This document shows, piece after piece, positions 1 to 64,000 of a stretch of 64,000 nucleotides of DNA. Positions within the stretch are counted from its first letter, which is position 1; each line of letters starts with the position of its first letter. The DNA comes from a candidate division WOR-3 bacterium (lineage in GTDB: Bacteria > Hydrothermota > Hydrothermia > UBA1063). The notes under the pieces were generated by a model. That model saw only the letters and a program-made list of their open reading frames with translations. It was not told where the DNA came from and did not search any database. The DNA is taken from assembly GCA_039803545.1 (NCBI GenBank), contig JBDRYS010000001.1:1866-65865 (forward strand), written 5' to 3'. The position numbers and the translations under genes are program-made.

Positions 1-9596: not shown

Positions 9597-10661
9597 TTAA
9601 GCCTTCGAATAAAATTTTCCTGGTAATTCTTGAATTAGCCCCTTGATTTCGAGCTGGAATAGAATGGATAAAAGATCGGATACTAAAAGCCCTGTTTCAG
9701 CAATTAGTTCATCGAAGTGCTTGGGTTCGTGATATATCTTCTCAAAAACAATTTTTTCAAGGTCTGTAAGGGAGTCTCCCCTCTCGGACTTTGCCTTTTT
9801 TGTTGACTCTATTCCAAAGTCCTCTAAAATGTCTTCAACGCATGTAACAGGCTTTGCGCCATCTTTAATCAATTTATTGGTCCCCGCTGAAGCTGGGGAA
9901 TTAATGGGTCCAGGTACCGCATATACCTCTTTGCCCAATTCTACAGCCCATCTGGCCGTAATTAAGGCCCCGCTTTTTTCACCGGCCTCAACAATAACGA
10001 CGCAGTCAGACATTCCCGCAATTAGCCTGTTCCTTTTTGGAAAGTTCTCCTTTAAGGGTCTTGTTCCTGGGAAAAATTCAGAAATTAAAGCCCCCGTTTG
10101 AGCGATCTTCTCGAAAAGTTTGCTATTTTCAGGAGGGTATGTCACATCAATTCCACAGCCGAGGATAGAAGTGGTCTTACCGTCCTTTTTTATTGCAGTT
10201 TGGTGTGCTACTGTATCGATTCCCCTTGCTCCACCTGAAACTATGTGAAATTTATTTTCTATGAGTTCTTCGCATAGTTTTCTGGTAACCTGAATTCCGT
10301 AGTTTGTAGGGTTTCGTGTTCCAACGATTGCAATCTTTTTCTCCTTTGGGGGTGGGAGAGTCCCTTTGTAAAATATAACGGGTGGAAAAATTTCTTTTAT
10401 TTTAAACTCTTCAGGATACTCTTGAAAGGTGAAATCGATACATTTTATGCCCCTATCTTTAAGCTGTGAAGCAATTTTTAATGAGAGTTGGAGATTAGCG
10501 CTTTTAATTTGGACTGCTAATTTTTCCGGAACTATCTCTTTGAGTTCCTTAAGGCTTGCCTCGAAGACCTTCTTCGCTGATCCAAAATGGGAAACCAGTT
10601 TTTTGTAATAAACAGGTCCCACTCCTTGAATCGAATACAGAGTATAAATATATTCCTGCAT
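9597..10661 (-). CDS. dprA: DNA processing protein DprA (Smf)
   Basis: Rossmann-like core with GGARGIDTVAHQ, N-terminal SAM-like domain, C-terminal winged helix. Confidence 0.85.
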   Translation of the reverse strand: MQEYIYTLYSIQGVGPVYYKKLVSHFGSAKKVFEASLKELKEIVPEKLAVQIKSANLQLSLKIASQLKDRGIKCIDFTFQEYPEEFKIKEIFPPVIFYKGTLPPPKEKKIAIVGTRNPTNYGIQVTRKLCEELIENKFHIVSGGARGIDTVAHQTAIKKDGKTTSILGCGIDVTYPPENSKLFEKIAQTGALISEFFPGTRPLKENFPKRNRLIAGMSDCVVIVEAGEKSGALITARWAVELGKEVYAVPGPINSPASAGTNKLIKDGAKPVTCVEDILEDFGIESTKKAKSERGDSLTDLEKIVFEKIYHEPKHFDELIAETGLLVSDLLSILFQLEIKGLIQELPGKFYSKA

Positions 10662-10663
10662 CT

Positions 10664-13141
10664 TCAGTTGGGGTAGTAACTCCAGAGGTCGACTTCTGCC
10701 AAGGCGTTTTTAAAATCTTCGTATTTGCTTAAAAGAGAGTTCCTTATGTGCCCAATTTCACTGTTTTTTATGTTCTTTGTAATCTCGTAAAAAGCCAAAG
10801 CATTGAGGGCATTCATACTGACTAACTCCTTAATCTCTTTTGTGTCTGCTTGGTAATTATCATTTTGTAGCATTTTGAGTAGTATCTCAAATAGCCTCTT
10901 CCGTGTGAAAATATATTCGCTCTTCGTCTCAACTGCTTCCAGAAGGGTTCTGGCCTCATCAACCTCATTGTTTTTCAAAAGATTTTGAATTAATGCAAGC
11001 AACATCAAATTGGCTTTGTAAATATTCCCTCTCTTTTTTTCGTTGTTAATCTCTTGTTTTGTAAAGATTAGGCCCTCTTTTGTAGAACCAGACTTGACCT
11101 GCAAAAGCCCAAGGTAAAAACGGTAGGGGTAGTTCGTTTTGGGGTTTATGTTTAGAATATCATCGATTGAAAACCTTATAAAGCTTTCAGCACTACGCGG
11201 TGGCAGTAGGTAGAGGTATATTTTCCCTATCTCTTCGAGCAATGTTTCTTTTAAGTGCTTGTTTTTGATTTCATTCAGCGACCACAACACGTTTTCGATG
11301 TGGGTTAGTGCATCGTGGAATTTAAAAGCGAGGAGCAACATTTCCGCCAATTTTAATTCGAGGAATGTCGTTTTTTCTATACTTTTGGATGCCTTCAGAG
11401 CCTTCGTGTAATATTCTATAGCTTTGCTAATTTTGTTTTTGTAAAATTCACAATCGCCCAAGGTTTCAAAAATATTTACCTTTCCATTTTGAAAAGGGCC
11501 ACTAGACTTAGATTTGAATTTTTCAAGAACCATCTGAGTGTTGCATTCAAGTTTATCTGCGTTGTAATCAATTTTGAGTTTAAGCAATAGTAGTTCCTTT
11601 GATAGCCTTTTTTGTTGTGCAAGATATTCCTTGAGAAATCTTGAGACAGTCTTCGTTTCTCCAAGCTCAGTTAAAAGTTCAATTACTTTTGGAATTAATC
11701 GCTTTTGTTCCTTTGCCTCTGTTTTAAGGCCGTTAATGTAGTCAAGTGCCTTTTGGTACTCACCCATGCTAATAAAAAGATTTATAATGGTTTCGTTTAT
11801 GGATGTTTTTTGCCTTTTTGTTTTTGCAAATAATTTTGCTTTTTTTGCATGTTGATATGCTTTCTCGTATTGTTCTTTCTTTAATTCTTCGTTTATGGCC
11901 TCGTAATAGAATTTAAAGGCGTTTTTGTAATCTCCCGAAAGTTCGAAGTGCCTTGCTATTTCCCAGGTAGCAACTGGAAAACCGTTCATTTTTTTAGTAT
12001 GAAGTAACTGGGCATAATGGCCGTGGATTTTTTTAACTTCTCTCTCAGGTAAATTCAGGAGAGGATGAAATTCTACGACCGGATGGTTAGAGTGAATTTT
12101 GTTCTTTATTATTCTAATAATTCCTTTGCTGCTTAAATTTTCGATAATTTTTTCTATGTTTTGAGTTTTTACTTTTGGAAATAGTTTTATGAGGTCTATA
12201 TTGTCCACCGGCCCTGCGGAAGATAGAATTACATAAGTTACTAATTTTTCGTCTTTGCTCATTGATTCGAAAAATTTTTGCGATTTTTCAGGGTAATATT
12301 CTTCATAGGGAAACTCTGAATTCTCGTTTAAAACCCAACCCGAGTTCTCGTCCCATCTAAAAAAGTTCTTAGAGTTGAGGACTTTTAATATCCAGATGAG
12401 TTTCGAATAACTCTTCATACTTCGGTAGTAAAGAAGTTCTAAAATCTCCCGATTAACATTGGGACTTATGAAGAAAGACTGTAAGGTCTTCTGGACATCT
12501 TCGATGGTTATTGAGTCTATTTTAATGGAGGAATTGGGGTCGCTTATGAGTCTGATTTTTTTGAATCCTTTTTCGTTCCGTATTGTTAAAAAATTCCCCT
12601 TTTCTTCTTCAGCAAGGGTTACTTTGCCATTTGTAAATATCTGTATAGCCTCCACTGCAAGGAATGGATTTTCTTCAGGTAAATCAACAAAAATCTCCTT
12701 ATTATCCGAATCTATTAATTCCGCAACCTTTTTGTAACCTTCAATATTTGGAATATGGAGATGCCTCCTGTTATTGCTAATTTTTTCGTAAAACTTTTGA
12801 AACAGAAGGGCAGGAGGGCTTTCAAACTTTTTCAAGTTAAGAGTTGCGCTGTTTAGTTTTCCTCTTAGAAACTTTTTGTAGATTTCCTGTTGCCTCAATT
12901 TCATTAAAAAACTTTTAGGATCTCTTGTCAATATAAGAAGTGAGGAATTGCTGAAGATGAAAATAGCTTCCTTTCCTGAAGATGTGCTGACTTGCATTAA
13001 AGGTTTAAGGAGCTCGGCTGTTCCAATGAGTGGGTATTCTAAGTAGAGAAGGTGGACATGAGAATCTTTTGTTGAAAAGTGGGCTAAGTGAGTTAAAAAA
13101 TCAAAAAAATTAAAAGCCAATGCAAAATCAGGGTTTTCCAT
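10664..13141 (-). CDS. Large TPR-repeat protein with a degenerate STAND-NTPase-like N-terminal region; hypothetical regulator
   Basis: 825 aa, K/E-rich helical repeats in the C-terminal two thirds; no intact Walker A was found. Ends 3 nt upstream of the dprA start, so it is probably co-transcribed. Confidence 0.45.
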   Translation of the reverse strand: MENPDFALAFNFFDFLTHLAHFSTKDSHVHLLYLEYPLIGTAELLKPLMQVSTSSGKEAIFIFSNSSLLILTRDPKSFLMKLRQQEIYKKFLRGKLNSATLNLKKFESPPALLFQKFYEKISNNRRHLHIPNIEGYKKVAELIDSDNKEIFVDLPEENPFLAVEAIQIFTNGKVTLAEEEKGNFLTIRNEKGFKKIRLISDPNSSIKIDSITIEDVQKTLQSFFISPNVNREILELLYYRSMKSYSKLIWILKVLNSKNFFRWDENSGWVLNENSEFPYEEYYPEKSQKFFESMSKDEKLVTYVILSSAGPVDNIDLIKLFPKVKTQNIEKIIENLSSKGIIRIIKNKIHSNHPVVEFHPLLNLPEREVKKIHGHYAQLLHTKKMNGFPVATWEIARHFELSGDYKNAFKFYYEAINEELKKEQYEKAYQHAKKAKLFAKTKRQKTSINETIINLFISMGEYQKALDYINGLKTEAKEQKRLIPKVIELLTELGETKTVSRFLKEYLAQQKRLSKELLLLKLKIDYNADKLECNTQMVLEKFKSKSSGPFQNGKVNIFETLGDCEFYKNKISKAIEYYTKALKASKSIEKTTFLELKLAEMLLLAFKFHDALTHIENVLWSLNEIKNKHLKETLLEEIGKIYLYLLPPRSAESFIRFSIDDILNINPKTNYPYRFYLGLLQVKSGSTKEGLIFTKQEINNEKKRGNIYKANLMLLALIQNLLKNNEVDEARTLLEAVETKSEYIFTRKRLFEILLKMLQNDNYQADTKEIKELVSMNALNALAFYEITKNIKNSEIGHIRNSLLSKYEDFKNALAEVDLWSYYPN

Positions 13142-13196
13142 TTGCTAAAAGGATAAATCTTTTCCTGTAATCTTTCAAACGGACGGATTTTTAAGG

Positions 13197-13232
13197 CTTC
13201 GACAAAATTTTCCATTTCGACAATTTTGTCGA
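13197..13232 (+). promoter_or_regulatory. Putative enhancer-binding-protein (UAS) site: perfect 7-2-7 palindrome TCGACAATTTTGTCGA (13217-13232) plus upstream half-site TCGACAAAATTTT
   Basis: Seen directly in sequence, about 45 bp upstream of a sigma-54 -24 element. The motif resembles the palindrome at 32432-32450. Confidence 0.5.
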
Positions 13233-13274
13233 GAATGGACAAGGAAGATGCCTTTGAAGAACTAAAAAAGTGTT

Positions 13275-13290
13275 TGGCACAAAATTTGCA
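13275..13290 (+). promoter_or_regulatory. Sigma-54 (RpoN) -24/-12 promoter TGGCACaaaatTTGCA upstream of the 13324 gene
   Basis: Exact match to the TGGCAC-N5-TTGCA consensus, about 33 nt before the ATG, with RBS AGGAGG at 13312-13317. Confidence 0.6.
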
Positions 13291-13323
13291 GAATAATTTT
13301 TAGCACAAAACAGGAGGTGCGAA

Positions 13324-13884
13324 ATGAGGTACACCAACATAATAAAAATAGCATGGCTCCCTCTCCTTCTGGGCTTGGCCTTTGCCCAGGAGAATACAGG
13401 TACACAAAAGGACTCAACAAACAATTACCGCTACCGGGAACAGTACAGGTATCAGGAACACGTCAGGAATCAAGGGGATACGATTAAGGTAATGTCGGGT
13501 GAGAGGATAATGAATCAGGGGGATACGATACAAATTCGGACTACGAAATCTGTTAAAAATCCTGCAGTACAGAGTGAAATGACCGTTGAAAAAACTATAT
13601 CCAAAGATGGAAACACTCTCATTCAGATTGAAAAAACAGTTATCACGCCAAAGGATACTATTACCATTCAAAAGGAAGTGGGTTCAGCGAGCAGAGATAC
13701 TGTGAGGACAAGGGAACGCCAGAGGATAAGGAACGATTCTGGTTGTGATGGAACTCCAGACACGTTAAGGATTAGGGAAAGAGAACACTTGAGATTAAGG
13801 GATGGTAGCTCCTCAGGAAGCGAAGGAATTGGGACTGGTTTAGGATCCGGCGCGACGCAGAGAAGAAGTAGAAGAAGTAATTAA
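13324..13884 (+). CDS. Secreted low-complexity protein (signal peptide; NQGDTI repeats; R/E-rich tail), unknown function
   Basis: N-terminal signal peptide (WLPLLLGLAFAQ), internal short repeats, followed by a strong terminator. Confidence 0.5.
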   Translation: MRYTNIIKIAWLPLLLGLAFAQENTGTQKDSTNNYRYREQYRYQEHVRNQGDTIKVMSGERIMNQGDTIQIRTTKSVKNPAVQSEMTVEKTISKDGNTLIQIEKTVITPKDTITIQKEVGSASRDTVRTRERQRIRNDSGCDGTPDTLRIREREHLRLRDGSSSGSEGIGTGLGSGATQRRSRRSN

Positions 13885-13897
13885 TAGCCAACTCTTT

Positions 13898-13941
13898 GGG
13901 GCGCACACGGTCAAAGACCGTGTGCGCCCCCTTATAATTTT
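13898..13941 (+). terminator. Rho-independent terminator (15-bp GC-rich stem GGGGCGCACACGGTC/GACCGTGTGCGCCCC, loop AAA, T-rich tail)
   Basis: Perfect inverted repeat seen directly, 14 nt after the stop codon of the 13324-13884 gene. Confidence 0.8.
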
Positions 13942-13955
13942 AACAGGAGGTTCAA

Positions 13956-14999
13956 ATGTTAATTTTCATATTGTTTCAGTTAACTCAGCTAAACCTTAGT
14001 TTCCATAGGGGATTCGATACGAATTTGATGCTGGACACCAGTTATCTTCATGATTATTACAACGGGCTGGATCTTACCTTTGGTCACTACCCCATTGAGA
14101 AACCATGGGGATATGAATTGGCTCTTGGTGGTAGCTTTTTTGACAATTACACAAGCATGAACTTTTTAACTTTTCGTGGCAACCTGTCTTATTTTAAGGA
14201 TTTTGGAGAAGCGGGAAACTACATGGAAAGCGGGGTCGATTTTACATGGGATGTTATATCACCGTACAAATCTTTAACTATAACGCCCGGTGTTGCATCT
14301 AAAATTTATCTTGGGGAAAAGAAGATGTTTAATATTATCCCGAGCTGGGATTTAAATCTCTTGTTAGCTGACGAAAGTTATAATTTCGACAATATTCCAA
14401 AATTGAGGCTTAATGGCAATTTCTTTGGAATTTCAGCGGCACTAACAGGGATGTTAAAATGGAGGTACGGTGCAACCTATGTTGTCTCTTCAACAGGGAT
14501 AGGATATTCGCCTTACGCGGCCCGTTATACCTGGGTTACAAAAAGTCTTTCTGCGGGAAATGCCGGTATCAGATTGGGAAAAAGGTTTGGTGGCCTTCTG
14601 GGTATATTCTATGAATTTGATTATCACTTTTTGCCCACCAGCAACTTAGTAAGTGTGGATAATCTAAAACAAAGGCTTGATCCACTTAACGAGGAAGAGT
14701 TTGCGTACAGTGGAATTTCCAATACCTTTAATGTAAGTTTAATAGTTAGCAAGGTAGCAATTGATTATACCTTTGCGTTGAGTTCTAAGGATTATAGTAT
14801 TGTCGATACTACCCAATCACCTGTTTCACGCCATGACAATGTGTTGGTTCACAGCATTACTGGCAGTATTTCCCTTTTTAAAAAGAGATTTGAGGTTGGT
14901 TTATCCGGCTTTTTCCGTTACGAATCCAATACCTCAACAATGCAAGGATTTTCCTATACACGAAAAGAGGGTGGCGTTGGGCTTTATATGGGCTTATAG
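13956..14999 (+). CDS. Hypothetical outer-membrane beta-barrel-like protein
   Basis: Alternating hydrophobic/aromatic beta-strand-like pattern, rich in G/Y/S/T; no catalytic motif identified. Confidence 0.4.
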   Translation: MLIFILFQLTQLNLSFHRGFDTNLMLDTSYLHDYYNGLDLTFGHYPIEKPWGYELALGGSFFDNYTSMNFLTFRGNLSYFKDFGEAGNYMESGVDFTWDVISPYKSLTITPGVASKIYLGEKKMFNIIPSWDLNLLLADESYNFDNIPKLRLNGNFFGISAALTGMLKWRYGATYVVSSTGIGYSPYAARYTWVTKSLSAGNAGIRLGKRFGGLLGIFYEFDYHFLPTSNLVSVDNLKQRLDPLNEEEFAYSGISNTFNVSLIVSKVAIDYTFALSSKDYSIVDTTQSPVSRHDNVLVHSITGSISLFKKRFEVGLSGFFRYESNTSTMQGFSYTRKEGGVGLYMGL

Positions 15000-15002
15000 G
15001 AG

Positions 15003-15434
15003 GTGTTTATGCACTTTTTGCTTTTAGTTGTTTTAACGGTGATCCCAAAGTATTTTTACAATGTTAGTGATACTGCAACGGTTAAGGGAGAAGTACTCAG
15101 TGTTGAAAGGGAGCAGATAGAAGGAAGTGAAGTTTATCATGTTGTGTTATCTTTTAAAAGCGTTGACACCACTTTAAAAGTGGTATTGGGACCAGCCTGG
15201 TTCATTGAGGAGATACCGAGGAGAGGTGATTCCTGTGTGGTAAGTGGGTCTGTTTTTAGGACAGAAAATGGAATATACTTAATCGCGAGAAAACTGTTTA
15301 ACAGCAGAACAAAGACCTCTATGTCACTGAGGACAGAAAGTGGATTTCCTCTCTGGTATAGACAAAGAGCTTCTGAAAGGTTTATGGATCGGGCTGAAGG
15401 GGGGCAGAATAGGCAGAGGCAAAGGCAAAGGTAA
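15003..15434 (+). CDS. Small secreted/periplasmic hypothetical protein (possible OB-fold), immediately upstream of the sensor kinase
   Basis: N-terminal hydrophobic signal-like segment; C-terminal QNRQRQRQR tail; start abuts the histidine kinase gene. Confidence 0.4.
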   Translation: MFMHFLLLVVLTVIPKYFYNVSDTATVKGEVLSVEREQIEGSEVYHVVLSFKSVDTTLKVVLGPAWFIEEIPRRGDSCVVSGSVFRTENGIYLIARKLFNSRTKTSMSLRTESGFPLWYRQRASERFMDRAEGGQNRQRQRQR

Positions 15435-15437
15435 TTA

Positions 15438-16667
15438 ATGAATTTTAGAAAACTTGTTCTTGTTTTCTTCATTGATATTGTGTTAGTAGTTTCTTTTTTC
15501 GTCTATTTAGTCCAAGAACAGCAAAGGATTTTTAGGGAAGAAAGCAAAAGAGACGCTCAACTTCGATCTGTGCTTGTACGCCAGATGTTTTCCCACCTGG
15601 TAAAGAGTGGAAAAGAAATAGACGACTCACTCTTGAAAGTTGTAGTAGATTCTACAAACCTTGATTATGTTGCCCTCCTGGGAGGAAGAAAACTTCTTCA
15701 CTGGGCTTCGAAATATGAAGGTTTTTTACCCGTCGAGAGTTTTGAAGAGATAAAACCGGGTCGAGTGAGGTTGATTAAACTTCCAGATTATTCGATAGTC
15801 GAATTTTCTTTTTATTTAGATTCCACTATAGTTGTTTGTGGCTTTTCCGATGAACCTTTTTCCAAATTAACGAGGATCACTGTGTATGGTATGGCATTTT
15901 TAGTGGTAGTGTTGTTGATAATATTCGGCATTACTACGTTTTCCTTTTATTTTTTAAATCGGAAGCTCAAAGAGAGGGAGCTGGTCCTCGTCAAAGAGGA
16001 AGAAAAGGCAAAGTATTTCAGGGAACTTGCAGGATTTTCAAGCCAGGTTGCTCATGAGATAAAGAACCCTTTAAATTCAATAAGTATGGCTATACAGCTT
16101 GCCAAACAGAAAGGTTTGTCAGGAGATTTGCTGAAAATTATAGAAGATGAAACAAACAGGTTAAATTCGATAGTTAAACGCTTTTCTTCTGTTTCCAAAG
16201 GGATAGAGATGCACTTGGAAGAGGTAGATTTGACGAAAGTGGTAAGTGATGTTATCACTGATGCAAAGGTCTTTGCCACGGCATATGGGGTTAAAATAGA
16301 ATTTAATGCAAATGGGTTTTCTCAAAAGGTTAAAACGGACCCCTTATTGCTAAAACAGGCTCTTTTTAATATAATTAAAAATGCCATCGAGGCCTTTGAA
16401 GGAGTTTTTAGAGAAGAGAAAGTGGTAAAAGTCAACCTCAAAAAAGAAAAAAGGAAGGTTATTATATCCATTGAAGATAATGGTTCGGGAATGACTGATG
16501 AGGAGGTAAAGAGGGCCTTTGACTTATTTTACTCGACCAAATCTCAGGGTATGGGACTGGGTTTAAGTGTGGTGCGAAGAATTATGGATGCCCTTGGTGG
16601 AGAAGTCAGGTTGGTGAGCAAGAAAGGCGAAGGGACGAAGGTGGAGTTAATTCTTACCCATGGCTGA
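15438..16667 (+). CDS. Sensor histidine kinase (two TM helices flanking an extracytoplasmic sensor region; HisKA + HATPase_c)
   Basis: H-box FSSQVAHEIKNPLNSI; N/G boxes IIKNAIEAF, IEDNGSGM, GMGLGLSVV. Confidence 0.85.
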   Translation: MNFRKLVLVFFIDIVLVVSFFVYLVQEQQRIFREESKRDAQLRSVLVRQMFSHLVKSGKEIDDSLLKVVVDSTNLDYVALLGGRKLLHWASKYEGFLPVESFEEIKPGRVRLIKLPDYSIVEFSFYLDSTIVVCGFSDEPFSKLTRITVYGMAFLVVVLLIIFGITTFSFYFLNRKLKERELVLVKEEEKAKYFRELAGFSSQVAHEIKNPLNSISMAIQLAKQKGLSGDLLKIIEDETNRLNSIVKRFSSVSKGIEMHLEEVDLTKVVSDVITDAKVFATAYGVKIEFNANGFSQKVKTDPLLLKQALFNIIKNAIEAFEGVFREEKVVKVNLKKEKRKVIISIEDNGSGMTDEEVKRAFDLFYSTKSQGMGLGLSVVRRIMDALGGEVRLVSKKGEGTKVELILTHG

Positions 16668-18039
16668 GGAATATACAATTTTAGTCGTCGAAGACGAAGA
16701 AAATGCGCGTAAACTCCTTCTGGAATATTTAGGGAATAACGGATATAAAGTTTTTGGCTGTGCCACCGGCGAGGAGGCACTTCAATTTTGCAGGGAAAAT
16801 TTTGTCGATTTTGCACTGCTCGATATAAGGCTACCCGGAGTGAGCGGGATAGATCTCATTCCAAAGCTTAAGGAAACAAATCCCCTTATAAAGGTCATAA
16901 TGGTTACTGCCCTTGGTGATGTAGATTTGGTTGTAAGGGCTATGTCTATGGGCGCTTCAGATTACGTGGTTAAACCCGTAAACCTTGAAAAACTGTTAGC
17001 AAAAATCGAGGAGATAAAGCCCAAACATATTGAGGAAGTGGAATTAAAGGCTATCAAAGATATCTCTGAACTTCACCTCCCTGAGTTTGTATACGCATCT
17101 GACAAGATGAAGAAAGTGCTTTATTATGTAGTGAGAGCAGCCCGATCCAATGCGCCCTGTTTGATAACAGGTGAAACGGGTACAGGAAAGACTGCCCTTG
17201 CACGAATTATCCATTCCCTTTCTTCGAGGAGAGACGGCCCCTTTGTGGATGTTCATTTACAATCTATACCTGAGACCCTCATTGAAAGTGAACTTTTCGG
17301 ATATGAAAAGGGAGCCTTTACCGGTGCCGATAAGAGCTACGAGGGGCTTATAGTAAGGGCTCAAGGAGGCACCCTTTTCCTTGATGAAATCGGGGAGCTC
17401 AAAAGAGAAATGCAGGTAAAATTGCTTAAGGTGATTGAAGAAAAAATGGTTAGACCGGTAGGTGGAACGCAGCCCAAAAAGGTGGATTTTCGTTTAATTA
17501 CTGCAACTAACAGGGATATTAAAAAAGAAGTCAAACAGGGCACTTTTCGAGAGGATCTTTACTATCGAATCAATGTGATTGAAATTGCTGTTCCACCCCT
17601 AAGGGAGCGGAGGGAGGATATTCCTGTTTTATTGGATTATTTTCTCAAGAAATACAGTAAATCAGAAGGAAAAGAAATAAAGGGCTTTTCAAAGGAGGCG
17701 CTAAAATACCTTTTAAGGTATCACTACCCTGGCAATGTTAGAGAGTTGAGCAATATTGTGGAGAGAGCAACCGTAATGGCTACCAAAAACGTAATAGACG
17801 TGAGTGATTTACCTGAAGAAGTTGTGAGAAGTAGTGCTGCTCATAGCAAATTTGTTTCAGGCGGTGTAACTACTTTGCCAGAGGTCTTAAAGGAGATCGA
17901 AAAGAATATGATCCTTGAAGCTCTAAAGGAGGAAAATTTTGTAAAATTAAGGGCAGCGAAGAAACTTGGGATTTCAGAACGTGTTCTAAGGTATAAAATG
18001 AAGTTATATGGAATTGAAGATGGAAAGGGCGATAGTTAA
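16660..18039 (+). CDS. Sigma-54-dependent response regulator (NtrC family: receiver + AAA+ sigma-54 activator + Fis-type HTH)
   Basis: Receiver (LLDIRLPGVSGIDL), Walker A GETGTGKT, GAFTGA sigma-54 contact motif, ESELFGYEKGAFTGA, C-terminal HTH (KLRAAKKLGISERVLRYKMK). Confidence 0.9.
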   Translation: MAEEYTILVVEDEENARKLLLEYLGNNGYKVFGCATGEEALQFCRENFVDFALLDIRLPGVSGIDLIPKLKETNPLIKVIMVTALGDVDLVVRAMSMGASDYVVKPVNLEKLLAKIEEIKPKHIEEVELKAIKDISELHLPEFVYASDKMKKVLYYVVRAARSNAPCLITGETGTGKTALARIIHSLSSRRDGPFVDVHLQSIPETLIESELFGYEKGAFTGADKSYEGLIVRAQGGTLFLDEIGELKREMQVKLLKVIEEKMVRPVGGTQPKKVDFRLITATNRDIKKEVKQGTFREDLYYRINVIEIAVPPLRERREDIPVLLDYFLKKYSKSEGKEIKGFSKEALKYLLRYHYPGNVRELSNIVERATVMATKNVIDVSDLPEEVVRSSAAHSKFVSGGVTTLPEVLKEIEKNMILEALKEENFVKLRAAKKLGISERVLRYKMKLYGIEDGKGDS

Positions 18040-19192
18040 GGGGAACCCCATCCAAATGTCCAATCATCCGTGGGTATACTCAGGCAATATCTTATCATGC
18101 AACGCACCCAAGGGCGCCTGTGTGGAGGTTTATTCAAGAAAGGGTGTATTTCTGGGATCGGCTATTTACAATCCTGATTCTTCTATCGCTCTAAGGTTTT
18201 ATTCCCGGGAAAGGGAAGAACTCAGTTATTTGTTCATTAAGGAAAAACTCATAGTGGCTGATAAAAAACGGAGAAAGCACTTTAATAAGCCTTATTATAG
18301 AGTTGCCTTCAGTGAGAGCGATGATTTGCCCGGTCTAATAGTTGATCGATATGGAGATGGCTTTGTTTTTCAAATAAATTCTTACGGGATGGAGGTAAGG
18401 CGGGAAGAGGTTATTAAGGCCATCTTTGATGCCTTTTCCCCTTCTTTCATTGTAGAAAAGAGCGAGGGGCACGCAAGAAAAGTCGAAGGTCTAAAGGAGA
18501 AGACAGAAGTTGTTGTAAATAAGGCATCTTATAATTTGTCAAGAATTATTGTGGAGGAGGACGGCCTTAAATTCTATGTAGACCTTATAAATGGTCAAAA
18601 GACTGGTTTCTTTTACGACCAGAGATACAATCGCGCCTTAATTGAAGATAGTTTGAAGGGAAATTATGTTCTGGATCTCTTTTCATACATAGGTGCCTTT
18701 TCTCTAAGGGCTCTAAGAAAGGGTAAAAAGGTATTTGCCATTGATATTTCAGAGGAGTCGATCGCTTTATTAAAAGAGAACGTAAAGCTGAACGGGCTCC
18801 CCGAGGAAAATTTAGTTTGTGAGGTGAAGGATGCCTTTGAATTCTATAAAGAAATTGCCACTTTAAAGATGAAGTTTGACTTTGTCATCGTTGATCCGCC
18901 TTCCGTTGTTAGGCGTGCATCGGACCTTGAAAATGCCTTAAAATCATATATAACGCTACTAAATGGAGTTTTTAGCATGTTAGAAAAGGGTGGTGTTGTA
19001 GCTGTTTTTTCTTGCAGTAATCATATTAAATGGGAGCATTTATACTCTGTAGCCCAGAGAAGCACTGGGTTAAGCCAGAGGAATTTCAGAGTAGTGAGGC
19101 TTTTAAATCAGGATTTCAGGGATCATATAGTACCTGTGAATTTTCCCGAAGCAGAATATTTAAGGGGTTTTCTTTTAGAGGAGGATTTGTAG
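18008..19192 (+). CDS. Class I SAM-dependent rRNA methyltransferase with N-terminal PUA-like domain (RlmI/RlmK-like)
   Basis: SAM-binding VLDLFSYIGAFSL and IVDPPS motif; domain order resembles 23S rRNA m5C1962 methyltransferases. Confidence 0.7.
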   Translation: MELKMERAIVKGNPIQMSNHPWVYSGNILSCNAPKGACVEVYSRKGVFLGSAIYNPDSSIALRFYSREREELSYLFIKEKLIVADKKRRKHFNKPYYRVAFSESDDLPGLIVDRYGDGFVFQINSYGMEVRREEVIKAIFDAFSPSFIVEKSEGHARKVEGLKEKTEVVVNKASYNLSRIIVEEDGLKFYVDLINGQKTGFFYDQRYNRALIEDSLKGNYVLDLFSYIGAFSLRALRKGKKVFAIDISEESIALLKENVKLNGLPEENLVCEVKDAFEFYKEIATLKMKFDFVIVDPPSVVRRASDLENALKSYITLLNGVFSMLEKGGVVAVFSCSNHIKWEHLYSVAQRSTGLSQRNFRVVRLLNQDFRDHIVPVNFPEAEYLRGFLLEEDL

Positions 19193-20116
19193 ATGGCAAA
19201 TTACATTTTTATGTTTCCAGGCCAAGGCTCACAGTATGTGGGCATGATGCAGGATATCTATAATAAGTTTGATAAGGTAAAGTATCTTCTGCGGGAAGTG
19301 GAAGATATCCTCGGGTTTCCTCTCGGTTATACAATGTTCAATGGACCTGATGAAGTCCTCACAAGGACTTTATATACCCAACCCGCTATTTTTACGCATA
19401 GTGCAGCGATAGTTCATATTTTGAGAGAGAATGGAATTGAACCTTTTGTAACGATGGGACACAGTTTAGGTGAAATAACAGCCCTCTTTGCAGCAGGTGC
19501 ACTCAATTTCCATGATGCAGCAAAAGTGGTTGCGAAACGGGCAGAACTAATGGATAGGGTGTATGAGCGAGGTGGTATGTCAGCCGTAATTGGTCTCGAA
19601 TTGGAGAAAATTAAGGAAATTCTTGAAGGATTCAAAAATAGGGTGGTTATAGCTAATATTAATTCGCCTTCCCAGGTTGTCATATCCGGTTACTTAGATG
19701 ACCTTGAACTTGTTGAAGAGAAACTCAAAGAGGCAGGTGCTAAGAGGATAATCAGACTTAAGGTTTCCAATGCCTTTCATTCTCCTTTGATGCGGCCTGC
19801 ACAGGAAGAGTTTGCAGAGTTTCTAAGGGACATAAAGTTTGAAGCCCCGAGGGTTCCAGTAATTCCCAATGTGGAGCCCGGTCTGGAATCAAATCCCATT
19901 ATGCTAAAGGAATTGCTGATTAAACAACTGTGTGGTACTGTAAGATGGGTTGAATCCCTAAAGGTAGCCAGTAGAATTAAGAATGCAACCTTTGTAGAGA
20001 TCGGTCCAAAACGGGTTCTTGGTAGACTTCTTAAGGAAACCCTTGGAGAAGTGCCCTATTTCTCAATCGATACATACGAGGAGCTATTAGAATTTCTGAA
20101 TCAAGCTAAATCTTGA
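19193..20116 (+). CDS. fabD: Malonyl CoA-ACP transacylase
   Basis: FPGQGSQYVGM and active-site GHSLGE. Confidence 0.9.
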   Translation: MANYIFMFPGQGSQYVGMMQDIYNKFDKVKYLLREVEDILGFPLGYTMFNGPDEVLTRTLYTQPAIFTHSAAIVHILRENGIEPFVTMGHSLGEITALFAAGALNFHDAAKVVAKRAELMDRVYERGGMSAVIGLELEKIKEILEGFKNRVVIANINSPSQVVISGYLDDLELVEEKLKEAGAKRIIRLKVSNAFHSPLMRPAQEEFAEFLRDIKFEAPRVPVIPNVEPGLESNPIMLKELLIKQLCGTVRWVESLKVASRIKNATFVEIGPKRVLGRLLKETLGEVPYFSIDTYEELLEFLNQAKS

Positions 20117-20141
20117 AAATACCGCGGGTTTATTTTATACT
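20113..20141 (+). promoter_or_regulatory. Sigma-70-type promoter (TTGAAA - 17 nt - TATACT) for the rpsF-ssb-rpsR-rplI operon
   Basis: Read directly from sequence; lies about 30 nt upstream of the rpsF RBS GGAGG. Confidence 0.5.
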
Positions 20142-20169
20142 AATAAACTCAAAAAGTTAAGGAGGCAAT

Positions 20170-20448
20170 ATGAGGAATTACGAAATGGTGGTAATTTTGG
20201 ATACTGCTCTTGCAGACACAGACAGGGATTCTCTTATTGGAAAATTGAAAAACATAATTGAGAAGAAAGGCAAACTGCAGGCAATGGAAGTTTGGGGAAA
20301 ACGTGAATTGGCTTACGAGATAAATCATCGGAAGGAAGGATTTTACGTAATTTTCAATTTTGAAGCCCCACCAGAGACTATCAATGAGTTAAAGCAGGAA
20401 ATAAGGATGAATAAATCTTACCTCAGAGAGTTGATTGTGAGGAAATAA
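20170..20448 (+). CDS. rpsF: 30S ribosomal protein S6
   Basis: MRNYEMVVILD... family signature; conserved operon context. Confidence 0.9.
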   Translation: MRNYEMVVILDTALADTDRDSLIGKLKNIIEKKGKLQAMEVWGKRELAYEINHRKEGFYVIFNFEAPPETINELKQEIRMNKSYLRELIVRK

Positions 20449-20906
20449 TGGCTGAGCTAAGATTTCCCAATATAAATCTGATCGTTCTTTCTGGTCGCCT
20501 TGTAGAGGATGGAGTTGTAAGATATACTCCTCAGGGTACCGCTGTGTGTACGGTTCGCTTTGCCAGCGATAGAAACTTTAAAAATGCCCAAGGACAGTGG
20601 GTAAAAGAGCCTCTTTTCATCAATTTAGTTCTATTTAGGGAAATTGCAGAAAGAAGTGCGGGAAGGTTGAAAAAGGGTACACCTTTGATTGTTGAAGGTG
20701 CATTGAGGTCAAGGACTTACGAAAGTAGAGAAGGGCAGAGAAGAACAGTATACGAGATTGTTGTTAGAAAGCTCCATTTACTTGAAAAGGCTGAGGAAGA
20801 AACCATTTACGTACCTGAGGAAGAGGAAATTGTTGAAGAACCGGCTTTACCCGGTGATGTACCTGGGGAAGAGCCTAATGAAGAAGAGGAAGATTTACCA
20901 TTTTAA
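20448..20906 (+). CDS. ssb: Single-stranded DNA-binding protein
   Basis: OB-fold N-terminus and acidic C-terminal tail ending EEEDLPF. Confidence 0.9.
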   Translation: MAELRFPNINLIVLSGRLVEDGVVRYTPQGTAVCTVRFASDRNFKNAQGQWVKEPLFINLVLFREIAERSAGRLKKGTPLIVEGALRSRTYESREGQRRTVYEIVVRKLHLLEKAEEETIYVPEEEEIVEEPALPGDVPGEEPNEEEEDLPF

Positions 20907-20932
20907 ATTAAATTAGGAGAGGAGGTTTGTAA

Positions 20933-21169
20933 ATGACCAAAAAGATGAGAGTTAGAGAGAGTACCTGTGAGTTTTGTAAGGACGGGGTGAGAGAAATTGA
21001 TTATAAAAACGTTGAAGTTTTGTCTAAGTATATATCAAAGAAGGGGAAAATATTACCCCGTAAAACTACTGGGACTTGCGCTTTCCACCAGAGAAAGCTG
21101 GCAAAGGCTATAAAAAGAGCCAGGATTATTGCCCTCCTGCCCTTTGTTGAAAGTTATTATCTTTCATGA
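20933..21169 (+). CDS. rpsR: 30S ribosomal protein S18
   Basis: CEFCK...[14 protein letters not shown]...[17 protein letters not shown]. Confidence 0.9.
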
Positions 21170-21624
21170 AAGTTTATTTGCTGAAGGATGTGCCTAAGGT
21201 AGGAAAGGCAGGTGAAATCGTAGAAGTAAGTGATGGGTTTGCAAGGAATTACCTCATTAAGAATGGATTAGCCGAAATCGCAACGGAATCACTGATAAGA
21301 AAACTCGAAAGCGAGAAAAGGCTCGCAAAATCGAAAGTCGAACATCAGAAAACTAAGGCTGAGGAAATTAAGAGAAAGATAGAAAGCATTCCCGAGATAG
21401 TCTTTGAGAAGTCCTCCTCTAAGGAGGGGAAAATTTTTGGCTCCGTTAGCAGTATCGAAGTTATGGAAGAACTCAAAAAGCACGGAATTCACGTTGAAAA
21501 GCAGATGATTCAAATGGAACATATCAAAGAAATCGGAGCTCACAATGTGAAAATCAAATTATACCCGGGTGTTGAGGCAAATTTAAAAATTAGAGTAGTA
21601 CCTAAGGAAATTGCAAGTCGTTGA
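21166..21624 (+). CDS. rplI: 50S ribosomal protein L9
   Basis: [31 protein letters not shown]. Confidence 0.9.
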
Positions 21625-22030
21625 ATTAGTTGTGGTTAGGGTGCAATTCCCGGAAACTGCAGAAGAGAGCCCTATTGTGTATTTAAAAGAAAAAGAAGGT
21701 GATCGTGAACTTCCCATAGTGATTGGAATTAACGAAGCTCAATCGATCAACATGGCTCTCAGTAATTTTAAAACGCCGAGGCCCCTTACCCACGATTTGA
21801 TTGTAGATATTTTCAAAGCCCTCGGATTAAGGTTAGAGAGGGTTGTAATAAATGATTTGAGAGAAAACACCTATTATGCAAGGCTTATCCTTTTTGATGA
21901 GGAACATAAGACTCTTTATAGCATTGATGCCCGACCGTCAGACTCCATAGCAATTGCACTCCGTGCCAAGGCCCCCATTTTTGTCTCGGAGTATGTTTTA
22001 AAAAAGGCATTATCCCTTGAAGGAAGCTAA
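21611..22030 (+). CDS. Bifunctional nuclease (BFN / DUF151) family protein
   Basis: VVRVQFPETAEESPIVYLKEKEGDRELPIVIG...THDL motif set typical of the DUF151 family. Confidence 0.65.
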   Translation: MQVVELVVVRVQFPETAEESPIVYLKEKEGDRELPIVIGINEAQSINMALSNFKTPRPLTHDLIVDIFKALGLRLERVVINDLRENTYYARLILFDEEHKTLYSIDARPSDSIAIALRAKAPIFVSEYVLKKALSLEGS

Positions 22031-22952
22031 TAGGGGTCTTCTAAGGGTAAATTTTTCTGGTATAGAATTTGAAACTCCTTTTTTGCCCGCATCCGGTACC
22101 TTTGGTTATGGAGCTGAACCCGGGAACTTTAAGGCAGTTCAATGTTTTGGTGGCCTCGTGACTAAGGGACTTTCTTATAAAAAAAGGGAAGGAAATCCTC
22201 CACCGCGAATAAAGGAAACACCCTGTGGGCTAATAAACTCGATTGGACTTGAAAATCCTGGAATCGAAGAGTTTATCGAATCGATACTTCCAGAGATGAT
22301 TTCTTTTGGTAAGCCAATAATAGTAAATTTGGCAGGGCACGATGAAAGAGAATTCCTTTTGATGACCGAAAGATTAAACCCCTTTAAGGAGATCGTTGCC
22401 TATGAGATTAATATCTCTTGCCCTAATGTGTCAAAAGGCGGCTTGGAATTTTTCAAGGATAAAAAGGTTTTAAAATCCCTTCTAAGAAAAATAGCAGAAA
22501 TTTCAGAAAAAGTTAACATAGTTAAAATTCCCCCTGATATTTTTAACTATGAGGAGTTGGTCGATTTGCTTCTTTCGGAAGGATTCAGGAATATCACTGT
22601 TGCGAATACTTACCCGGCGATGGTGCTGGACATTGAAAATTTAGACTTTTACTTTGTTAGAAAATCAGGAGGACTTTCTGGCCCAGCCATATTTCCTTTA
22701 ACTTTGAGACTTGTGTATGAAATTGCAAGGAAATATAAGGAGATTAACATCATAGCCTCGGGTGGCGTGGTAAGTTATGTAGAAGCAATCCAGTACTTCC
22801 TTGTGGGTGCAAAATTGATAGAAATTGGCTCGGGAAACTTTATAGACCCAAACATTGTTTGCAAGATTAAGGCAGACTTAGAAAATTATTTGTTCTCAAA
22901 GGGATTTTCTTCAATTTCCGAGGTAATTGGAAGACTCCTCAACTTACAATAA
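22017..22952 (+). CDS. pyrD: Dihydroorotate dehydrogenase catalytic subunit (class 1)
   Basis: FLPASGTFGYG, GLINSIGLENPG, TIM-barrel FMN-binding motifs, C-terminal GSGN. Confidence 0.8.
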   Translation: MKEANRGLLRVNFSGIEFETPFLPASGTFGYGAEPGNFKAVQCFGGLVTKGLSYKKREGNPPPRIKETPCGLINSIGLENPGIEEFIESILPEMISFGKPIIVNLAGHDEREFLLMTERLNPFKEIVAYEINISCPNVSKGGLEFFKDKKVLKSLLRKIAEISEKVNIVKIPPDIFNYEELVDLLLSEGFRNITVANTYPAMVLDIENLDFYFVRKSGGLSGPAIFPLTLRLVYEIARKYKEINIIASGGVVSYVEAIQYFLVGAKLIEIGSGNFIDPNIVCKIKADLENYLFSKGFSSISEVIGRLLNLQ

Positions 22953-23070
22953 GGGATATAGCTTGAAAGAGATTTTGCCTACTTATCAATATTTTTAACG
23001 GAGTATTTTGGCTTTTACTTTACAGGTTTTTTATTTTGGTTTAAAATTTTTACAGAAATGGGAGTGCTAA

Positions 23071-24195
23071 ATGGAAGGTAGGGTCTTAGTTGTAGATCCT
23101 GATACAAAGGTAGCAAGAGAAATTCAGGATGCCCTTGGTGACATAGGTCTGACAGTCTACACTGCAGGGTCCTACGATGAGGCGCAATCTTTTTTAAGTT
23201 TCTACAAAATTGATTACATGATCATGGACCTTATATTACCGGACAAGAATGGAATCGACCTTTTGATTTATACAAAGCAGCTCAATCCTTCCATCAAGGT
23301 TTATGTCTATACAGATGTAAAGGGTGCTACTATAGAGCGTTCGGTTCTCAAAAAGGGTGCTGATGCTTTCATTAACAAGACTGGCAATTTCAGAGAGGAT
23401 TTTAAAAATATATTCTTTGCTCCTCCGAAAGAAGAACCAAGGGAGCAGGTTGAGGCCGTCGAGGGATTTAAGGGCACCGTCACAGGAGTGGACATTATCG
23501 ATATGGTTCAGGCCCTCGCCCTTATGGGTAAATCCGTTATGCTAAGCTGTAGGGATTTGAAAACTCGGAAAGAGGGAGTAATTGTTTTTAAAAATGGGGA
23601 GATTGTAGATGCTAAAACTGGTTCTAAGCGAGGAGAGGAAGCTCTTTTTGAAATTTTGAGTTGGAAAGACGGGGTTTTTGAAACTAAAAAATATACAGAA
23701 GAGCCTGAGAGGACAATTAATGCACCGGTGGATTTGTTGCTTTTAAATTTTGCCCGTCTTAGAGATGAAGCAATGGAGGAGAAAGCTGGAGTATCTTCCC
23801 TCACGCTTAATGACGTTGTCAGGTTCTTTCATGCAGAAATTCCAGGTTTTATTGCTGGTATGGTCTTTGACTACGAGGAAGCTACTCCTATCGCCTTTGA
23901 TACAATTCTTCCTGGAAAAACTTTTCAGGCTTCTGCAACTTTATACGGAGCCATTTTAAAGGCTGCCCAGGAAGCAATGGAGATAGTGACAGAGGGAAAA
24001 GAGAAGCGGGAGGAGCTCTCGGAAATTATTATCACTGATAAGAATGATCACGTGGTACTTTTCCCGCTTCCAGTAAACAATTTTGCCGTTTTTATCCTTG
24101 TATCGAGGGACACACCTATTCAGGAAGTGCGCTCTGTAGTTTTAAAGTATATTCCTGATATCATCAGGTTGCTTAAAGAGGAAAAGATTTCTTAA
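23071..24195 (+). CDS. Response-regulator receiver + DUF4388 + C-terminal roadblock/LC7-like domain protein
   Basis: Receiver (D at MIMDLILPD, K at FINK), then GTVTGVDIIDMVQALALMGKSVMLS...GEEALFEILSWKDGVFE (DUF4388 signature), then a roughly 110-aa alpha/beta C-terminal region. Confidence 0.65.
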   Translation: MEGRVLVVDPDTKVAREIQDALGDIGLTVYTAGSYDEAQSFLSFYKIDYMIMDLILPDKNGIDLLIYTKQLNPSIKVYVYTDVKGATIERSVLKKGADAFINKTGNFREDFKNIFFAPPKEEPREQVEAVEGFKGTVTGVDIIDMVQALALMGKSVMLSCRDLKTRKEGVIVFKNGEIVDAKTGSKRGEEALFEILSWKDGVFETKKYTEEPERTINAPVDLLLLNFARLRDEAMEEKAGVSSLTLNDVVRFFHAEIPGFIAGMVFDYEEATPIAFDTILPGKTFQASATLYGAILKAAQEAMEIVTEGKEKREELSEIIITDKNDHVVLFPLPVNNFAVFILVSRDTPIQEVRSVVLKYIPDIIRLLKEEKIS

Positions 24196-24196
24196 A

Positions 24197-25048
24197 GTGG
24201 TCCTCCCTTTTGATGCAAAGATTGTCGAAATTCTCAAAAAGAAAGGTATCTCCTTAGAGACCCTTTTGGAAGGGTATCTTCGCGGAAGACACAGGAGCCC
24301 CTTTTATGGCCATAGCCTGGAATTTAAAGACCTCAGACCTTATGAAAAGGGTGACGATTTAAAGTTCATCGATTGGAGACTCTACGGAAGGAGTGAAAAA
24401 TTTTTTGTAAAAAAGTTTGAAGAGGAAACCAATGTTAGAGTTTTTATCGCTCTCGATATTTCTCGTTCTATGTCTCTATATGATAAAGGAAAGATGGCGA
24501 GGGGTGTCGCGGCGGCGATTGCCCTTTTGTCTTACTACTCGAGGGACGCCATTGGCCTTTATCTTTTTAACGAAGGAGAAGTTTTCTTCTTGCCTCCTTC
24601 AACCACCTATAAAAATCTATTCCTTCTTCTTGAAAGCCTTGATAAATTCGAGGATTCTGGGAGGACCAATTTTGTTTTAGCGATGCTTGGCCTCGATGAG
24701 AGGGTTAGGAAGAGAAGTCTACTGGTGGTAATATCCGATTTTTTGAGTGAGATTGAAAGTATAAAAAAGTTCGTGAGGTTTTTTAAGGGCAAAGGGCATG
24801 AAATTATACCTTTGATAGTTTCATCTCAACGGGAAAAAAGTTTGTCAATGCACGAGGCGAGATTAAAAGATATTGAGACAGGCTATGAGCTCAGTTTGAG
24901 TAGAGTCGAGAGTTTTCGATATGGAGAAATGATCAATCAGCATTATACCGAGCTTAAAGTTCTCTTAAGAAATTTCGGCATCCCTTTTTTTGAATTCCAG
25001 GCGGAGATGGATTTAACATTGCAATTAAGGAGCTTTTTGGAAGGATGA
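24197..25048 (+). CDS. DUF58 (vWA-like, MoxR-associated) protein
   Basis: GHSLEFKDLRPYEKGDDLKFIDWRLYGRSEKFFVKKFEEE followed by the DxSxS-like VFIALDISRSM MIDAS motif. Confidence 0.75.
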   Translation: MVLPFDAKIVEILKKKGISLETLLEGYLRGRHRSPFYGHSLEFKDLRPYEKGDDLKFIDWRLYGRSEKFFVKKFEEETNVRVFIALDISRSMSLYDKGKMARGVAAAIALLSYYSRDAIGLYLFNEGEVFFLPPSTTYKNLFLLLESLDKFEDSGRTNFVLAMLGLDERVRKRSLLVVISDFLSEIESIKKFVRFFKGKGHEIIPLIVSSQREKSLSMHEARLKDIETGYELSLSRVESFRYGEMINQHYTELKVLLRNFGIPFFEFQAEMDLTLQLRSFLEG

Positions 25049-26460
25049 ACTTCCTGAGCCCGGTTTTTTTGTATTTTTTGCCACTTTCCCTTCTACCCCT
25101 AATTTCACTTTTTCTTAAAAAACGTAGTTCAAGAATTAAGTTCGTCTCCTGGCTCTTTTTACTAAAAGATAGTGAATTTGCCAGGAAAAGAAAATTTCAT
25201 AGAAACTTGATCATTATCTTAAGGTGTCTCATTTTGGCGCTTCTACTAATTTTTTTGGCAAAGCCCATACCTTCTCGGTATGCCTTTAGGAAGATTTATT
25301 TTGAGACGGGTATTTTTTCCCAAAAAGCAGAGGCAAAGAACCGTAAATATTTGCGCTCCCTAATGGGTTATTTTGGGGGGAGGGTGGATGCCTTTTGTGA
25401 TCCTCTGAAGCCAGAACAGAAACTAAATGGGAAAATTTATATAGTATCTGACTTTTCTGATCCTGGCATATATCAACGATTTTCGGGTGGTTTTTACTTT
25501 GATACCCTTTCGATATCAAATGCAGGGATAAATTCCGTAAATTTTGACCCGGTGAGCAAAGCTTACTACTTGAAAATTACCAATTACAACAAGAAGGACT
25601 CGGTTTTTCATATCGTAGTTTATATGAACTCCAGAAAACTTTCGGAAAGTAGTTTTATTCTACCTAAGACTAAAACAATTTTGTGGAAACAAGAGATACC
25701 TGAAGGTGGAAGGCTTCTTAAGATTTGCCTTATGCCAGAGGATGACATTTTACTGGATAACTGCCTTGAACTCTCAGCCCCTGAGAAACTGAAATATTAC
25801 CTCGCTTCTCTCAACCTCTGTGTAGAAAACTTTATGCAAATTGTTGGAATCAAAACCTCTTTGGACAGTGCTGACGTTCTAATATCCTTTAACAGGGTTC
25901 TTAAGCCTGGAAAAAAGACAAAGGAAGTCATAATATTTTTTGATAAGCCCGTGGAAGGTATAAAATCGGTAATTGACGATTCCTTAAAGGAGTCGGGTCC
26001 TTTTAAAATTTCGGGGTGGAACTTTGGAAAAGTTTTTTTGTCAGATACCTCAAAAGGTTTTACCGATGTTAGAAGTTTCTTACAGAGAGCCACTCTTAAG
26101 TTAAACTTAAATGGAGTTACGTATGTGTTCGTCGGCCTTGTTCCGGACATTGAGAAAAACGATGCAGTATATTGCCCGGATTTCTGGAGTTACTTCTTGC
26201 AACTACTAAATATTAAGCCTGTAATAGCTTATACTACTACAAAAGAAAGGGCAGGGAAAATTTTGAACGATACGCTGTTTTTGCCTGACACTTTACAGAC
26301 AAATACTTCTCGAGCTCAGGAAGTTAGCTTGAGTTCCCACTATTTGCCTCTTCCGGAAGTAGTCAAAACGGTTAACACAATAAGGTATTTAATATTGGGC
26401 CTTTTAATTTTGCTTGTAGCCTTGGAGTTTTACTTAACCTTCAGGTATTTCTTTGATTGA
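25045..26460 (+). CDS. Membrane protein with BatA-type N-terminal double-TM domain (aerotolerance-operon-like), large soluble region and C-terminal TM
   Basis: MNFLSPVFLYFLPLSLLPLISLFLKKR...WLFLLKD matches the N-terminal double-transmembrane domain of BatA/BatB-like proteins; C-terminal hydrophobic anchor. Confidence 0.55.
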   Translation: MNFLSPVFLYFLPLSLLPLISLFLKKRSSRIKFVSWLFLLKDSEFARKRKFHRNLIIILRCLILALLLIFLAKPIPSRYAFRKIYFETGIFSQKAEAKNRKYLRSLMGYFGGRVDAFCDPLKPEQKLNGKIYIVSDFSDPGIYQRFSGGFYFDTLSISNAGINSVNFDPVSKAYYLKITNYNKKDSVFHIVVYMNSRKLSESSFILPKTKTILWKQEIPEGGRLLKICLMPEDDILLDNCLELSAPEKLKYYLASLNLCVENFMQIVGIKTSLDSADVLISFNRVLKPGKKTKEVIIFFDKPVEGIKSVIDDSLKESGPFKISGWNFGKVFLSDTSKGFTDVRSFLQRATLKLNLNGVTYVFVGLVPDIEKNDAVYCPDFWSYFLQLLNIKPVIAYTTTKERAGKILNDTLFLPDTLQTNTSRAQEVSLSSHYLPLPEVVKTVNTIRYLILGLLILLVALEFYLTFRYFFD

Positions 26461-26462
26461 AT

Positions 26463-27542
26463 CTACTTCTTTGACAGGAGAAATTTTCTTATAAACTCAT
26501 CAATTTCTCCGTCTAAGACTGCATCAGCGTTTGGTTCTTCGTAATCGGTCCTGTGGTCCTTCACCAGTTTGTAAGGGTGCAAAATGTATGACCTTATCTG
26601 CCTTCCCCAGCCGATTTCCGATTTCTCCTTTTCGATATCGCTAAGTTTTTCTTTCTCTTTCTCCTTGTAATACTGGTATAATCTTGCCTTTAAAATTCTC
26701 ATAGCAGTTAATTTGTTTTGGTATTGGGATCTTTCCGATTGACAGGCAACTACAATTCCAGTGGGAATATGGGTTATTCTGACTGCTGTTTCATTTTTTT
26801 GCATATGCTGCCCTCCGGGGCCGGAGGACCTGAAAGTCTCTATCTTTAGATCTTCTTCGGAGATGTTTATTTCAACATCTTCCTGTTCTGGGTAAACAAA
26901 AACCGAGGCAAAGGAGGTGTGCCTTCGTTTTGAAGCATCAAAGGGAGAAATCCTCACCAGCCTGTGGACCCCCCTTTCCGCCTTTAGAAGCCCATAGGCG
27001 TAGTCTCCTTCTACGAGAATAGTGGCATCCTTGATCCCTGCCTCTTCCCCGGGTTGTAGGTCAACGATTTTGTATTTGAATTTTTTCCTTTCGAAGAATC
27101 TCAGGTACATCCTGAGAAGCATCTCAGCCCAGTCTTGAGATTCCGTTCCACCGGCTCCAGGGTGAATGGTCATTATTGCGTTTTTCCTATCCTCCGGAGA
27201 TTTTAAAACGGTTTTTATCTCTAAATCTTCAATCTCTTCTCTGATCAGCCTCTTTTCTTTCTCAAATTCTTGAAGGAATTCGGGGTCTTCATCCTTTAAG
27301 GGCTCAAGTTCTGCTAAATAGGCGAACTTTTTTTCAATTTCATCAACTTCTTCCAGCTGTTTCTTTAAAGAGGAAAGTTCCTGCAAAAGGGATTGTGCCT
27401 TTTCTGGATTGGCCCAAAAATCTGTACTTTCCTGCATTTTCTCAATTTCTGAAATTCTTTTTTCCATTTCGGTTACATCGAGATATTTTTTCACATCTTC
27501 AAATCTTCCGTAAAGTTCCTCAAGGGCTGGGTCCTTAAACAT
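26463..27542 (-). CDS. prfB: Peptide chain release factor 2 (single ORF, no programmed frameshift)
   Basis: SPF tripeptide motif (RISPFDASKRRHTSFA) and GGQ (GPGGQHMQK). The 359-aa ORF is uninterrupted from its ATG. Confidence 0.9.
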   Translation of the reverse strand: MFKDPALEELYGRFEDVKKYLDVTEMEKRISEIEKMQESTDFWANPEKAQSLLQELSSLKKQLEEVDEIEKKFAYLAELEPLKDEDPEFLQEFEKEKRLIREEIEDLEIKTVLKSPEDRKNAIMTIHPGAGGTESQDWAEMLLRMYLRFFERKKFKYKIVDLQPGEEAGIKDATILVEGDYAYGLLKAERGVHRLVRISPFDASKRRHTSFASVFVYPEQEDVEINISEEDLKIETFRSSGPGGQHMQKNETAVRITHIPTGIVVACQSERSQYQNKLTAMRILKARLYQYYKEKEKEKLSDIEKEKSEIGWGRQIRSYILHPYKLVKDHRTDYEEPNADAVLDGEIDEFIRKFLLSKK

Positions 27543-27584
27543 AGTGCTTTAATTATAAGGCCTGGATTTCCTACACTTTAATGA

Positions 27585-28289
27585 TTGCGTTATAATAATA
27601 TTGCGATGAAATTTGAAAAGAGATTGGGCAAGTTTGAGCTTCTGGTTTCCGCCTTCTCATCGAAAAGCGAAATTACTCTTTTGTATGATAGAACTGTGGT
27701 CAAAGAAGCAATTGTTTATGGAGAGTTAAAGGAAGACGATGTTAAGTTGAAAGCCACCGGGTATGACCTCCCACTCCTCGTTAATTTTGAGGAAGAGATA
27801 ATTATTTCGCCTAATTTTCGAGAATTATTATTTGTCCCTATTCCTCCATCTGTAGAGGTAGTCATAAAGCAGGGTCCTGTTTATTTAAATTTTCATGTGA
27901 GCCCGGTCCCGCTTAAGAAAGGCTATAAGGCTCATTATTTTCCAGAAGATGATTTCTACTACACCATTTCTGTAACCCCAGACTTTTCTCCCTTTAATGA
28001 TTACTATTACTATATTCCTATAAGGTTGAGGAGTCAGGAGAAAAAGATAGTGGCCCTTAAGGGTCTTCCCCTTGAAGCTTACCAGCTGGACTGGTATATT
28101 CACAAAAACCTGATAGTTTCAGAAATCGTTGAATGTGTTGAAAAGGGCAACGAGTTAAGTCTCTACTTTACGGCCAAGCCCTTTTACGAGGATGGTCTAA
28201 ATGTTGGTTCTGGAGAGGAAAACGCCCAGTTGCTCGGGCGCAAGAGGCAACTTAAGAAAGACTTCGAAATGCTGAATTGGAGGCAGTAG
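27585..28289 (+). CDS. Hypothetical protein
   Basis: 234-aa ORF with a plausible start; no recognised motifs. Confidence 0.4.
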   Translation: MRYNNIAMKFEKRLGKFELLVSAFSSKSEITLLYDRTVVKEAIVYGELKEDDVKLKATGYDLPLLVNFEEEIIISPNFRELLFVPIPPSVEVVIKQGPVYLNFHVSPVPLKKGYKAHYFPEDDFYYTISVTPDFSPFNDYYYYIPIRLRSQEKKIVALKGLPLEAYQLDWYIHKNLIVSEIVECVEKGNELSLYFTAKPFYEDGLNVGSGEENAQLLGRKRQLKKDFEMLNWRQ

Positions 28290-28290
28290 A

Positions 28291-29019
28291 ATGCTCTGGA
28301 AAGTAGTGGCTATCCTCTTACTTTTACTGTTTTATATTATGTTCTGGCTTCTTGCTGAACCGGTTTTGATATCGAAAAGCGGAAACTTAAAACAATTTCG
28401 TTTTCATTTTGATTTGTTTATTACCTTGGTTTTCTTATGTGCGGCTTTGCTCATTATCGGGCTGCCGGCGTGGGTAGTTGTTATACTTTTTGGAACCGTT
28501 GTATCATCCCAGGTCGTTGGTATTTCTTATCTTGCTAAGAAAAAAGAAGAGATGGAGCACTATAATCTTGACCTAAAAGAAAGGGACCTAATCGAATGGA
28601 ATGGTGAAATTTATGAGGTCAGGAACCTTGGGAAGAAATTTGTAAGAGCGGTTTCAGAGAAAGGCGAAGTAAACATCCCCCTTGAACTTTTAAGTAAAAG
28701 CGGTTTTAAAAAGTTGAGAAAGGTTTTACCGAGAAAGGTTGTGTTTTCAATTTTCTTTCCGGTTGAACTTTATTTGCAATTCGTGAGAAAATTAGAGGAG
28801 TTTCTTAAAGATTCAACCTATGTGTTGGTTTCCCCCAGTTTTGCCATCGAGTTTGTTTCCGTCGCAATCAACGAAGTCGAGATCAAAGTAACTTTTTACA
28901 CCGAGAATCTCACATCAGAAAACAGGTTCTGGGAAGAATTCTTTGCTTTTATCGATAAGGAGAGACTGAGCATAAATCGGGTTTTGAAACATGGGGAAGA
29001 TAAGTCTTACTGGTGGTGA
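28291..29019 (+). CDS. Hypothetical membrane protein (two N-terminal TM helices)
   Basis: Hydrophobic N-terminal segments, charged soluble C-terminal domain; tightly packed after the preceding ORF. Confidence 0.4.
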   Translation: MLWKVVAILLLLLFYIMFWLLAEPVLISKSGNLKQFRFHFDLFITLVFLCAALLIIGLPAWVVVILFGTVVSSQVVGISYLAKKKEEMEHYNLDLKERDLIEWNGEIYEVRNLGKKFVRAVSEKGEVNIPLELLSKSGFKKLRKVLPRKVVFSIFFPVELYLQFVRKLEEFLKDSTYVLVSPSFAIEFVSVAINEVEIKVTFYTENLTSENRFWEEFFAFIDKERLSINRVLKHGEDKSYWW

Positions 29020-29551
29020 AAACAAAAGACAAAAGCTGAAAATCCCTAAGGGAATAAGGCCAACAAGGGCGATTGTTAAGCGATCGATATTTGATACCCT
29101 TAGAGACTACGTGGTTGATAGCGAAGTACTCGAAGTTTTCGCAGGGTCGGGGGCAGTTGGTTTTGAAGCCCTCTCTCGTGGCGCCACCTCTTGTGTATTT
29201 ATAGAAAAGTCAAGAGAAGGTATGCTAACTATTATTGAAAATGCAAAAAAGCTCGGCGTTTTGAATAAAATAAGGGTTATTAAAGCAGACTTTGTCCGTG
29301 GATTGAACGACCTAATAAGGGAGCAAAGGAAATTCGATCTCATCTTTGCAGATCCGCCTTACGATTTTTCAAATCATGAAGAGCTTTTTAAAAGAGTTGT
29401 TTTGCTTTTAAAGCCTGGCGGTCTCTATTTGGTGGAAGTCAGGAACAAGACCTTATTACCTGATAATTGGGAGGGCCTCTCAAAAGTTAAGGAGGTAAAC
29501 TTTGGACAGACAAAAGTTGTATACTACCGCATGCTATCCGGGGACCTTTGA
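28991..29551 (+). CDS. rsmD: 16S rRNA (guanine966-N2)-methyltransferase
   Basis: FAGSGAVGFEALSRGA and DPPY motifs. Confidence 0.8.
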   Translation: MGKISLTGGENKRQKLKIPKGIRPTRAIVKRSIFDTLRDYVVDSEVLEVFAGSGAVGFEALSRGATSCVFIEKSREGMLTIIENAKKLGVLNKIRVIKADFVRGLNDLIREQRKFDLIFADPPYDFSNHEELFKRVVLLLKPGGLYLVEVRNKTLLPDNWEGLSKVKEVNFGQTKVVYYRMLSGDL

Positions 29552-30044
29552 TCCCATAACCCTTGGGCATGTGGATATTGTTAAGCGGGCATCCCGTCTC
29601 TTTGAAAGGGTCATTGTAGTGGTTGCAAATCCTGTTCACAAAAAATCTCTCTTTAGCCTCGAAGAAAGGGTTAGAATGGTGGAAGAAAGTGTTGCAAATC
29701 TCCCCAATGTTGAGGTTAGAACCTTGGAATCGAAGCTCCTTATGGATTTCTGTAAGGATAACAATATTGGAATTGTGATTAGGGGTATGAGGGCGGTTTC
29801 TGATTTTGAATACGAGTTTAAAATGGCCTGGATGAACAGAAAACTGTTTCCCGAGATTGAGGTGGTTTTTCTCTTGCCTTCTGAAGAATATACCTACCTT
29901 TCATCAACCCTTGTTAAGGAGATAGCGACCCTTGGAGGGGATATTTCTCCACTGGTCCCGGAGCCAGTGCTTAAATATGCCCATTTAATCAGGGAGAGAA
30001 TCTACAGGGCTGGATTGGGTGATGAAAAAGAACATTCTTTATGA
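29502..30044 (+). CDS. coaD: Phosphopantetheine adenylyltransferase
   Basis: YPGTFDPITLGHVDIVKRA (HxGH nucleotidyltransferase motif); conserved rsmD-coaD linkage. Confidence 0.9.
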   Translation: MDRQKLYTTACYPGTFDPITLGHVDIVKRASRLFERVIVVVANPVHKKSLFSLEERVRMVEESVANLPNVEVRTLESKLLMDFCKDNNIGIVIRGMRAVSDFEYEFKMAWMNRKLFPEIEVVFLLPSEEYTYLSSTLVKEIATLGGDISPLVPEPVLKYAHLIRERIYRAGLGDEKEHSL

Positions 30045-31396
30045 GCTTAGAATTTTTGCTTGCAGGATTACCGGAAGAAATTAAAAAGGCCGAAATTTCA
30101 GGTAATATAAATTTGGCAAGAAAGCTTATTGCCTACTGGCTTTCTAAAGACATTCCAGAAATCCATAGGAAAAGGCTCGAGTTCGAGGGCATCAGGCTTC
30201 AAAGATTGCATCTTTATTATCCGTTTACTTACAACGAGGCTTTAGAGGAGGCAAAGAAATTGATAAATAATTTCACCGAAGATGAGTTTAAAAATTACAT
30301 AGAGGAAGGCGCAATTGACTTTATTGAATTTGATGGAGTCAGGTATTTTGAAAGAAGATTCGCTTACAATTTGGGATTCAGATTTCCAGATATAAAGCGC
30401 CGCATGAAAGAAGAGGAAGGGCAAAAGAAGAAAAGGGAGATCCTTGAGGGAAGATTAAAGGCGCTGATTCAGGGAGATACGCCTAAAAACTATAAGGTCA
30501 AGGCAAAGATAACTTTTCGCGTTAGGGAACCAAAGGGTAAAAGGGTGAAGGTCTGGCTACCTATTCCAAAGGAGTCTTATTACCAGGAGAAAGTCAAGGT
30601 TTTGAATTTTAGCCATCCTTCCTCCTACATCGCCCCGGAAAAGGTAGGACAAAGAACAATTTATATGGAGGGGAAGGATACCGAGGAATTTTCTGTATCT
30701 TTTGAGTATGTGATAAAAGAAGTTTGGAACCGCAAACTCTTTGAAGGTACTCTCAATGCTTTTAAAGGGCTGAAGACAAAGAGTGGGATTCAAAATCTTA
30801 CTGACTTCCTGAAAGAGAAACCACCCCACATCACCTTCACACCCCTCCTCAGGTGTCTTCTTGGTGAAATAATTCAGGGTAAGGATAGTATCTTCGAAAA
30901 GGTTTTTGCAATTTATGATTTTGTGACCTCGAGGGTATGGTATTCATACGTGAAGCCTTACATTTATTATGACCATATTCCCCATTTTGTTGTGGAAAAT
31001 TTGAGGGGCGATTGCGGTTTTCAGGCCCTTCTTTTCATTACCCTTTGTCGGATGGCGGGTATTCCTGCTCATTGGCAATCGGGTTGGTATATAACTCCCT
31101 ATGGGGCCTCACCCCATGACTGGGCAATTATCTATCTCCCTGAATTCGGTTTTGTGCCCGTTGATCTTTCCTTTGGCGGAAAGGATAAGGCTGACATAAA
31201 TAGAAAGGCATTCTATTTCGGCAATCTCGATGGTTTTAGGATGATTGCCAATGATGAGTTTCAGGAAGATTTTGACCCACCGACAAAATTCATAAGGGAG
31301 GACCCTTTCGATAATCAGGTGGGTGAGGCAGAGTATGAGGATGAGAAGGCTTTGGGAGAGCATGGTATTGAGGTGTTAAGTTTTGAGGAGGTTTAG
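30041..31396 (+). CDS. Transglutaminase-like cysteine protease domain protein
   Basis: C-terminal core GDCGFQALLFITLCRMAGIPA ... PHDWAIIYL ... VPVD (Cys-His-Asp triad arrangement). Confidence 0.65.
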   Translation: MSLEFLLAGLPEEIKKAEISGNINLARKLIAYWLSKDIPEIHRKRLEFEGIRLQRLHLYYPFTYNEALEEAKKLINNFTEDEFKNYIEEGAIDFIEFDGVRYFERRFAYNLGFRFPDIKRRMKEEEGQKKKREILEGRLKALIQGDTPKNYKVKAKITFRVREPKGKRVKVWLPIPKESYYQEKVKVLNFSHPSSYIAPEKVGQRTIYMEGKDTEEFSVSFEYVIKEVWNRKLFEGTLNAFKGLKTKSGIQNLTDFLKEKPPHITFTPLLRCLLGEIIQGKDSIFEKVFAIYDFVTSRVWYSYVKPYIYYDHIPHFVVENLRGDCGFQALLFITLCRMAGIPAHWQSGWYITPYGASPHDWAIIYLPEFGFVPVDLSFGGKDKADINRKAFYFGNLDGFRMIANDEFQEDFDPPTKFIREDPFDNQVGEAEYEDEKALGEHGIEVLSFEEV

Positions 31397-31398
31397 TT

Positions 31399-32430
31399 AT
31401 GGCGAAAATAACAAAAATTTCCTTAGAGAGTAGGGTCTATTACTATGAAAAACCCTTTCACATAACGGGTAGTGTATCATCAGCTTCCACCAATGTCGAA
31501 GTCTTGATAGAGACCCAAGAAGGTATAAAGGGTTATGGAGAGGCTTCTCCCTCTTTCAGAGTTAACGGAGAGAAACCCGAAGCCCTTGTGGCAATGGAGT
31601 CCTTTGTAAACGAAAATTTAAACTCTAAGAACACAGATAGGTGGAGAGAAATTTTTGATTTTACTGATAAATTAATCGCTTCTCCCAGCTTAAAGGCAGC
31701 CCTTCAGTGGGCGGTAATCTCAATTTTTTGCACTGAACACGGAATAACCCCCTTTGAGTTTTTTGGCGGTGCAAAAAAGGAAATTGAAACTGACAAGACG
31801 GTAGGAATTGATACCGTTGAAAATCGAGTTAAAGAGGCAGAGACAATTTTTTCTGAAGGTTTCAGAGTTATTAAGATAAAGGTTGGTGAAAATTTCAAGG
31901 AAGACATTGAAGCGGTGCTTAAAATAAGTGAAAGGACCAGAGGCGCAACTTATATCGTTGATGCCAATATGGGTTACACACCAAAGCAGGCTATTGATTT
32001 TGCGAAGAAGCTCTACCAGGAAGGCGTTAATGTGGCGGTATTTGAGCAACCAGTACATTACCAGGATCTGGATGGGCTTAAATTTGTCAGGTTCCATTCC
32101 CCCTTTCCCGTCGCAGCCGACGAGTCAGCAAAGACTAAGTTCGATGTATACAGGCTCCTTAAAAATGAAGTGGTAGATTATGTTAATATAAAACTTATGA
32201 AATCGGGGATTTCTGATGCGATGGCAATCGTCGAGATGGCGAGAAGTAGCGGAATAAGGCTTATGATTGGTTGTATGGGGGAATCAAGTCTCGGAATAAA
32301 TCAGAGCGTTATGTTTGCCCTTGGTACTGGTGCCTTTGATTTTCACGACTTAGATTCCCACCTTCTGCTAAAAGAGGATGTCTTCAGGGGAAATTTTAAA
32401 CAGGTGGGGCCAAGGATAATGATTCCTTAA
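31399..32430 (+). CDS. Enolase-superfamily dipeptide epimerase / mandelate racemase-muconate lactonizing enzyme family protein
   Basis: KIKVG, DANMGY, FEQP metal-ligand motif spacing typical of L-Ala-D/L-Glu epimerase-like members. Confidence 0.7.
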   Translation: MAKITKISLESRVYYYEKPFHITGSVSSASTNVEVLIETQEGIKGYGEASPSFRVNGEKPEALVAMESFVNENLNSKNTDRWREIFDFTDKLIASPSLKAALQWAVISIFCTEHGITPFEFFGGAKKEIETDKTVGIDTVENRVKEAETIFSEGFRVIKIKVGENFKEDIEAVLKISERTRGATYIVDANMGYTPKQAIDFAKKLYQEGVNVAVFEQPVHYQDLDGLKFVRFHSPFPVAADESAKTKFDVYRLLKNEVVDYVNIKLMKSGISDAMAIVEMARSSGIRLMIGCMGESSLGINQSVMFALGTGAFDFHDLDSHLLLKEDVFRGNFKQVGPRIMIP

Positions 32431-32431
32431 T

Positions 32432-32481
32432 TTGCACAATTTTTGTGCAATATAGATCCCTTTTGCATAATTTTTGTTCAA
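32432..32481 (+). promoter_or_regulatory. Tandem putative enhancer (UAS) sites: perfect palindrome TTGCACAATTTTTGTGCAA (32432-32450) and degenerate copy TTTGCATAATTTTTGTTCAA (32462-32481)
   Basis: Inverted repeat seen directly, 50-80 bp upstream of a sigma-54 promoter. Confidence 0.55.
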
Positions 32482-32497
32482 AAGCACCTTTTACTTT

Positions 32498-32513
32498 TGG
32501 CACACTTTTTGCA
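32498..32513 (+). promoter_or_regulatory. Sigma-54 (RpoN) -24/-12 promoter TGGCACactttTTGCA upstream of the 32537 operon
   Basis: Exact TGGCAC-N5-TTGCA consensus, 24 nt before the ATG; RBS AAGGAGG at 32524-32530. Confidence 0.6.
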
Positions 32514-32536
32514 CTTTATTGTAAAGGAGGTGCAAA

Positions 32537-33325
32537 ATGAGGTTTAGAATCCATCAAAGGTTACTTTTAAAGTCAGCTTTTCTTTTCTCAATTTTAGCTC
32601 TCTCCTGTCAAAATGTTGATACTACACCGCCAGCTGCGCCCACAGGCCTTACCAGTGTCACCGGCGATAGAGCGGTATATCTTTACTGGAATCCTAATAA
32701 AGAAAAGGACCTTGCTGGTTATCGGGTTTACAGAAACACTGCCCCATCGGGTTACTTTATGATGATTGCAGATGTAAGGGAAAATAGTTATGTGGACAGG
32801 GATGTGGAAAATGGCATCACTTATTATTACGCAGTAAGTGCCTATGATTCTGCAGGAAATGAAAGTGAACTTTCTCAAAAAGATTGTTTCGATACCCCGC
32901 GCCCCGAGGGGTACAATATGAAAATCTACGAAAAAGACTACTTACCATCCTTTTCTGGATATTGTTTTAACAAATATAGCCCTGTCCCTTATAACTCTGC
33001 AGATGCCGATTTTTACTTTGATGTTCAGAGTGGTACTGCCAGGATTGTAGCCAGTGTTGGGACTTTGATTCAGGATATGGGAGCTTACAATATGGATGAT
33101 ATCTCCTATGCGCCCTTGACGGGGTGGGATTCCGATGGAGTGCTGGATGCAATTCAAGGGCATGTCTATGTAGTTTGGACAAGGGATAATCACTTTGCTA
33201 AATTTCGAATAAAGGTTCTGGATAATACTTTCCTTGTATTTGATTGGGCGTATCAGGTGGCGGTAGGGAACAGGGAATTGGTGAAGAAAAATTTAATAGA
33301 AAACAAGGGGGTGTCCCATGATTAA
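32537..33325 (+). CDS. Lipoprotein with fibronectin type III domain
   Basis: Signal peptide plus lipobox (ILALSC); PAAPTGLTSV...YRVYR...YYYAVSAYDSAGNES FN3 signature. Confidence 0.55.
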   Translation: MRFRIHQRLLLKSAFLFSILALSCQNVDTTPPAAPTGLTSVTGDRAVYLYWNPNKEKDLAGYRVYRNTAPSGYFMMIADVRENSYVDRDVENGITYYYAVSAYDSAGNESELSQKDCFDTPRPEGYNMKIYEKDYLPSFSGYCFNKYSPVPYNSADADFYFDVQSGTARIVASVGTLIQDMGAYNMDDISYAPLTGWDSDGVLDAIQGHVYVVWTRDNHFAKFRIKVLDNTFLVFDWAYQVAVGNRELVKKNLIENKGVSHD

Positions 33326-35114
33326 GCTTTTGATGTTAATCTCTTTGATGTACTCTGGGGCTGAGTTCGCCCGGGTGGGCGACCTCAGAGGCGATGCAAA
33401 GATTTGGAGATATGGTGAAGAAGGTTCCGAATGGTTAACCATAAATAACATAATCGGTGAAGGCGATGAATTACTCACCTACGATGATTCTTACCTTGAA
33501 ATAGAGTTCAGTGACGGTTCTGTTTTAACCCTTGGGAATAACACCAGTGTCTACTTTGATCGCATTGAGGATGACAGGACTTACTTTACATTGAACAAAG
33601 GGGTCGCGAGAGTTTATGCTCGTGAGAGAGTTTTCGGAGTTTTTGCCGGTGATCATGCAGTTTACGTAGAGGAAGGTTCTATTGTGCGGGTGGAATCTGA
33701 TAGTGATTACTTCCTCGCAAGGGTATATAGGGGTAGTGCCGAAGTTGACAAGAAGAAAATTTATGCGGGGTCTGAGGTAATTATAGATAGAGGTAGGTAT
33801 TACTCAGGGAGGGCTGGAAGTTATGATCGGTTAGACAGATGGGCAGAGGAGAGGGAAAGGAATTATTATGTAATTACGAGGGTCGAATATGTTCCTGTAC
33901 GTTGCTATATAGGCATTTATCATCTTCATAGACATGGTAGATGGGTCTTCATCCGCCCTTATGGTTGGGTTTGGGTTCCGAGGGTGCCAAGATCCTGGAG
34001 ACCTTACTACGATGGATACTGGGTTTATAGACCGGGGCTCGGTTGGGTTTGGGTTTCTTATGAGCCATGGGGTTGGATTCCATATAGATACGGTAGCTGG
34101 ACTTACATTGTTGGCTATGGGTGGGTATGGATCCCAGGTGAAACCTTTGCTGGTGCCTGGGTAGAGTGGTATTATGGACCCGATTGGGTAGGGTGGGCTC
34201 CCATTGACTATTATGGAAAGCCGATTATTGTAGTGAACAACATAACGGTGGTAAATATTGTTAGCAAGGAAGACTTCCATAAACCTATCTATCGCTATAA
34301 GCCACCAAAATCTGGCGTCTATAAAGAGGTTTATAAGCCTTACAAAGGCGTTGATGTGAAAGAAGTTGTTAGGTATAAGGCGACGGAGCTGGAAAAGCCG
34401 ATTTACTTTAAGAAAGTGGATGTGGTAAAGGAAGAGGAAAAGCCAATAATACATGGGAAAGGCGAGCTAATAAAGGTAAAGACAGTGGAAAAAGACCTTG
34501 GAGAAAATAGAGGGGGCCAGTTATACCCGGAAAGGCCAGTGGTGGAGAAGAAGGCCGATGTGAGGATAGAAAAAGAGGTGCAAGTAGAGGAAAAGTTGAA
34601 ACCAAAGGAAAAGGAGGTTGAAAAACCTTTAACGAAGGAGAAGACCTTGGAGAAGGAGTCAGGTACAAACGTAATACCTGAAAAACCTGTTAAGAGGGTA
34701 GAAGAGGAGGAATCGAAGCCCGAAATATATCCAGAAAGGCCTTCTTATAGAGACTACAAGTCTAAGCTTCTCGAAAAAGAAGATTATGAAAGGCCGAGGG
34801 GAGAGACACCGACCCGTAGGGAGAGTAGCGTTAAAGAGGAGAGAAGAACAGAGGTAAGGCCTTATACGCCCCCTGCTATTGAAAGAAAGACTTTTAAAGA
34901 AGAGGGCTCAGATGGAAGGAGTTGGTATCGATACAAGGAGGCGGAAAAGGTCAAGGTAGAGGACAAGGCTAAGGGTCGTGTTATTCCTGAAGTCAAAGCA
35001 CTTAGTCCCTCCGATAATATTCCCCAGAATAAACCGGAACTTAAAAAGAGAGTTGAAAAGAAAGCCGAAGAGGATGATAATCATAAAAATGTCAAAGGGG
35101 AGGATGAGAAATGA
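33318..35114 (+). CDS. FecR-domain protein with Trp-rich (GWxWxP) repeat region and long K/E-rich low-complexity C-terminal tail
   Basis: Signal peptide; FecR-like segment (GDELLTYDDSYLEIEFSDGSVLTLGNNTSVYF); then YGWVWVPRVPRSWRPYYDGYWVYRPGLGWVWVSYEPWGWIPYRYG... repeats; then EKPxxK-type charged repeats. Confidence 0.5.
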   Translation: MIKLLMLISLMYSGAEFARVGDLRGDAKIWRYGEEGSEWLTINNIIGEGDELLTYDDSYLEIEFSDGSVLTLGNNTSVYFDRIEDDRTYFTLNKGVARVYARERVFGVFAGDHAVYVEEGSIVRVESDSDYFLARVYRGSAEVDKKKIYAGSEVIIDRGRYYSGRAGSYDRLDRWAEERERNYYVITRVEYVPVRCYIGIYHLHRHGRWVFIRPYGWVWVPRVPRSWRPYYDGYWVYRPGLGWVWVSYEPWGWIPYRYGSWTYIVGYGWVWIPGETFAGAWVEWYYGPDWVGWAPIDYYGKPIIVVNNITVVNIVSKEDFHKPIYRYKPPKSGVYKEVYKPYKGVDVKEVVRYKATELEKPIYFKKVDVVKEEEKPIIHGKGELIKVKTVEKDLGENRGGQLYPERPVVEKKADVRIEKEVQVEEKLKPKEKEVEKPLTKEKTLEKESGTNVIPEKPVKRVEEEESKPEIYPERPSYRDYKSKLLEKEDYERPRGETPTRRESSVKEERRTEVRPYTPPAIERKTFKEEGSDGRSWYRYKEAEKVKVEDKAKGRVIPEVKALSPSDNIPQNKPELKKRVEKKAEEDDNHKNVKGEDEK

Positions 35115-35341
35115 GACGGGTGTTAATTTTGATTTTTATTCTCTTTACACAAGGCTTTTCCTACGGGGGAGAAGGGGATACTATCCCCTCTCCTCCTTCC
35201 AAGGCCCAAAATTCCCAGGTTAAAATAGAAAAGAAAAAATTTAAAGACGAGAATAAAGATGGGTTCAACGATCTCAGAGATAAAGGTGATTACGAGAAAT
35301 TATTAAAAGAGGTGTTGAAAGAGAGGAAGGGTAAAAGATGA
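35111..35341 (+). CDS. Small secreted hypothetical protein
   Basis: 76-aa ORF with N-terminal hydrophobic segment; translationally coupled within the operon. Confidence 0.35.
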   Translation: MRRVLILIFILFTQGFSYGGEGDTIPSPPSKAQNSQVKIEKKKFKDENKDGFNDLRDKGDYEKLLKEVLKERKGKR

Positions 35342-35715
35342 AGCGCTTAGTTTTTATTTTCTCTGCCTTTCTGCTTCTTTCCTGCGGATATAAAGCTCCC
35401 CCACCGGGTAAACCAGACATCAATCCTCCCCAGGTACGAATAACTTACCCTCAGGAGGGCGACACGGTTTATACAGATACTTCTGTAAGTTTTCTGATAA
35501 ATGATGAATCCCAGATCAAGAGGGTTGCCTTAATTATAAATGAAAAGGCAGTGAGAGTGGATTCAGCCCCTCCCTTTACTCTCCCCCTCAAGTTAGAGGA
35601 TATTCAGGATTCTGTAGCAATAATTAAGGTAAGGGCAGTGGACATATGGGATAATACGGGTGAGTCGAAACCTGTGAAGGTTTTCCGCCCTTTAATGAAG
35701 GAAGAGGAGGATTGA
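35338..35715 (+). CDS. Small lipoprotein with Ig-like/BIG-type domain
   Basis: Lipobox LLLSCGY; beta-rich domain (PPQVRITYPQEGDTVYTDTSVSF...VRAVDIWDNTG). Confidence 0.45.
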   Translation: MKRLVFIFSAFLLLSCGYKAPPPGKPDINPPQVRITYPQEGDTVYTDTSVSFLINDESQIKRVALIINEKAVRVDSAPPFTLPLKLEDIQDSVAIIKVRAVDIWDNTGESKPVKVFRPLMKEEED

Positions 35716-36438
35716 TATCGCTAATAAAAGCGTGTAGATCCCGAAATAGTAGATCTTTTTCATTTTCACGATTTTTCGAAGTATAGTAAGACTTCCAAGT
35801 CCCGTTAGGAAGGCACTCAAAAAGGGTAGAATTAAAGTACTTAAGTCTTTAGCTGCAAACTCTTTTAGGTTCAGAAGAAATGCCCCCCCAATGGCAGGGA
35901 TAGACAATAAAAAAGAAAAGGAGAAGGCGGTTTGTGGAACTATTCCAAAGAGGAGGGCGGCACTCACGGTGCTTCCCGAGCGGGAAACCCCTGGCAAGAT
36001 GGCAATTGCCTGGGCAATGCCGATTATAAATGCGGTGAGAGGCGTAATAATCTCCTTATCAAATTTTTTTCTTAAGGTGGTAGAGAGCAAAATAAAACTG
36101 TTGAGGATGAAGAAATACGGAAGATATTCGACGGTTTCGAAATAGGTTTCAATCTTATCTTTAAACAGGATACCTACAAATCCTGCCGGAATAGAGCCGA
36201 TAAAAAGCAAAAAAATTGGGTGACGAATAAGTTTTTCTCTTACAAAAAGTTTCTTGATGTCGTTCCAGAAGAATAAAAGTACCGCAAAGAGCGTAGCAAG
36301 GTGCAAGGTGAGTTCCAGTTCAATGCCCGGTTTCTCAATTCCCAAGAGTTTTTGCGCTAATACAAGGTGTCCTGAACTGGAGATGGGTAAAAATTCAGTG
36401 ATCCCCTGGATTACGCCAATTAGAAAGTTTTTCATCAA
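35692..36438 (-). CDS. uppP: Undecaprenyl-diphosphate phosphatase
   Basis: GITEFLPISSSGHL and PGVSRSG motifs; polytopic membrane protein. Confidence 0.9.
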   Translation of the reverse strand: MMKNFLIGVIQGITEFLPISSSGHLVLAQKLLGIEKPGIELELTLHLATLFAVLLFFWNDIKKLFVREKLIRHPIFLLFIGSIPAGFVGILFKDKIETYFETVEYLPYFFILNSFILLSTTLRKKFDKEIITPLTAFIIGIAQAIAILPGVSRSGSTVSAALLFGIVPQTAFSFSFLLSIPAIGGAFLLNLKEFAAKDLSTLILPFLSAFLTGLGSLTILRKIVKMKKIYYFGIYTLLLAISILLFLH

Positions 36439-36802
36439 GATACCTCCTTAATTCTTCTAATTCACTTAATGTCTGATCAATCGTTTCTTTAATTTCCTGT
36501 ACCACTTCAGAGAGAACTTCGGGCATAAGTTCCTCAACAGACTCTTCCTCCAGCCTTTTTTTCACACCTTTTAAGGAAATTCCGCTATCGAGCAGTTTCT
36601 TAACCAGTAAAGCCTTCTTGAGGTCAGAAGAAGTAAAAAGCTTCCTGCCACCTCTTTTTTTAGGTCTAAAAATCCTTAGCTTCTCCTCCCAGTAAGAAAT
36701 TATGCCAGGATTTACACCGACAAGATCAGCGACCTCTTTTTGGGTGTAATAGCGTTTTGTTAACATTTTTAAAAATATAATGCTTAACCCTTGAAGCTTC
36801 AA
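36395..36802 (-). CDS. MerR-family transcriptional regulator
   Basis: N-terminal HTH YTQKEVADLVGVNPGIISYWE; coiled-coil C-terminus. Confidence 0.65.
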   Translation of the reverse strand: MKLQGLSIIFLKMLTKRYYTQKEVADLVGVNPGIISYWEEKLRIFRPKKRGGRKLFTSSDLKKALLVKKLLDSGISLKGVKKRLEEESVEELMPEVLSEVVQEIKETIDQTLSELEELRRYLDEKLSNWRNPGDH

Positions 36803-36810
36803 AAAGAAAA

Positions 36811-37183
36811 GGGTGAGGGAGGTCTGTAAGCCGAGTTCTGTCGAGGGAAGTCATTTCTCTTAATCCACCGTCACCGGTGGATTTCAGCGGTCTACCCGGG
36901 GCTTAGTCACCCATTCGGGTGGCTAGGAGCGGGCCACTCCATCGCCCCTGCTTGACCTTGCTCCGGGTGGGGGTTGCCATGGTGCCACTTGCGTGACACC
37001 ATCGTGGGCTCTTACCCCACGGTTTCACCTTAGCCTGAGCCCTTTCGGGCCATCGGCTGTTTGGTTTCTGTGGCCCTATCCGTCGCGTTACCGCGCCCAC
37101 CTGTTAGGTGGCACCCTGCCCTTTGGAGCTCGGACTTTCCTCATCCCCAAAACGGGGACGCGACTTCCCGACCTCCCTCACCA
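36811..37183 (-). ncRNA. rnpB: RNase P RNA (bacterial type A), minus strand
   Basis: Reverse complement contains GAGGAAAGTCCGAGCTCC (P4), ACAGAAACCAAACAGCCGATGGCCCGAAAGGGC, GGTAAGAGCCCAC, CACCCGGAGCAAGGTCAAGCAGGGG, ACAGAACTCGGCTTA, with a 13-bp P1 pairing GGTGAGGGAGGTC/GACCTCCCTCACC closing the molecule. The ORF-track ORFs 36903-37100 and 36993-37196 are artefacts of this GC-rich RNA. Confidence 0.85.
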
Positions 37184-37230
37184 GTTATACTTATAAGAGC
37201 ATTAATTTGAAAAGTCAAGCCTTTGTTTTA

Positions 37231-37259
37231 TTGACTGATTGAAAGTGAGCATTTAAAAT
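37231..37259 (+). promoter_or_regulatory. Sigma-70-type promoter (TTGACT - 17 nt - TAAAAT) for gcvH
   Basis: Read directly; about 35 nt upstream of the gcvH ATG with RBS AAGGAGG. Confidence 0.5.
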
Positions 37260-37293
37260 TATACCAAAACTTAACTTAAAAGGAGGTTTTTAA

Positions 37294-37680
37294 ATGCTTG
37301 TACCTGATGATTTGAAATATACCCGCGAGCACGAATGGGTTAAGGTTGAGAATGGTAATATTGCGGTGATTGGAATTACCGATTTTGCACAGTCAGAGCT
37401 TTCTGACGTGGTTTACGTTGAGCTTCCTGCAGTGGGAAAACATGTGAATAAAGGAGAAGAGGTGGCTTCGGTTGAGGCGGTAAAGACTGTAGCCAGCGTT
37501 TATACACCCGTGTCAGGGGAAGTAATTGAGGTAAATGAAAAGCTTAAAGATGACCCCTCCCTTATAAACAAAGACCCGTATGGTGAAGGTTGGATTTGTA
37601 AGATTAAAATGAGCAAGCCTGAAGAATTAAATGAGTGTCTCAGCGCCGAAGAGTATAAGAAACTGATCGCGGAGGAATAA
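37294..37680 (+). CDS. gcvH: Glycine cleavage system H protein
   Basis: Lipoyl-lysine motif (SVEAVKTVASVYTPVSGEV) and EGW motif. Confidence 0.9.
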   Translation: MLVPDDLKYTREHEWVKVENGNIAVIGITDFAQSELSDVVYVELPAVGKHVNKGEEVASVEAVKTVASVYTPVSGEVIEVNEKLKDDPSLINKDPYGEGWICKIKMSKPEELNECLSAEEYKKLIAEE

Positions 37681-37682
37681 TC

Positions 37683-39035
37683 ATGGGTCATCCCTTCCTC
37701 CCTTTGACTGATAAAGATAGGGAGGAGATGTTAAATTTTCTTGGTGTTAAATCTTACAGGGAGTTACTGAAGGATATCCCTGAAGAATACTTTTACAAAG
37801 GAGAGCTAAAAATCCCCTCTGCAATTTCAGAAGAGGAAGCTGTTGAATTATTGGAAAGTTTGTCTAATGAAAATTTACATAACCTCAAAATTTTCGCAGG
37901 TGCTGGTGCCTATGACCATTACGTACCGAAGGTGATCCCATTCATTATAAGCAGGTCTGAATTTTATACCGCTTATACACCTTATCAAGCGGAGGTCTCC
38001 CAAGGAACTTTGCAAGCGATTTTTGAGTATCAATCTGCAATTTGCGAACTTACTAAAATGGAAGTGACTAACGCATCCATGTATGATGGGGCAACGGCCT
38101 TGGCAGAGGCTATTTTAATGGCCTTGAGATTGAAACCGGAGCGGAAAAAGGTTCTCTATGCAGAAAGTATACATCCCAATTACCTTGCGGTGGTGAAAAC
38201 TTATGTGAATCTCGAAGGAGTTTCCTTAGTAGAGGTGAAATATGATCAAAAAACTGGTCAGGTTGATTTGAATGATCTCAAGTCAAAGATTGATGAAAAC
38301 ACTGCCTGTTTTGCCTTTCAGACTCCTAATTTCTTTGGTGTTATTGAGGATGGTTTTGAGATAAGGAAGATCCTTGATGAAAAAGGATCCCTTTTAATAT
38401 CTGTCTATAATCCGATTTCTCTTGGCCTCCTGGCTGCTCCTGGAGAATATGGGGCTGACATTGCCGTAGGAGAGGGACAACCCCTTGGAATTCCCCTTTC
38501 TTTCGGTGGTCCATACCTTGGTCTCTTTTCAGCACGGATGGAACACATAAGGCAAATGCCTGGTAGAATAATAGGAGAAACAAGAGACCTCGAAGGGAAG
38601 CGCGGTTTTGTGATGACTCTGCAAACGAGGGAACAGCACATTAAGCGAGAAAAGGCTACTTCCAACATATGTAGTAATCAGAACCTATGCGCCCTCATGG
38701 CCCTTATATATTTGAGCCTCCTTGGTAAAAATGGCATAAAGGAGATTGCCTTTCAGAATACGGTGCGGGCCCACTATTTACTCGATAAATTAGTTAAAGA
38801 GACGCCTGTAAAGAAGGTTTTTGACGGACCTATTTTCAATGAGTTCGTAGTAGCGTTGCCTTTAAAGGCTGAGAAATTAATTGATAGGGCAATGGATAGT
38901 GGCATCTTAGCGGGAGTGGCACTCGGGCAGTTCGGCTACCCTGAAAACTGGATGAGTATTGCTACAACGGAAAAGCTTTCAGCCTCTGACCTGGATGATT
39001 ATGTAAAGGTTATTTCAAATATTTTAAAGGAGTAA
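37683..39035 (+). CDS. gcvPA: Glycine dehydrogenase (aminomethyl-transferring) subunit 1
   Basis: N-terminal P-protein half: TAYTPYQAEVSQGTLQAIFEYQ, ASMYDGATALAEA. Confidence 0.85.
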   Translation: MGHPFLPLTDKDREEMLNFLGVKSYRELLKDIPEEYFYKGELKIPSAISEEEAVELLESLSNENLHNLKIFAGAGAYDHYVPKVIPFIISRSEFYTAYTPYQAEVSQGTLQAIFEYQSAICELTKMEVTNASMYDGATALAEAILMALRLKPERKKVLYAESIHPNYLAVVKTYVNLEGVSLVEVKYDQKTGQVDLNDLKSKIDENTACFAFQTPNFFGVIEDGFEIRKILDEKGSLLISVYNPISLGLLAAPGEYGADIAVGEGQPLGIPLSFGGPYLGLFSARMEHIRQMPGRIIGETRDLEGKRGFVMTLQTREQHIKREKATSNICSNQNLCALMALIYLSLLGKNGIKEIAFQNTVRAHYLLDKLVKETPVKKVFDGPIFNEFVVALPLKAEKLIDRAMDSGILAGVALGQFGYPENWMSIATTEKLSASDLDDYVKVISNILKE

Positions 39036-39038
39036 AAA

Positions 39039-39530
39039 ATGGCATTTCCAATAGAAGAACTCTGGGTAAATAGGAAGGTTGTAAAAGTTATTTTGAGAGC
39101 CGTTAAGGATAAGCCTGGAATTGCTGCGGAGATCTTTGAAAAGCTTGCCTCAAAAGGGATAAATGTGGAGCTAATCGTTTCGGGACCTTCCAGCAAAGGG
39201 AGATCCGATATTGCTTTTCTTGTCCTTGAAAGCCAATTGCCTCAAATTCAGGAGATGGAAGATGAATTGATTGAGATATCTGATGCCAGCGGGATTGCTT
39301 ACGATCCAAAGGTAGCATTGCTGGTTTTCTATGGATCAAAGGAAATTTCGAAAACCCCCGGCGTTGCAGCAAAGATTTTTAATTTGCTAGCGGAAGCTGG
39401 AGTGAACATTGAAATGATCGGCACATCCATTGATTCCATATCCATTGTTATTAGGGAGGAACTCGTAGACAGGGCAATACTTGTTTTGACAGATGTCCTT
39501 GGCCTTTCGGTAGAGGAGGGGTACCTATAA
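39039..39530 (+). CDS. Tandem ACT-domain protein
   Basis: Two beta-alpha-beta-beta-alpha-beta ACT-like repeats (VKVILRAVKDKPGIAAEIFEKLASKGINVELI; GSKEISKTPGVAAKIFNLLAEAGVNIEMI). Confidence 0.6.
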   Translation: MAFPIEELWVNRKVVKVILRAVKDKPGIAAEIFEKLASKGINVELIVSGPSSKGRSDIAFLVLESQLPQIQEMEDELIEISDASGIAYDPKVALLVFYGSKEISKTPGVAAKIFNLLAEAGVNIEMIGTSIDSISIVIREELVDRAILVLTDVLGLSVEEGYL

Positions 39531-40648
39531 TGGGTATAGAATTGCTTCAGGGGAACGAAGCAGCGGCGATAGGAGCGATCAAGGCTGGAGTAAGATTCTA
39601 CGGAGGGTATCCAATAACACCGTCTTCGGAAATTGCTGAGGTAATGGCTAAGGAATTGCCGAAGGTCGGAGGCATTTTCATCCAGTTTGAGGACGAGATT
39701 GCGAGTCTTGCAGCTTGTATTGGAGCCAGACTCGGCGGGTTAAAATCGATGACTGCAACCAGTGGCCCTGGATTTTCTTTAATGCAGGAACACTTGGGAT
39801 TTGCTGCAATGGCTGAAGTTCCCGTTTTGATTGTGAATTCCATGAGGGGTGGACCGTCCACTGGTGCTCCAACCATGCCTATGCAGGGTGACGTGATGCA
39901 GTCGAGATGGGGAACTCATGGTGATCATCCTGTGGTTGTCCTTGCTCCTGCTTCGGTTCAGGAGGTGTTTGATCTTGTAGTTGAGGGGGTAAATATTTCC
40001 GAGTATTTGAGGGTGCCGGTGGTCCTTCTTACCGATGAAATTACTTCTCATATGAGAGAGAAGATTAACATACCAGACGATGTTAAGGAAGTCGAACTCG
40101 CTAAGGTTGAGCCAAAGGATTTTCTACCCTTTATGGATGGTCAAGAATATGGTTTTTACCTTTTACCCTTTGGTGAAGGGAAGAGATATCATATCACAGG
40201 GTTATTCCATGGTCCTGATGGTTTCCCAACTAATAAAAATGAACTAATGAAATGGAAGCTTGAACGGTTCCACGTTAAGATGCAGAAGGCTTCGGATATC
40301 TCTGAAGAGGCTGTTGAATTTTATGGTGAGGCGGAAGGGGACGTATTCTTTGTTGCTTACGGAATTGTGTCGAGGGCAGTGAAGGAGGTTGTTGATAGGT
40401 TGAACGAGAAGGGTATCAAAGCGGGCCTTTTGAGACCTAAAATTCTGTGGCCTGAACCCCAAAAGGCAATTAGCACCCTAAGGGAAAGAGCAAAGAAGGT
40501 TATCGTGCCTGAAATGAATATGGGGCAATATGTTCATGTGGTTTCGGAAATTTTAGGGCCTGAAAAAGTCTTTCCTTTGAACCGCTATGATTGCGAGATT
40601 TTTGAGCCCGATGATATATTTGATTTTGCTAAAGAGGCTGTGTTATGA
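39530..40648 (+). CDS. 2-oxoacid:ferredoxin oxidoreductase alpha-subunit-like protein (KorA/PorA family), apparently without adjacent beta subunit
   Basis: GNEAAAIGAIKAGVRFYGGYPITPSSEI, TSGPGFSLMQEHLGFAAMAEVPVLIVNSMRGGPSTG; no TPP-binding beta subunit gene follows. Confidence 0.7.
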   Translation: MGIELLQGNEAAAIGAIKAGVRFYGGYPITPSSEIAEVMAKELPKVGGIFIQFEDEIASLAACIGARLGGLKSMTATSGPGFSLMQEHLGFAAMAEVPVLIVNSMRGGPSTGAPTMPMQGDVMQSRWGTHGDHPVVVLAPASVQEVFDLVVEGVNISEYLRVPVVLLTDEITSHMREKINIPDDVKEVELAKVEPKDFLPFMDGQEYGFYLLPFGEGKRYHITGLFHGPDGFPTNKNELMKWKLERFHVKMQKASDISEEAVEFYGEAEGDVFFVAYGIVSRAVKEVVDRLNEKGIKAGLLRPKILWPEPQKAISTLRERAKKVIVPEMNMGQYVHVVSEILGPEKVFPLNRYDCEIFEPDDIFDFAKEAVL

Positions 40649-41625
40649 GACGGGGTGAGCAAAGAAAGTTGTATGTTGCTATCCTTGCGGCGGGTAAAGC
40701 GAAGAGGATGAATTCAAACCGGAGTAAGGTATTGCACGAGGTTGCAGGGAAACCCCTTCTTTTCTTCCCTATTAAGGTTGCTAAGAGCCTTAACCCTGAA
40801 AAGATCTTTGTGATTGTTGGTGGTCCCTTTATGGATCAAATCGTTGAGTTTCTCAAGGACGAGCCTGTGGAGATTGTAGTCCAGGAGGAGCCGAAAGGTA
40901 CTGGTGACGCGGTAAAAAGATTGGAGAAACACATTGGTGGTGAAGAGGCGGATCTCTTTGTGATGCCGGGTGATGCGCCCCTCCTTACTGAGAAAACCGC
41001 AAAGGAATTGGTGGAATTTCACCGGTCTCGTGGAGCTTACGCCACCGTTTTAACTGCCGAGGTTCCTGATCCTACGGGATATGGCCGTATAGTGAGGTCT
41101 GTCGGAGATCGGATTTTGATGATCGTAGAAGAGGCAGATGCCTTCCCAGAAGAAAAGGCCATTAAAGAGGTAAATTCAGGAATGTATGTTTTTTACGTCC
41201 CTGTTCTCTTCCAGTATATTCATGAAATCAGGCCCGACAACAGGCAGGGTGAGTATTATTTAACAGATATTATCGAAATTCTGCAAAGAAGGATGGGGAA
41301 TGTCTTTGCTCACAAAATCGAGGACTGGGAGGAAATTCTCGGAGTAAATACACGGGAACAGCTTGGGATTGTGAATCGGATAATGCTTAAAAGAATTATC
41401 AACTATATGCTTGAGAATGGAGTTTCAATGGTTGACCCCGATAAGGTTTATATCGAGGCTGAGGTCAAAATCGGAAGGGATGTTACTTTGTATCCCTTTG
41501 TTGCACTACTGGGCAAAACTGAAATCGGTGACAATTCCGTTATAGGACCGGGAATTGTCCTCAAGGACAAACAGGTTAAGGCAAATTCGATAATCTTTTC
41601 CCTTTCAGACCTTGAGGAAAACTAA
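40645..41625 (+). CDS. Sugar-phosphate nucleotidyltransferase with C-terminal left-handed beta-helix (GlmU N-terminal-like)
   Basis: LAAGKAKRM...KVLH nucleotidyltransferase signature; hexapeptide repeats at the C-terminus. Confidence 0.6.
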   Translation: MRRGEQRKLYVAILAAGKAKRMNSNRSKVLHEVAGKPLLFFPIKVAKSLNPEKIFVIVGGPFMDQIVEFLKDEPVEIVVQEEPKGTGDAVKRLEKHIGGEEADLFVMPGDAPLLTEKTAKELVEFHRSRGAYATVLTAEVPDPTGYGRIVRSVGDRILMIVEEADAFPEEKAIKEVNSGMYVFYVPVLFQYIHEIRPDNRQGEYYLTDIIEILQRRMGNVFAHKIEDWEEILGVNTREQLGIVNRIMLKRIINYMLENGVSMVDPDKVYIEAEVKIGRDVTLYPFVALLGKTEIGDNSVIGPGIVLKDKQVKANSIIFSLSDLEEN

Positions 41626-41628
41626 AGA

Positions 41629-41934
41629 ATGAAGGAAGTTGTTAAAAAGGTCTTACATCTTGCAAAACTTCAACTCCCAGAAGAGGAAGAGAAAGCCTTA
41701 GTGGAGCATTTTAAGAAAGTTCTCGATATGGTTGAAAAACTCAAAGAGGTTGACACTGAAGGGGTAGAGCCTCTTTATTATCCTCACGAAGATTTTACTC
41801 TGCGAATGCGAGAAGATGTACCAGAATCCTCTTTGCTAAAAATAGAGGTTCTGCAAAACGCTCCAGAGGCCTTTACTGATTACATCAAAGCCCCTTCTCC
41901 ATTAAGGGGGATAGCTAAGAAATCAAGACAATGA
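41629..41934 (+). CDS. gatC: Asp-tRNA(Asn)/Glu-tRNA(Gln) amidotransferase subunit C
   Basis: Typical approximately 100-aa GatC with LAKLQLPEEEEKALVEHF...VDTEGVEP. Confidence 0.8.
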   Translation: MKEVVKKVLHLAKLQLPEEEEKALVEHFKKVLDMVEKLKEVDTEGVEPLYYPHEDFTLRMREDVPESSLLKIEVLQNAPEAFTDYIKAPSPLRGIAKKSRQ

Positions 41935-42632
41935 ATTTAGTCCTTTTCGATATCGATGGCACCCTTATATATTCTGGCGGGGCGGGTGCGAGGGCTTTAA
42001 ACCTTGCCTTTAAGGAAAAGTACAGTATTGATGAAGCGATGTCTGTTGTAAATCCCCATGGTCAAACGGATATTGCCATAGTTGAAGAAATCTTTCAAAA
42101 GAAACTTGGCAGAACCCCAACTTTTGACGAAGTAAAGGAAATTCTTGAATTTTACCTTTTATATTTGAGGGAGGAGGTTTGGAAGGCAGAGAAGTACAAA
42201 GTTCTCGATGGGGTCGTCGAAACTCTTGAAGCTCTCGCCTCTTCAAAGGATTTTTTCCTCGGTTTAGCCACAGGGAACATTGAAGAAGGCGCAAGGATAA
42301 AATTGGAGAGGGGTGATCTTAATAAATATTTCAAATGTGGAGGGTTTGGCTCCGATCACAGGGAAAGGTGGCAAATTGTGAGGAAGGCCTGGGAAAGGTG
42401 CCTGGAGTATACTGGGGAAGTTTTTTCTAATGTCTATGTAGTTGGTGATACCCCATTGGATATAGAAGCAGGAAAAAAGGCGGGTTTTAAAACTATCGGC
42501 GTGGCAACGAGTATCTACACCTTTGAAGACCTTGTAAAGAGTGGAGCAGATTTTGTTATAAACAGGATGGATGAACTTTTAATGGTTTTAGAAGGAGACG
42601 CAAAGGTATCTTTTAAAAATGAGAGCTTTTAA
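41931..42632 (+). CDS. HAD-superfamily hydrolase (phosphoglycolate phosphatase-like)
   Basis: Motif I LFDIDGTL; motif IV VGDTPLD. Confidence 0.75.
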   Translation: MNLVLFDIDGTLIYSGGAGARALNLAFKEKYSIDEAMSVVNPHGQTDIAIVEEIFQKKLGRTPTFDEVKEILEFYLLYLREEVWKAEKYKVLDGVVETLEALASSKDFFLGLATGNIEEGARIKLERGDLNKYFKCGGFGSDHRERWQIVRKAWERCLEYTGEVFSNVYVVGDTPLDIEAGKKAGFKTIGVATSIYTFEDLVKSGADFVINRMDELLMVLEGDAKVSFKNESF

Positions 42633-42646
42633 ATAGGAGGAGTTCA

Positions 42647-43606
42647 ATGGCAAAAAGGATCCTTGTTACAGGAGCGGCGGGTCAAATTGGATCAGAGCTT
42701 GTACCCTTTTTGAGAAGTGTCTACGGGAATGACAATGTGGTTGCTTGTGGCCATTCCAAGCCGCTACCTGAGGAGATAGTTAGCTCCGGTCCATCCGATT
42801 ATGTGGATGTTAGAGATGCCAGAGCTTTGGCAGAAAAGGTGAAAAAATATGAAGTTGGTACCATATACCATCTTGCGGCGATCCTCTCTGCCGCTGGTGA
42901 GAAAAATCCCCAACTTGCTTGGGATATAAACATTAATGGGCTTTACAATGTTCTTGAAGTTGCAAGGGAATTTAAGCTCGCAGTATTTATACCCAGTTCC
43001 ATTGCCGCCTTTGGCCCCAATACCCCGAAGGTAAAAACACCTCAGGATACTATTCAAAGACCCACTTCAATATACGGTATAACTAAGGTTGCAGGTGAGC
43101 TTCTTGCGGATTATTACTGGCTAAAGTACGGTGTGGATACCCGGGGTGTGAGGTACCCTGGAATTATATCTTATGTGACACCACCGGGCGGTGGAACTAC
43201 AGATTACGCAGTGGAGATTTTCTACGAAGCGATCCTTAAGAAAAAATATGTGTGCTTTTTGAAGCCGGGCACCATGCTCGATATGATGTATATGCCCGAT
43301 GCCCTTAAGGCGGCAGTCCAGCTTATGGAGGCTGATTCATCTAAGCTAAAACATCGAAACGCCTTCAATGTGACTGCTTTCAGTTTTGATCCTGAGATGC
43401 TTGCGGCAGAAATAAAGAAGCACATCCCGGATTTTGTCATAGAGTATGAAATTGACCCGGTTAGGCAGGCAATAGCGGACTCTTGGCCTGACAGTCTTGA
43501 CGATTCTTGTGCACGGGAGGAATGGGGCTGGAAGCCGGATTATGATTTTCCAACTATGGTGAAAGATATGATTGAAAAATTAAGTGCCAAACTTTTAAAG
43601 AAGTAA
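42647..43606 (+). CDS. tdh: NAD-dependent epimerase/dehydratase-fold L-threonine 3-dehydrogenase
   Basis: VTGAAGQIGSEL Rossmann motif, YxxxK (YGITKVAGE); adjacent to kbl, as in SDR-type TDH operons. Confidence 0.7.
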   Translation: MAKRILVTGAAGQIGSELVPFLRSVYGNDNVVACGHSKPLPEEIVSSGPSDYVDVRDARALAEKVKKYEVGTIYHLAAILSAAGEKNPQLAWDININGLYNVLEVAREFKLAVFIPSSIAAFGPNTPKVKTPQDTIQRPTSIYGITKVAGELLADYYWLKYGVDTRGVRYPGIISYVTPPGGGTTDYAVEIFYEAILKKKYVCFLKPGTMLDMMYMPDALKAAVQLMEADSSKLKHRNAFNVTAFSFDPEMLAAEIKKHIPDFVIEYEIDPVRQAIADSWPDSLDDSCAREEWGWKPDYDFPTMVKDMIEKLSAKLLKK

Positions 43607-43616
43607 GGAGGGTATC

Positions 43617-44852
43617 ATGGCCCTTGATAGATTAACAAAGGTTTTGAATAATGAGCTGGAACAGCTAAGAAATGAGGGACGTGCAAAGGGTAAGGAGTTT
43701 ATCATAGTTGATGTGAAAAAACCCCAGAACGGTAAAGGTCCGAGGTTCTACCTTAAGGGCTTTGGCGATAAAGAATTCATAAGAATGAATTCCAACTCCT
43801 ACCTCGGGATGCAATTTGAGGAAGAGATCATTAAGGTTGAAGAAGAAACAGCGAGGAAATTTGGGGTTGGTCCAGGTGCAGTAAGGTTTATAAGTGGTAC
43901 CTATGCACCTCATAGGGAGTTAGAAAAGAAATTGGCCCAGTTCCATGGTCGAGAAGATGCAATGATTTACAGCGCCGCTTATGTCACGGTCATCGGTGTA
44001 ATTTCCTCCCTTACTACACCGGAAACCATTATAATTAGTGATGAGTTGAACCACAACTGTATCATCAATGCTATAAGGCTTTCGAGGCCCAAGGACAAGG
44101 CCGTTTATAAACATCTTGATATGAAGGATCTCGAAAATAAAATTAAGGACGCTATTGGAAAGGCGAAGAGGGTAATTGTGGTTACCGACGGTGTTTTCAG
44201 TATGAGGGGTGACTATGCTGACCTTAAAGAGATTCAGAGGATAGCAGAAAAGTATGACAAGGAATTTGAGGAGAACATCATTACCATCGTTGATGATTCC
44301 CATGGCGTTGGTGCTTTTGGAGAGACAGGTCGCGGTACAGAAGAGGTAACAGGTGGAAGGGCTGACCTTCTTATTGGAACTATGGGTAAGGCTTACGGTG
44401 TAAACGGTGGATATGTGGTTTCTAACGAGGCTGTTATAACTTACCTGAGGGAAAAGGCTATAACTTACATCTATTCAAACCCCATTACACCGGCTGAAGC
44501 AGCCTGCGTGCTCAAGGTGATGGAAATCCTTGACAGTCCGAGGGGCAGGGAAAGGTTAAAGTATCTCAGAGACCTTGCTAATCGTTTCAGGAATGGTCTT
44601 TTAAAGCTTGGTTATGAAACTATCGTTAGCGAACATCCCATAGTACCTCTCTTAGTAAGGGATACCTGGAGAACTTCTGACATTGTTAAATATCTCATTG
44701 AGAACGGTATCCTTGCAACGGGGCTCAATTACCCTGTCGTTCCAAAGGGGGATGAAACTATTAGATTCCAGATCAATGCGGACCACACACCGGAAGACAT
44801 TGACTATGTTTTGAGCGTGCTTGAAAGGTATAAGAAGGAGCGCTGGAGCTAA
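43617..44852 (+). CDS. kbl: Glycine C-acetyltransferase (2-amino-3-ketobutyrate CoA ligase)
   Basis: PLP-dependent class II aminotransferase fold; DDSHGVGAFGETGRG, GTMGKAYGVNGGYV (PLP lysine). Confidence 0.8.
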   Translation: MALDRLTKVLNNELEQLRNEGRAKGKEFIIVDVKKPQNGKGPRFYLKGFGDKEFIRMNSNSYLGMQFEEEIIKVEEETARKFGVGPGAVRFISGTYAPHRELEKKLAQFHGREDAMIYSAAYVTVIGVISSLTTPETIIISDELNHNCIINAIRLSRPKDKAVYKHLDMKDLENKIKDAIGKAKRVIVVTDGVFSMRGDYADLKEIQRIAEKYDKEFEENIITIVDDSHGVGAFGETGRGTEEVTGGRADLLIGTMGKAYGVNGGYVVSNEAVITYLREKAITYIYSNPITPAEAACVLKVMEILDSPRGRERLKYLRDLANRFRNGLLKLGYETIVSEHPIVPLLVRDTWRTSDIVKYLIENGILATGLNYPVVPKGDETIRFQINADHTPEDIDYVLSVLERYKKERWS

Positions 44853-45005
44853 GTCGCTATCATTAGAGTTTTTAAAGAAGGCTTAGGATTATCTTTGAGA
44901 TTCGGAGAAGATTAAGGTTAACTGGAGATTTTTAGACATTAACTTATTTTTGTTTCATATTTGAGCGTCAATTCTCACTAAATTTGCTCTGTGAGGTGCT
45001 TTCGA

Positions 45006-45878
45006 TTACAAATTATTCCATTCCGGCAGTATTTCCGAGGTTTCCATGTTGTCTATGAGTCTTGCTTTGCCTACGAAGACTGCCAAGGCGATGAGCTCTT
45101 TCCCCTTTATTTCTTCAACGGGGGTTAATGTGTATTTATCGACAACTTCTATGTAATCGATTTTTCTGACGGATTTGTGCTGAAGGATAAATTTTTCCAT
45201 TTCGGCCTTTATTTTTTCGGCCCTTCTCTCGCCATTTTTTATCATCTTGGAAGCCAGCTGGAGGGCATTGTAAAGACAGAGGGCATCCCTCCTCTCTTCG
45301 GGGTTAAGGTATACATTTCTGGAACTCATTGCAAGACCATCGGGTTCTCTTACAATGGGGCAGGGTACAATCTCGACGGTCATGTTCAGATCCCTTGCCA
45401 TTCGCTCAATGATTCTGAATTGTTGGTAATCTTTCTTCCCGAAATAGGCCCTATCGGGCATCACGATGTTAAAAAGTTTAGTAACAACGGTGCAGACACC
45501 TTTAAAGTGTCCCGGTCTTTTCGCTCCACAGAGGTATTTAGATAACTCTGTTTCTTCGACATAGGTAGAATAGTCTTCTGGATACATATCCTTCACTTCG
45601 GGAATAAAAACGTAGTCAACCCCTTCTCTTTCCAGGAGACTAAGGTCCCTTTTTTCATCACGCGGGTATCTCTCGTAATCCTCACCGGGACCAAACTGAA
45701 TGGGATTTACAAAAATGGAAACAAAGGTGACATCGCATTCTGATTTTGACCTTCTAACCAGTGAAAGATGTCCCTCATGAAGGTAGCCCATAGTGGGCAC
45801 AAAGCCTATCCTTTTCCCTTCTTTTTTGAGTTTCTGGGATATTTTTTGAACTTCTAACGGTTTTTTCAATACTTCCAT
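45006..45878 (-). CDS. panC: Pantoate--beta-alanine ligase
   Basis: [20 protein letters not shown]-type motif. Confidence 0.9.
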
Positions 45879-46690
45879 TACTCTTCCCTCTTCAACTTAA
45901 AGTAATGGGATTCGTCGGGGAATTTCTTTGCTTTTACCTCTTCCCTGAAGGCCTTTAGCCCTTCTACGCCTTCCCGATAAAGTTCTCTGTATGCCTTAGC
46001 GAAGGATGGCCTGAAGTCGGGGTAAAGACCGAGCAAATCGTGGAAAACAAGAACTTGACCATCGCAATAGGGTCCTGCTCCTATGCCAATGGTGGGAACT
46101 CTAACAGAATCTGTCACCATTTTTGCTGCCTCAGCAGGTACCATTTCGAGGACGATGGAAAACACCCCCGCTTCTTCCAAAATTTTTGCGTTTTCAAGTA
46201 GACGCTCTATCTCTTTTTCCGTTTTTGCCTGCAGTTTGTATCCCCCGTAGGAGTGAACATGTTGGGGCGTCATACCGAGATGACCCATTACAGGTATGCC
46301 ATAGTCGGTTAGTTTTTTCACAAGCTCTGCCACTTCCCTTCCTCCTTCTATTTTAACGGCCTCGGCGCCCGCTTTGATCAAAAGGCCGGCGTTTCTTATA
46401 GCTTCAGCCTCGCTAACCTGATAGGAAAGGAAGGGCATGTCAGCAATCAAAAAGGCGTTTTTAACGCCCTTTTTTACTATTTTAGTGTGATAAATTACAT
46501 CATCGATGGTGCAAGGTAGAGTGTTCTCATTTCCTTGAATCACCATGGAAAGGGAATCGCCGACGAGGATGGCGTCTACGCCAGCCTCGTCGGCCATCCT
46601 TGCCGAAACGTAGTCGTAAGCAGTTACCATTACTATGGGTTCTTTCCGTTCTTTTAGCTTGAAGAAGTCAACTATCGTAAATTTTTTCAT
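45878..46690 (-). CDS. panB: 3-methyl-2-oxobutanoate hydroxymethyltransferase
   Basis: [18 protein letters not shown] motifs. Confidence 0.9.
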
Positions 46691-46695
46691 TGTTT

Positions 46696-47775
46696 TTAAA
46701 TCTGGTAGAGGATAAACTCTTCCTTGCTCTTTACCCTTTCGCAGAAGCCTGCGAGGAGTTTGATGATGTTGTCCAAATCATCGAGGTTTACGACCTCGCA
46801 GGGTGTATGCATGTATCGGTTAGGGACGGATACAAGTCCGGTGGCCACTCCTGCCCTTGTTAACTGGATGGCGTTGGCGTCGGTGCCTGTGGCCCTTGGG
46901 GCAGGTTCCACCTGGTAAGGAAGGTTCAATTCCTTCGCCGTTGTTACCAGTTTTTCAAAAACCTTCGGGCTGATGTTGGGTCCCCTTGCAATAACTGGAC
47001 CGCCACCCAGTTTAATATCCCCAATGACCTTCTTTTCCACACCGGGTTGGTCTGCGGTATGGGTGACATCAACGGCAATGCCCACATGGGGATCTATTCC
47101 GAAGGCGCTGGTATGGGCCCCCCTCAGACCAATTTCCTCCTGGACGGTTGCCACTGCGTAGATTGAAGCATTCAGTTTGTCCTTTATTTTAGAAAGTTCG
47201 ATAAGAGTTTCAAGGACGATAAAGGCACCAACTCTGTCATCGAAACCGCGGGCTACTACATTGTTGTTATACAATTTCTCGTAGGATTGAGCGTTCACGG
47301 CACAGGTACCAATGTCAATCTTTTCAAAAACTTCATCCCTATTTTTTGCACCGATATCGATCCACATCTCCTTAAATTTCGGAACCCTTTTCCTTTCCTC
47401 TTCATCAAGTAGATGAATGGCCTTCTTGCCTATTACACCAAGGATCCTTGAGCCATCCTTTCCTTTGATCCAGACCCTCTGTCCCTGGGCAATCTGAGGG
47501 TCAACCCCGCCAATGGTGTTGAAGTAGAGGTAGCCCTGCTCATCGACATAGGTAATCATATAGCCTATCTCGTCGATATGGCCTGCCAGCATAATTCTCG
47601 GTTCTTTACCCTCATTGATAACAGCAATGGCATTTCCATGGTAGTCGGTGTAGACCTTATCAGCGTATGGTTTTGCCCTTTCTACCCATACCTTCACCGC
47701 CTCTTCTTCAAAGCCCGATGGGCTCATTGCATTTACCAGCGCTTCTAAGAACTTCTCTCTATCCTTTTCCATATC
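46696..47775 (-). CDS. M42-family metallo-aminopeptidase (start moved to ATG at 47775 behind RBS AAGGAGGAG)
   Basis: MEKDREKFLEALVNAMSPSGFEEE N-terminus typical of M42 (FrvX/YsdC); metal ligands HIDEIG, D...EE. Confidence 0.75.
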   Translation of the reverse strand, partial: DMEKDREKFLEALVNAMSPSGFEEEAVKVWVERAKPYADKVYTDYHGNAIAVINEGKEPRIMLAGHIDEIGYMITYVDEQGYLYFNTIGGVDPQIAQGQRVWIKGKDGSRILGVIGKKAIHLLDEEERKRVPKFKEMWIDIGAKNRDEVFEKIDIGTCAVNAQSYEKLYNNNVVARGFDDRVGAFIVLETLIELSKIKDKLNASIYAVATVQEEIGLRGAHTSAFGIDPHVGIAVDVTHTADQPGVEKKVIGDIKLGGGPVIARGPNISPKVFEKLVTTAKELNLPYQVEPAPRATGTDANAIQLTRAGVATGLVSVPNRYMHTPCEVVNLDDLDNIIKLLAGFCERVKSKEEFILYQI

Positions 47776-47782
47776 TCCTCCT

Positions 47783-49951
47783 TTAGTAGAACAGAGCCAC
47801 CTTCTTCCTGAGTAAAATTGTATTGTCCCTTTTAAGCACTGCAAAATAGACGCCATGGGGGCAATCTAATTCAACTTTAACACCGTCGGCAACCTCCTTT
47901 GTTTTTATTCTTCTTCCCGCTGCATCGTAGATTTCCAAAGTTGCGGTTTCAGGCCCGATACCATTTATTGTTAGGAGTTTACCACTTAGGGTCAAAGATG
48001 GTGAGGCCTTTTGTTCCTTAACGGGCAGTGTTACATTTATTACAATGGGTCCCAAAATAGTATCGTTGTTTCTAACGAGGTAGAAGGTTTCGCTCAGTGG
48101 TCCTTCTTCATAGGTGGAAACCCTCATTTTGAAGTCGAAGTAGAAGGTCTGGCCAGGAAGGCCAAAATGTCCGAGGGGCTTGGCTCTATTAGTACCTGCC
48201 CAGTATTCAGGATAATAGAAATTTGAGGGGTTTCGACTACTTACTAAAGAGGTGAGGGAATCAAAGGAGGAGTAGGAGGTGTTTTTTACTTTTAAACTAA
48301 GGGTAAAGGTGTCATAGGGCGTGAGAGTGGAATCGGGATATATGACTTCTAAAAGTTCGCCCGACAGTGGATTATAGTTTTCAAGGTTATAATAGAGGGT
48401 TGCATAATTGAGGGATATCCAGCCCCTTGTATTACCCTGGATGTTGGGAAGGTAGATTCTTGCCCATCCGTTGACGATGGAATCGACAACAAAAACCTGT
48501 CCTCTGGTAATTTGCGTGATAATGGAGTAGGATGTGGATGGGCCCGTTCGTACGTTCAAAAGGTCGGTGGTGCAAAGGGCGACGGTGTCTCCTGATGAAC
48601 CTTCCAAATATCTTACACTAATCCCATCACCAGCATAAATATAGCCATAATAGCCACCACTGGCGGAAGGGAAGTAGATCTTGTACCAATTCCCCTCATA
48701 GTAAAAGGCGACGAGCTTGCTTCCGTAAGATGCAGTAGTTATGACGGGGTATGAAGTTGAAGGCCCTTCTCTTATGTTGAGTTCGGAAGCGATTACTCTT
48801 ACGACGAAATGTTCACGAGGAACTGGGATGTTCAATTTTTCCCTAATTAGATTGTTAAAGATCCCACGGTCGTAGGTTAGTGCCCAGCATCCAACTCCTT
48901 TTAATGAACTATCCATAGCCATTTGTATTTTAATTCTGATAGAGGCGGTGTCATCATACCAGACCTGATACCATAGAGAATCGACAGTATAGCGGTACCA
49001 GGGGGTAAGGGAGTAGTTATCCCAGAGCCTACCGTAACTCACTGCCTCTTGCATTGCGGTGGGAGCCACGACCGATGAACCATTGCCCGTAGCAGGACTG
49101 TTAAGGTTTCCCGATTGGGTTGGCCAGCGGTACCCATAGTAAGGCATACCGAGGATGAGTTTTGAAGGTGAGCAAAGGGCCTTATAACTTCCAATGGTTT
49201 TTGCGATGCAATATTGCCCCCAAACTGAAGAAGGAACCGCTGGTGCTACAGGTCCTGCATAGTCAGAGCCAGAATAGTGAAAGTCGTATCCCATAATGAA
49301 AAGTCCATCACTGTGGGTGGAAAGGTAGGTGTAATCGTACCCTGGGGACCACTCGGGAACGGCAGGCATTGCAATAAAAAGGTCCTTTCTCCTTGAGGTG
49401 TTGTTTTGAAGGGCATAGTAAAGGTCGTTTATAAAGCGAGAAAAGCTGTCTTTCACAGTAGAGGATACAAACTCAAAGTCTATGTTGACACCTTCGATGC
49501 CATAGTTTTCAACAAATTGTACAATGTTGTTAATGGCATTTAATCGGGCTGTGCGATTGTTTAGGAACGCAGAAACTTTAGTACTTCCAAAGATGGTAAA
49601 GGTCATGTGGACTCGTACCCCTCGCTTATGGGCTCTGTTTATTAGAGAAATAAAGTTGTTAGAGTAGGGAATAGCTCCAAGCGCCCCCAGGGTGTCAATT
49701 CCAACGGAAAAATAGGCTACATGGGTAAGGAGAGAAAAGTCGATGTAACTGTACTCGGTGGTGTCTATCCAATATGGGCAGTAGCCGTAAAAGATGTTTC
49801 TAAGCCCCTTTTCTTCAATTAGAGGTTCAACTACAATGGGCGTGTCACTTACAGGCGAAAAGGCCGCCTCGTTCAGATGGGAGTAATATTCTATCTCGTG
49901 AATGGAAGGTGGGAAAGGCTCAGTAAGGAAGAGGAGCAAAAGAAATTTCAC
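47783..49951 (-). CDS. Secreted GH18-family glycoside hydrolase with two SH3b domains and T9SS-type C-terminal domain
   Basis: Signal peptide; GH18 catalytic motif GVNIDFEF (DxxDxDxE-like); two bacterial SH3-like segments; C-terminus LEIYDAAGRRIK...HGVYFAVLKR... Confidence 0.65.
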   Translation of the reverse strand: MKFLLLLFLTEPFPPSIHEIEYYSHLNEAAFSPVSDTPIVVEPLIEEKGLRNIFYGYCPYWIDTTEYSYIDFSLLTHVAYFSVGIDTLGALGAIPYSNNFISLINRAHKRGVRVHMTFTIFGSTKVSAFLNNRTARLNAINNIVQFVENYGIEGVNIDFEFVSSTVKDSFSRFINDLYYALQNNTSRRKDLFIAMPAVPEWSPGYDYTYLSTHSDGLFIMGYDFHYSGSDYAGPVAPAVPSSVWGQYCIAKTIGSYKALCSPSKLILGMPYYGYRWPTQSGNLNSPATGNGSSVVAPTAMQEAVSYGRLWDNYSLTPWYRYTVDSLWYQVWYDDTASIRIKIQMAMDSSLKGVGCWALTYDRGIFNNLIREKLNIPVPREHFVVRVIASELNIREGPSTSYPVITTASYGSKLVAFYYEGNWYKIYFPSASGGYYGYIYAGDGISVRYLEGSSGDTVALCTTDLLNVRTGPSTSYSIITQITRGQVFVVDSIVNGWARIYLPNIQGNTRGWISLNYATLYYNLENYNPLSGELLEVIYPDSTLTPYDTFTLSLKVKNTSYSSFDSLTSLVSSRNPSNFYYPEYWAGTNRAKPLGHFGLPGQTFYFDFKMRVSTYEEGPLSETFYLVRNNDTILGPIVINVTLPVKEQKASPSLTLSGKLLTINGIGPETATLEIYDAAGRRIKTKEVADGVKVELDCPHGVYFAVLKRDNTILLRKKVALFY

Positions 49952-50013
49952 TTTCTCACCCCGAAATTAATTATGGTTTGCCAATCCAAGAATTTACTAC
50001 TAAGTTCCATCAA

Positions 50014-50949
50014 CTACGCAGAAAGGCCTGCCATTTGTTTCAAAATGGCAATCCTCTTCCAAATAGGTGGATGGGTGCTCCAGAGGTTTGCCCATAAAGA
50101 GTCTTTTTCCGAAAGTCCGCGCTTCTTGGGGTCACTGATGAAAAGGTGAGAAACCGCATCACTTACTTGCATGGGTCTTGAGTAGGTAGCGATCTTTTCA
50201 AGGGCTGAGGCAAGGGCAAGGGGATTCCTCGTTATGGCAACAGATCCCGCATCGGCCATATATTCTCTGGCACGGGAAATGGCAAGGGCCATTAATTTTC
50301 CGATGATGGATGCCAATAGTACAATTAAGAAGAGGATAAGTATTACCAGAAGCTCTCCCCCGCTGTCTTTCTCATCCCTCCGTCTTCTTGCTCCTCCAAA
50401 ATATAACTGAAATCTCAAGAGGTCAGCAATGATTACAATGGCACCCACAAGGACTGCCACCATCGTCATCGTGAGAATATCCCTGTTTTTAATATGGGAA
50501 AGCTCATGCCCGATAACGCCTTCCAGTTCTTCCCTATTTAAGAGCTTTAAAAGCCCTGTAGTGGCACAAACCGACGCGTGTTTTGGATCTCTGCCCGTTG
50601 CAAAGGCGTTGGGTGATGGATCATCCATTATGTAACATTTGGGTGTTGGAAGACCTGCAGCTATGCTAAGTTCCTCAACGACATTTACGAATTGTCTCTC
50701 TTCATAATCGGATAAATTGGGCTTTCTTGCTCCTACAGAAGCGAGGACAATTTTATCACCCCAGTAGTAAGAAATGAGGCTCTGAAGGAGGGCGATGAGT
50801 AGCGCTAAGAAGGTAAAGAAGCCGCCAGCCCCAGTAGCATAATCGATCAATCTTCCGATGAAGTAGAGCATTAAAACGAGGAAAAGGACCAAGAAAAAGG
50901 TCCTCCTCTTATTTCTGGAAGCGATTTTCACAAAATCTAAAGCACTCAT
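50014..50949 (-). CDS. htpX: Zinc metalloprotease HtpX (M48 family)
   Basis: HELSHIKNRD HExxH motif with four TM helices. Confidence 0.85.
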   Translation of the reverse strand: MSALDFVKIASRNKRRTFFLVLFLVLMLYFIGRLIDYATGAGGFFTFLALLIALLQSLISYYWGDKIVLASVGARKPNLSDYEERQFVNVVEELSIAAGLPTPKCYIMDDPSPNAFATGRDPKHASVCATTGLLKLLNREELEGVIGHELSHIKNRDILTMTMVAVLVGAIVIIADLLRFQLYFGGARRRRDEKDSGGELLVILILFLIVLLASIIGKLMALAISRAREYMADAGSVAITRNPLALASALEKIATYSRPMQVSDAVSHLFISDPKKRGLSEKDSLWANLWSTHPPIWKRIAILKQMAGLSA

Positions 50950-50958
50950 CCTGCCTCC

Positions 50959-51504
50959 TTAAAATTTGATTTCAACCCTTTCTCTTTCTCCTGGAAATTC
51001 GAGAAATTCTGCGGGCTTGAAGCCGAAGAGTCCTGCGATAATATTCAAAGGAAACATCTGGCAAAGGGTGTTATATTCTCTTACAGTGTCGTTAAAAAAT
51101 TGCCTGGCGTAGGCGATTCTATTCTCGGTGCTTATGATCTCCTCCTGGAGGATTTTGAAGTTCTCAGAGGCCTTAAGGTCTGGATAATTTTCGACAAGTA
51201 GAAGCAATCTCTTTATGTTGTCTGAGATTGAACCTTCGATCTCCCCCCTCTCTTTTAGGTCGCTGGTACTAATTGCCCTACTCCGCAACTCTGTTATCCT
51301 CTCTAAGAGCTCTCTTTCGTGTTTCATATAACCTTTTACAGCCTCCACAAGGTTAGGAATGAGGTCATGTCTTCTTTTGAGCTGGACATCCAGTTGGGAA
51401 AAGGCCTCTTTGACCCTTATCCGCCATCTCACTAAGGTGTTGTAAGCGAAAAGGACAAAGAGGATAAGTAAAATGAGAATTACAAGCACAATCTTCAGCG
51501 TCAT
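50959..51504 (-). CDS. lemA: LemA-family protein
   Basis: N-terminal TM followed by NTLVRWRIRVKEAFSQLDVQLKRRHDLIPNLV LemA signature. Confidence 0.8.
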   Translation of the reverse strand: MTLKIVLVILILLILFVLFAYNTLVRWRIRVKEAFSQLDVQLKRRHDLIPNLVEAVKGYMKHERELLERITELRSRAISTSDLKERGEIEGSISDNIKRLLLLVENYPDLKASENFKILQEEIISTENRIAYARQFFNDTVREYNTLCQMFPLNIIAGLFGFKPAEFLEFPGERERVEIKF

Positions 51505-51551
51505 ATTGTTATATTAGTATAATGCGGGCGTTTTTTCAATAAAAGGAAATA

Positions 51552-52457
51552 CTACAAAATAGCCTGCCACTTAGTGAGGGCATCCTCATCGGGGAGTTCA
51601 AAGCGAAGAGAATTCCCTGCAATTAAGGTTTTACCTAAGAACCGCAATGAGTCCCGTATCTCATCGATGTTTAACATTTTTCTCACTTTTCCAAAGGCAA
51701 GTATAAGGATTTCATTGCCCCGTTTTACAAGGCAAGCCGAGTAGGACCTCTGACCAAAGGGTAATTTTTCGTAAACCATCACATTGGGTGTCACAATCTC
51801 CCAATCAACTCCAGGAACCTTTGGACAGCGACCTCCCCCAAGTAGGGCAAAGAAGGTAAGGAGATTTGCAATGAGAATTGCTCCAAGAATAAAAGCGAAA
51901 AACACCCTTTTGCTTTGCAATTGCAGTGGGGAAATCTTTTTGCGAAAGTTAGAAATATTGTGTGAAAACTCTGGCCTCGCTACCTTTTTATCCCCATATT
52001 TGAGGCTTTCCAGCAAACTTATAAAGTACTGGAATTTAGTGTCAATGGTACCATCCCTTGATGTGATGTCAATCCACAGAAGGAGGGTGTCAAGGGCGAT
52101 TACCGCGGCTACTGAATAGCCTTTCCTCAGCGGTTTAAAGGCTATAAAGGCAGAGTCACCGAGGGGGACATAGTCGAGTATTAATCGGTTCCCTCTGAAG
52201 TTGTAAAATTTTATATCTTCAAGGTTTTGAATCGGATTTTCTTGGCAATGGTAAAAGAGTCTCAACCCTTCTTTAAAGGTGTAGCCTTTCCAGTTTTCGT
52301 CTTCAACCCATTTCGGCAGCGATGTTGGAAATTCACCAGAGAAGGGGCCTAAGTCTCGGAAAGCGGTGTCGAGGGAGGAAAACTTTTCCATTGCAAAAAT
52401 GACAATAACTACAAGGGAGAACTCAAGGATCAAGGTGAATAAAACAACCTTTTTCAC
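51552..52457 (-). CDS. Hypothetical membrane protein (N-terminal TM, soluble domain, C-proximal TM)
   Basis: 301-aa ORF directly upstream of lemA on the same strand. Confidence 0.4.
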   Translation of the reverse strand: MKKVVLFTLILEFSLVVIVIFAMEKFSSLDTAFRDLGPFSGEFPTSLPKWVEDENWKGYTFKEGLRLFYHCQENPIQNLEDIKFYNFRGNRLILDYVPLGDSAFIAFKPLRKGYSVAAVIALDTLLLWIDITSRDGTIDTKFQYFISLLESLKYGDKKVARPEFSHNISNFRKKISPLQLQSKRVFFAFILGAILIANLLTFFALLGGGRCPKVPGVDWEIVTPNVMVYEKLPFGQRSYSACLVKRGNEILILAFGKVRKMLNIDEIRDSLRFLGKTLIAGNSLRFELPDEDALTKWQAIL

Positions 52458-52576
52458 GCTCTAATTTTATGGCAAACCCGGTAAATTCGCCACTGCGCCT
52501 GCGTGTAGACACTAATACAATGGCCCAAAGGCCATAAGATTCCAGTTTCGCGGAATTTCCCTTAAAATTTAAGTAA

Positions 52577-53065
52577 ATGAGAACCTTCAAGATTTTAGTC
52601 TTCCTTTTTGCCCTTCTGTTTTTAAGTTGCGTATACAGTTTCAAGGGTTTCACAGCAGGGAAGGTCTATGAAGTTTACATTGAAAATTTTGAGAATACTT
52701 CGGAAAGGGCGGGGATCGAAATTGACCTCACCCGGTGGATTACCGACCAGTTTGACTCCGATCTCCGTTTTAAGGTAGTTTCAAAGGCAAAGGCTGAGTA
52801 TATATTGAAATTCACAATTTCGGGCTACAAGGTAGAGCCCTATCAATATAAACCTGATGGAACCGTTTTGAGCTATCGAATTATCGTTATGGGGTATTTG
52901 AAGATTACAAATGCCAAAGAAGGAAAAGTTGTGCTTGAGGATAAGTTAATTTCCGCCTGGGGCGCCTATGCTTATAACGAAAGGGAAGAGGATGGACTTA
53001 AAAAGCTTTCCGATGATCTCGGAACCAAGATTATTCAGGAATTTTTGAATACTGTTTCTCAGTAG
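52577..53065 (+). CDS. Small lipoprotein (possible LptE-like)
   Basis: Signal peptide and lipobox (LFLSC); about 160 aa. The LptE assignment is tentative. Confidence 0.4.
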   Translation: MRTFKILVFLFALLFLSCVYSFKGFTAGKVYEVYIENFENTSERAGIEIDLTRWITDQFDSDLRFKVVSKAKAEYILKFTISGYKVEPYQYKPDGTVLSYRIIVMGYLKITNAKEGKVVLEDKLISAWGAYAYNEREEDGLKKLSDDLGTKIIQEFLNTVSQ

Positions 53066-53067
53066 AA

Positions 53068-54402
53068 ATGCCGGAAACCTATATTGTTCACATCGATAAA
53101 ATGATCCATGAAGGCCTGTCCCTCGGAAAGCTGGGGCAGGGCATAAAGGTAATGGTCCCCTACGCCGTGAAAGGCGACGAAGTAGAAATCCGAATTGTTA
53201 AGAAGAAAAAGGATTACTGGATAGGCGCAATTAAAAAGGTGATCACCCCGAGCCCGATGAGGACTGTTCCCAAATGTCCCTACTTTGGAAAATGTGGTGG
53301 GTGTCAGTGGCAGATGATCGATTACAAGTATCAACCTCAGCTTAAGAAGGAACTGGTGATGGATACGCTGAGCCATTTATCAGGTTTTAATGAGGTAGAT
53401 GTGCTGGATACCATTCCATCTCCGAAGCCCTTTAATTACAGGAATAAGGTCCATTTTCCTCTCAAGAGAGTTTCCCCTAATACGGTGATTATGGGCTTTT
53501 ACAAGCAGGATACCCATTACATCATCGATGTGGTTGAGTGCCCTCTACACCTTGTTCAGTTTAATGAAATTTTCAAAAGGGCAAAAAGGCACATTGGTGA
53601 AAAGGGTCTTTCTATTTACGATGAGACGAAGCATACGGGATTTATAAGGAATTTTACCCTGAGGGGTTCGGAACGAATGCAGGAAACTCTCATCGTTATT
53701 GTTTCCAGGGATGAGTATCTCCATAAGGGCACCGCAATGGATTTAATGAAGATGGGTAATAATGTTATAGGAGTGGTGGAAAACATAAACCCCGAGAAGG
53801 GCAACACCATCTTTGGTAGGGAGAGCAGGACTCTTGTGGGAACCCATCTCTTCCATGAGAGGATTAAAAATTATACCTTTGTAATTTCGGCTACCTCCTT
53901 CTTCCAGGTGAACACCTGGATTGCGGAGAAGATGGTGGAGGTTCTGGATAAGGTTATGCAGGAGATAGGGGAGGTGGATGTTATTGCCGATGCCTACTCA
54001 GGAGTAGGGCTTTTTGCCGTTGCGTCGGCGAAGTACGCAAGAAAGGTCTACGCCCTTGAAATTTCCCCCGAATCGGTAAGTTGTGCCCATAAGAACATCG
54101 CTGTGAATAATAAGCCCAACATCGAAATAATTAACGGCGATGCAGAAACGCTGCTTCCGACTCTTGATAGGGTTGATGTCCTTATTTTAGACCCTCCCAG
54201 GAGAGGGGTAGGTGATGGCATCGTGAACTTTCTCGCTCATTCAAAGCCATCACATATTCTCTACTTCTCTTGCAATCCAGCTACCCTTGCGAGGGATTTG
54301 AAAAAGATGGTGGATGTGGGATACAAAATTGAGTTTGTTCAGCCCTTTGATATGTTCCCTCAGACTTTCCATGTGGAAAATTTGGTCTATTTGAAAAGAT
54401 AA
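53068..54402 (+). CDS. rlmD: 23S rRNA (uracil-C5)-methyltransferase RlmD/RumA family (TRAM + 4Fe-4S + MTase)
   Basis: TRAM N-terminus; CPYFGKCGGCQWQ cluster cysteines; SAM fold with DPPRRG. Confidence 0.8.
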   Translation: MPETYIVHIDKMIHEGLSLGKLGQGIKVMVPYAVKGDEVEIRIVKKKKDYWIGAIKKVITPSPMRTVPKCPYFGKCGGCQWQMIDYKYQPQLKKELVMDTLSHLSGFNEVDVLDTIPSPKPFNYRNKVHFPLKRVSPNTVIMGFYKQDTHYIIDVVECPLHLVQFNEIFKRAKRHIGEKGLSIYDETKHTGFIRNFTLRGSERMQETLIVIVSRDEYLHKGTAMDLMKMGNNVIGVVENINPEKGNTIFGRESRTLVGTHLFHERIKNYTFVISATSFFQVNTWIAEKMVEVLDKVMQEIGEVDVIADAYSGVGLFAVASAKYARKVYALEISPESVSCAHKNIAVNNKPNIEIINGDAETLLPTLDRVDVLILDPPRRGVGDGIVNFLAHSKPSHILYFSCNPATLARDLKKMVDVGYKIEFVQPFDMFPQTFHVENLVYLKR

Positions 54403-54477
54403 AATTTTCGAATTTACCTCAAAGTATTTCAGGCTTTAAGGTTGCGCTCTTAACTCCTTGAGAATTAGTGTTTTACA

Positions 54478-54508
54478 AGTACTTGACTTGCACATCCTTT
54501 TAAGGTTA
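54478..54508 (+). promoter_or_regulatory. Sigma-70-type promoter (TTGACT - 18 nt - TATAAT) for the giant secreted protein gene
   Basis: Read directly, about 25 nt upstream of RBS AGGAGG and the ATG at 54534. Confidence 0.45.
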
Positions 54509-54533
54509 TAATTTTTAAACACAGGAGGTATTT

Positions 54534-57500
54534 ATGTTAAAACGTGTGCTCCTAATATCCGCCTTGCTGGGTATGGTTTGGGCCCAGAAGGCAAAAGTGG
54601 AAGAAATGCCACCAATACCTGTGGAGACGCCTATGTGGATTGGTGGCGAATCGAAGGCTCCCGCTCCGGTGATCGATACAAACTGGATATACTCGGGCTC
54701 TACTGCAAACCTCACACGAAAGGTTGCCGTTGGAAAGTATTTCAAGGGCCCAAGTGATGACACGCTCAGAGTTTTGACTGTCCAAAGCGGTGGAACGAGG
54801 TACTTAGTGATTGCCACCGATACCACAACTACTGGGTTTGGGACGAGGAAGTTTAGAATCGATACCACGATTACCTTCCCTACCGGTGCCACTGAAGCGT
54901 CCATTGCCGTTGGGGATGTGGATGGTGATGGAGTAACGGATATTCTAACGGGTGATAATGCTGCTGTAAGTGGTAAGGTCTGGCTCAGAAGGTTCAAATG
55001 GGATGGTACAAACTGGGTTAGGGTTGATAGTATTGGGGTTGGTTCTTCAGATTACATAAATGATATAGTTATTGCCGATGCTGATAACGATGGCGCTTCA
55101 GAGGTGCTTTTCAACCTCGCCAATAATACTAATTCTGCTATAATGGTCGCCAAATGGAATCCCCTATCGAGTGGCTGGGATACGACCAGGATTACCTTTG
55201 GCAGGACCCAAAGATATAGAGGCGTAGCGGTGGGCGATGTAATTCCCGAAATTCCTGGTAATGAGGTTTACATTTGTGGTGGGACAGATTTTGCGATGGC
55301 ATACTGGAACGGTACCCAATGGGTAACTCAAGTGATCACCACCGCTCTCTCTTCCTGCTGGGACCTTGTGATTGGAGACATAGACCCCACTCTACCCGGT
55401 AATGAAATTGCCATTGTTCATGGATCTACATCCTATCAAATTAGTGTATGGAATTATGATTCGAACTCACAAACCTTTTATGGAAGAGCGTGGAATATCC
55501 TTGGAAGCTCCTGGGGAACGAGCGGAAACAACGACATAACTATTGGTGACTTCCTCAGGGAAACACCCGGAAACGAGGTGGTATTGTCCAACACCGGTAC
55601 TACTACTACGAACCCCTCTATATGGTTTAACATCAGTCCGAACGGTAGAGTGTATGCAGGAGCTTTGCGAAAGCTTGGAGCTTATGCGGATTACGGTGTT
55701 CTAATTGCCGATGTGAACAGGTGGAGAACTGGTAACGAACTGGTGATGTCCGCCGGTGGAAATCTGGTGGAGATGGAGCAGAGGATCCTTGCCAACGATG
55801 TTGCCCTTCTTTCTGCTACAAGAACCCTTTCCCTTTTGAAGGCAGGGGTTTATGATACCCTTAATGTGGAAATTTCCAACCCTGGAACGACACCAGTATC
55901 TTCTGTTAATTTTAACATTTCTTCCACCAATGGACGTGTACCTACCCAGACAGTCAATGTGCCGGTTACACTCAATCCCGGTGATATAGCACTTGTTAAA
56001 GTTCCTTACCAGATAGGTACAAGCCTCGGCATCGATACGCTGTTTGTTTCCCTTGCCGATGCCGATGATAACACAGCCAACAACGGTCCGGCTAAACTTT
56101 ATGTAGAAATCTGGGATGATTCAACGGTTGCTGCAACCTCTTTCTCCGAATCTCCATTCCCCTTAGGTTGGAACAGGGTAATTCTCTCTGGTAGTTATAA
56201 CTGGACCAGGGTCACATCCGGCTCTTACCCTACCGTTTCACCCCTTGATGCCCCGGCAATGGCGATGTATCAATCCTACTCGGCCACTTCCGGCTCTGGT
56301 GCAAGGCTCATATCCCCGAAGATCAATGTGGGCAGTGTAGCGAGGAAGGTGAAACTGAGATTCTATATGGTTCATGACAATGGGTATTCGACAAGCTACG
56401 ATTCCCTTTATGTTGAATACTCCCTTGATGGAGTCAATTTCTACACCCTTGCAGGATTTCAGCGCTATGATTCGGCTGCGACGACCCCTACCTGGACACC
56501 CCATGAAGTAGAGATCGGTGATTTTTCTGGTGGCACTGAACTTTATGTGGCCATAAGGGCACAAAGTGGATATGGTAACAACATGTTTATAGACTCGGTA
56601 AGAACATTTACTACTACCCCCACTGCACCTGCCAATGACGCCCAGATTCTAAGTGTCTCTGTTCCTAAGCCGGTAATACAGAACGAGGGAAGTCCCGTGA
56701 CCATAACCTTCAAGAACAGTGGCCTTGACCCCATTACCTCTATTCAGCTCTACTATACCCTTGGCGGTGCTGATACTACCTGGGAGACCTGGACTGGGAA
56801 CCTGCCGGGTGGAAGTTCGCAGGTCTACACCTTCGCTACTCCGTTTACGCCTGCCGATACCGGCGAGTTTACTCTTTACGCCGGAGTGAAACTCACTGGT
56901 GATGCAAACCCTGACAATGATACGATTTCCACAGCGATTCATGTCTGGCCCTATATGCAAGCACTTCCTTACAGTGAGAACTTTGATGAGAACTGGACCA
57001 ATTCCACCAACCCTCCTTACGGTGGCTGGAAGATTATCGACGGTGGAGATGAGGCAGTACCTGCTGTTAATACCAATGACTGGCACAGGTATGTGGTAAC
57101 TACTCCCGCAAGGACGGTGGCCAGGGTTTACTACTCACCTATAGAAAATCAGGATGACTGGCTGATTTCACCGAGGCTCAAAATAATGGGCTATGGAACT
57201 TATACATTGAACTACTGGCATTACTATAGGGACTACTCGACCTCATCTCCCGACTCTGGACAGGTTTTGATTTCCTTTGACGATGGTGCAACCTGGATTG
57301 AACTTACAAGGTATTCCAATGCGAGTGATAGTGGCTCGAGGTCTATAGACCTTACGCCATACATTGCACCAAGGGTTGGAACTGTTCAATACTTTAGAAT
57401 AGCCTTCCATTACGGTGCAAGGGATGAATTCTACTGGTATGTTGACGACTTCTCTGTGACCTTTGCTCCCGATATTACGCCACCTGTAGTTAATTTGATC

Positions 57501-59192
57501 AGGGATGTCCATGATTCTTACAATACCGGTCCCGATACCGTGATCTTCGAAGTAGGTGACATCTCACCCTTCTCCGTTAACGCCTTTGTCGTAGTTAATG
57601 ATACGATTATCAAAGACACGACCATTGATTTTGGTCCAGGGATTGATACAGTGGTGGTAGAAATTCCTGGTAGGCCTCAGGGAACCGTTTACGATGGTTA
57701 CATTTATGTTGAAGATGCTAATCAAAACAGCTGGATGACCCAGGGTACATGGTGGAAACTCTATGCCTATACGCCCAGCACCCCTGCCCTTACACCGATT
57801 ACAACGCCGCAGAAGGGAGTGAGACTCTCCTGGTCCAGTCCAAGACAGATCTTGAGATACGATGGCGGTGAGGCCTATTACTTCACAGGCCTTAATCCGG
57901 GCGATATCATTTCAGTGAGATTCACACCTCAATACACACCTGCCAGGATAGATAGTGTAGTTGCCCTCTTCTACGGAACTTCCAATCAGATGCACCTTAA
58001 GATTTACAATGACAACAACGGTGTTCCCGGTAATGTAATATTCGATACCCTTATTACCGTTCCTGTTTATCCTACACTTCTAAGGCTTAATCTTTCCAAT
58101 AAGAACATCGTTGTTAACGGGCAGTACCACATTGGCTTTGAGTGGACCGTTGCTGACCAACCCTATCCGATTAGTGATGCTGGTGCAAATACAAATAGGA
58201 GCCTTTACTATGATGCAAACAGTGCCCAATGGTATGCTGCCGGATACGACTGGTTTATAATAAGTGCGGTTACCTACCTGCCTCAGAGCAAGGCCTATGC
58301 AGGAAGTTACAGCACAGCAAAACTCCTTAAAGAACATAATCTGAAGAGAGTTGAACTGCCGCAAGTTGCGGTCAAAGAAGAGAGAGACGAGGGCTCAAAG
58401 TACATCCAGAAGTACACGATCTTAAGGTCAACCACCTCTGGTGGACCTTATGACTCCATTGGAGTTTCAACAGTCACAACTTACGAAGATTTCACTCTTG
58501 CTACAGGCAATACATATTACTATGTGGTTAGAATGGACTACCTCTCACCCGATACGATGACCTATGGCGATGAGGCGAGCATCACCACCGATTTGGTTGG
58601 ACCTGAATTTTCCTCCTTTGCCTACGACACTGGCGGTGTTAATAATATCTGGGTTAGTGTTGCCATCACCGATCCATCGGGGATTAATGGCGATACTCTC
58701 TACTATTCCATCAATGGCGGTAATTTCGCTTTTGCAATGCATGACAGTGTGGTTGGTTCCACCTATTTCTACACTATACCAGGCCTCAATGTGGGTGACA
58801 ATGTAGACCTCTACTTCGTTGCCCTTGACAACTCTCCATGGCATAACCTGTCAAGGTATCCTGAAACGGGATACATCACCTTCCTTGTTACCTCTGTGAC
58901 CGGCGAGAAGCCCAGTATGTACGCCTTTAATATTAAAGGTTCTAATGTAAGCGGAAAGGCTATGGAGTTTGCCTATGCGCTTCCTGAGAAATCAGATGTG
59001 GAAATTGCCATTTACTCTGTGACGGGTCAGAGGGTTGCTACCCTTGTCAAAGGTGCGAAGGATGCTGGTTACTACACGGTGAGATGGAATGGCACCGATG
59101 ACAGAGGCTCTAAGGTTGGTTCTGGTGTTTACATCGTGAAGATGGTTACACCGAAGAAGAACTTCACAGAAAGGATAATACTCACGAAGTAG
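54534..59192 (+). CDS. Giant secreted FG-GAP/VCBS-repeat adhesin-like protein with T9SS-type C-terminal domain
   Basis: Signal peptide; repeated VGDVDGDGVTDIL / IADADNDGASEVL FG-GAP-like motifs; beta-sandwich-rich middle; C-terminus VEIAIYSVTGQRVATLV...GYYTVRWNGTDDRGSKVGSGVYIVKM (FlgD-Ig / T9SS CTD). Confidence 0.7.
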   Translation: MLKRVLLISALLGMVWAQKAKVEEMPPIPVETPMWIGGESKAPAPVIDTNWIYSGSTANLTRKVAVGKYFKGPSDDTLRVLTVQSGGTRYLVIATDTTTTGFGTRKFRIDTTITFPTGATEASIAVGDVDGDGVTDILTGDNAAVSGKVWLRRFKWDGTNWVRVDSIGVGSSDYINDIVIADADNDGASEVLFNLANNTNSAIMVAKWNPLSSGWDTTRITFGRTQRYRGVAVGDVIPEIPGNEVYICGGTDFAMAYWNGTQWVTQVITTALSSCWDLVIGDIDPTLPGNEIAIVHGSTSYQISVWNYDSNSQTFYGRAWNILGSSWGTSGNNDITIGDFLRETPGNEVVLSNTGTTTTNPSIWFNISPNGRVYAGALRKLGAYADYGVLIADVNRWRTGNELVMSAGGNLVEMEQRILANDVALLSATRTLSLLKAGVYDTLNVEISNPGTTPVSSVNFNISSTNGRVPTQTVNVPVTLNPGDIALVKVPYQIGTSLGIDTLFVSLADADDNTANNGPAKLYVEIWDDSTVAATSFSESPFPLGWNRVILSGSYNWTRVTSGSYPTVSPLDAPAMAMYQSYSATSGSGARLISPKINVGSVARKVKLRFYMVHDNGYSTSYDSLYVEYSLDGVNFYTLAGFQRYDSAATTPTWTPHEVEIGDFSGGTELYVAIRAQSGYGNNMFIDSVRTFTTTPTAPANDAQILSVSVPKPVIQNEGSPVTITFKNSGLDPITSIQLYYTLGGADTTWETWTGNLPGGSSQVYTFATPFTPADTGEFTLYAGVKLTGDANPDNDTISTAIHVWPYMQALPYSENFDENWTNSTNPPYGGWKIIDGGDEAVPAVNTNDWHRYVVTTPARTVARVYYSPIENQDDWLISPRLKIMGYGTYTLNYWHYYRDYSTSSPDSGQVLISFDDGATWIELTRYSNASDSGSRSIDLTPYIAPRVGTVQYFRIAFHYGARDEFYWYVDDFSVTFAPDITPPVVNLIRDVHDSYNTGPDTVIFEVGDISPFSVNAFVVVNDTIIKDTTIDFGPGIDTVVVEIPGRPQGTVYDGYIYVEDANQNSWMTQGTWWKLYAYTPSTPALTPITTPQKGVRLSWSSPRQILRYDGGEAYYFTGLNPGDIISVRFTPQYTPARIDSVVALFYGTSNQMHLKIYNDNNGVPGNVIFDTLITVPVYPTLLRLNLSNKNIVVNGQYHIGFEWTVADQPYPISDAGANTNRSLYYDANSAQWYAAGYDWFIISAVTYLPQSKAYAGSYSTAKLLKEHNLKRVELPQVAVKEERDEGSKYIQKYTILRSTTSGGPYDSIGVSTVTTYEDFTLATGNTYYYVVRMDYLSPDTMTYGDEASITTDLVGPEFSSFAYDTGGVNNIWVSVAITDPSGINGDTLYYSINGGNFAFAMHDSVVGSTYFYTIPGLNVGDNVDLYFVALDNSPWHNLSRYPETGYITFLVTSVTGEKPSMYAFNIKGSNVSGKAMEFAYALPEKSDVEIAIYSVTGQRVATLVKGAKDAGYYTVRWNGTDDRGSKVGSGVYIVKMVTPKKNFTERIILTK

Positions 59193-59216
59193 CAAGTCCG
59201 ACTTCGACCTAAAAAA

Positions 59217-59249
59217 CTGCCCCCTCCCTTTGGGAGGGGGCAGTTTTTT
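59217..59249 (+). terminator. Rho-independent terminator (12-bp stem CTGCCCCCTCCC/GGGAGGGGGCAG, loop TTT, T6 tail; A6 upstream makes it bidirectional)
   Basis: Perfect hairpin read directly, 25 nt after the stop of the 1552-aa gene. Confidence 0.85.
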
Positions 59250-59510
59250 AGGAGAGTTTTTGAGCTTCAATGAACTCTTTTCTCTTGTTTTTTTCTATGT
59301 TTGAGTAAACTACAACCTCAATGTCGGCTATCTATTTACAAAGCATTCACTCATCGATAGTTGTACAGAGTATTATGGAGGAACAATTCCCTGAAAAGTT
59401 GCACCACGCCGATCCAAAAAAAGTACGAAGTCAAGGGTTTTTAATAAGGCCGCCATCTTGCTTCCATTAAAATAAGGTTAGTTCTCGTTCTTGGTATTAT
59501 AATTTTTCTT

Positions 59511-60758
59511 ATGAGAAGCCTTTCCAATTATGCTTACAAAATTTTGAGGAGGATCGCCTTTCCCCGGCTGGCAGGAAGTATCGAAGAAGAAAGGGCCAGG
59601 GAAATCATCGTTGACGAACTCTCAAAACTCGGACTTTCTGTATCACAACAATCTTTTTATCTTTGGACCTTCAAGCCCGGTGATGGTAGAGTAGTTCTCA
59701 AAAATAGGGTGTTCAAGGCTGTTCCCTACGGCAATACAAAGCCCTTTGATGAGGAAGGCGAAGTGATCTATGGGGAGGATGTAGATTACCTCTCTCAGGA
59801 GGTTAAAGGTAAGATTGTTGTAACCTACGGAAGGGTTAGGGGCGAAGGCTACGAAAGACTCATTGAAAAAGGGGTAAAGGGACTTATTTCCATCTCACCT
59901 CCGGAGAGGGGATTTTCCTTCTCTTCCATATCCCAGCGGTTTGTGGAAGAGGGAAAAGTGATTCCTGCCCTTATAGTTGACTATGACACTGGGCTAAAGT
60001 TGAAGGAGTCAGAAGGCAAGAGGGTCAGGATTCAGGGAAATACGGAATATTACAAGGGTACAGCGGTTAACATAATTACGGAAATAAAGGGAACGGAAAA
60101 GCCCGATGAGATTATCCTTCTTTGCGGACACTATGACTCCGTTGCCATTTCACCAGGGGCCACGGATAACGGTGGAGGAAGTGCCATTTTGGTCGCTCTC
60201 GCAAAATATTTTTCCAAAAGAAGACCAAGAAGGACACTCAGATTTGTATGGTTTTCCGGTGAGGAGTTGGGGCTTCTGGGTAGTCAGGCCTATGTGGAGG
60301 AGATAAAGGACGAATTAAAGAAGATCAAGATGGTTATTAACCTTGATGTGGCTGGAGACCCCATCGGTGAAAACGGAGCAATGTGCATTTCCGATAAAGA
60401 CACGGTAAATTTTGTTTCCATCCTCTCAAAGGAAAAGGGTATCCCCTTCAAGGTAAGGCTTGACATCTATTCCAGCGATTCTATGCCCTTTGCCCTCTAT
60501 GGGGTGCCTTCCATTAACCTTGCTCGTTTTGGTGGGAAGGGCAGTTTTTACATCCATTCCCATGATGACAGGGTCAACTATACGGGGGTAAGCGGTCTAA
60601 GCCCCGTTCTGGAAATGGCGGTTAATATTGTTGAAAGACTTGATAATAGTGTAATTTTCCCTTTGGAGAGAAGGATCAGCGGAGAGTTAAGGGAGAAAAT
60701 CGAGGACTACTTCAAGAAAATGCAGGGGAAAAAGGTCGAGGTGAAGTGGGAGAAGTGA
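59511..60758 (+). CDS. M28-family zinc aminopeptidase with PA domain
   Basis: HYDSV, GATDNGGGSAILVAL, SGEELGLLGSQAY, HSHDD metal-binding motifs. Confidence 0.8.
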   Translation: MRSLSNYAYKILRRIAFPRLAGSIEEERAREIIVDELSKLGLSVSQQSFYLWTFKPGDGRVVLKNRVFKAVPYGNTKPFDEEGEVIYGEDVDYLSQEVKGKIVVTYGRVRGEGYERLIEKGVKGLISISPPERGFSFSSISQRFVEEGKVIPALIVDYDTGLKLKESEGKRVRIQGNTEYYKGTAVNIITEIKGTEKPDEIILLCGHYDSVAISPGATDNGGGSAILVALAKYFSKRRPRRTLRFVWFSGEELGLLGSQAYVEEIKDELKKIKMVINLDVAGDPIGENGAMCISDKDTVNFVSILSKEKGIPFKVRLDIYSSDSMPFALYGVPSINLARFGGKGSFYIHSHDDRVNYTGVSGLSPVLEMAVNIVERLDNSVIFPLERRISGELREKIEDYFKKMQGKKVEVKWEK

Positions 60759-60782
60759 ATCGAAGGATTTTTGAGGGAACGC

Positions 60783-61193
60783 TTTGGGTTCAAAGTTTTC
60801 TCTGAACCTCGAGAATAAAGGCTTTTATTTAAACTCTTTGGTTTTTAACGGGTATAGTGGGTATGCTGGTTTTGAAATGGGATTTCGGAGAATTTTTTGC
60901 GTTGCTGTTAAGTTATAGGGTGAAAACGCGTTATTTTTCGTGTTTTGAGCGAAGAAAAACTAATCAACTTTTGGGTTCAAAATTTTAAGAGCCAAAAATT
61001 GCGCTTAAGAGGAGTTCGGGCGGAAACTTCCCAGATAGGTTCAAAATTATAAGAGTTGAAAATTTACTTTTCTGAATGGATTGGTATAGGAGTAAGTGGA
61101 AGTTTGTTAAAATAAAAAAACTTAAGGGGCTCCGCTGTTCCAATTAGTGGATATTCTAAGTAGGTAAGTGGAAGTTTTTTAAAATAAAAAGAA
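60783..61193. repeat. Degenerate direct repeats in a 470-bp region between convergent genes
   Basis: Unit A is approximately TTGGGTTCAAAATTTTAAGAG..AAAATT, at 60783-60799 (partial), 60970-61000 and 61036-61066. Unit B is GTAAGTGGAAGTTT(G/T)TTAAAATAAAAA(A/G)AAC, at 61092-61121 and 61164-61193. All read directly. Confidence 0.6.
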
Positions 61194-61218
61194 CTGGGCG
61201 CCCCTTCGGGGCGCCCAG
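61194..61218 (-). terminator. Rho-independent terminator for hsp20 (stem CTGGGCGCCCC/GGGGCGCCCAG, loop TTC; T-rich on minus strand)
   Basis: Perfect hairpin 10 nt downstream (minus sense) of the hsp20 stop. Confidence 0.75.
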
Positions 61219-61228
61219 GGCTATAAAA

Positions 61229-61684
61229 CTATTCAATTTCTATTTCAATCTCTTTACCCTTAGCCTTCTCACTCTTTGGTACGGTGATAGTCAGGATACC
61301 GTCTTTATAGGAGGCCTTTGCCTTATCAGGAACTACTTCCGTTGGGAACCTTATGGTTCTCTCGAACTTACCGTAGTTCATCTCGACGCGGTGGTAGGTT
61401 TTCCCTTTCTCCTCTTTCTCCATCTTCCTTTCACCGCTGATGGTAAGGGTATCCTCGGAGATGGAGAGTTTTACCTCGTCCTTTTTGAGCCCTGGGAGTT
61501 CAGCCTTCACGATGAATTCATTCTCGGTCTCTTCGATGTCGACGGCAGGAACCCAGAAGGCCTCCCTTTCCCTTAACATCTTCTCAGCCTGTCTGCCGAA
61601 GAAGGCATCAAAGAGTCTATCAACCTCTTCCCTTAGGGAAGAGACTTCTCTGAAAGGATCCCATCTCATTAAATCCCTTACCAT
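61229..61684 (-). CDS. Small heat-shock protein (Hsp20/alpha-crystallin family)
   Basis: Alpha-crystallin domain (FIVKAELPGLKKDEVKLSI...LTISGER...GKFERTIRFP) and C-terminal IEI motif. Confidence 0.85.
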   Translation of the reverse strand: MVRDLMRWDPFREVSSLREEVDRLFDAFFGRQAEKMLREREAFWVPAVDIEETENEFIVKAELPGLKKDEVKLSISEDTLTISGERKMEKEEKGKTYHRVEMNYGKFERTIRFPTEVVPDKAKASYKDGILTITVPKSEKAKGKEIEIEIE

Positions 61685-61726
61685 ACTCTCACCTCCTTTT
61701 TAAGTTTTTGATTTGTCTTCATTTAT

Positions 61727-61754
61727 ATAATAGTAAGTCTCTTTGAACGGTCAA
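61727..61754 (-). promoter_or_regulatory. Sigma-70-type promoter for hsp20 (minus sense TTGACC - 16 nt - TATTAT)
   Basis: Read on the reverse complement about 40 nt upstream of the hsp20 RBS; no CIRCE/HAIR element recognised. Confidence 0.4.
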
Positions 61755-61891
61755 GAGTGCGGAAATCTTTGATGTGCAATGACTTATGTAGCTTGATATT
61801 GACAATTTCCCCTTGCTTTAATGCAATACGCTCAAGGAAAATTAACAAATATACCTTTTAGGTGAAAAAACTGTTTAGCCTTTTGCTTAAC

Positions 61892-63490
61892 TCATTTTTC
61901 TGAAGTTGCCTTAGGCAATTTTCCTTCTAAATAGAGTTTTTCCATTATTCTTACGACTTCCGGGTCATAAAGGATTCCTGCCTTTTCTTTGAGTTCCCGC
62001 AGTGCCTCTTCCGGTGATAAGGCGGGTCTATAGGGCCTGTGGGGGGTCATTGCTTCGTAAACATCAGCACAGGCTATGACCCTTGCCTCTAAGAGTATTT
62101 CGCCATTTTTTAGCCCTTTTGGATATCCGCTGCCGTCGAGTCTTTCGTGGTGCTGAAGAACGATTTCGGCAACCGGCCCTTCAAATTCAATATCTTTGAG
62201 GATTTCGTAGCTGAAAGATGGGTGTTGCTTTATTAAATTAAATTCCGATTCTGTTAATTTAGATGGTTTATTGAGTATCTCAATGGGTATGATTAGCTTT
62301 CCGATGTCGTGGAGAAGCCCTGCGTATCTTAGGGTTGTTAATCTATCCTCATCAAGCCCCATTTCTTTTCCTACTAAGTAAGCAATTTCCGCAACCCTTG
62401 ACTGGTGGCCTGCGGTATAGGGTTCTTTAAGTTCAATGATATGGGAGAGGGTTTTTATAATGCCCTCTGTGAGTATTCTAAAACGGTTCCTCTGCTTTAA
62501 CGCTTCGATTTCCTGTCTTTTTATCTCGGTAATGTCGTTTTCCACGAGGATAGTGGTTTCTTCGTCCAGTTTAGTGAGGGTAGAGGAAAGGTACCTGTCT
62601 TCCCTTTCGGTCTTCCTGTTGTAGAAAATTTTATGAGGTTCTCCACTTTCAAGTACAGTTTTTATCAACTCTTTTGCGTCTTTATCTGTTCTACGGATTA
62701 TATCGGAGAGTTTTTCAGCCTCTTCCGATTTCTTAATTACCTGAAAAACATTACCATTCTTTGTTACTTTATAAATCCTTTGCGGTATTGCTTCTAAGAT
62801 GGCGGTTCTCTCTTTAAGAAGTTTTTGCAGCTCCTCTTTAAGGGCGACATCCTCGGAAATATCCATAATCATAGCAATTAATAGATTTTCCTTTTCGAAC
62901 TCGAGGGGCATTACGAAAAGCCTTTGCCAGACAATCTTTCCATCTTTACTTATGCACCTTACGTCCATTATAAAGTTTTCTGTCTTTTTGTCCTTCAGTT
63001 CTTTCACCTTTTCGAGAATCGCGGGGACATCATCGGGGTGGGTATAATCCTTCCAGTTCATTTTCAATAGTTCTTCTCTTGTGTAACCGAGCATCTTTGC
63101 CCTTGTTTCATTGACCTCTAATGTGTTTCCATCGTAATCTGAAAGGGTGACACCCACGAGGGGTTGTTCAAAGAGATGCTTCACTATTTCTTGAAAGCGC
63201 CTTGCCTCTTGTTCTGCTTTTTTCCTTTCCGTTGTTTCCAGAGTTAGTTCGACAAATCCTACGAGTTCCCCTGCCTCGTTTAAAATAGGGTTGGATCTAA
63301 TTAAAAACCATCGACCGTCGGGCGTCGTAACCTCCTTTTCTTCAGGTTTTAATGTCTTTCTTGTTACCTCGAGGGGGCAGAAAGGACAAGGGGTATTACG
63401 CTGATGCCACAATTCATAGCAGAATTTTCCTTTTAGTTCATCTGGATTTTCAATTCCAATGGATAAAGCTGCAGCTCTATTTGCTTCCAA
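61892..63490 (-). CDS. PAS/PAC-domain HD-GYP phosphodiesterase (c-di-GMP); apparent TTG start
   Basis: HD-GYP core HQSRVAEIAYLVG...GLLHDIGKLIIP...HHERLDGSGYPKGL, preceded by two PAS-like regions; first in-frame ATG only at about aa 133. Confidence 0.75.
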   Translation of the reverse strand: MEANRAAALSIGIENPDELKGKFCYELWHQRNTPCPFCPLEVTRKTLKPEEKEVTTPDGRWFLIRSNPILNEAGELVGFVELTLETTERKKAEQEARRFQEIVKHLFEQPLVGVTLSDYDGNTLEVNETRAKMLGYTREELLKMNWKDYTHPDDVPAILEKVKELKDKKTENFIMDVRCISKDGKIVWQRLFVMPLEFEKENLLIAMIMDISEDVALKEELQKLLKERTAILEAIPQRIYKVTKNGNVFQVIKKSEEAEKLSDIIRRTDKDAKELIKTVLESGEPHKIFYNRKTEREDRYLSSTLTKLDEETTILVENDITEIKRQEIEALKQRNRFRILTEGIIKTLSHIIELKEPYTAGHQSRVAEIAYLVGKEMGLDEDRLTTLRYAGLLHDIGKLIIPIEILNKPSKLTESEFNLIKQHPSFSYEILKDIEFEGPVAEIVLQHHERLDGSGYPKGLKNGEILLEARVIACADVYEAMTPHRPYRPALSPEEALRELKEKAGILYDPEVVRIMEKLYLEGKLPKATSEK

Positions 63491-63500
63491 AATTCTGTGG

Positions 63501-63935
63501 TCAAGGTCTTGAAGGATTTACATGTTCTCTGAGGTTATTTCTAACGACATCATAAACCCATTTTGTATGATAGATATCGATGAGGATTGAAAACATAGCA
63601 GTGTGGGCCTTTAAGCTCTCCGTCTCCTCGGGTGTTAGTTGACGTCTCGATTCGGTGCCGGCCACTAAAATACCATAATTTTGGGTGGAAGTGAGGATGG
63701 GCATTAAGAATACCTTGTTTATATTGAATTTTGCAAGGAATTGGTTTACTTCTTCCGGAAGGTTTTCCCTTTGACATTCAAAAAATTTGTTTTGGGCTTC
63801 TTGAAAGATGTTGGAACCGATACATTGTGGAGTCAAATAGGGAAATTTTTGTGGAATCTCTCGGACGGGATTGCCTTTGTAAACTCCTGTAAAAAACATT
63901 AATTTTTCTGGGTTTCCCACATTGAGGTATATCAC
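63501..63935 (-). CDS. GAF-domain protein (possibly the N-terminal part of the HD-GYP gene separated by a frameshift)
   Basis: 144-aa GAF-like fold (NKVFLMPILTSTQNYGILVAGTES). Its stop lies 10 nt upstream of the HD-GYP TTG start, in the -1 frame. Confidence 0.55.
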   Translation of the reverse strand: MIYLNVGNPEKLMFFTGVYKGNPVREIPQKFPYLTPQCIGSNIFQEAQNKFFECQRENLPEEVNQFLAKFNINKVFLMPILTSTQNYGILVAGTESRRQLTPEETESLKAHTAMFSILIDIYHTKWVYDVVRNNLREHVNPSRP

Positions 63936-64000
63936 AGCGCCGTCAAAGTGAAGATTCCTACAAAATATGTTTAGAAAACTAATGAAGCTCTTCGGGGTTG

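What the first reader, a model, noticed from the sequence alone, without database searches (positions are those of the whole stretch)
13197..13323. Second sigma-54 promoter with a related ACAA-TT-TTGT palindrome, indicating a shared regulon
TGGCACaaaatTTGCA at 13275-13290 again matches the sigma-54 consensus perfectly. It is preceded by a perfect 7-2-7 palindrome TCGACAATTTTGTCGA and an extra half-site. The core of this palindrome (ACAA-Tn-TTGT with flanking C/G) parallels the one at 32432, so both promoters are probably served by the same activator. The downstream gene (13324-13884) encodes a secreted repeat-containing low-complexity protein, which makes this a candidate uncharacterised envelope-stress or surface-remodelling regulon. 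The same region also contains the divergent promoter for the TPR-protein/dprA operon.
Basis: seen in the sequence. Interest (0 to 1): 0.65.

Follow-up and report, generated by a model that had tools for sequence, protein, structure and literature searches.

The report
Self-regulated sigma-54 operon promoter and enhancer
This is a real sigma-54 promoter with a conserved upstream activator-binding palindrome, and it most likely drives an operon that encodes its own sensor kinase and activator; this is an ordinary type of bacterial control circuit, and it does not share its activator with the second promoter at 32498.

Summary
TGGCACAAAATTTGCA (13275-13290), the perfect palindrome TCGACAATTTTGTCGA (13217-13232) and an imperfect upstream copy (13199-13214) are all present. 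Chance predicts about 0.02-0.05 and 0.0003 exact matches per 64 kb.

The promoter heads a five-gene operon: a small secreted protein, a 347-aa all-beta protein, a MamS/MamX-like OB protein, a histidine kinase and an NtrC-type sigma-54 activator. In orthologous WOR-3/Hydrothermia loci (activator identity down to 58%), only the palindrome half-sites, the distal half-site and the -24/-12 elements stay invariant.

The same palindrome-promoter pair sits beside distant activators that share the recognition helix LGISERxLRYK. One of these was chosen by protein similarity, not by DNA pattern. So the palindrome is most likely the enhancer for the activator encoded in the operon (positive autoregulation).

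The "shared regulon" reading is not supported. The 32433 site is a different motif (TGCACA-N5-TGTGCA, one base longer, NtrC-box geometry). It is conserved separately, and it stays intact in two relatives that have lost the operon at its usual position.

Verdict: a new member of a known kind, of moderate interest.

The parts
13199..13214 (.). Distal, imperfect activator site TCGACAAAATTTTCCA. The left half-site is perfect and the right half is degenerate. Its centre is about -94.5 from the predicted start site.
   Evidence: A left half-site (T)CGACAA is kept 17-20 bp upstream of the palindrome start in orthologues L001, L005, L010, L012 and L014. It is seen in 12 of 23 distinct sigma-54-like metagenome loci against 1 of 16 chance-like hits.
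13217..13232 (.). Proximal perfect palindrome TCGACAA-TT-TTGTCGA, the predicted main enhancer (UAS). Its centre is about -76.5.
   Evidence: All 14 half-site bases are invariant in 6 distinct orthologous upstream regions, and only the central dinucleotide changes (TT or AA) (alignment A1). Expected by chance 0.0003 per 64 kb.
13275..13290 (+). Sigma-54 (-24/-12) promoter TGGCAC-aaaat-TTGCA. GG is at 13276-77 and GC at 13288-89. The predicted start site is about 13301 (inferred).
   Evidence: TTTGGCA and TTTGC are invariant in orthologues. The gap from the palindrome is 39-43 nt in all orthologues.
13312..13317 (+). Ribosome-binding site AGGAGG, 6 nt before the ATG at 13324.
   Evidence: GGAGG is conserved in the orthologues.
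13324..13884 (+). p186: a small secreted repeat protein with a signal peptide, NQGDTI x2 and RxRERxRIR / RLRDG motifs. No Pfam or NCBIfam family matches.
   Evidence: Orthologues of 178-199 aa carry conserved DENGDGIPD and RLRDGSC motifs.
13898..13930 (+). GC-rich hairpin of 15 pairs followed by CTTATAATTT. It looks like a terminator or attenuator between p186 and the rest of the operon.
   Evidence: dG -34.8 kcal/mol, z -5.8. The hairpin is kept with different stem sequences in L005, L010, L012 and L014.
13956..14999 (+). p347: a conserved hypothetical protein predicted to be all-beta. An outer-membrane barrel is possible but not shown.
   Evidence: Homologues in L018/L054 and L042 sit in the same operon position, by length and order; one search shows homology only among those loci, not to the window p347. 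The AlphaFold model is unusable (pLDDT 31).
15003..15434 (+). p143: a membrane-anchored OB-like protein. Its orthologues hit Pfam MamS_MamX (PF26390).
   Evidence: BLASTP links it to the first gene of the distant operons in L042, L054 and L021.
15438..16667 (+). Sensor histidine kinase (HisKA + HATPase_c). It has two N-terminal hydrophobic segments flanking a stretch of about 130 aa that is presumably periplasmic.
   Evidence: The best NCBIfam matches are AtoS and ZraS, both far below their cut-offs.
16660..18039 (+). NtrC-family response regulator and sigma-54 activator (receiver + AAA+ with GAFTGA + HTH_8). Its recognition helix is LGISERVLRYK. It is the predicted binder of the palindrome.
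   Evidence: It is the only activator of this family found in the 64-kb window (tblastn).
32433..32513 (+). Comparator, not part of this system. It holds the B-type sites TGCACAATTTTTGTGCA (32433-49) and TGCATAATTTTTGTTCA (32464-80) and the second sigma-54 promoter (32498-32513), which drives a predicted lipoprotein with a weak, sub-threshold fibronectin type III match, a FecR/DUF6600 protein and a Big_7 protein.

Best explanation
The region 13199-13290 is the control region of a five-gene operon in a candidate division WOR-3 (Ca. Hydrothermia) bacterium. The genes are p186, p347, a MamS/MamX-like OB protein, a histidine kinase and an NtrC-type activator.

Proposed mechanism: RNA polymerase with sigma-54 sits on TGGCAC-N5-TTGCA as a closed complex. 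The kinase, whose sensing part is presumably periplasmic, phosphorylates the activator. Activator dimers then bind the perfect palindrome (centre about -76) and the adjacent imperfect site (centre about -94), assemble into an ATPase ring and open the promoter.

The main product is the small secreted protein p186. A conserved hairpin after p186 probably lets only part of the transcription continue into the kinase and activator genes, which would give positive autoregulation. All the products are envelope or secreted proteins, so the circuit most likely answers an envelope or periplasmic signal, possibly metal-related. It works much like ZraPSR in E. coli.

Shown: the sequence elements, their conservation, their linkage to this activator subfamily, and their helical phasing relative to the promoter. 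Inferred: binding by the activator encoded in the operon, the transcription start site, the attenuation, and the signal.
For: 1. Exact promoter and palindrome, far above chance.
2. Operon content: the kinase plus the only sigma-54 activator in the window, with an intact GAFTGA motif.
3. Phylogenetic footprint: in 6 distinct orthologous regions (activator identity 58-80%) only the 14 half-site bases, the distal left half-site, TTTGGCA/TTTGC and the ribosome-binding site and start codon are conserved; mean column identity is 56%. The palindrome-to-promoter gap is 39-43 nt.
4. The elements follow the operon, not the divergent TPR-like gene. In L006/L051 two chromate-transporter genes lie in between.
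5. A metagenome scan for palindrome + N30-60 + TGGC-N7-TTGC gave 42 loci. Of these, 26 carry the fuller TGGCA[CT] form (about 1/8 expected). Those 26 are low in GC, have an AT centre and often a distal half-site. Their gaps cluster at 39-43, 49-52 and 57-60 nt (Rayleigh R about 0.65-0.74 at period 9.5-10.5), whereas the other 16 hits show no periodicity.
6. Distant operons (OB protein, p347-like protein, kinase, activator at 46% identity; L018/L054, L042) and activators next to the site (L032, L039) all carry the helix G-I-[SN]-E-R-x-L-R-Y-K. A GC-rich chance-like hit (L044) does not.
7. Independent test: activator P0065, picked by protein similarity only, has a perfect TCGACAAAATTGTCGA, a second half-conserved site and TGGCAGATAAATTGCC just downstream of its gene, ahead of an operon of a small protein, DUF2202, DUF4405 and a kinase.
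8. In L002 the kinase and activator have decayed, and the palindrome and promoter have decayed with them.
9. Downstream genes in other lineages are all secreted or envelope proteins: CARDB, PKD, SH3_3/TPR, DUF2202, LTXXQ/Metal_resist and OB-like proteins with Cys-rich tails.
Against: - No binding or transcription data exist, and the start site is not mapped.
- rpoN was not found in the ORFs scanned by Pfam; part of the window was left unscanned, and the rest of the genome could not be searched.
- The enhancer is close to the promoter (about -76 and -94), and the two sites are 18 bp apart here against 20-22 bp elsewhere.
- The recognition helix is common among database homologues, so helix-motif linkage rests on about 10 lineages. 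One homologue with a slightly different helix (P0077, SERAIRYK) has only a variant palindrome and a weak promoter.
- The hairpin could be a full terminator. The kinase and activator genes would then need another promoter, and autoregulation would be indirect.
- The signal and the function of the products are guesses. p186 and p347 have no family, and the p347 model failed.
Confidence: 0.75

Rival explanations
1. One reading: one activator serves both the 13275 and 32498 promoters through related ACAA-Tn-TTGT palindromes, forming one regulon.
For: Both promoters are perfect sigma-54 consensus matches in one small genome of about 1.07 Mb. In the window the two left half-sites share 5 of 7 bases (TCGACAA against TGCACAA). 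Both drive secreted or envelope proteins. Only one activator gene is visible in the 64-kb window. In L004, which lacks operon A, the -12 element of promoter B reads TTGT rather than TTGC.
Against: The motifs differ in length (16 against 17 bp) and in their invariant outer bases (CGACA against GCACA). Each form has been kept unchanged with its own operon in every relative examined, including within one genome (L010/L058). L002 has lost the operon A activator (only relics remain) together with the A palindrome and promoter, yet it keeps a perfect B site and B promoter. L004 lacks operon A at its usual position and keeps both B sites. No A-type site lies near promoter B and no B-type site near promoter A in about 272 kb of related sequence.
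Confidence: 0.08
2. The palindrome is an enhancer, but it is bound by a sigma-54 activator encoded elsewhere in the genome, not by the one in the operon. The operon would then be a target, not self-regulated.
For: The whole genome could not be searched. In several metagenome contigs the same palindrome and promoter precede genes with no activator nearby, so the factor does act in trans (L023, L024, L033, L052, L053).
Against: The palindrome sits next to an activator of the same subfamily with the same recognition helix in at least seven separate lineages, including one found by protein similarity alone. It decays together with the activator in L002. Trans targets are expected for any activator and do not argue against self-regulation.
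Confidence: 0.1
3. The palindrome is an operator for a different kind of regulator, for example a repressor of the divergent TPR-like/dprA genes, and is unrelated to sigma-54 activation.
For: It lies in a 182-bp divergent intergenic region, 76 bp from the TPR-like gene's start codon. A weak sigma-70-like match lies at 13178-13150 on the minus strand.
Against: In L006/L051 the TPR-like gene is separated by two inserted genes, yet the palindrome keeps its 40-nt distance from the sigma-54 promoter. In unrelated lineages with other neighbours the palindrome keeps a roughly 10-bp phased distance from sigma-54 promoters. L002 and L004 keep the TPR-like and dprA genes without the palindrome.
Confidence: 0.04
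4. A chance match with no function.
For: The region is AT-rich and short motifs are common. At one mismatch, the sigma-54 pattern count in the window (4) is only marginally above the shuffles (mean 1.05; 4 of 100 shuffles reach 4).
Against: Exact matches are expected at 0.02-0.05 (promoter) and 0.0003 (palindrome) per window. Both are invariant across orthologues that are otherwise diverged.
Confidence: 0.01

Closest known systems
ZraPSR (HydH/HydG) envelope-stress/zinc two-component system of E. coli and Salmonella
   Same: Both have a periplasm-sensing kinase and an NtrC-family sigma-54 activator. Both have dyad-symmetric activator sites roughly 75-100 bp upstream of perfect -24/-12 promoters. 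In both, the main induced product is a small periplasmic protein, and the kinase and activator genes are self-regulated. In one lineage carrying the A palindrome (L032) the target gene encodes an LTXXQ/Metal_resist (ZraP/Spy-like) protein.
   Different: The activator scores 363 bits against the ZraR model, whose cut-off is 760. The E. coli ZraR site is GAGTAAAAATGACTCGC in inverted repeat, a different sequence. The genes here run in one direction rather than divergently. p186 has no LTXXQ domain. The partner proteins (MamS/MamX-like OB protein, p347) have no counterpart in Zra.
NtrB/NtrC with tandem NtrC boxes at glnAp2 (TGCACC-N5-GGTGCA; from established knowledge)
   Same: The activator has the same domain architecture. 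Both use tandem dyad sites that support oligomerisation on DNA, both activate a sigma-54 promoter, and both regulate their own operon.
   Different: The score against the NtrC equivalog model is 378, below its cut-off of 559. Site A is one base shorter and has different half-sites. It is site B at 32433, not site A, that has NtrC-box geometry. There are no nitrogen-metabolism genes in the operon.
Aquifex aeolicus NtrC1 / NtrC4 (PDB 4L4U, 1NY5, 3DZD)
   Same: These are the closest solved relatives of the activator (E 6e-105 to 1e-84, full length). Both are from thermophiles and both are receiver-AAA+-HTH proteins.
   Different: Their DNA-binding helices differ: NtrC1 has GIPLRTLYRRLKEYGIE and 2M8G has GYTLRQLDYRIKKYGIE, against GISERVLRYKMKLYGIE here. 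No solved DNA-binding domain has the same helix.
Predicted DVUA0143 (NifA/VnfA-like) motif in Desulfovibrionales (Kazakov et al. 2015, PMC4641369)
   Same: The predicted sites there look like CGACA-N4-TGTCG, for example CGACATTTATGTCG and CGACGCTTTTGTCG (supplement file 4).
   Different: That regulator is a one-component protein with a different helix (GISHTALLDKMRRH) and nitrogenase targets. None of the D. vulgaris activators listed in that paper's DNA-binding-domain table has the GISER..LRYK helix. The resemblance is a lead only.

Membership tests
Sigma-54 (-24/-12) promoter | GG and GC dinucleotides exactly 10 nt apart within the TGGCAC-N5-TTGCW consensus | tested here: met
   TGGCACAAAATTTGCA at 13275-13290, 0 mismatches. 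About 0.02-0.05 exact matches are expected per 64 kb.
Sigma-54 (-24/-12) promoter | Intergenic position, correct orientation and a suitable distance to a gene start | tested here: met
   The -12 GC lies 35 nt upstream of the ATG at 13324, with AGGAGG in between.
Sigma-54 (-24/-12) promoter | Conservation of the -24/-12 elements in orthologous upstream regions | tested here: met
   TTTGGCA and TTTGC are invariant in 6 distinct orthologous regions.
Sigma-54 (-24/-12) promoter | The genome encodes sigma-54 (rpoN) and an activator with GAFTGA | tested here: inconclusive
   An activator with GAFTGA is present at 16660-18039.
Sigma-54 (-24/-12) promoter | Mapped transcription start and dependence on sigma-54 | not testable with these tools
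   This needs 5'-end mapping or in-vitro transcription.
NtrC-family enhancer (UAS) | Dyad-symmetric site or sites upstream of a sigma-54 promoter, usually two or more in tandem | tested here: met
   A perfect 16-bp palindrome lies 18 bp from an imperfect copy, with centres at about -76 and -94.
NtrC-family enhancer (UAS) | A cognate activator with a C-terminal Fis-type HTH, genetically linked to the site | tested here: met
   An HTH_8 activator is in the same operon. The linkage recurs in distant lineages and in one locus chosen by protein similarity only.
NtrC-family enhancer (UAS) | Position constrained relative to the promoter (face of the helix) | tested here: met
   Gaps cluster at 39-43, 49-52 and 57-60 nt in 23 distinct loci. 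The chance-like hits show no periodicity.
NtrC-family enhancer (UAS) | Demonstrated binding of the activator to the site | not testable with these tools
   This needs EMSA or footprinting.
ZraPSR system | The activator and kinase reach the ZraR and ZraS equivalog scores | tested here: not met
   ZraR 363 bits against a cut-off of 760; ZraS 142 against 479.
ZraPSR system | ZraR-type enhancer sequence | tested here: not met
   The E. coli zraP-zraS intergenic repeat is GAGTAAAAATGACTCGC / GCGAGTCATTTTTACTC, unlike TCGACAA-N2-TTGTCGA.
ZraPSR system | An LTXXQ periplasmic partner (ZraP) | tested here: not met
   p186, p347 and p143 have no LTXXQ hit. An LTXXQ protein is the target only in the unrelated locus L032.
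NtrC (nitrogen regulator NR-I) | NtrC equivalog score and an NtrC box TGCACC-N5-GGTGCA | tested here: not met
   TIGR01818 scores 378 against a cut-off of 559. Site A is 16 bp with CGACA half-sites.
Shared regulon with the promoter at 32498 | The same binding motif at both promoters | tested here: not met
   A is TCGACAA-N2-TTGTCGA and B is TGCACA-N5-TGTGCA. Each is conserved in its own form.
Shared regulon with the promoter at 32498 | Promoter B depends on the presence of the operon A activator | tested here: not met
   L002 (relics only) and L004 (operon absent at its usual position) both keep site B and its promoter. The whole genomes of these two could not be scanned for a second copy.

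The most novel reading that the evidence does not exclude
The palindrome TCGACAA-N2-TTGTCGA and the recognition helix LGISERxLRYK may define a previously undescribed subfamily of sigma-54 two-component systems that spans several phyla. Its core would be a MamS/MamX-like periplasmic OB protein, a p347-like beta protein, a kinase and an activator. It would control an envelope or surface programme, possibly metal-related. In some lineages that programme has expanded to batteries of CARDB/PKD surface proteins, DUF2202 proteins and ZraP/Spy-like proteins. The enhancer would be held at helically phased distances (about 40, 50 or 60 nt) from the promoter.
Probability: 0.45. Interest if true: 0.5.

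Novelty: new member of a known kind. Interest (0 to 1): 0.38.

Why it matters
It assigns a concrete, testable DNA site to an uncharacterised sigma-54 activator in an uncultivated thermophilic phylum (WOR-3/Hydrothermia, genome about 1.07 Mb). It also shows that the same site-helix pair recurs in other phyla in front of secreted envelope proteins. This could be used to predict regulons from metagenomes and to look for the signal sensed by the kinase and its MamS/MamX-like partner. It corrects the idea that the two perfect sigma-54 promoters in this window form one regulon: at least two activator specificities are at work. The circuit type itself, a self-regulated NtrC-family two-component operon, is textbook.

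Tried and rejected
- Exact look-up of the window's activator in the assembly index: not on record.
- AlphaFold model of p347 from a 5-sequence alignment: pLDDT 31, so it was unusable and no fold search was run.
- Pfam and NCBIfam on p186 and p347 at permissive thresholds: nothing credible.
- Rfam on 12900-14100: no match.
- Full-text search for the half-site strings: only irrelevant eukaryotic papers.
- E. coli ZraR site: fetched and compared, a different sequence.
- D. vulgaris sigma-54 regulome (PMC4641369): a similar-looking predicted motif belongs to a NifA-like regulator with a different helix, so it was rejected as the same family.
- Search for the activator of site B: none in the window and none next to the B operon in L058 or L059. 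It remains unidentified.
- Attempt to place the Ga0256835 contigs taxonomically through shared proteins: inconclusive.
- Internal sigma-70 promoter at the conserved TATAAT after the hairpin: the -35 match is poor (3 of 6 by eye) and the start would fall on the ribosome-binding site, so it is left unexplained.
- Locus L061: cut off before the operon start and could not be tested. Locus L062: only a variant palindrome and a weak promoter.
Full report
**Observation.** The sequence elements are exactly as reported.
- TGGCACAAAATTTGCA occupies 13275-13290 on the + strand, with GG at 13276-77, GC at 13288-89 and a 10-nt spacing.
- The perfect 7-2-7 palindrome TCGACAATTTTGTCGA occupies 13217-13232.
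- An imperfect copy, TCGACAAAATTTTCCA, occupies 13199-13214.
- Only two exact TGGCAC-N5-TTGCW matches exist in the 64 kb (13275 and 32498). Both are intergenic and face a downstream gene.
- Chance predicts about 0.045 exact matches (composition model) or 0.02 (300 Markov simulations, one reaching 2) for the promoter, and 0.0003 for the palindrome.
- Assuming the usual sigma-54 geometry, the start site is about 13301. That puts the two site centres near -76.5 and -94.5 (inference).

**Context.** The promoter heads a co-directional, tightly packed gene set:
- p186 (13324-13884) has a signal-peptide-like N-terminus, NQGDTI twice and RxRERxRIR/RLRDG motifs, and no family.
- p347 (13956-14999) has no family.
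- p143 (15003-15434) is OB-like, and its orthologues hit Pfam MamS_MamX.
- A HisKA/HATPase_c kinase (15438-16667) has two N-terminal hydrophobic segments around a stretch of about 130 aa that is presumably periplasmic.
- An NtrC-type activator (16660-18039) has a receiver domain, a Sigma54_activat domain with GAFTGA, and HTH_8.

This is the only sigma-54 activator detectable in the window (tblastn). The organism is a candidate division WOR-3 / Ca. Hydrothermia bacterium; a 100%-identical protein lies on a 1.07-Mb contig.

**Phylogenetic footprint.** I fetched the syntenic region from relatives. The five-gene operon, flanked by the divergent TPR-like/dprA genes and followed by a PUA-methyltransferase gene, recurs with activator identities of 80, 65, 61, 59 and 58%.
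- In the six distinct upstream regions, mean column identity is 56%.
- All 14 half-site bases of the palindrome are invariant. Only the central pair switches between TT and AA.
- A distal left half-site (T)CGACAA is kept 17-20 bp upstream.
- TTTGGCA and TTTGC of the promoter are invariant, and the palindrome-to-promoter gap stays at 39-43 nt.
- In L006/L051 two chromate-transporter genes separate the TPR-like gene from the operon, yet the palindrome and promoter stay with the operon at a 40-nt spacing.

This rules out chance. It also argues against a role as an operator for the divergent genes.

**Wider distribution.** I made one scan of JGI metagenomes for TCGACAANNTTGTCGA-N30-60-TGGC-N7-TTGC. 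It returned 42 loci.
- Twenty-six have the fuller TGGCA[CT]-N5-TTGC form, where about one in eight would be expected. These are low in GC (mean 0.41), have an A/T central pair, and in 12 of 23 distinct cases have a distal half-site.
- The other 16 are GC-rich (mean 0.56), have G/C centres, show a distal half-site once, and look like chance hits inside genes.
- The gaps of the 23 distinct sigma-54-like loci fall only at 39-43, 49-52 and 57-60 nt. Rayleigh R is about 0.65-0.74 for periods 9.5-10.5. The approximate p is below 1e-3 where the formula gave a value; at several periods it failed and returned negative numbers. The chance-like set shows no periodicity. This is the behaviour expected of an enhancer that must face the promoter.
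- Downstream genes in these loci all encode secreted or envelope proteins: CARDB Ig-like proteins (L023, L033, L052; L048, L050 and L053 by homology to these), PKD (L047), SH3_3+TPR (L024), a small RLRDGSC protein plus DUF2202 (L049), an LTXXQ/Metal_resist (ZraP/Spy-like) protein (L032) and OB proteins related to p143, some with Cys-rich tails (L021/L036, L018/L054, L042).
- L018/L054 and L042 carry a whole related operon: an OB protein, a protein in p347's position and of its size (similarity shown only among these loci, not to the window's p347), a kinase and an activator at 46% identity.

**Link to the activator.**
- Every activator encoded beside the palindrome has the recognition helix LGISERVLRYK or a near variant. 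This covers all WOR-3 orthologues, L042 and L054, L039 (GISERTLRYK) and L032 (GINERNLRYK).
- The activator beside a GC-rich chance-like hit (L044) has an unrelated helix.
- As an independent test I took database homologues selected by protein similarity alone.
  - P0065 (GISERVLRYR) has a perfect TCGACAAAATTGTCGA, a second half-conserved site and TGGCAGATAAATTGCC just after its gene, ahead of an operon of a small protein, DUF2202, DUF4405 and a kinase.
  - P0077 (SERAIRYK) has only a variant palindrome, TCGTCAAAATTGACGG, plus a TTGTCGA half-site and a weak promoter.
  - P0070's contig is cut off.
- In L002 (UBA1063) the kinase and activator survive only as decayed fragments. The palindrome is gone (best match has 4 mismatches) and so is the promoter.

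Together these make the activator encoded in the operon the most likely binder. The operon is therefore most likely positively self-regulated. Binding itself is inferred.

**Internal structure of the operon.** Immediately after the p186 stop codon lies a 15-pair GC-rich hairpin (13898-13930; -34.8 kcal/mol; z -5.8), followed by CTTATAATTT. Orthologues keep a hairpin at the same place with quite different stem sequences and a conserved T-rich/TATAAT tail. I read this as a terminator or attenuator that makes p186 the main output and lets a fraction of transcripts continue into the kinase and activator genes. The conserved TATAAT is unexplained.

**The second promoter.** The site at 32433-32449 is TGCACA-N5-TGTGCA: 17 bp, with half-site centres 10 bp apart, the geometry of the classical NtrC box (established knowledge). 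A weaker copy lies at 32464-32480, and the gap to TGGCAC is 48-50 nt.
- Site B is conserved in that form in front of the operon of a predicted lipoprotein (weak fibronectin type III match), a FecR/DUF6600 protein and a Big_7 protein in L001, L002, L004, L005 and L058.
- It is also conserved in the distant L059, where a single copy sits 18 nt from the promoter.
- Site A is 16 bp with CGACA half-sites 9 bp apart.
- Each motif has kept its own form with its own operon, even inside one genome (L010 and L058, GCA_017880035.1).
- No A-type site lies near promoter B, and no B-type site near promoter A, in about 272 kb of related sequence.
- L002, where operon A and its enhancer have decayed, keeps a perfect site B and promoter B. 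L004, which has no operon A at that position, keeps both B sites, although its -12 element reads TTGT.

So promoter B has a different activator, encoded outside the window and not identified here. The shared-regulon inference is not supported. One caveat is that I could not scan the complete L002 and L004 genomes for a second copy.

**Comparison with known systems.**
- The activator is a generic NtrC-family member. Its best NCBIfam hits are AtoC at 429 bits (cut-off 714), NtrC at 378 (559) and ZraR at 363 (760), so none is met.
- The closest solved structures are Aquifex NtrC1 and NtrC4 and then ZraR. No solved DNA-binding domain shares its helix.
- In function and layout it most resembles ZraPSR, but the E. 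coli ZraR site is a different sequence, and p186 is not an LTXXQ protein.
- A predicted motif for the NifA-like DVUA0143 in Desulfovibrionales looks similar (CGACA-N4-TGTCG). It belongs to a regulator with another architecture and helix, and none of the D. vulgaris activators listed in that paper's DNA-binding-domain table has the GISER..LRYK helix (PMC4641369).
- I found no description of this site-helix pair in the searches made, but those searches were limited.

**Verdict.**
- The mechanism is a standard self-regulated sigma-54 two-component circuit (confidence about 0.75 for the full model).
- The claimed link to the second promoter is not supported (about 0.08).
- Novelty: a new member of a known kind.
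- The recurrence across phyla of the enhancer, the helix and the envelope-protein targets is a useful, testable lead. It is not a surprise to specialists.

Noticed in passing
window 13898-13938: A 15-pair GC-rich hairpin sits directly after the p186 stop codon, followed by TTATAAT. Orthologues keep a hairpin with different stem sequences and the same T-rich/TATAAT tail. It is probably a terminator or attenuator inside the operon. The conserved TATAAT is unexplained.
   Followed up: partly
window 32433-32513; L001 19361, L002 19393, L004 19355, L005 18149, L058 7114, L059 7148: The second promoter's sites have NtrC-box geometry (TGCAC-N7-GTGCA). They are conserved with the operon of a predicted lipoprotein, a FecR/DUF6600 protein and a Big_7 protein. 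In the distant L059 a single palindrome lies only 18 nt upstream of TGGCATAAAGGTTGCT (centre about -52), unusually close for an enhancer. Its activator was not found.
   Followed up: partly
L002 2793-3356; L004 5750-5870: In UBA1063 the kinase and activator genes survive only as short decayed fragments between the TPR-like gene and the methyltransferase gene. The Kamchatka Hydrothermia MAG has no trace of the operon there. The operon is therefore dispensable and has been lost repeatedly.
   Followed up: partly
L006 1170-2406 (also L051): Two chromate-transporter genes are inserted between the TPR-like gene and the operon in one lineage.
   Followed up: no
window 13700-13884; L049 160-1186; L037 1497-1874: Small secreted proteins behind A-type promoters in unrelated lineages share C-terminal motifs: RLRDGSC, DENGDGIPD and CDGTGP-like. 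The window's p186 has degenerate versions. This may mark an unrecognised family of periplasmic proteins.
   Followed up: no
L023, L024, L033, L047, L050, L052, L053 (all metagenome Ga0256835): Seven contigs from one metagenome carry the same tandem-site + sigma-54 promoter design in front of CARDB, PKD or SH3 surface proteins, with no activator nearby. This suggests a multi-promoter regulon in some lineage or lineages. The taxonomy was not resolved.
   Followed up: partly
window 36302-36317 (-) and 46112-46127 (+): Two one-mismatch sigma-54-like matches lie inside ORFs, one of them antisense. They are probably chance.
   Followed up: no
window 23071-26460: A response regulator with a DUF4388/PatA_N domain sits next to DUF58/VWA and BatA-like genes (an aerotolerance-type cluster). 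It served as a good syntenic anchor across WOR-3 relatives.
   Followed up: no
window 805-3990 and 54534-59192: There is a 1061-aa Peptidase_C25 (gingipain-like) protein and an unannotated 1552-aa ORF. Neither was examined further.
   Followed up: no

Follow-up and report, generated by a model that had tools for sequence, protein, structure and literature searches.

The 64-kb window (the whole stretch of DNA analysed here, from an uncultured WOR-3 bacterium) contains two sigma-54 promoters and one activator, and the question is which of the two that activator controls. A perfect TGGCAC-N5-TTGC match is present at exactly two positions of the window, 13275 and 32498, in each case on the plus strand (0.08 expected by chance). 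Each match is followed, 30-35 nt downstream, by a strong ribosome-binding site and the start of an exported-protein gene; by eye, the N-terminus is signal-peptide-like at 13324 and lipoprotein-like at 32537. To our knowledge, no cultured and genetically tractable member of WOR-3 (Hydrothermia) exists, which leaves prediction as the only route to its regulatory wiring. An earlier note had proposed a kinase/activator pair as the regulator of both promoters; this very probably holds for promoter 1 (P1) but is not supported for promoter 2 (P2), which carries a different conserved palindrome. With moderate confidence, we read the region as the regulatory half of an envelope-sensing module of five genes that is conserved in WOR-3, with gene 1 as its main output and P2 under another activator (Table 1).

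Table 1. Coordinates of the two sigma-54 promoters, their predicted operators and the associated genes
Feature	Position	Strand	Description and basis
TPR gene	10664-13141	-	divergent from the module
Distal, weaker operator-like site (TCGACAAAATTTTCCA)	13199-13214	.	differs from the palindrome at 2 positions; the main site is 18 bp downstream
Predicted P1 operator (UAS), TCGACAA-TT-TTGTCGA	13217-13232	.	perfect palindrome; invariant in WOR-3 orthologous promoters
P1, sigma-54 promoter (TTGGCACAAAATTTGCA)	13274-13290	+	perfect match; -24/-12 invariant in orthologues
Gene 1	13324-13884	+	186 aa; signal-peptide-like N-terminus (MRYTNIIKIAWLPLLLGLAFAQ/E, by eye); predicted main sigma-54 output
Hairpin, terminator or attenuator	13898-13930	+	15 bp, GC-rich; directly 3' of gene 1
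TATAAT	13933-13938	+	putative internal sigma-70 promoter
Gene 2	13956-14999	+	347 aa; conserved; no family assigned; predicted all-beta
Gene 3, membrane-anchored/secreted OB-fold protein	15009-15434	+	probable MamS/MamX family (PF26390 in homologues, AF2, Foldseek)
Sensor histidine kinase	15438-16667	+	409 aa; HisKA, HATPase_c, 2 TM, no HAMP
NtrC-family sigma-54 activator	16660-18039	+	459 aa; REC-AAA+-HTH_8 (Pfam, motifs, structure matches)
Activator recognition helix LGISERVLRYKMK	17965-18003	+	helix comparison
P2 operator, TGCACAA-TTT-TTGTGCA	32433-32449	.	perfect palindrome; invariant in 7 lineages (alignment A2)
Second, weaker P2-type site (TGCATAATTTTTGTTCA)	32464-32480	.	31 bp downstream of the first; partly conserved at L009 and L010
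P2, sigma-54 promoter (TTGGCACACTTTTTGCA)	32497-32513	+	perfect match; conserved in orthologues
P2 operon	32537-35715	+	262-aa fn3-like, 598-aa FecR+DUF6600 and 125-aa Big_7 proteins

The regulatory pair has the architecture first described for it. In the activator, Pfam identifies a receiver domain (Response_reg, PF00072, 1.6e-28), a sigma-54 activation domain (Sigma54_activat, PF00158, 8.1e-66), AAA_lid_14 and a C-terminal Fis-type helix-turn-helix domain (HTH_8, PF02954, 8.6e-12). The receiver residues are all present (D11/E12, the phospho-acceptor D55, T83 and K105), and the Walker A (GETGTGKT, aa 171-178), GAFTGA (aa 218-223, nt 17311-17328) and Walker B (LFLDEIGE, aa 239-246) motifs are intact. 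NCBI protein MEO0238314.1 is identical to it. As the earlier note had stated, it is the only enhancer-binding protein in the window: no other AAA+ sigma-54 domain was found in any of the six frames or in Pfam scans of the other window genes, which also did not find rpoN. The kinase is of class I, with HisKA (2.4e-11) and HATPase_c (1.1e-23) domains, the H-box, N-box, G1 and G2 motifs and H206 in the sequence AHEIKNPLN (aa 205-213). Its extracytoplasmic loop, also part of the original description, is a periplasmic segment of about 120 aa that matches no known domain and lies between transmembrane segments predicted from hydropathy only (about aa 5-26 and 150-175); Pfam detected neither a PAS domain nor HAMP. 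The coding regions of the pair share 8 nt (ATGGCTGA).

The ORF list places the ORFs at the positions first reported, but the view that the pair sits between two secreted-protein operons needs correction, because the pair is the 3' part of a cluster headed by P1. This five-gene module (13324-18039) runs from the sigma-54 promoter through the 186-aa protein, the hairpin, the 347-aa protein and the MamS/MamX-type OB-fold protein to the kinase and the activator. The gaps between consecutive genes are 71 nt, 3 nt by ORF coordinates (9 nt if gene 3 starts at ATG 15009), 3 nt and -8 nt. All five genes are kept at three other WOR-3 loci, L001, L003 and L004, where activator identity is 80%, 64% and 59%, respectively, and the module is also present at L008. 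No Rfam RNA element was found within it.

The DNA upstream of P1 contains a perfect palindrome whose centre precedes the -24 GG by about 52 nt, which places it at about -76, unusually near the promoter. In the five-lineage alignment of this region (A1), long invariant runs are formed by both halves of the palindrome, a left half-site located 18-19 bp further upstream (GACAA.ATT of the distal site) and the -24/-12 elements, and elsewhere invariance is limited to scattered single columns. A 1-mismatch match to the operator at 6855 lies within a coding region and was taken as chance. Literature searches on the operator strings, and on WOR-3 with sigma-54, returned nothing relevant.

Pattern searches across GTDB genomes and JGI metagenomes (two collection-wide scans) recovered only two enriched operator classes, the P1 type at 21 and the P2 type at 16 distinct promoters, with at most 4 promoters for each of the other half-site and spacer combinations, both cross types included. 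At its own set of orthologous promoters, neither type varies between WOR-3 lineages (A1, A2). At the P1-class loci an activator homologue is present wherever the flank is long enough, in arrangements that include a divergent one (L013, in Wallbacteria) and promoters downstream of the activator (L016, L056 and L077), and the P1-class activators all share the helix ...LG(I/V)SER(V/M)LRYK.... Three further P1-class matches (L034, L057 and L065) are probably due to chance, being GC-rich, with a 27-nt gap and inside apparent coding sequence. The association is also seen from the protein side: among 7 loci picked by activator protein rather than by DNA, the promoter region of the linked operon contains a perfect TCGACA-N4-TGTCGA at 6 and a variant at the seventh (L017), and a P2-type operator is present at none. 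At L017 a small change in the helix (SERAIRYKMK) goes with a changed half-site, and an N3-spaced TCGACAA variant adjoins an activator with a different recognition helix. Because the palindrome adjoins activators with the shared helix GISERVLRYKMK even where gene order and phylum differ, TCGACAA-N2-TTGTCGA is likely to be the operator of the window activator, and P1 is very probably its target.

The palindrome might instead be bound by another protein, for instance one that represses the divergent TPR gene or P1, in which case the activator would have its targets elsewhere and its adjacency would be mere synteny. In several WOR-3 genomes the TPR gene is indeed a conserved neighbour of the module. 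However, the palindrome also adjoins homologous activators that have no TPR gene beside them (L013, L016, L056, L077, L119 and L120), and it stays with P1 at L001, where chromate-transporter genes intervene between the TPR gene and the module. Moreover, it always lies upstream of a sigma-54 promoter at an activator-typical distance of 39-110 nt. We therefore regard binding by another protein as quite unlikely, and assignment of the palindrome to the activator is preferred.

P2 differs from P1 in its operator. The P2 palindrome is conserved before orthologous fn3-like/FecR-DUF6600 operons as strictly as the P1 palindrome is before its own, and an activator gene was found near P2-type promoters at none of 25 loci; downstream of the P2-type promoters at L024 and L082 are a small unassigned protein and, by eye, an ECF sigma factor-like ORF. 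The NtrC operator is a 17-bp palindrome, TGCACC-N5-GGTGCA. Its geometry and GCAC/GTGC core are shared by the P2 operator and not by the activator-linked P1 operator; unlike the nitrogen-assimilation targets of the NtrC operator, however, the P2 operon encodes envelope proteins, and its 262-aa and 125-aa products have lipoprotein-like N-termini.

One activator could nevertheless bind both palindromes and join the two promoters in a single secreted-protein regulon. The 64 kb encode no other activator, WOR-3 genomes are small and may encode few activators, and if this small genome (contig of 1.07 Mb) had a single one, the same protein would be needed at P2. The two promoters and translation start regions are near-identical, the operators lie at similar distances, and their common core T..ACAA/TTGT..A makes some cross-recognition conceivable. 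Against this, the operator classes have different half-sites (CG versus GC) and different spacers (2 versus 3), no interconversion is seen at orthologous promoters, and cross types remain at background. The P1 type is the only one found in cis to activators with this helix, and both the N3-spaced CG variant and the L017 variant pair a changed site with a changed helix. Experimentally mapped sigma-54 regulators also use one motif each: each of the sigma-54 response regulators of Desulfovibrio vulgaris has a validated palindrome of its own, in which the spacing is fixed, and none of these motifs matches either window operator (PMC3333781, Table S7). A single regulon is thus improbable, and control of P2 by this activator is unlikely. 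Since the P2 palindrome is distinct, conserved and beside an activator gene at none of the loci covered, a second, unlinked activator probably drives P2, most likely from outside the window, and the P2 operon is probably not part of the regulon of the activator described here.

The pair could also be orthologous to AtoSC, NtrBC or ZraSR and have the corresponding acetoacetate, nitrogen or zinc function. The best NCBIfam similarities are to AtoC, NtrC and ZraR for the activator and to AtoS and ZraS for the kinase, but the scores fall far below the equivalog cut-offs: 429.1 against 714 bits for AtoC (NF008468/NF008469), 377.6 against 558.6 for NtrC (TIGR01818), 363.3 against 760 for ZraR and 142 against 479 for ZraS (NF007688/NF007689), and 153.7 against 646 for AtoS, in the kinase core only. 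Against GlrR the activator scores 302 bits (cut-off 763). NtrB, unlike the window kinase, is not membrane-bound and has a PAS domain, and scans of the window genes found no nitrogen or acetoacetate genes nearby.

The logic of ZraPSR is similar. ZraPSR of Escherichia coli and Salmonella and DVU3381/3382/3384 of D. vulgaris likewise combine a membrane kinase with a periplasmic sensor and a REC-AAA+-HTH activator next to a sigma-54-driven gene for a small periplasmic protein, and relatives of the window activator control LTXXQ proteins, that is, genes of the CpxP/Spy/ZraP family (L056 and, more weakly, L119). The module differs in its extra conserved genes for the 347-aa and OB-fold proteins, and gene 1 does not encode an LTXXQ protein. 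The site of the ZraR-like DVU3381, GTATA-N5-TATAC, is also unrelated to TCGACA-N4-TGTCGA (PMC3333781). Orthology with any of these named systems is therefore very improbable. The closest solved full-length structures are those of Aquifex aeolicus NtrC1/NtrC4 (4l4u, 6e-105; 1ny5; 3dzd), with the same three-domain layout and GAFTGA, and the DNA-binding domain matches the A. aeolicus NtrC-family domains 2m8g and 4l5e. The comparison with recognition helices of characterised activators that the earlier note had suggested did not yield a site: the helices differ (GIPLRTLYKRLKEYGI in NtrC1, GYTLRQLDYRIKKYGI in 2m8g and GISERVLRYKMKLYGI in the window activator), and A. aeolicus sites are therefore not transferable.

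Gene 1 encodes a charged, low-complexity protein that matched no Pfam or NCBIfam family, nor LTXXQ/Metal_resist even at E values up to 1. Its orthologues were found solely in WOR-3 modules and share a C-terminal motif, ...RERERLRLRDGS(C/S). After the hairpin come the TATAAT and the gene 2 ribosome-binding site, and hairpin and TATAAT occupy the same position at L001, L003 and L004 despite sequence divergence (four lineages with the window). This conserved arrangement suggests that gene 1 is the main sigma-54 output. The TATAAT has no convincing -35 element; as a putative internal promoter it would probably allow genes 2-5 to be expressed constitutively as well, together with an overlapping rlmI-like gene and fabD. 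Gene 2, too, was found solely in WOR-3 modules. A word-indexed search returned only 4 close relatives, and because so few homologues were found its AF2 model (about 14 long strands) is unusable, with a pLDDT of 31; that the product is an outer-membrane barrel is a possibility held with low confidence.

Gene 3 is the small secreted protein that had been put forward as a periplasmic partner of the kinase. Its ORF opens at 15003 (15003-15434, 143 aa), and the true start is probably ATG 15009, right after an 8-nt Shine-Dalgarno sequence (AGGAGGTG) at 14998. The family assignment comes from homologues (99%, 90% and 57% identity) with precomputed PF26390 matches, which the L001-L003 orthologues have likewise; in the Pfam copy searched here PF26390 was matched by no protein tested, and gene 3 gave a weak OB match (tRNA_anti-codon). 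The AF2 model shows a transmembrane helix followed by an OB barrel (core pLDDT 72-86), for which Foldseek retrieved SSB, PriB and Stn1 OB folds; a word-indexed search found only 3 close relatives. A MamS/MamX-type OB-fold gene lies directly upstream of the kinase in WOR-3, at L016 (which also holds a homologue of the kinase sensor region) and at L120, despite differing gene orders, and this recurrence makes the product a plausible candidate for a periplasmic co-sensor or partner. In QseE/QseG/QseF (GlrK/GlrR) and CpxA/CpxP/CpxR, a co-encoded extracytoplasmic accessory protein is thought to modulate the kinase, and QseF/GlrR is a sigma-54 activator too. The accessory protein differs in the window, where it is a MamS/MamX-type OB-fold protein and not a QseG-type lipoprotein or an LTXXQ protein. 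A search for literature linking MamS/MamX to two-component systems found nothing relevant.

From these features we infer the following circuit. The kinase would sense an extracytoplasmic cue through its periplasmic loop, probably together with the OB-fold protein, and would phosphorylate D55 of the activator. Activator dimers would then bind TCGACAA-N2-TTGTCGA, some 76 nt before the start site, as well as the weaker site beside it, and assemble into an AAA+ ring whose GAFTGA loops would open the sigma-54 promoter at 13275. This ATP-dependent activation from an upstream site is predicted from the conserved promoter and palindrome next to the activator gene. Gene 1 would be the main output, and the conserved hairpin would end or attenuate its transcript.

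The physiological role may be a response to envelope or metal stress. Promoters of this type elsewhere precede genes for LTXXQ/Metal_resist proteins (L056, 3.5e-10; weaker at L119), MamS/MamX-like proteins, DUF2202 and DUF4405 proteins, and proteins rich in Cys or in Gly/Arg whose N-termini are hydrophobic and signal-peptide-like. Ferrosome clusters carry DUF2202 and DUF4405 as conserved accessory genes (bioRxiv 10.1101/2020.01.10.902569). The role is proposed by analogy with this control, by relatives of the activator, of CpxP/ZraP-like, MamS/MamX-like, DUF2202 and DUF4405 proteins. More tentatively, activators with the GISER(V/M)LRYK helix, their kinases and their OB-fold partners might form a widespread system for envelope metal (possibly iron) stress in anaerobes, including WOR-3, Wallbacteria, Syntrophorhabdus and others. 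Such a system would have one operator code (TCGACA-N4-TGTCGA), a regulon of CpxP/ZraP-like, DUF2202/DUF4405 and 'LRDGSC' small secreted proteins, and the OB-fold protein as ligand-binding co-sensor, and in WOR-3 possibly a trans-envelope relay with the 347-aa protein.

By itself, the pair is a well-behaved and unsurprising member of the very large NtrC family. The analysis provides a concrete predicted operator for one activator subfamily across several phyla, separates two sigma-54 regulons that an argument from proximity would have merged, and puts forward, as a candidate partner of a sensor kinase, an OB-fold family known until now solely from magnetosome gene clusters. Should the connection with CpxP/ZraP-like and ferrosome-associated genes hold true, it would define a circuit for envelope or metal stress that anaerobic bacteria have in common.

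The window encodes one sigma-54 activator, paired with a histidine kinase. An earlier note had described three ORFs at 15003-18039, a small protein followed by this kinase and activator, and ORF listing and Pfam scans bear the description out (see the table). The kinase contains hydrophobic segments at about residues 5-26 and 150-175, and the Pfam scan found no known domain in the loop of about 120 aa between them. The activator has intact D55, Walker A, GAFTGA (residues 218-223) and Walker B motifs and a DNA-binding domain at about residues 395-459, and its gene overlaps the kinase gene by 8 nt (ATGGCTGA). The claim that it is the sole activator in the window also holds: six-frame tblastn gave no second match to its AAA+ domain, and neither rpoN nor further activators were found among the remaining genes by Pfam scans. 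One further receiver protein is present, a REC-DUF4388 (PatA_N) regulator at 23071. It belongs to a conserved cluster (23071-26460; also in the comparison loci L001 and L003) in which DUF58/VWA and BatA-like genes come next, a second signalling module of the window and not a sigma-54 activator.

Features of the five-gene module and of the two sigma-54 promoters (window positions unless a locus is named)
Feature	Position	Description
Perfect palindrome TCGACAA-TT-TTGTCGA	13217-13232	5' of promoter 1
Hairpin, 15 bp, GC-rich	13898-13930	directly 3' of gene 1
TATAAT hexamer	13933-13938; L001 ~4960; L003 ~7292; L004 ~7283	
143-aa protein ORF	15003-15434	N-terminal hydrophobic helix
Histidine kinase, 409 aa	ORF 15438-16667	HisKA/HATPase_c (Pfam)
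Activator, 459 aa	ORF 16660-18039	REC / Sigma54_activat / AAA_lid_14 / HTH_8 (Pfam)
Palindrome TGCACAA-TTT-TTGTGCA	32433-32449	5' of promoter 2

Perfect matches to TGGCAC-N5-TTGC occur twice in the window, at 13275 (promoter 1) and 32498 (promoter 2), versus 0.08 expected. Both lie between genes on the coding strand, the next gene start being 30-35 nt farther 3', and the genes behind them encode export-type N-termini as judged by eye, signal-peptide-like at 13324 (gene 1) and lipoprotein-like at 32537. These two genes have GGAGGTGCRAAATG in common (two matches versus 0.09 expected). The 8-nt Shine-Dalgarno sequence AGGAGGTG is found in full at only four gene starts in the 64 kb (13312, 14998, 32525 and 61697 on the minus strand), those of gene 1, the OB-fold gene, the first promoter 2 operon gene and hsp20; ATG 15009, 3' of a complete copy, is likely the true start of the 143-aa protein. 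Large secreted proteins are also encoded: a C25 (gingipain-like) peptidase at 805-3990, a GH18 chitinase-like enzyme that contains SH3 domains at 47783-49951 (minus strand), and at 54534-59192 an FG-GAP protein of 1552 aa that ends in an FlgD_ig domain. A full-length bacterial class A RNase P RNA (36811-37179, minus strand; 275 bits) lies between a MerR-family gene and gcvH.

A perfect palindrome precedes promoter 1, with a weaker operator-like site 18 bp farther upstream. When promoter 1 regions of five WOR-3 lineages are aligned, the long invariant runs are the half-sites and the -24/-12 elements, other invariant positions being scattered single columns, and the operator-to-promoter gap is fixed at 39-42 nt. 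An independent test used seven loci picked through the activator protein and not through DNA. L016 (53% identity; activator, promoter, two MamS/MamX-like genes with DUF2202 and DUF4405, kinase) carries a perfect TCGACAAAATTGTCGA immediately 3' of the activator gene. L120 (48%; MamS/MamX, two DUF4405 genes, MamS/MamX, kinase, activator) has TCGACAAAAGTGTCGA 5' of a sigma-54 promoter, and L119 (Syntrophorhabdus, 49%) has TCGACATTATTGTCGA before Gly-zipper and CpxP/ZraP-like genes, then kinase and activator. L017 (WOR-3, 50%) has the variant CGTCAA-AA-TTGACG and a slightly different helix, SERAIRYKMK. A perfect TCGACA-N4-TGTCGA stands in the relevant promoter region at six of the seven loci, a 12-base pattern with a chance rate below 0.01 per 20-kb locus by our own rough calculation; the promoter 2-type palindrome was found at none of the seven. 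The recognition helix LG(I/V)SER(V/M)LRYK is common to these activators and to many others (46-55% identity) from several phyla.

The palindrome of promoter 2 differs in both half-site and spacing; a weaker copy lies 31 bp downstream, and seven lineages keep the palindrome unchanged. GTDB genomes and JGI metagenomes were searched with one degenerate pattern comprising a sigma-54 promoter, a gap of 25-55 nt and TSSACAA-N2-3-TTGTSSA. Two of the 32 possible classes are enriched: the promoter 1 class TCGACAA-N2-TTGTCGA (28 loci, 21 distinct) and the promoter 2 class TGCACAA-N3-TTGTGCA (25 loci, 16 distinct). All remaining classes, including the cross types in which half-site and spacing are exchanged, have at most four distinct members. 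Where the downstream gene is identifiable, the promoter 2 class mostly precedes orthologues (identity down to 45%) of the 262-aa fn3-like, 598-aa FecR+DUF6600 and Big_7 proteins of the window; a few are found ahead of other genes (L024/L082/L083) or within repeat arrays. An activator gene is present at promoter 1-class loci wherever the flank is long enough and at none of the 25 promoter 2-class loci. In the D. vulgaris set of experimentally mapped regulators, every sigma-54 response regulator uses a palindrome of its own, fixed in spacing, and no motif of the set resembles either window operator (PMC3333781, Table S7). The earlier note had proposed the activator as regulator of both promoters. 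The linked, conserved palindrome supports this for promoter 1, which the activator very probably regulates, but promoter 2 has an operator of the other class, whose loci hold no activator gene, and is probably not under its control; that the activator serves promoter 2 in addition seems rather unlikely, the count of activator genes here being that of the window.

Other palindromes came to light among the loci compared. N3-spaced TCGACAA palindromes (TTCGACAA-N3-TTGTCGAA, 31 nt 5' of a sigma-54 promoter; L106 7110-7172, L117 3983-4045) adjoin, and are divergent from, an operon whose activator has a different helix, GISPRMMYYKMGRLGI, a separate operator/activator pair in a GC-rich organism. One metagenome contig family (L019, L028, L052, L075, L086, L115) has yet another palindrome, TGGACAA-AC-TTGTCCA, at 36-51 nt 5' of its sigma-54 promoter (TTGGCATGATTATTGC), possibly a further operator class; at two of these loci a weak match to the window activator lies several kb away (33% identity, E ~2e-10). 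The repeat arrays (L026, L044, L059, L112) form a repeat-rich region on short metagenome contigs, where TTGCACAAGAATTGTGCAAG is repeated 3-5 times about an element that resembles a promoter (GTGGCAAAATTCTTGCA).

The activator is identical to MEO0238314.1, which is encoded on a 1.07-Mb contig of a candidate division WOR-3 MAG. Contigs with activators at 80%, 64% and 59% identity (L001, L003 and L004) keep five genes in order, encoding a ~185-aa unknown, a ~347-aa unknown, a ~140-aa MamS_MamX protein, the kinase and the activator, and L008 carries the same module. Because of this conserved order, the kinase/activator pair is the 3' part of a module headed by promoter 1, and not the unit between two sigma-54 operons that had been proposed. 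On the 3' side, the last 32 nt of the activator gene (18008-18039) are shared with the 5' end of an rlmI-like PUA/SAM methyltransferase gene, with fabD next and no gap; the overlap and fabD recur in L001, L003 and L004. This arrangement suggests co-transcription of the sensor genes with housekeeping genes, and since the rlmI-like gene and fabD look housekeeping, it is unlikely that genes 2-5 rely on their own activated promoter alone. The hairpin after gene 1 has an equivalent of other sequence at the matching place in L001, L003 and L004. In all four lineages it is followed by TATAAT, 10-15 nt 5' of the gene 2 ribosome-binding site. This hexamer may provide the -10 of a constitutive promoter inside the module that serves the sensor genes; a clear -35 element was not seen. 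Gene 1 would then be the strongly induced output, and the sensor genes would be expressed from the internal promoter, with some read-through as feedback.

The 143-aa protein had been put forward as a candidate periplasmic partner of the kinase. Its close homologues carry PF26390 (MamS_MamX), and its AF2 model (core pLDDT 72-86) places an OB barrel behind a TM helix; the predicted barrel matches the OB folds of SSB, PriB and Stn1. In an iterated profile search of all fetched loci, homologues occurred only in promoter 1-type systems, as the first gene behind the operator in L016, L032/L064 and L120 and directly 5' of the kinase in L016 and L120. This distribution supports the proposal and suggests a recurrent OB-fold protein/kinase partnership. 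The 347-aa product of gene 2 is confined to WOR-3 and predicted to be all-beta, its AF2 model being unreliable (pLDDT 31).

Gene 1 has no family match, and its orthologues have a common C-terminal ...DENGDGIPD...RERERLRLRDGSC motif, in which a thrombospondin-type-3-like DENGDGIPD loop precedes LRDGSC. The latter (LRDGSS in the window, 13780-13860, at the gene 1 C-terminus) recurs in gene 1 of L003, L004 and L008, in L100 (136-435 and 446-1183) and in L068. Unrelated proteins encoded behind TCGACAA-type sigma-54 promoters, one of them a DUF2202 protein, carry it at or close to the C-terminus, and it may serve as a common tag for sorting or recognition. Targets of the same operator elsewhere include an LTXXQ/Metal_resist protein (L056, 3.5e-10; weaker in L119) and DUF2202 and DUF4405 proteins, the last two being encoded by accessory genes that are conserved in ferrosome clusters (bioRxiv 10.1101/2020.01.10.902569). 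These targets and the ferrosome link suggest, by analogy, a function in envelope or metal stress, working in a ZraPSR- or CpxAPR-like manner. In the Wallbacteria locus L013 (4113-4631), TCGACAATTTTGTCGA and a sigma-54 promoter precede a predicted target, a very Cys-rich 172-aa protein whose N-terminus is hydrophobic and signal-peptide-like. It matches no Pfam family, and a 657-aa kinase and an activator of 39% identity are encoded divergently from it.

The closest solved structures to the window activator are A. aeolicus NtrC1 and NtrC4 and ZraR. Both proteins score well under all NCBIfam equivalog cut-offs, among them those of AtoC, NtrC and ZraR (activator) and of AtoS and ZraS (kinase), and the activator's recognition helix is absent from all solved DNA-binding domains compared. 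Thus, the activator belongs to the NtrC-type two-component family, in a subfamily without a name. The analysis provides a testable operator prediction for it, sets two sigma-54 regulons apart, and points to a recurrent partnership between an OB-fold protein and a kinase.

Follow-up and report, generated by a model that had tools for sequence, protein, structure and literature searches.

In the 64-kb stretch of DNA analysed here (the window), we identified an operon of three tightly packed genes, g1, g2 and g3. With a probability of about one half, it represents a WOR-3/Hydrothermota-specific operon derived from the MoxR-DUF58-BatA_N envelope module, in which g1, a protein composed of receiver (REC), PATAN and Roadblock domains, sits in the slot usually taken by the chaperone-type ATPase MoxR and makes the module signalling-gated. 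The two modules that it brings together, PATAN/Roadblock signalling and the DUF58-BatA_N envelope proteins, have not previously been reported together; the parts themselves are known. WOR-3/Hydrothermota are little-known hot-spring and vent bacteria.

Organization of the locus

The three genes occupy positions 23071-26460 of the forward strand, and their features are collected in Table 1. The gene coordinates and domain calls of an earlier note on this DNA proved to be correct. The 1-nt overlap that it claimed between g1 and g2 is in fact a gap: read directly, the TAA stop codon of g1 (24193-24195) and the GTG start codon of g2 (24197) are separated by a 1-nt spacer. The start position of g2 agrees with those of its orthologues in alignments, and g2 shares its last 4 nt (ATGA) with g3. 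A gap of 118 nt, which contains the candidate promoter, separates pyrD from g1, and prfB, in convergent orientation, marks the end of the operon. Two related loci, L009 and L013, keep the candidate promoter, and L001 has a looser form of it; such sites are no more numerous in the region than in shuffled sequences, and we infer its function. The histidine kinase gene nearest to the operon, which has none itself, is at 15438-16667 and pairs with its own sigma-54 regulator.

Table 1. Features of the g1-g2-g3 locus
Feature	Positions	Strand	Description and evidence
Candidate sigma-70-like promoter	23019..23047	+	TTTACA-17-TAAAAT; top score of consensus scan, 10/12 matches
g1, 374 aa	23071..24195	+	Orphan response-regulator-like adaptor, REC-PATAN-Roadblock; Pfam
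REC (g1 residues 5-107)	23083..23391	+	Pfam Response_reg, 4e-14
PATAN (DUF4388; g1 residues 134-234)	23470..23772	+	Pfam PF14332, 3e-15
Predicted Roadblock/LC7 (MglB-like) fold (g1 residues ~246-374)	23806..24192	+	AlphaFold2 model and Foldseek
g2, 283 aa	24197..25048	+	DUF58, GTG start; Pfam
MIDAS motif of g2	24455..24469	+	D87-x-S89-x-S91; alignment
g3, 471 aa	25045..26460	+	Inner-membrane protein; Pfam BatA and TIGR02226
BatA-type N-terminal double-TM anchor of g3	25045..25266	+	Pfam BatA at residues 1-74, TIGR02226

Domains of the g1 adaptor

In an alignment of the g1 receiver with CheY, residues D12, D57, T87 and K109 of the latter correspond to D9, D53, T81 and K103. The phospho-acceptor Asp (D53) and the conserved Thr (T81) and Lys (K103) are all present. 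The position of CheY D13 is occupied by Pro (P10) in nearly all members of the g1 family, with D11 next to it, and position 53 is Asp in the clade of the window and Glu in other clades, which make up about half of the family. Because of P10 in nearly all members and Glu53 in half of them, the control of g1 by phosphorylation is uncertain. The PATAN domain covers positions 1-121 of the 122-position profile in ~100 residues, without the alpha-clip insertion.

The C-terminal residues ~246-374 have no Pfam match at E<=0.1, Robl_LC7 included, and a profile of this domain found no match among PDB sequences (hmmsearch). Its AlphaFold2 model (pLDDT 85, pTM 0.80) shows the order a-b-b-a-b-b-b-a, and the top Foldseek matches in the PDB are exclusively MglB, Roadblock and LAMTOR structures (TM 0.75-0.79, E ~1e-6), among them 1j3w, 3kye, 3t1s and 6hjm. 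The predicted fold of the g1 C-terminus is that of Roadblock/LC7/MglB proteins; sequence searches failed, and the structural model alone decided. The REC-DUF4388-roadblock architecture proposed in the earlier note is supported by Pfam for the first two domains and by structure prediction, a check that the note had suggested, for the third, and the literature agrees with the association of PATAN with motility and polarity that it put forward.

All 20 homologues of g1 come from WOR-3/Hydrothermota. g1 is the best conserved of the three genes, with 73, 53 and 48% identity compared with 57, 38 and 36% for g2. A distant homologue, P0021, has a different context, with a kinase gene and an EF-G-like gene.

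The DUF58 protein and the BatA_N-anchored membrane protein

The product of g2 is a cytoplasmic, vWA-like protein that matches Pfam DUF58 (1e-37) and VWA_2. Its MIDAS DxSxS motif, D181 and the other family invariants are unchanged across Hydrothermota and MoxR-linked homologues. Since all these residues are kept, g2 is not a decaying DUF58 gene.

The Pfam and TIGR matches of g3 are limited to the BatA N-terminal domain and TIGR02226, which corroborates the BatA-type N-terminal double-TM domain assigned earlier to this 471-residue protein. Three TM segments are found at residues ~5-24, 52-74 and 445-466. Between the first two lies a basic loop of ~30 residues, predicted to be cytoplasmic, whose residues 26-45 have a pLDDT <50 in the AlphaFold2 model. 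In keeping with TIGR02226, the N-terminus is presumably outside and the bulk of the protein periplasmic. The experimental topology of BB0173 similarly places the bulk of a BatA-type protein in the periplasm (PMC5700661).

In the AlphaFold2 model of g3 (pLDDT 77), the TM-loop-TM anchor is followed by a/b, beta-sandwich and a/b parts and by the C-terminal TM segment. Neither Pfam nor a comparison of its model with PDB structures revealed a vWA domain in the body of g3. The search for a known fold yielded just weak matches to Ig-like sandwiches (TM <=0.16), which we did not retain. Full-length relatives of g3 form ~7 representative clusters in 1.84 billion proteins, and an exhaustive profile search detected no relatives of its body outside the lineage. 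Judging from these searches and the model, the middle part of g3 is lineage-specific and not a vWA domain. The 'vWA/Bat-like' label given in the earlier note suits only DUF58 and, within g3, the N-terminal anchor; the g3 body shows no vWA fold.

Conservation across Hydrothermota

All 10 other Hydrothermota genomes in which the locus is complete keep the g1-DUF58-g3 order, even where g1 identity falls to 48%, so that the gene order holds in related genomes, a point that the earlier note had proposed to check. An eleventh related locus, L018, is a contig fragment and is outside this count. The arrangement, found again in 10 further genomes of this lineage, is no chance occurrence.

The upstream flank varies: it is either empty or occupied by a saccharopine-dehydrogenase gene or by a cyclase/STAND-cNMP-secreted-protein block. 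The gene of 411-426 aa between pyrD and g1 in L010, L011 and L016 was discarded as the unrelated saccharopine dehydrogenase. In some clades, an extra gene lies between g1 and DUF58; it is unrelated and codes for ~490 aa in one clade. The clades with Glu53 harbour a cAMP module upstream of g1. The window has no genes homologous to those that encode the cyclase, the 155-aa cNMP-binding protein and the secreted protein in the sister clades. Cells of a cultured WOR-3 strain are bounded by two membranes and bear pili (PMC12285271).

Local absence of MoxR and usual context of DUF58

We searched for MoxR with an HMM built from seeds that had been checked as AAA_3 members (2e-62). With a cut-off as loose as E<=10, it gave no match in the six-frame translation of the 64-kb window or in any of the related Hydrothermota loci, scanned to +-8-10 kb from g1 unless the contig ended sooner. 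The sole G..G.GK[ST] Walker A motif among the ORFs of the window is that of the sigma-54 regulator. These searches support the earlier view of a module devoid of a local MoxR ATPase, and over the distance scanned no related genome has a MoxR gene just outside the operon.

The nearest outside DUF58 homologues of g2 belong to MoxR-DUF58-BatA_N/vWA operons. The closest, at 33% identity, has a MoxR gene 3 nt upstream and a gene for a BatA_N+vWA protein downstream. g1 occupies exactly the position of MoxR in these operons, with a spacing of 1-4 nt in most genomes. Of the 61 metagenomic DUF58 loci that were informative, 43 encode MoxR upstream, 38 of them directly and five further away (0.9-2.9 kb); none was found nearby in the remaining 18. 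Following MoxR is thus the usual situation of DUF58 (~70%), but 'almost always', as previously stated, goes too far. Given these 18 loci, DUF58 may need no adjacent partner of any kind. No second PATAN/Roadblock-DUF58 pairing was found among 80 metagenomic DUF58 loci. The REC match in one of them, L024, was rejected as a g1-like pairing and corresponds to an ordinary NarL-type regulator.

A MoxR protein encoded elsewhere in the genome might still drive DUF58 and g3, in which case g1 would be an added regulator or a co-transcribed neighbour and nothing would have been replaced. We consider this explanation possible, if on balance unlikely. The unlinking of MoxR and DUF58 does happen, as evidenced by the five outside loci with a distant MoxR and the 18 without, and g2 keeps every residue invariant in MoxR-linked homologues. 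Nevertheless, MoxR is missing from the whole window and from the sequence flanking g1 over +-8-10 kb in 10 related complete loci, and the protein that stands in its position, in most genomes closely spaced from DUF58, is the best conserved of the three. Our literature search found no report of MoxR or MglA elsewhere in Hydrothermota genomes.

Comparison with known systems

'Bat/aerotolerance-like' operons with MoxR (MRP subfamily), DUF58 and BatA/vWA genes are found in Bacteroides, Borrelia (bb0170-0176), Riemerella and Rhizobium (RL3499-3502) (PMC5700661, PMC11834572). The locus shares with them the DUF58 gene followed by a translationally coupled gene for a membrane protein with a BatA-type N-terminal double-TM domain, as well as the DUF58 MIDAS site and family invariants. 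In contrast with them, it has no local MoxR, its MoxR slot holds a REC-PATAN-Roadblock gene, and its BatA_N protein lacks a vWA domain. No genes for BatB/C/D/E-type vWA, TPR or SH3 partners were found in the operon or in the Pfam tables of related loci.

PATAN is a protein-protein output domain that binds membrane machinery, including PilB1 and PilC (bioRxiv 10.1101/2021.06.11.447907). Like g1, the PatA-type response regulators (PatA, PixG, PixE and LsiR) are composed of REC and PATAN domains, but g1 has the order REC-PATAN rather than PATAN-REC, an extra Roadblock domain, an atypical acidic pocket (P10) and no chemotaxis-type operon. As for MglB, the Roadblock-fold GAP of MglA in Thermus and Myxococcus, the g1 domain is predicted to have the same fold including the C-terminal helix. 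Unlike MglB, with which it shares 10-14% identity, it has no Pfam Robl_LC7 match and is fused to further domains, and neither the window nor the Hydrothermota loci showed a gene for a GTPase that could partner g1.

PATAN-MglB(Roadblock)-MglA neighbourhoods are on record (Makarova et al. 2006, as cited in Wuichet and Sogaard-Andersen 2014, PMC4316618). They combine PATAN with REC and Roadblock, as in g1, whereas g1 fuses Roadblock to REC-PATAN in a single polypeptide and has DUF58 and a BatA_N protein as operon partners. The nearest outside relative of g1, in the Acidobacteriota locus L019, is followed by a separate Roadblock-like ORF, which has an EIPGFIA motif in common with g1, and by an MglA-like GTPase (GPALAGKTT...NKRD). 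No ORF with an MglA-type P-loop was found in the window, and tblastn searches with the MglA-like protein of L019 gave no match in the window or in the Hydrothermota loci.

We regard as quite improbable a second alternative, in which g1 is part of a circuit of the MglA/MglB type that controls polarity or pili and whose small GTPase is encoded elsewhere, DUF58 and g3 being separate passengers in the same transcript: the best match of its Roadblock domain, which is to MglB structures, the L019 locus, the recorded PATAN-MglB/MglA neighbourhoods (PMC4316618), the binding of PATAN to pilus proteins and the pili of the cultured strain argue for it, but no MglA homologue is present in the window or any Hydrothermota locus, and such passengers would be unusual because the g1-DUF58-g3 linkage outlasts every rearrangement seen in the lineage.

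Proposed mechanism

If the operon derives from a MoxR-DUF58-BatA_N module with g1 in the MoxR slot, g1 would dimerise via its Roadblock domain, and the state of its receiver would determine whether the surfaces of PATAN and Roadblock are available. That state would depend on D53 phosphorylation in the clade of the window; the other clades have a fixed Glu there and a cAMP module upstream. The PATAN and Roadblock surfaces would dock onto the cytoplasmic DUF58 protein or recruit it to the membrane. The MIDAS of DUF58 would then contact the basic/acidic TM1-TM2 loop, the sole portion of g3 on the cytoplasmic side, a step that we purely infer, and g3 would thereby control the envelope function of its own lineage-specific periplasmic domain. 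In favour of this reading are the domain architecture, the close coupling of the three genes behind a promoter-like element of their own, a gene order that is kept while the flanks change, the MoxR-linked outside homologues of g2, the lack of a local MoxR gene, the intact DUF58 residues, the output role of PATAN, the periplasmic bulk of BatA-type proteins and the two membranes of the cultured strain. Operon linkage by itself is no proof that g1 contacts DUF58 or g3, and against the reading stand the 18 outside DUF58 loci with no MoxR nearby, the unrelated gene between g1 and DUF58 in one clade and the atypical receiver. That the Roadblock-PATAN receiver actually replaced the MoxR AAA+ protein as the cytoplasmic controller, giving an ATPase-free version of the MoxR-vWA system gated by phosphorylation or cAMP, seems rather unlikely to us.

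Significance

Few bacterial envelope-associated proteins without a known mechanism are as widespread as those of the DUF58 and BatA_N families, and according to a recent review nothing clarifies the relationship between MoxR and DUF58 (PMC12067865). An ATPase slot stably held by a signalling adaptor in one lineage constitutes a natural experiment. From it, DUF58 itself would seem to be the target of the protein encoded ahead of it, and the input could take the form of an on/off signal instead of remodelling driven by ATP. This idea is testable, since a cultured WOR-3 strain now exists (PMC12285271). The operon would also extend the known partners of PATAN and Roadblock domains beyond small GTPases and pilus motors and, if the takeover from MoxR is true, MglB-like domains would have in DUF58 their first partner other than a GTPase.

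Organization and conservation of the three-gene unit

The products of g1, g2 and g3, a receiver (REC)-PATAN (DUF4388, PF14332)-Roadblock protein, a DUF58 protein and a BatA_N membrane protein, respectively, belong to one tightly coupled, conserved unit. The AT-rich gap of 118 nt that separates pyrD from g1 contains the best promoter-like candidate of the region, TTTACA-17-TAAAAT, kept in close relatives. A single base lies between the TAA of g1 and the GTG of g2, rather than the 1-nt overlap claimed in the earlier note; g2 and g3 overlap by ATGA, and the convergent prfB gene begins 2 nt past the end of the unit.

Features of the window and of the loci compared with it
Feature	Sequence	Positions	Strand	Remarks
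Histidine kinase (409 aa) overlapping sigma-54-type response regulator (459 aa)	window	15438-18039	+	~5 kb upstream of g1
pyrD	window	22017-22952	+	gene before g1
TTTACA-17-TAAAAT	window	23019-23047		
g1	window	23071-24195	+	374 aa; TAA at 24193-24195
g1 residue 10	window	23098-23100		
g1 residue 53	window	23227-23229		
g2 (DUF58)	window	24197-25048	+	283 aa; GTG start
g3	window	25045-26460	+	471 aa
Transglutaminase-core protein	window	30041-31396	+	3.6 kb downstream of the operon
Transglutaminase-core counterpart	L001	17043-18389		
Transglutaminase-core counterpart	L002	15766-17097	-	<1 kb from the operon
Form-B 420-517-aa protein	L002	8727-10004		
Form-B 420-517-aa protein	L004	8451-10004		
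Insert gene between g1 and DUF58	L002	11134-12627		
Insert gene between g1 and DUF58	L014	11137-12621		
Insert gene between g1 and DUF58	L017	11134-12603		
Insert gene between g1 and DUF58	L104	8376-9890		
Acidobacteriota block	L019	8122-16722		sigma-54 regulator, REC-PATAN, Roadblock-like ORF, MglA-like protein, hybrid kinase

The sole kinase near g1 and the sigma-54-type regulator that it overlaps are probably a cognate pair of their own. As MoxR-DUF58-transglutaminase triads are known in Bifidobacterium, a link between the transglutaminase-core protein and the unit is conceivable; alternatively, their proximity may be plain synteny.

A word-indexed search collected 20 g1 homologues. All are from WOR-3/Ca. 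Hydrothermota, the lineage to which their source names assign the window. Among 185,579 species genomes scanned, 10 species representatives encode a member of the family. Synteny analyses revealed that gene order is conserved in related genomes: wherever a locus provides sufficient sequence, g1-DUF58-g3 is present, and it occurs in two forms. The window clade (seven species) has form A, with pyrD followed by a gap or a saccharopine-dehydrogenase gene, the latter unrelated to the unit, and then g1-DUF58-g3. In form B (L004/L012, L002/L015, L014, L017 and L104), a gene for a giant STAND/TPR protein directly follows pyrD; in L004 and L104, this protein includes an adenylate/guanylate-cyclase domain. 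Next come genes for a 155-aa cNMP-binding protein and for a 420-517-aa protein, the latter just upstream of g1. This longer protein has a hydrophobic, signal peptide-like N-terminus, as read by eye, a weak C-terminal match to a T9SS sorting domain (Por_Secre_tail, 0.0025) and weak relatedness between clades. Apart from the L004 lineage, form-B loci have a gene of 490-504 aa, with no Pfam match, between g1 and DUF58, and g3 comes last. Inserted in one clade, this gene overlaps both neighbours; judged by eye, its product is apparently rich in beta-structure and may be an outer-membrane barrel.

Of the three genes, g1 is conserved best, with 73, 53 and 48% identity to the window protein in L001, L004 and L002, respectively. 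The corresponding values are 57, 38 and 36% for DUF58, and 35 and 28% for g3 in L001 and L004; the L002 g3 protein has no match to the window g3 at E<=1e-3.

Domain composition of the three proteins

Pfam found in g1 the receiver (residues 5-107) and the DUF4388/PATAN domain (residues 134-234) read earlier from the sequence. The last ~130 residues matched no Pfam family, and their profile matched no PDB sequence. Nevertheless, the AlphaFold2 model of this tail, built with 14 homologues (pLDDT 85, pTM 0.80), has an a-b-b-a-b-b-b-a topology, and its top Foldseek matches in the PDB are solely MglB, bacterial/archaeal Roadblock and LAMTOR/Rag C-terminal domains (TM 0.75-0.79, E ~1e-6). The earlier guess of a roadblock C-terminus is thus right at the level of fold, though not of Pfam membership. 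g1 combines an input domain, REC, and two protein-binding domains.

Alignment with CheY showed that D9, D53, T81 and K103 (D12, D57, T87 and K109 of CheY) are all kept in the receiver. However, nearly all family members have Pro at residue 10, the position of CheY D13, which makes for an atypical Mg2+ pocket, and the entire family may be pseudo-receivers. Half of the family carries Glu at position 53. This residue is Asp in the seven species without upstream signalling genes (window, L001, L009, L010, L011, L013 and L016) and Glu in the five form-B loci examined (L002, L004, L014, L017 and L104), where cyclase/STAND-TPR and cNMP-binding genes lie directly upstream. Phosphorylation may have given way to cAMP as the input, but in phylogenetic terms the pattern may amount to a single event.

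g2 is a standard DUF58 protein (Pfam 1e-37) with a vWA-like core. Its MIDAS motif, D87xS89xS91, and D181 are intact, and all remaining columns invariant across MoxR-linked homologues are also kept. The same constraints act on it as on the DUF58 proteins of MoxR-linked systems.

In g3, residues 1-74 are the BatA/TIGR02226 double-TM anchor, as claimed, and a third TM helix spans residues ~445-466. The middle part evolves fast. Searched exhaustively with a profile, 1.84 billion representatives yielded only ~7 full-length clusters, all other matches being confined to the anchor. The AlphaFold2 model (pLDDT 77) comprises a/b, beta-sandwich and a/b parts, with no vWA match in the PDB and weak Ig-like matches alone. 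Of the vWA/Bat-like system proposed earlier, the vWA-like core of DUF58 and the BatA anchor thus stand, but not a vWA domain in g3. The bulk of TIGR02226 proteins is periplasmic. The topology determined experimentally for BB0173, a BatA-type protein, gives the same picture (PMC5700661). By analogy, the bulk of g3 would be periplasmic, leaving only the TM1-TM2 loop of ~30 residues to face the cytoplasm.

The MoxR slot

Outside the lineage, the closest homologues of the DUF58 protein (33-36% identity) belong to DUF4159-MoxR-DUF58-BatA_N/vWA-large-protein operons, with MoxR 3 nt upstream of DUF58. A DUF58 profile scan yielded 80 metagenomic loci, 61 of them informative. MoxR directly precedes DUF58 in 38 of these, lies 0.9-2.9 kb upstream in five and is missing upstream in 18, several of which have a small TPR lipoprotein gene there instead. 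MoxR is thus the usual but not obligatory neighbour of DUF58, and the claim that DUF58 almost always follows it was too strong. In L050, L070, L075, L077, L083 and L088, the gene immediately upstream codes for a 158-181-aa, YfiO/BamD-like TPR lipoprotein and often overlaps DUF58 by 1-4 nt, a second recurrent MoxR-less context.

We built a MoxR HMM from 17 ORFs that precede DUF58 genes in metagenomic loci; one of these seeds is Pfam AAA_3 at 2e-62. In six-frame translations of the window and all Hydrothermota loci, the HMM gave zero matches even at E<=10; no MoxR gene sits just outside the operon in these relatives, over the 8-10 kb on either side of g1 as far as the contigs reach. Were MoxR encoded elsewhere in the genome, g1 would be an added regulator only, which we consider less likely than not, though the more probable of two rival explanations. 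We put the chance that g1 truly substitutes for the ATPase at roughly one in four.

The nearest g1 relative outside the lineage is a 402-aa REC-PATAN protein of an Acidobacteriota MAG (L019). A separate, Pfam-less 123-aa Roadblock-like ORF follows it and shares an EIPGFIA motif with g1; next, before the hybrid kinase, comes a protein of 505 aa in which an MglA-like GTPase (GPALAGKTT...NKRD) forms the N-terminus and is fused to a long extension. L019 thus resembles g1 in unfused form, together with its GTPase, and its arrangement fits the PATAN-MglB/MglA neighbourhoods described in PMC4316618, which cites Makarova et al. 2006. That g1 acts with a distant MglA-type GTPase, DUF58 and g3 being passengers, is improbable; neither the window nor the Hydrothermota loci encode such a GTPase.

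Given the MoxR-containing operons and the unfused L019 arrangement, the Hydrothermota g1 seems to be a REC-PATAN-Roadblock fusion that occupies the position of MoxR in a DUF58-BatA_N operon. The unit does not qualify as a Bat/MoxR operon, as it lacks a local MoxR, BatB-E genes and a vWA domain on its BatA_N protein, nor is g1 a PatA-type regulator, its domain order being reversed. All parts come from known families, and REC/PATAN/Roadblock combinations are already on record. Our literature searches did not reveal any report in which such a protein is stably linked in an operon to DUF58-BatA_N while MoxR is locally absent. This link is also absent from the 80 outside DUF58 loci, none of which has a PATAN or Roadblock neighbour.

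Proposed mechanism

PATAN is known as an output domain directed to the membrane, with PilB1 and PilC as binding partners (bioRxiv 10.1101/2021.06.11.447907). A WOR-3 strain in culture is double-membraned and piliated, with no motility observed (PMC12285271). We propose that g1 would dimerize through its Roadblock domain, like MglB, and that its receiver state, set by D53 phosphorylation or, in form B, by a fixed Glu and cAMP input, would govern PATAN/Roadblock binding to DUF58 or the membrane complex. The MIDAS site of DUF58 would then engage the cytoplasmic loop of g3 and thereby control its periplasmic domain.

Follow-up and report, generated by a model that had tools for sequence, protein, structure and literature searches.

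We found that the 106-bp intergenic region at 32431 to 32536 of the window (the whole 64-kb stretch of DNA analyzed) has the features of an enhancer-dependent sigma-54 promoter with sites for an NtrC-family activator, placed ahead of an operon of exported proteins. Judging from the sequence, we put the probability of this reading at about 0.8. The first-pass annotation had described the region as a promoter activated by an enhancer-binding protein (EBP), and our analysis supports this. The promoter and palindrome elements occur far more often than expected by chance, the promoter is conserved in relatives, and the palindrome is found exclusively with the gene for an FN3 lipoprotein across several phyla. 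A second site lies in phase with the first, and in several lineages a gene for an activator or kinase adjoins the module. The window is chromosomal, since it carries housekeeping genes (HisRS, SSB, L9, the glycine-cleavage P protein, and PFOR) and RNase P RNA. The elements and genes of the region are as follows.

32432 to 32450: UAS1, TTGCACAAtttTTGTGCAA, a perfect 8-3-8 palindrome centered at about -82 from the predicted start; proposed strong site for an activator dimer

32463 to 32481: UAS2, TTGCATAAtttTTGTTCAA, a degenerate copy centered at about -51; proposed weaker second activator site

32498 to 32513, plus strand: sigma-54 promoter, TGGCACactttTTGCA, an exact consensus match that is invariant in the five closest relatives (L001 to L005)

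32524 ± 2 nt, plus strand: predicted transcription start, giving a leader of about 13 nt that would begin at the Shine-Dalgarno sequence

32524 to 32530, plus strand: Shine-Dalgarno sequence, AAGGAGG

32537 to 33325, plus strand: gene 1, starting with ATG at 32537, the conserved core gene of the module; a 262-aa lipoprotein (lipobox LALSC, Cys24 invariant) with an FN3 domain at about residues 29 to 120 and a C-terminal beta domain of HmuY-like fold at residues 118 to 246

33318 to 35114, plus strand: gene 2, a 598-aa exported protein with FecR and Trp-rich DUF6600 domains and a long Lys/Glu-rich low-complexity tail

35111 to 35341, plus strand: gene 3, a 76-aa exported acidic/basic protein with a signal peptide and the motif KDGFNDLRD

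35338 to 35715, plus strand: gene 4, the last gene, a 125-aa lipoprotein (lipobox LLSC) with an Ig-like Big_7 domain (Pfam, E = 2.6e-8)

Direct reading of the letters confirmed the TGGCAC-N5-TTGCA element of the first-pass annotation as an exact match. On the plus strand, the -24 element TGGCAC occupies 32498 to 32503, the spacer ACTTT occupies 32504 to 32508, and the -12 element TTGCA occupies 32509 to 32513. The GG (32499 to 32500) and GC (32511 to 32512) dinucleotides are separated by exactly one helical turn. A scan for the consensus bore this out: TGGCAC-N5-TTGCW has two exact matches in the 64 kb, compared with 0.06 expected from shuffles. Each match lies between genes, in the coding orientation and immediately 5' of a Shine-Dalgarno sequence and ATG. 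The other perfect promoter, at 13275 to 13290, heads the operon of an NtrC-like activator encoded at 16660 to 18039. In sigma-54 promoters the C of the -12 GC lies at position -12, and by this rule we predict that transcription starts near 32524. The GC is 25 nt 5' of the gene 1 ATG, which leaves space for the start site and the Shine-Dalgarno sequence.

The gene upstream, at 31399 to 32430 with its stop codon at 32428 to 32430, encodes an enolase-superfamily (MR_MLE) protein. A simple scan found neither a sigma-70-like promoter nor a terminator-like site in 32431 to 32536. Because the scan detected no terminator behind the upstream gene, some expression of the operon could also come from read-through. 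At Rfam gathering thresholds, RNase P RNA was the only hit in the window and the intergenic region was empty. Folding of the intergenic RNA was unremarkable (z = -1.84), and for this reason we rejected a terminator or riboswitch reading of the region. Using a search for the RpoN box motif, we found no rpoN in the window or in any of the 204 loci that we collected. Because the window holds neither rpoN nor the likely cognate activator, the use of sigma-54 by this organism is deduced indirectly, from an activator gene with the GAFTGA motif and from the second perfect promoter. We predict that the operon depends on RpoN.

The perfect 8-3-8 palindrome and degenerate second copy of the first-pass annotation were also evident on direct reading. 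UAS1 begins 2 nt past the upstream stop codon and reads TTGCACAA-TTT-TTGTGCAA; it is fully self-complementary, with the core TGCACA-N5-TGTGCA. An exact 8-3-8 palindrome of this kind occurs once in the window (0.00 expected). UAS2 reads TTGCATAA-TTT-TTGTTCAA, with two mismatches to the 17-nt core and 90% identity over 20 nt. From start to start the two sites are 31 bp apart, which is three helical turns, and the center of UAS1 is 57 to 58 bp 5' of the -24 GG. The earlier placement of the sites 50 to 80 bp upstream was approximately right, given centers at about -82 and -51. Enhancers usually lie 80 to 150 bp upstream of the promoter (PMC4987338), and these centers are at or inside the near limit of that range. 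No IHF-like site was evident. A repeat search reported the promoter as a third copy of the repeat at 70% identity. We excluded the idea that the promoter is merely such a copy, since lineages that lack the TGCACA palindrome still retain the GG, the TTG, and the spacing.

We compared 80 loci from a genome collection, one per species, each with an ortholog of gene 1. We scanned from -120 to +40 around the ortholog start, requiring GG and TG and matches at four or more of the five other positions. Of the 80 species, 74 have TGGCAY-N5-TTG no more than about 120 nt 5' of the ortholog, where about 2 would be expected from the background in the same loci (0.025 per 160 nt), although the species are related and the locus counts overstate the number of independent events. 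The lineages with the element are WOR-3, Hydrothermota, TA06, Stahlbacteria, Cloacimonadota, Zixibacteria, Eisenbacteria, Ignavibacteria, and Bacteroidota. In most loci the element starts 39 to 49 nt before the start codon, so a short leader is conserved too. Ignavibacteria mostly have TTGA, TTGG, or TTGT in place of TTGC at -12, and their dyad differs as well (TGTATA-N6-TRTACA).

The palindrome core TGCACA-N5-TGTGCA, with up to one mismatch, was found in 19 of the 80 loci, once in each and 67 to 149 nt upstream of the FN3 gene; these loci belong to WOR-3, Hydrothermota, TA06, Stahlbacteria, and Cloacimonadota. It was found nowhere else in the 764 kb of the loci. When we aligned the region with those of L001 to L005, the conserved islands were UAS1, part of UAS2, the -24/-12 element, the Shine-Dalgarno sequence, and the ATG, and the rest had diverged. 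The UAS1 core, like the promoter, is invariant in these five relatives. Beyond L004 the upstream neighbor changes and the palindrome remains with the FN3 gene, which indicates that it belongs to the downstream operon and not to a terminator of the upstream gene.

Most orthologous loci have a second, weaker site at ±20 to 21 or ±31 to 33 bp, which is two or three helical turns, at a threshold of three or fewer mismatches that random windows reach in about 2% of cases. In WOR-3 and Hydrothermota, UAS1 and the -24 element are separated by distances that fall into classes of 55 to 56, 65 to 67 (the class of the window), and 76 to 77 bp. These classes suggest helical phasing. For all 41 distances the phase statistics (R of about 0.45 to 0.5) were not decisive, because the Zixibacteria-like loci, at 82 bp, do not fit a 10.5-bp periodicity.

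The E. coli NtrC box is TGCACCAnnnTGGTGCA, of which GCAnnA...TnnTGC is the most conserved part (PMC8743547). The window site TGCACAAtttTTGTGCA agrees with it at 12 of the 14 specified positions, among them every position of the conserved core, and fits the 17-bp dyad form TGCAC-N7-GTGCA. We scanned a metagenome collection blindly for this dyad followed 38 to 68 nt later by TGGCAY-N5-TTG, and the scan returned 120 stretches. The FN3 lipoprotein gene was immediately 3' in 28 of them. Others carried genes of the classical NtrC regulon, namely, those for P-II, the ammonium transporter (Amt), glutamine synthetase, and Peripla_BP_5 proteins. Further groups encoded DUF6982 proteins, OMP-like proteins ending in FKFGxF, and a 380-aa secreted protein, and these three share the layout of the WOR-3 FN3 loci, in which UAS1 is followed by a half-site some 20 bp away and then by the promoter. 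Because a blind scan with the motif retrieves the classical NtrC regulon genes, we take the motif to be a genuine NtrC-type enhancer.

In several relatives, an activator gene lies directly upstream of the palindrome, promoter, and FN3 gene, ending 25 to 190 nt before the palindrome. This is the case in Hydrothermota (L009/L201), Ignavibacterium (L065), and metagenomes (L086, L093, L154/L160, and L162). The linked activators have an HTH_8 domain and share the sequence WNI(G/S)K.AE.LGIHRNTL..KIKEY; their RNTL recognition helix resembles that of NtrC (compare the NtrC-like EBP in L194). In L201 the order is a gene for a 642-aa PAS-HisKA kinase, a gene for a 436-aa activator, TTGCACAGAAACTGTGCAA, the promoter, the FN3 gene, a FecR/DUF6600 gene, and two small genes. 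In Eisenbacteria, activators of about 1,030 aa adjoin the FN3 gene instead, and in Ignavibacteria the operon itself encodes a 1,277-aa membrane kinase, downstream of the FN3 gene and of a gene for a DUF4783 protein.

None of the linked regulators reached an NCBIfam equivalog cutoff. Against TIGR01818, the NtrC equivalog, the linked activators scored 385 to 456 bits (cutoff, 558.6). The best similarities were to AtoC, NtrC, and ZraR for the activator and to AtoS and ZraS for the kinase. The linked-type kinases are 627 to 642 aa long and have a hydrophobic N terminus, as read by eye from the alignment, which suggests that the kinase of about 630 aa is membrane anchored.

The metagenome-assembled genome (MAG) of a close relative encodes an FN3 protein (P0002, MDI6850972) 79% identical to that of the window. 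At an unlinked locus it also encodes an activator of the LGIHRNTL type (P0279, MDI6851818) and a 627-aa kinase that aligns end to end with the L201 kinase, N-terminal part included. A profile search with the linked activators was dominated by Zixibacteria, and this ortholog was placed by a search with a Hydrothermota fragment together with accession numbers. No autoregulatory UAS was found near the unlinked two-component system in L203. Since the pair is unlinked from the FN3 gene in the close relative, the cognate kinase and activator of the window operon are most likely encoded outside the 64 kb, as orthologs of the L201 pair and of P0279 with its kinase.

The four genes overlap by 4 to 8 nt (33318/33325, 35111/35114, and 35338/35341), a layout that fits a single operon. 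The end of gene 4 is in turn overlapped by a convergent uppP gene, and the neighbors of the operon are enolase-superfamily, transglutaminase-like, uppP, and MerR genes. Pfam hits, signal peptides, and lipoboxes uphold the earlier descriptions of the products as an FN3 lipoprotein, a FecR-like protein, a small secreted protein, and an Ig-like lipoprotein. The statement that none of the four has a known function also still holds; to it we add the HmuY-like fold of the C-terminal domain of gene 1. The gene 1 protein has 4,300 homologs at an E value of ≤1e-3. The nearest named ones are from candidate division WOR-3 and Candidatus Hydrothermia, and distant ones (45 to 50% identity) are from KSB1, Ignavibacteria/Melioribacter, Gemmatimonadota, and Bacteroidota. 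Two histidines, H209 and H219, are invariant. Pfam HmuY gave no hit for gene 1 at an E value of ≤0.01, and there is no gene for a TonB-dependent receptor in the operon.

The gene 2 protein matches FecR (PF04773, 30.1 bits; cutoff, 24) and DUF6600 (E = 1e-25) and has no relative among PDB sequences. Its FecR domain starts at residue 51, straight after the signal peptide; we found no N-terminal cytoplasmic anti-sigma domain, no transmembrane helix, and no adjacent ECF sigma gene. An ortholog of gene 2 follows gene 1 in L001 to L005, L009, L031, and L201, and genes 3 and 4 are conserved in L001 to L005. Pfam and NCBIfam have no family for the gene 3 protein or for the three secreted proteins of the 13-kb operon, and among the other UAS-associated open reading frames they recognized nothing except DUF6982.

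The partners of the FN3 gene vary among lineages. In the window they are the FecR/DUF6600 protein, the small protein, and the Big_7 lipoprotein. In WOR-3, TA06, and Stahlbacteria they are a Trp/Tyr-rich protein whose tail is charged, a protein that falls into the same blastp cluster as the DUF4384/PEGA proteins, and a small D-G-x-N-D protein. DUF4384/PEGA proteins occur alone in other lineages, and DUF4783 occurs with the kinase in Ignavibacteria. Small D-G-x-N-D proteins resembling the gene 3 product are found in other operon types. All the partner proteins are exported, and aromatic-rich segments and long charged tails recur among them.

The first-pass annotation had put forward the NtrC-like protein encoded at 16660 to 18039 as a candidate for binding this fragment; on this alternative it would bind the palindromes, with the architecture otherwise as described here. 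This protein, a REC-AAA+-HTH_8 regulator, is the sole GAFTGA activator in the window, and both sigma-54 promoters of the window have upstream palindromes built on ACAA-Tn-TTGT. However, it is only 46 to 47% identical to the operon-linked activators, whereas these are 57 to 69% identical to one another, with 58% or more in comparisons across phyla. Its recognition helix reads LGISERVLRYK where the linked activators have LGIHRNTLR.K. Its own operon has a different palindrome before the promoter at 13275 to 13290, the dyad TCGACAA-TT-TTGTCGA, with another half-site and spacing (TCGACA-N4-TGTCGA). The occurrence of an LGIHRNTL-type activator and its kinase in the close relative also speaks against it. 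We consider it unlikely that this protein binds the palindromes, and it is probably not the cognate activator.

The palindromes might instead be sites for a repressor or a global factor, with the sigma-54 promoter activated from elsewhere or from solution. Palindromes of 17 to 19 bp are generic dimer sites, the binder is predicted from sequence, and UAS2, at about -51, is unusually near the promoter. This is nevertheless quite improbable, as the palindrome co-occurs with the sigma-54 promoter at quantized distances in every locus that bears it, matches the NtrC box, and, combined with the promoter, picks out the classical NtrC regulon. Moreover, at least six loci have an activator gene with an NtrC-like RNTL helix immediately next to the palindrome. 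Still less probable is that the palindrome is an RNA hairpin serving as an intrinsic terminator of the enolase-superfamily gene. Its place just past the stop codon and a possible 8-bp stem would fit, but the stem is AT rich with no T run after it, the terminator scan did not call it, and the folding score is unremarkable. The palindrome also stays with the FN3 gene where the upstream gene differs (L005, L006, L009, L016, and others), and in L201 about 80 nt separate it from the activator gene that precedes it. As for functionless matches, the region is AT rich and short consensus matches do arise by chance. The expected counts per window, the presence of the promoter in 74 of 80 species, and the exclusive placement of the palindrome effectively refute this explanation, to which we assign a negligible probability.

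Returning to the enhancer-dependent promoter, we infer that the standard sigma-54 mechanism (PMC4987338) applies to this operon. Sigma-54 RNA polymerase would bind the -24/-12 element as a closed complex. A membrane histidine kinase of about 630 aa would phosphorylate the NtrC-family REC-AAA+-HTH_8 regulator in response to a signal that is probably from the envelope or extracellular. Dimers of the activator would then bind the strong UAS1 and the weaker UAS2 on the same helix face. We further propose that the activator forms an ATPase ring, touches the polymerase across the short, T-tract-rich spacer, and opens the promoter. The transcript, with its short predicted leader, would encode four translationally coupled exported proteins.

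We tentatively suggest, as a reading we hold to be possible but rather less than even in likelihood, that the lipoprotein with FN3 and HmuY-like-fold domains and its variable partners are the ancestral dedicated output of an AtoSC/ZraSR-like sigma-54 two-component system. This system may mediate an envelope response, possibly to a tetrapyrrole, a metal, or an envelope defect. The partners in such a response would be Trp/Tyr-rich proteins carrying a long charged tail, proteins of the DUF4384/PEGA or FecR kind, and small D-G-x-N-D proteins. The lineages would be WOR-3/Hydrothermota, TA06, Zixibacteria, Cloacimonadota, Eisenbacteria, and Ignavibacteria. If true, this would be an undescribed system whose role resembles that of Zra or Psp in Proteobacteria.

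The regulatory logic of a sigma-54 promoter, an NtrC-type enhancer, and a two-component activator is textbook; what is new is the place of its use. In dozens of species, which represent eight or more phylum-level lineages with few cultured members, the same promoter precedes the same uncharacterized lipoprotein gene. Our literature search found no papers on DUF6600 or on sigma-54 in WOR-3, and the text of a 2025 survey of sigma-54 regulons (PMC12316311) gave no match when searched for Ignavibacteria, fibronectin, or FecR. The added value lies in the conservation across phyla and in the prediction of the regulator. The analysis yields a well-supported cis-regulatory annotation in a candidate phylum without genetics and a specific candidate regulator, an activator of the LGIHRNTL type rather than the one encoded in the window. 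It also offers a way into a widespread exported protein family, for which the inducing signal would probably reveal the role.

Among known systems, glnAp2 of enterobacteria, controlled by NtrB and NtrC, also has a -24/-12 element and tandem 17-bp dyads about three helical turns apart. The two strong NtrC sites of glnAp2 are about 32 bp apart, compared with 31 bp in the window. The linked activators resemble NtrC in their REC-AAA+-HTH_8 architecture and RNTL helix. In contrast to glnAp2, the targets in the window are exported envelope proteins and not nitrogen assimilation genes, and the enhancer is nearer the promoter (-82/-51 rather than about -140/-108). NtrB is cytoplasmic, whereas the linked kinase, of about 630 to 640 aa, is a putative membrane protein. 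Because the identity of the activator, the type of kinase, and the target genes all differ from those of NtrBC, we conclude that the window element is not part of the NtrBC nitrogen regulon.

The ZraSR-zraP and AtoSC systems are alike in combining a membrane sensor kinase and an NtrC-family activator with a sigma-54 promoter and periplasmic or envelope protein targets. ZraR responds to envelope stress (PMC4987338). The linked pair scores well below the equivalog cutoffs for these systems, the phyla differ, no ZraP-like gene is present, and in the lineage of the window the two-component system genes lie apart from the target operon. The pspA promoter, activated by PspF, is likewise a dedicated sigma-54 promoter of an envelope-related operon with tandem sites fairly near the promoter. 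PspF, however, has no receiver domain, is controlled by PspA, and recognizes an unrelated enhancer sequence (table in PMC4987338), and there are no Psp homologs here. Among the products, the C-terminal domain of gene 1 shares its fold with HmuY, the heme-binding lipoproteins of Bacteroidota, at 12 to 19% identity. The gene 1 domain is 129 aa long and fused to FN3, whereas HmuY is about 180 aa long.

We found a second perfect sigma-54 promoter in the window, with an operon behind it:

13275-13290, sigma-54 promoter TGGCACaaaatTTGCA, 34 nt ahead of an SD and ATG
13324-18039, operon behind this promoter

Upstream of the promoter (region 13198-13290) are two TTCGACAA repeats that lie 18 bp apart, with the palindrome TCGACAAttTTGTCGA formed by the second of these. 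In the operon are genes for three exported proteins, for which a family search returned no match, together with those for a 409-aa histidine kinase and the only enhancer-binding protein of the window. We concluded that this operon is probably under autoregulation, with an enhancer of its own.

The layout of the FN3 lipoprotein gene's promoter was also found ahead of other genes, in metagenome contigs L090, L113, L120, L170, L181, L193, and L197; L081, L119, L192, and L199; L139, L150, and L182; and L087, L128, and L179. Here, UAS1 (the palindrome proposed as an activator site) comes first; about 20 bp further on is a half-site, then an element resembling GAAATTTC, and finally the sigma-54 promoter. 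Behind it are genes for DUF6982 proteins, a secreted protein of 380 aa, and OMP-like proteins with an FKFGxF end. In related organisms, these may be further genes of the regulon to which the FN3 operon belongs.

Operons headed by orthologs of the FN3 lipoprotein gene differ between lineages. At the loci of Eisenbacteria and relatives (L024, L032, L069, and L071), an enhancer-binding protein gene lies immediately 5' of the FN3 gene. Its products are unusually large (about 1020 to 1076 aa), and their HTH differs, reading SYP.LL.KI. The Ignavibacteria/Melioribacter loci (L010, L015, L020 to L022, L025 to L028, L030, and others) combine the FN3 gene with a DUF4783 gene and a gene for a multi-pass membrane histidine kinase of ~1277 aa, followed by a UvrD/AddA-like helicase gene. 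The -12 element in these loci is mostly TTGA, TTGG, or TTGT, a dyad of the TGTATA-N6-TRTACA type is found upstream in several (seven in the motif scan), and no activator gene adjoins the operon.

We compared the small exported proteins of differing operon types:

window 35111-35341
L006 (comparison locus) 7408-7776
L016 (comparison locus) 7526-7909
L040 (comparison locus) 4061-4915

These proteins share acidic D-G-x-N-D motifs, which look like calcium-binding repeats, and Lys-rich tails. In two unrelated lineages, Hsp33 and HrcA chaperone/stress genes lie directly 3' of the FN3 operon (Hydrothermota locus L201, 7454-8341; Ignavibacterium locus L065, 7714-8760), a weak hint of a stress link.

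The window has other features besides these:

805-3990, exported peptidase C25 (gingipain-like), 1061 aa
36811-37179 (-), class A RNase P RNA of the bacterial type, 275 bits
47783-49951 (-), exported GH18 chitinase with SH3 domains
54534-59192, exported FG-GAP protein, 1552 aa, FlgD_ig-like domain at its end

The RNase P RNA lies just past the convergent uppP and MerR-family genes. The peptidase, chitinase, and FG-GAP protein are large exported proteins, and their C-terminal domains may be secretion tags.

A repeat search of 32431-32516 scored the sigma-54 promoter ahead of the FN3 gene as a third copy of the 20-nt enhancer unit (70% identity), the three copies being spaced 31 and 35 bp apart. 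The -24 element of this promoter, TGGCAC, resembles the NtrC-type half-site TGCAC.
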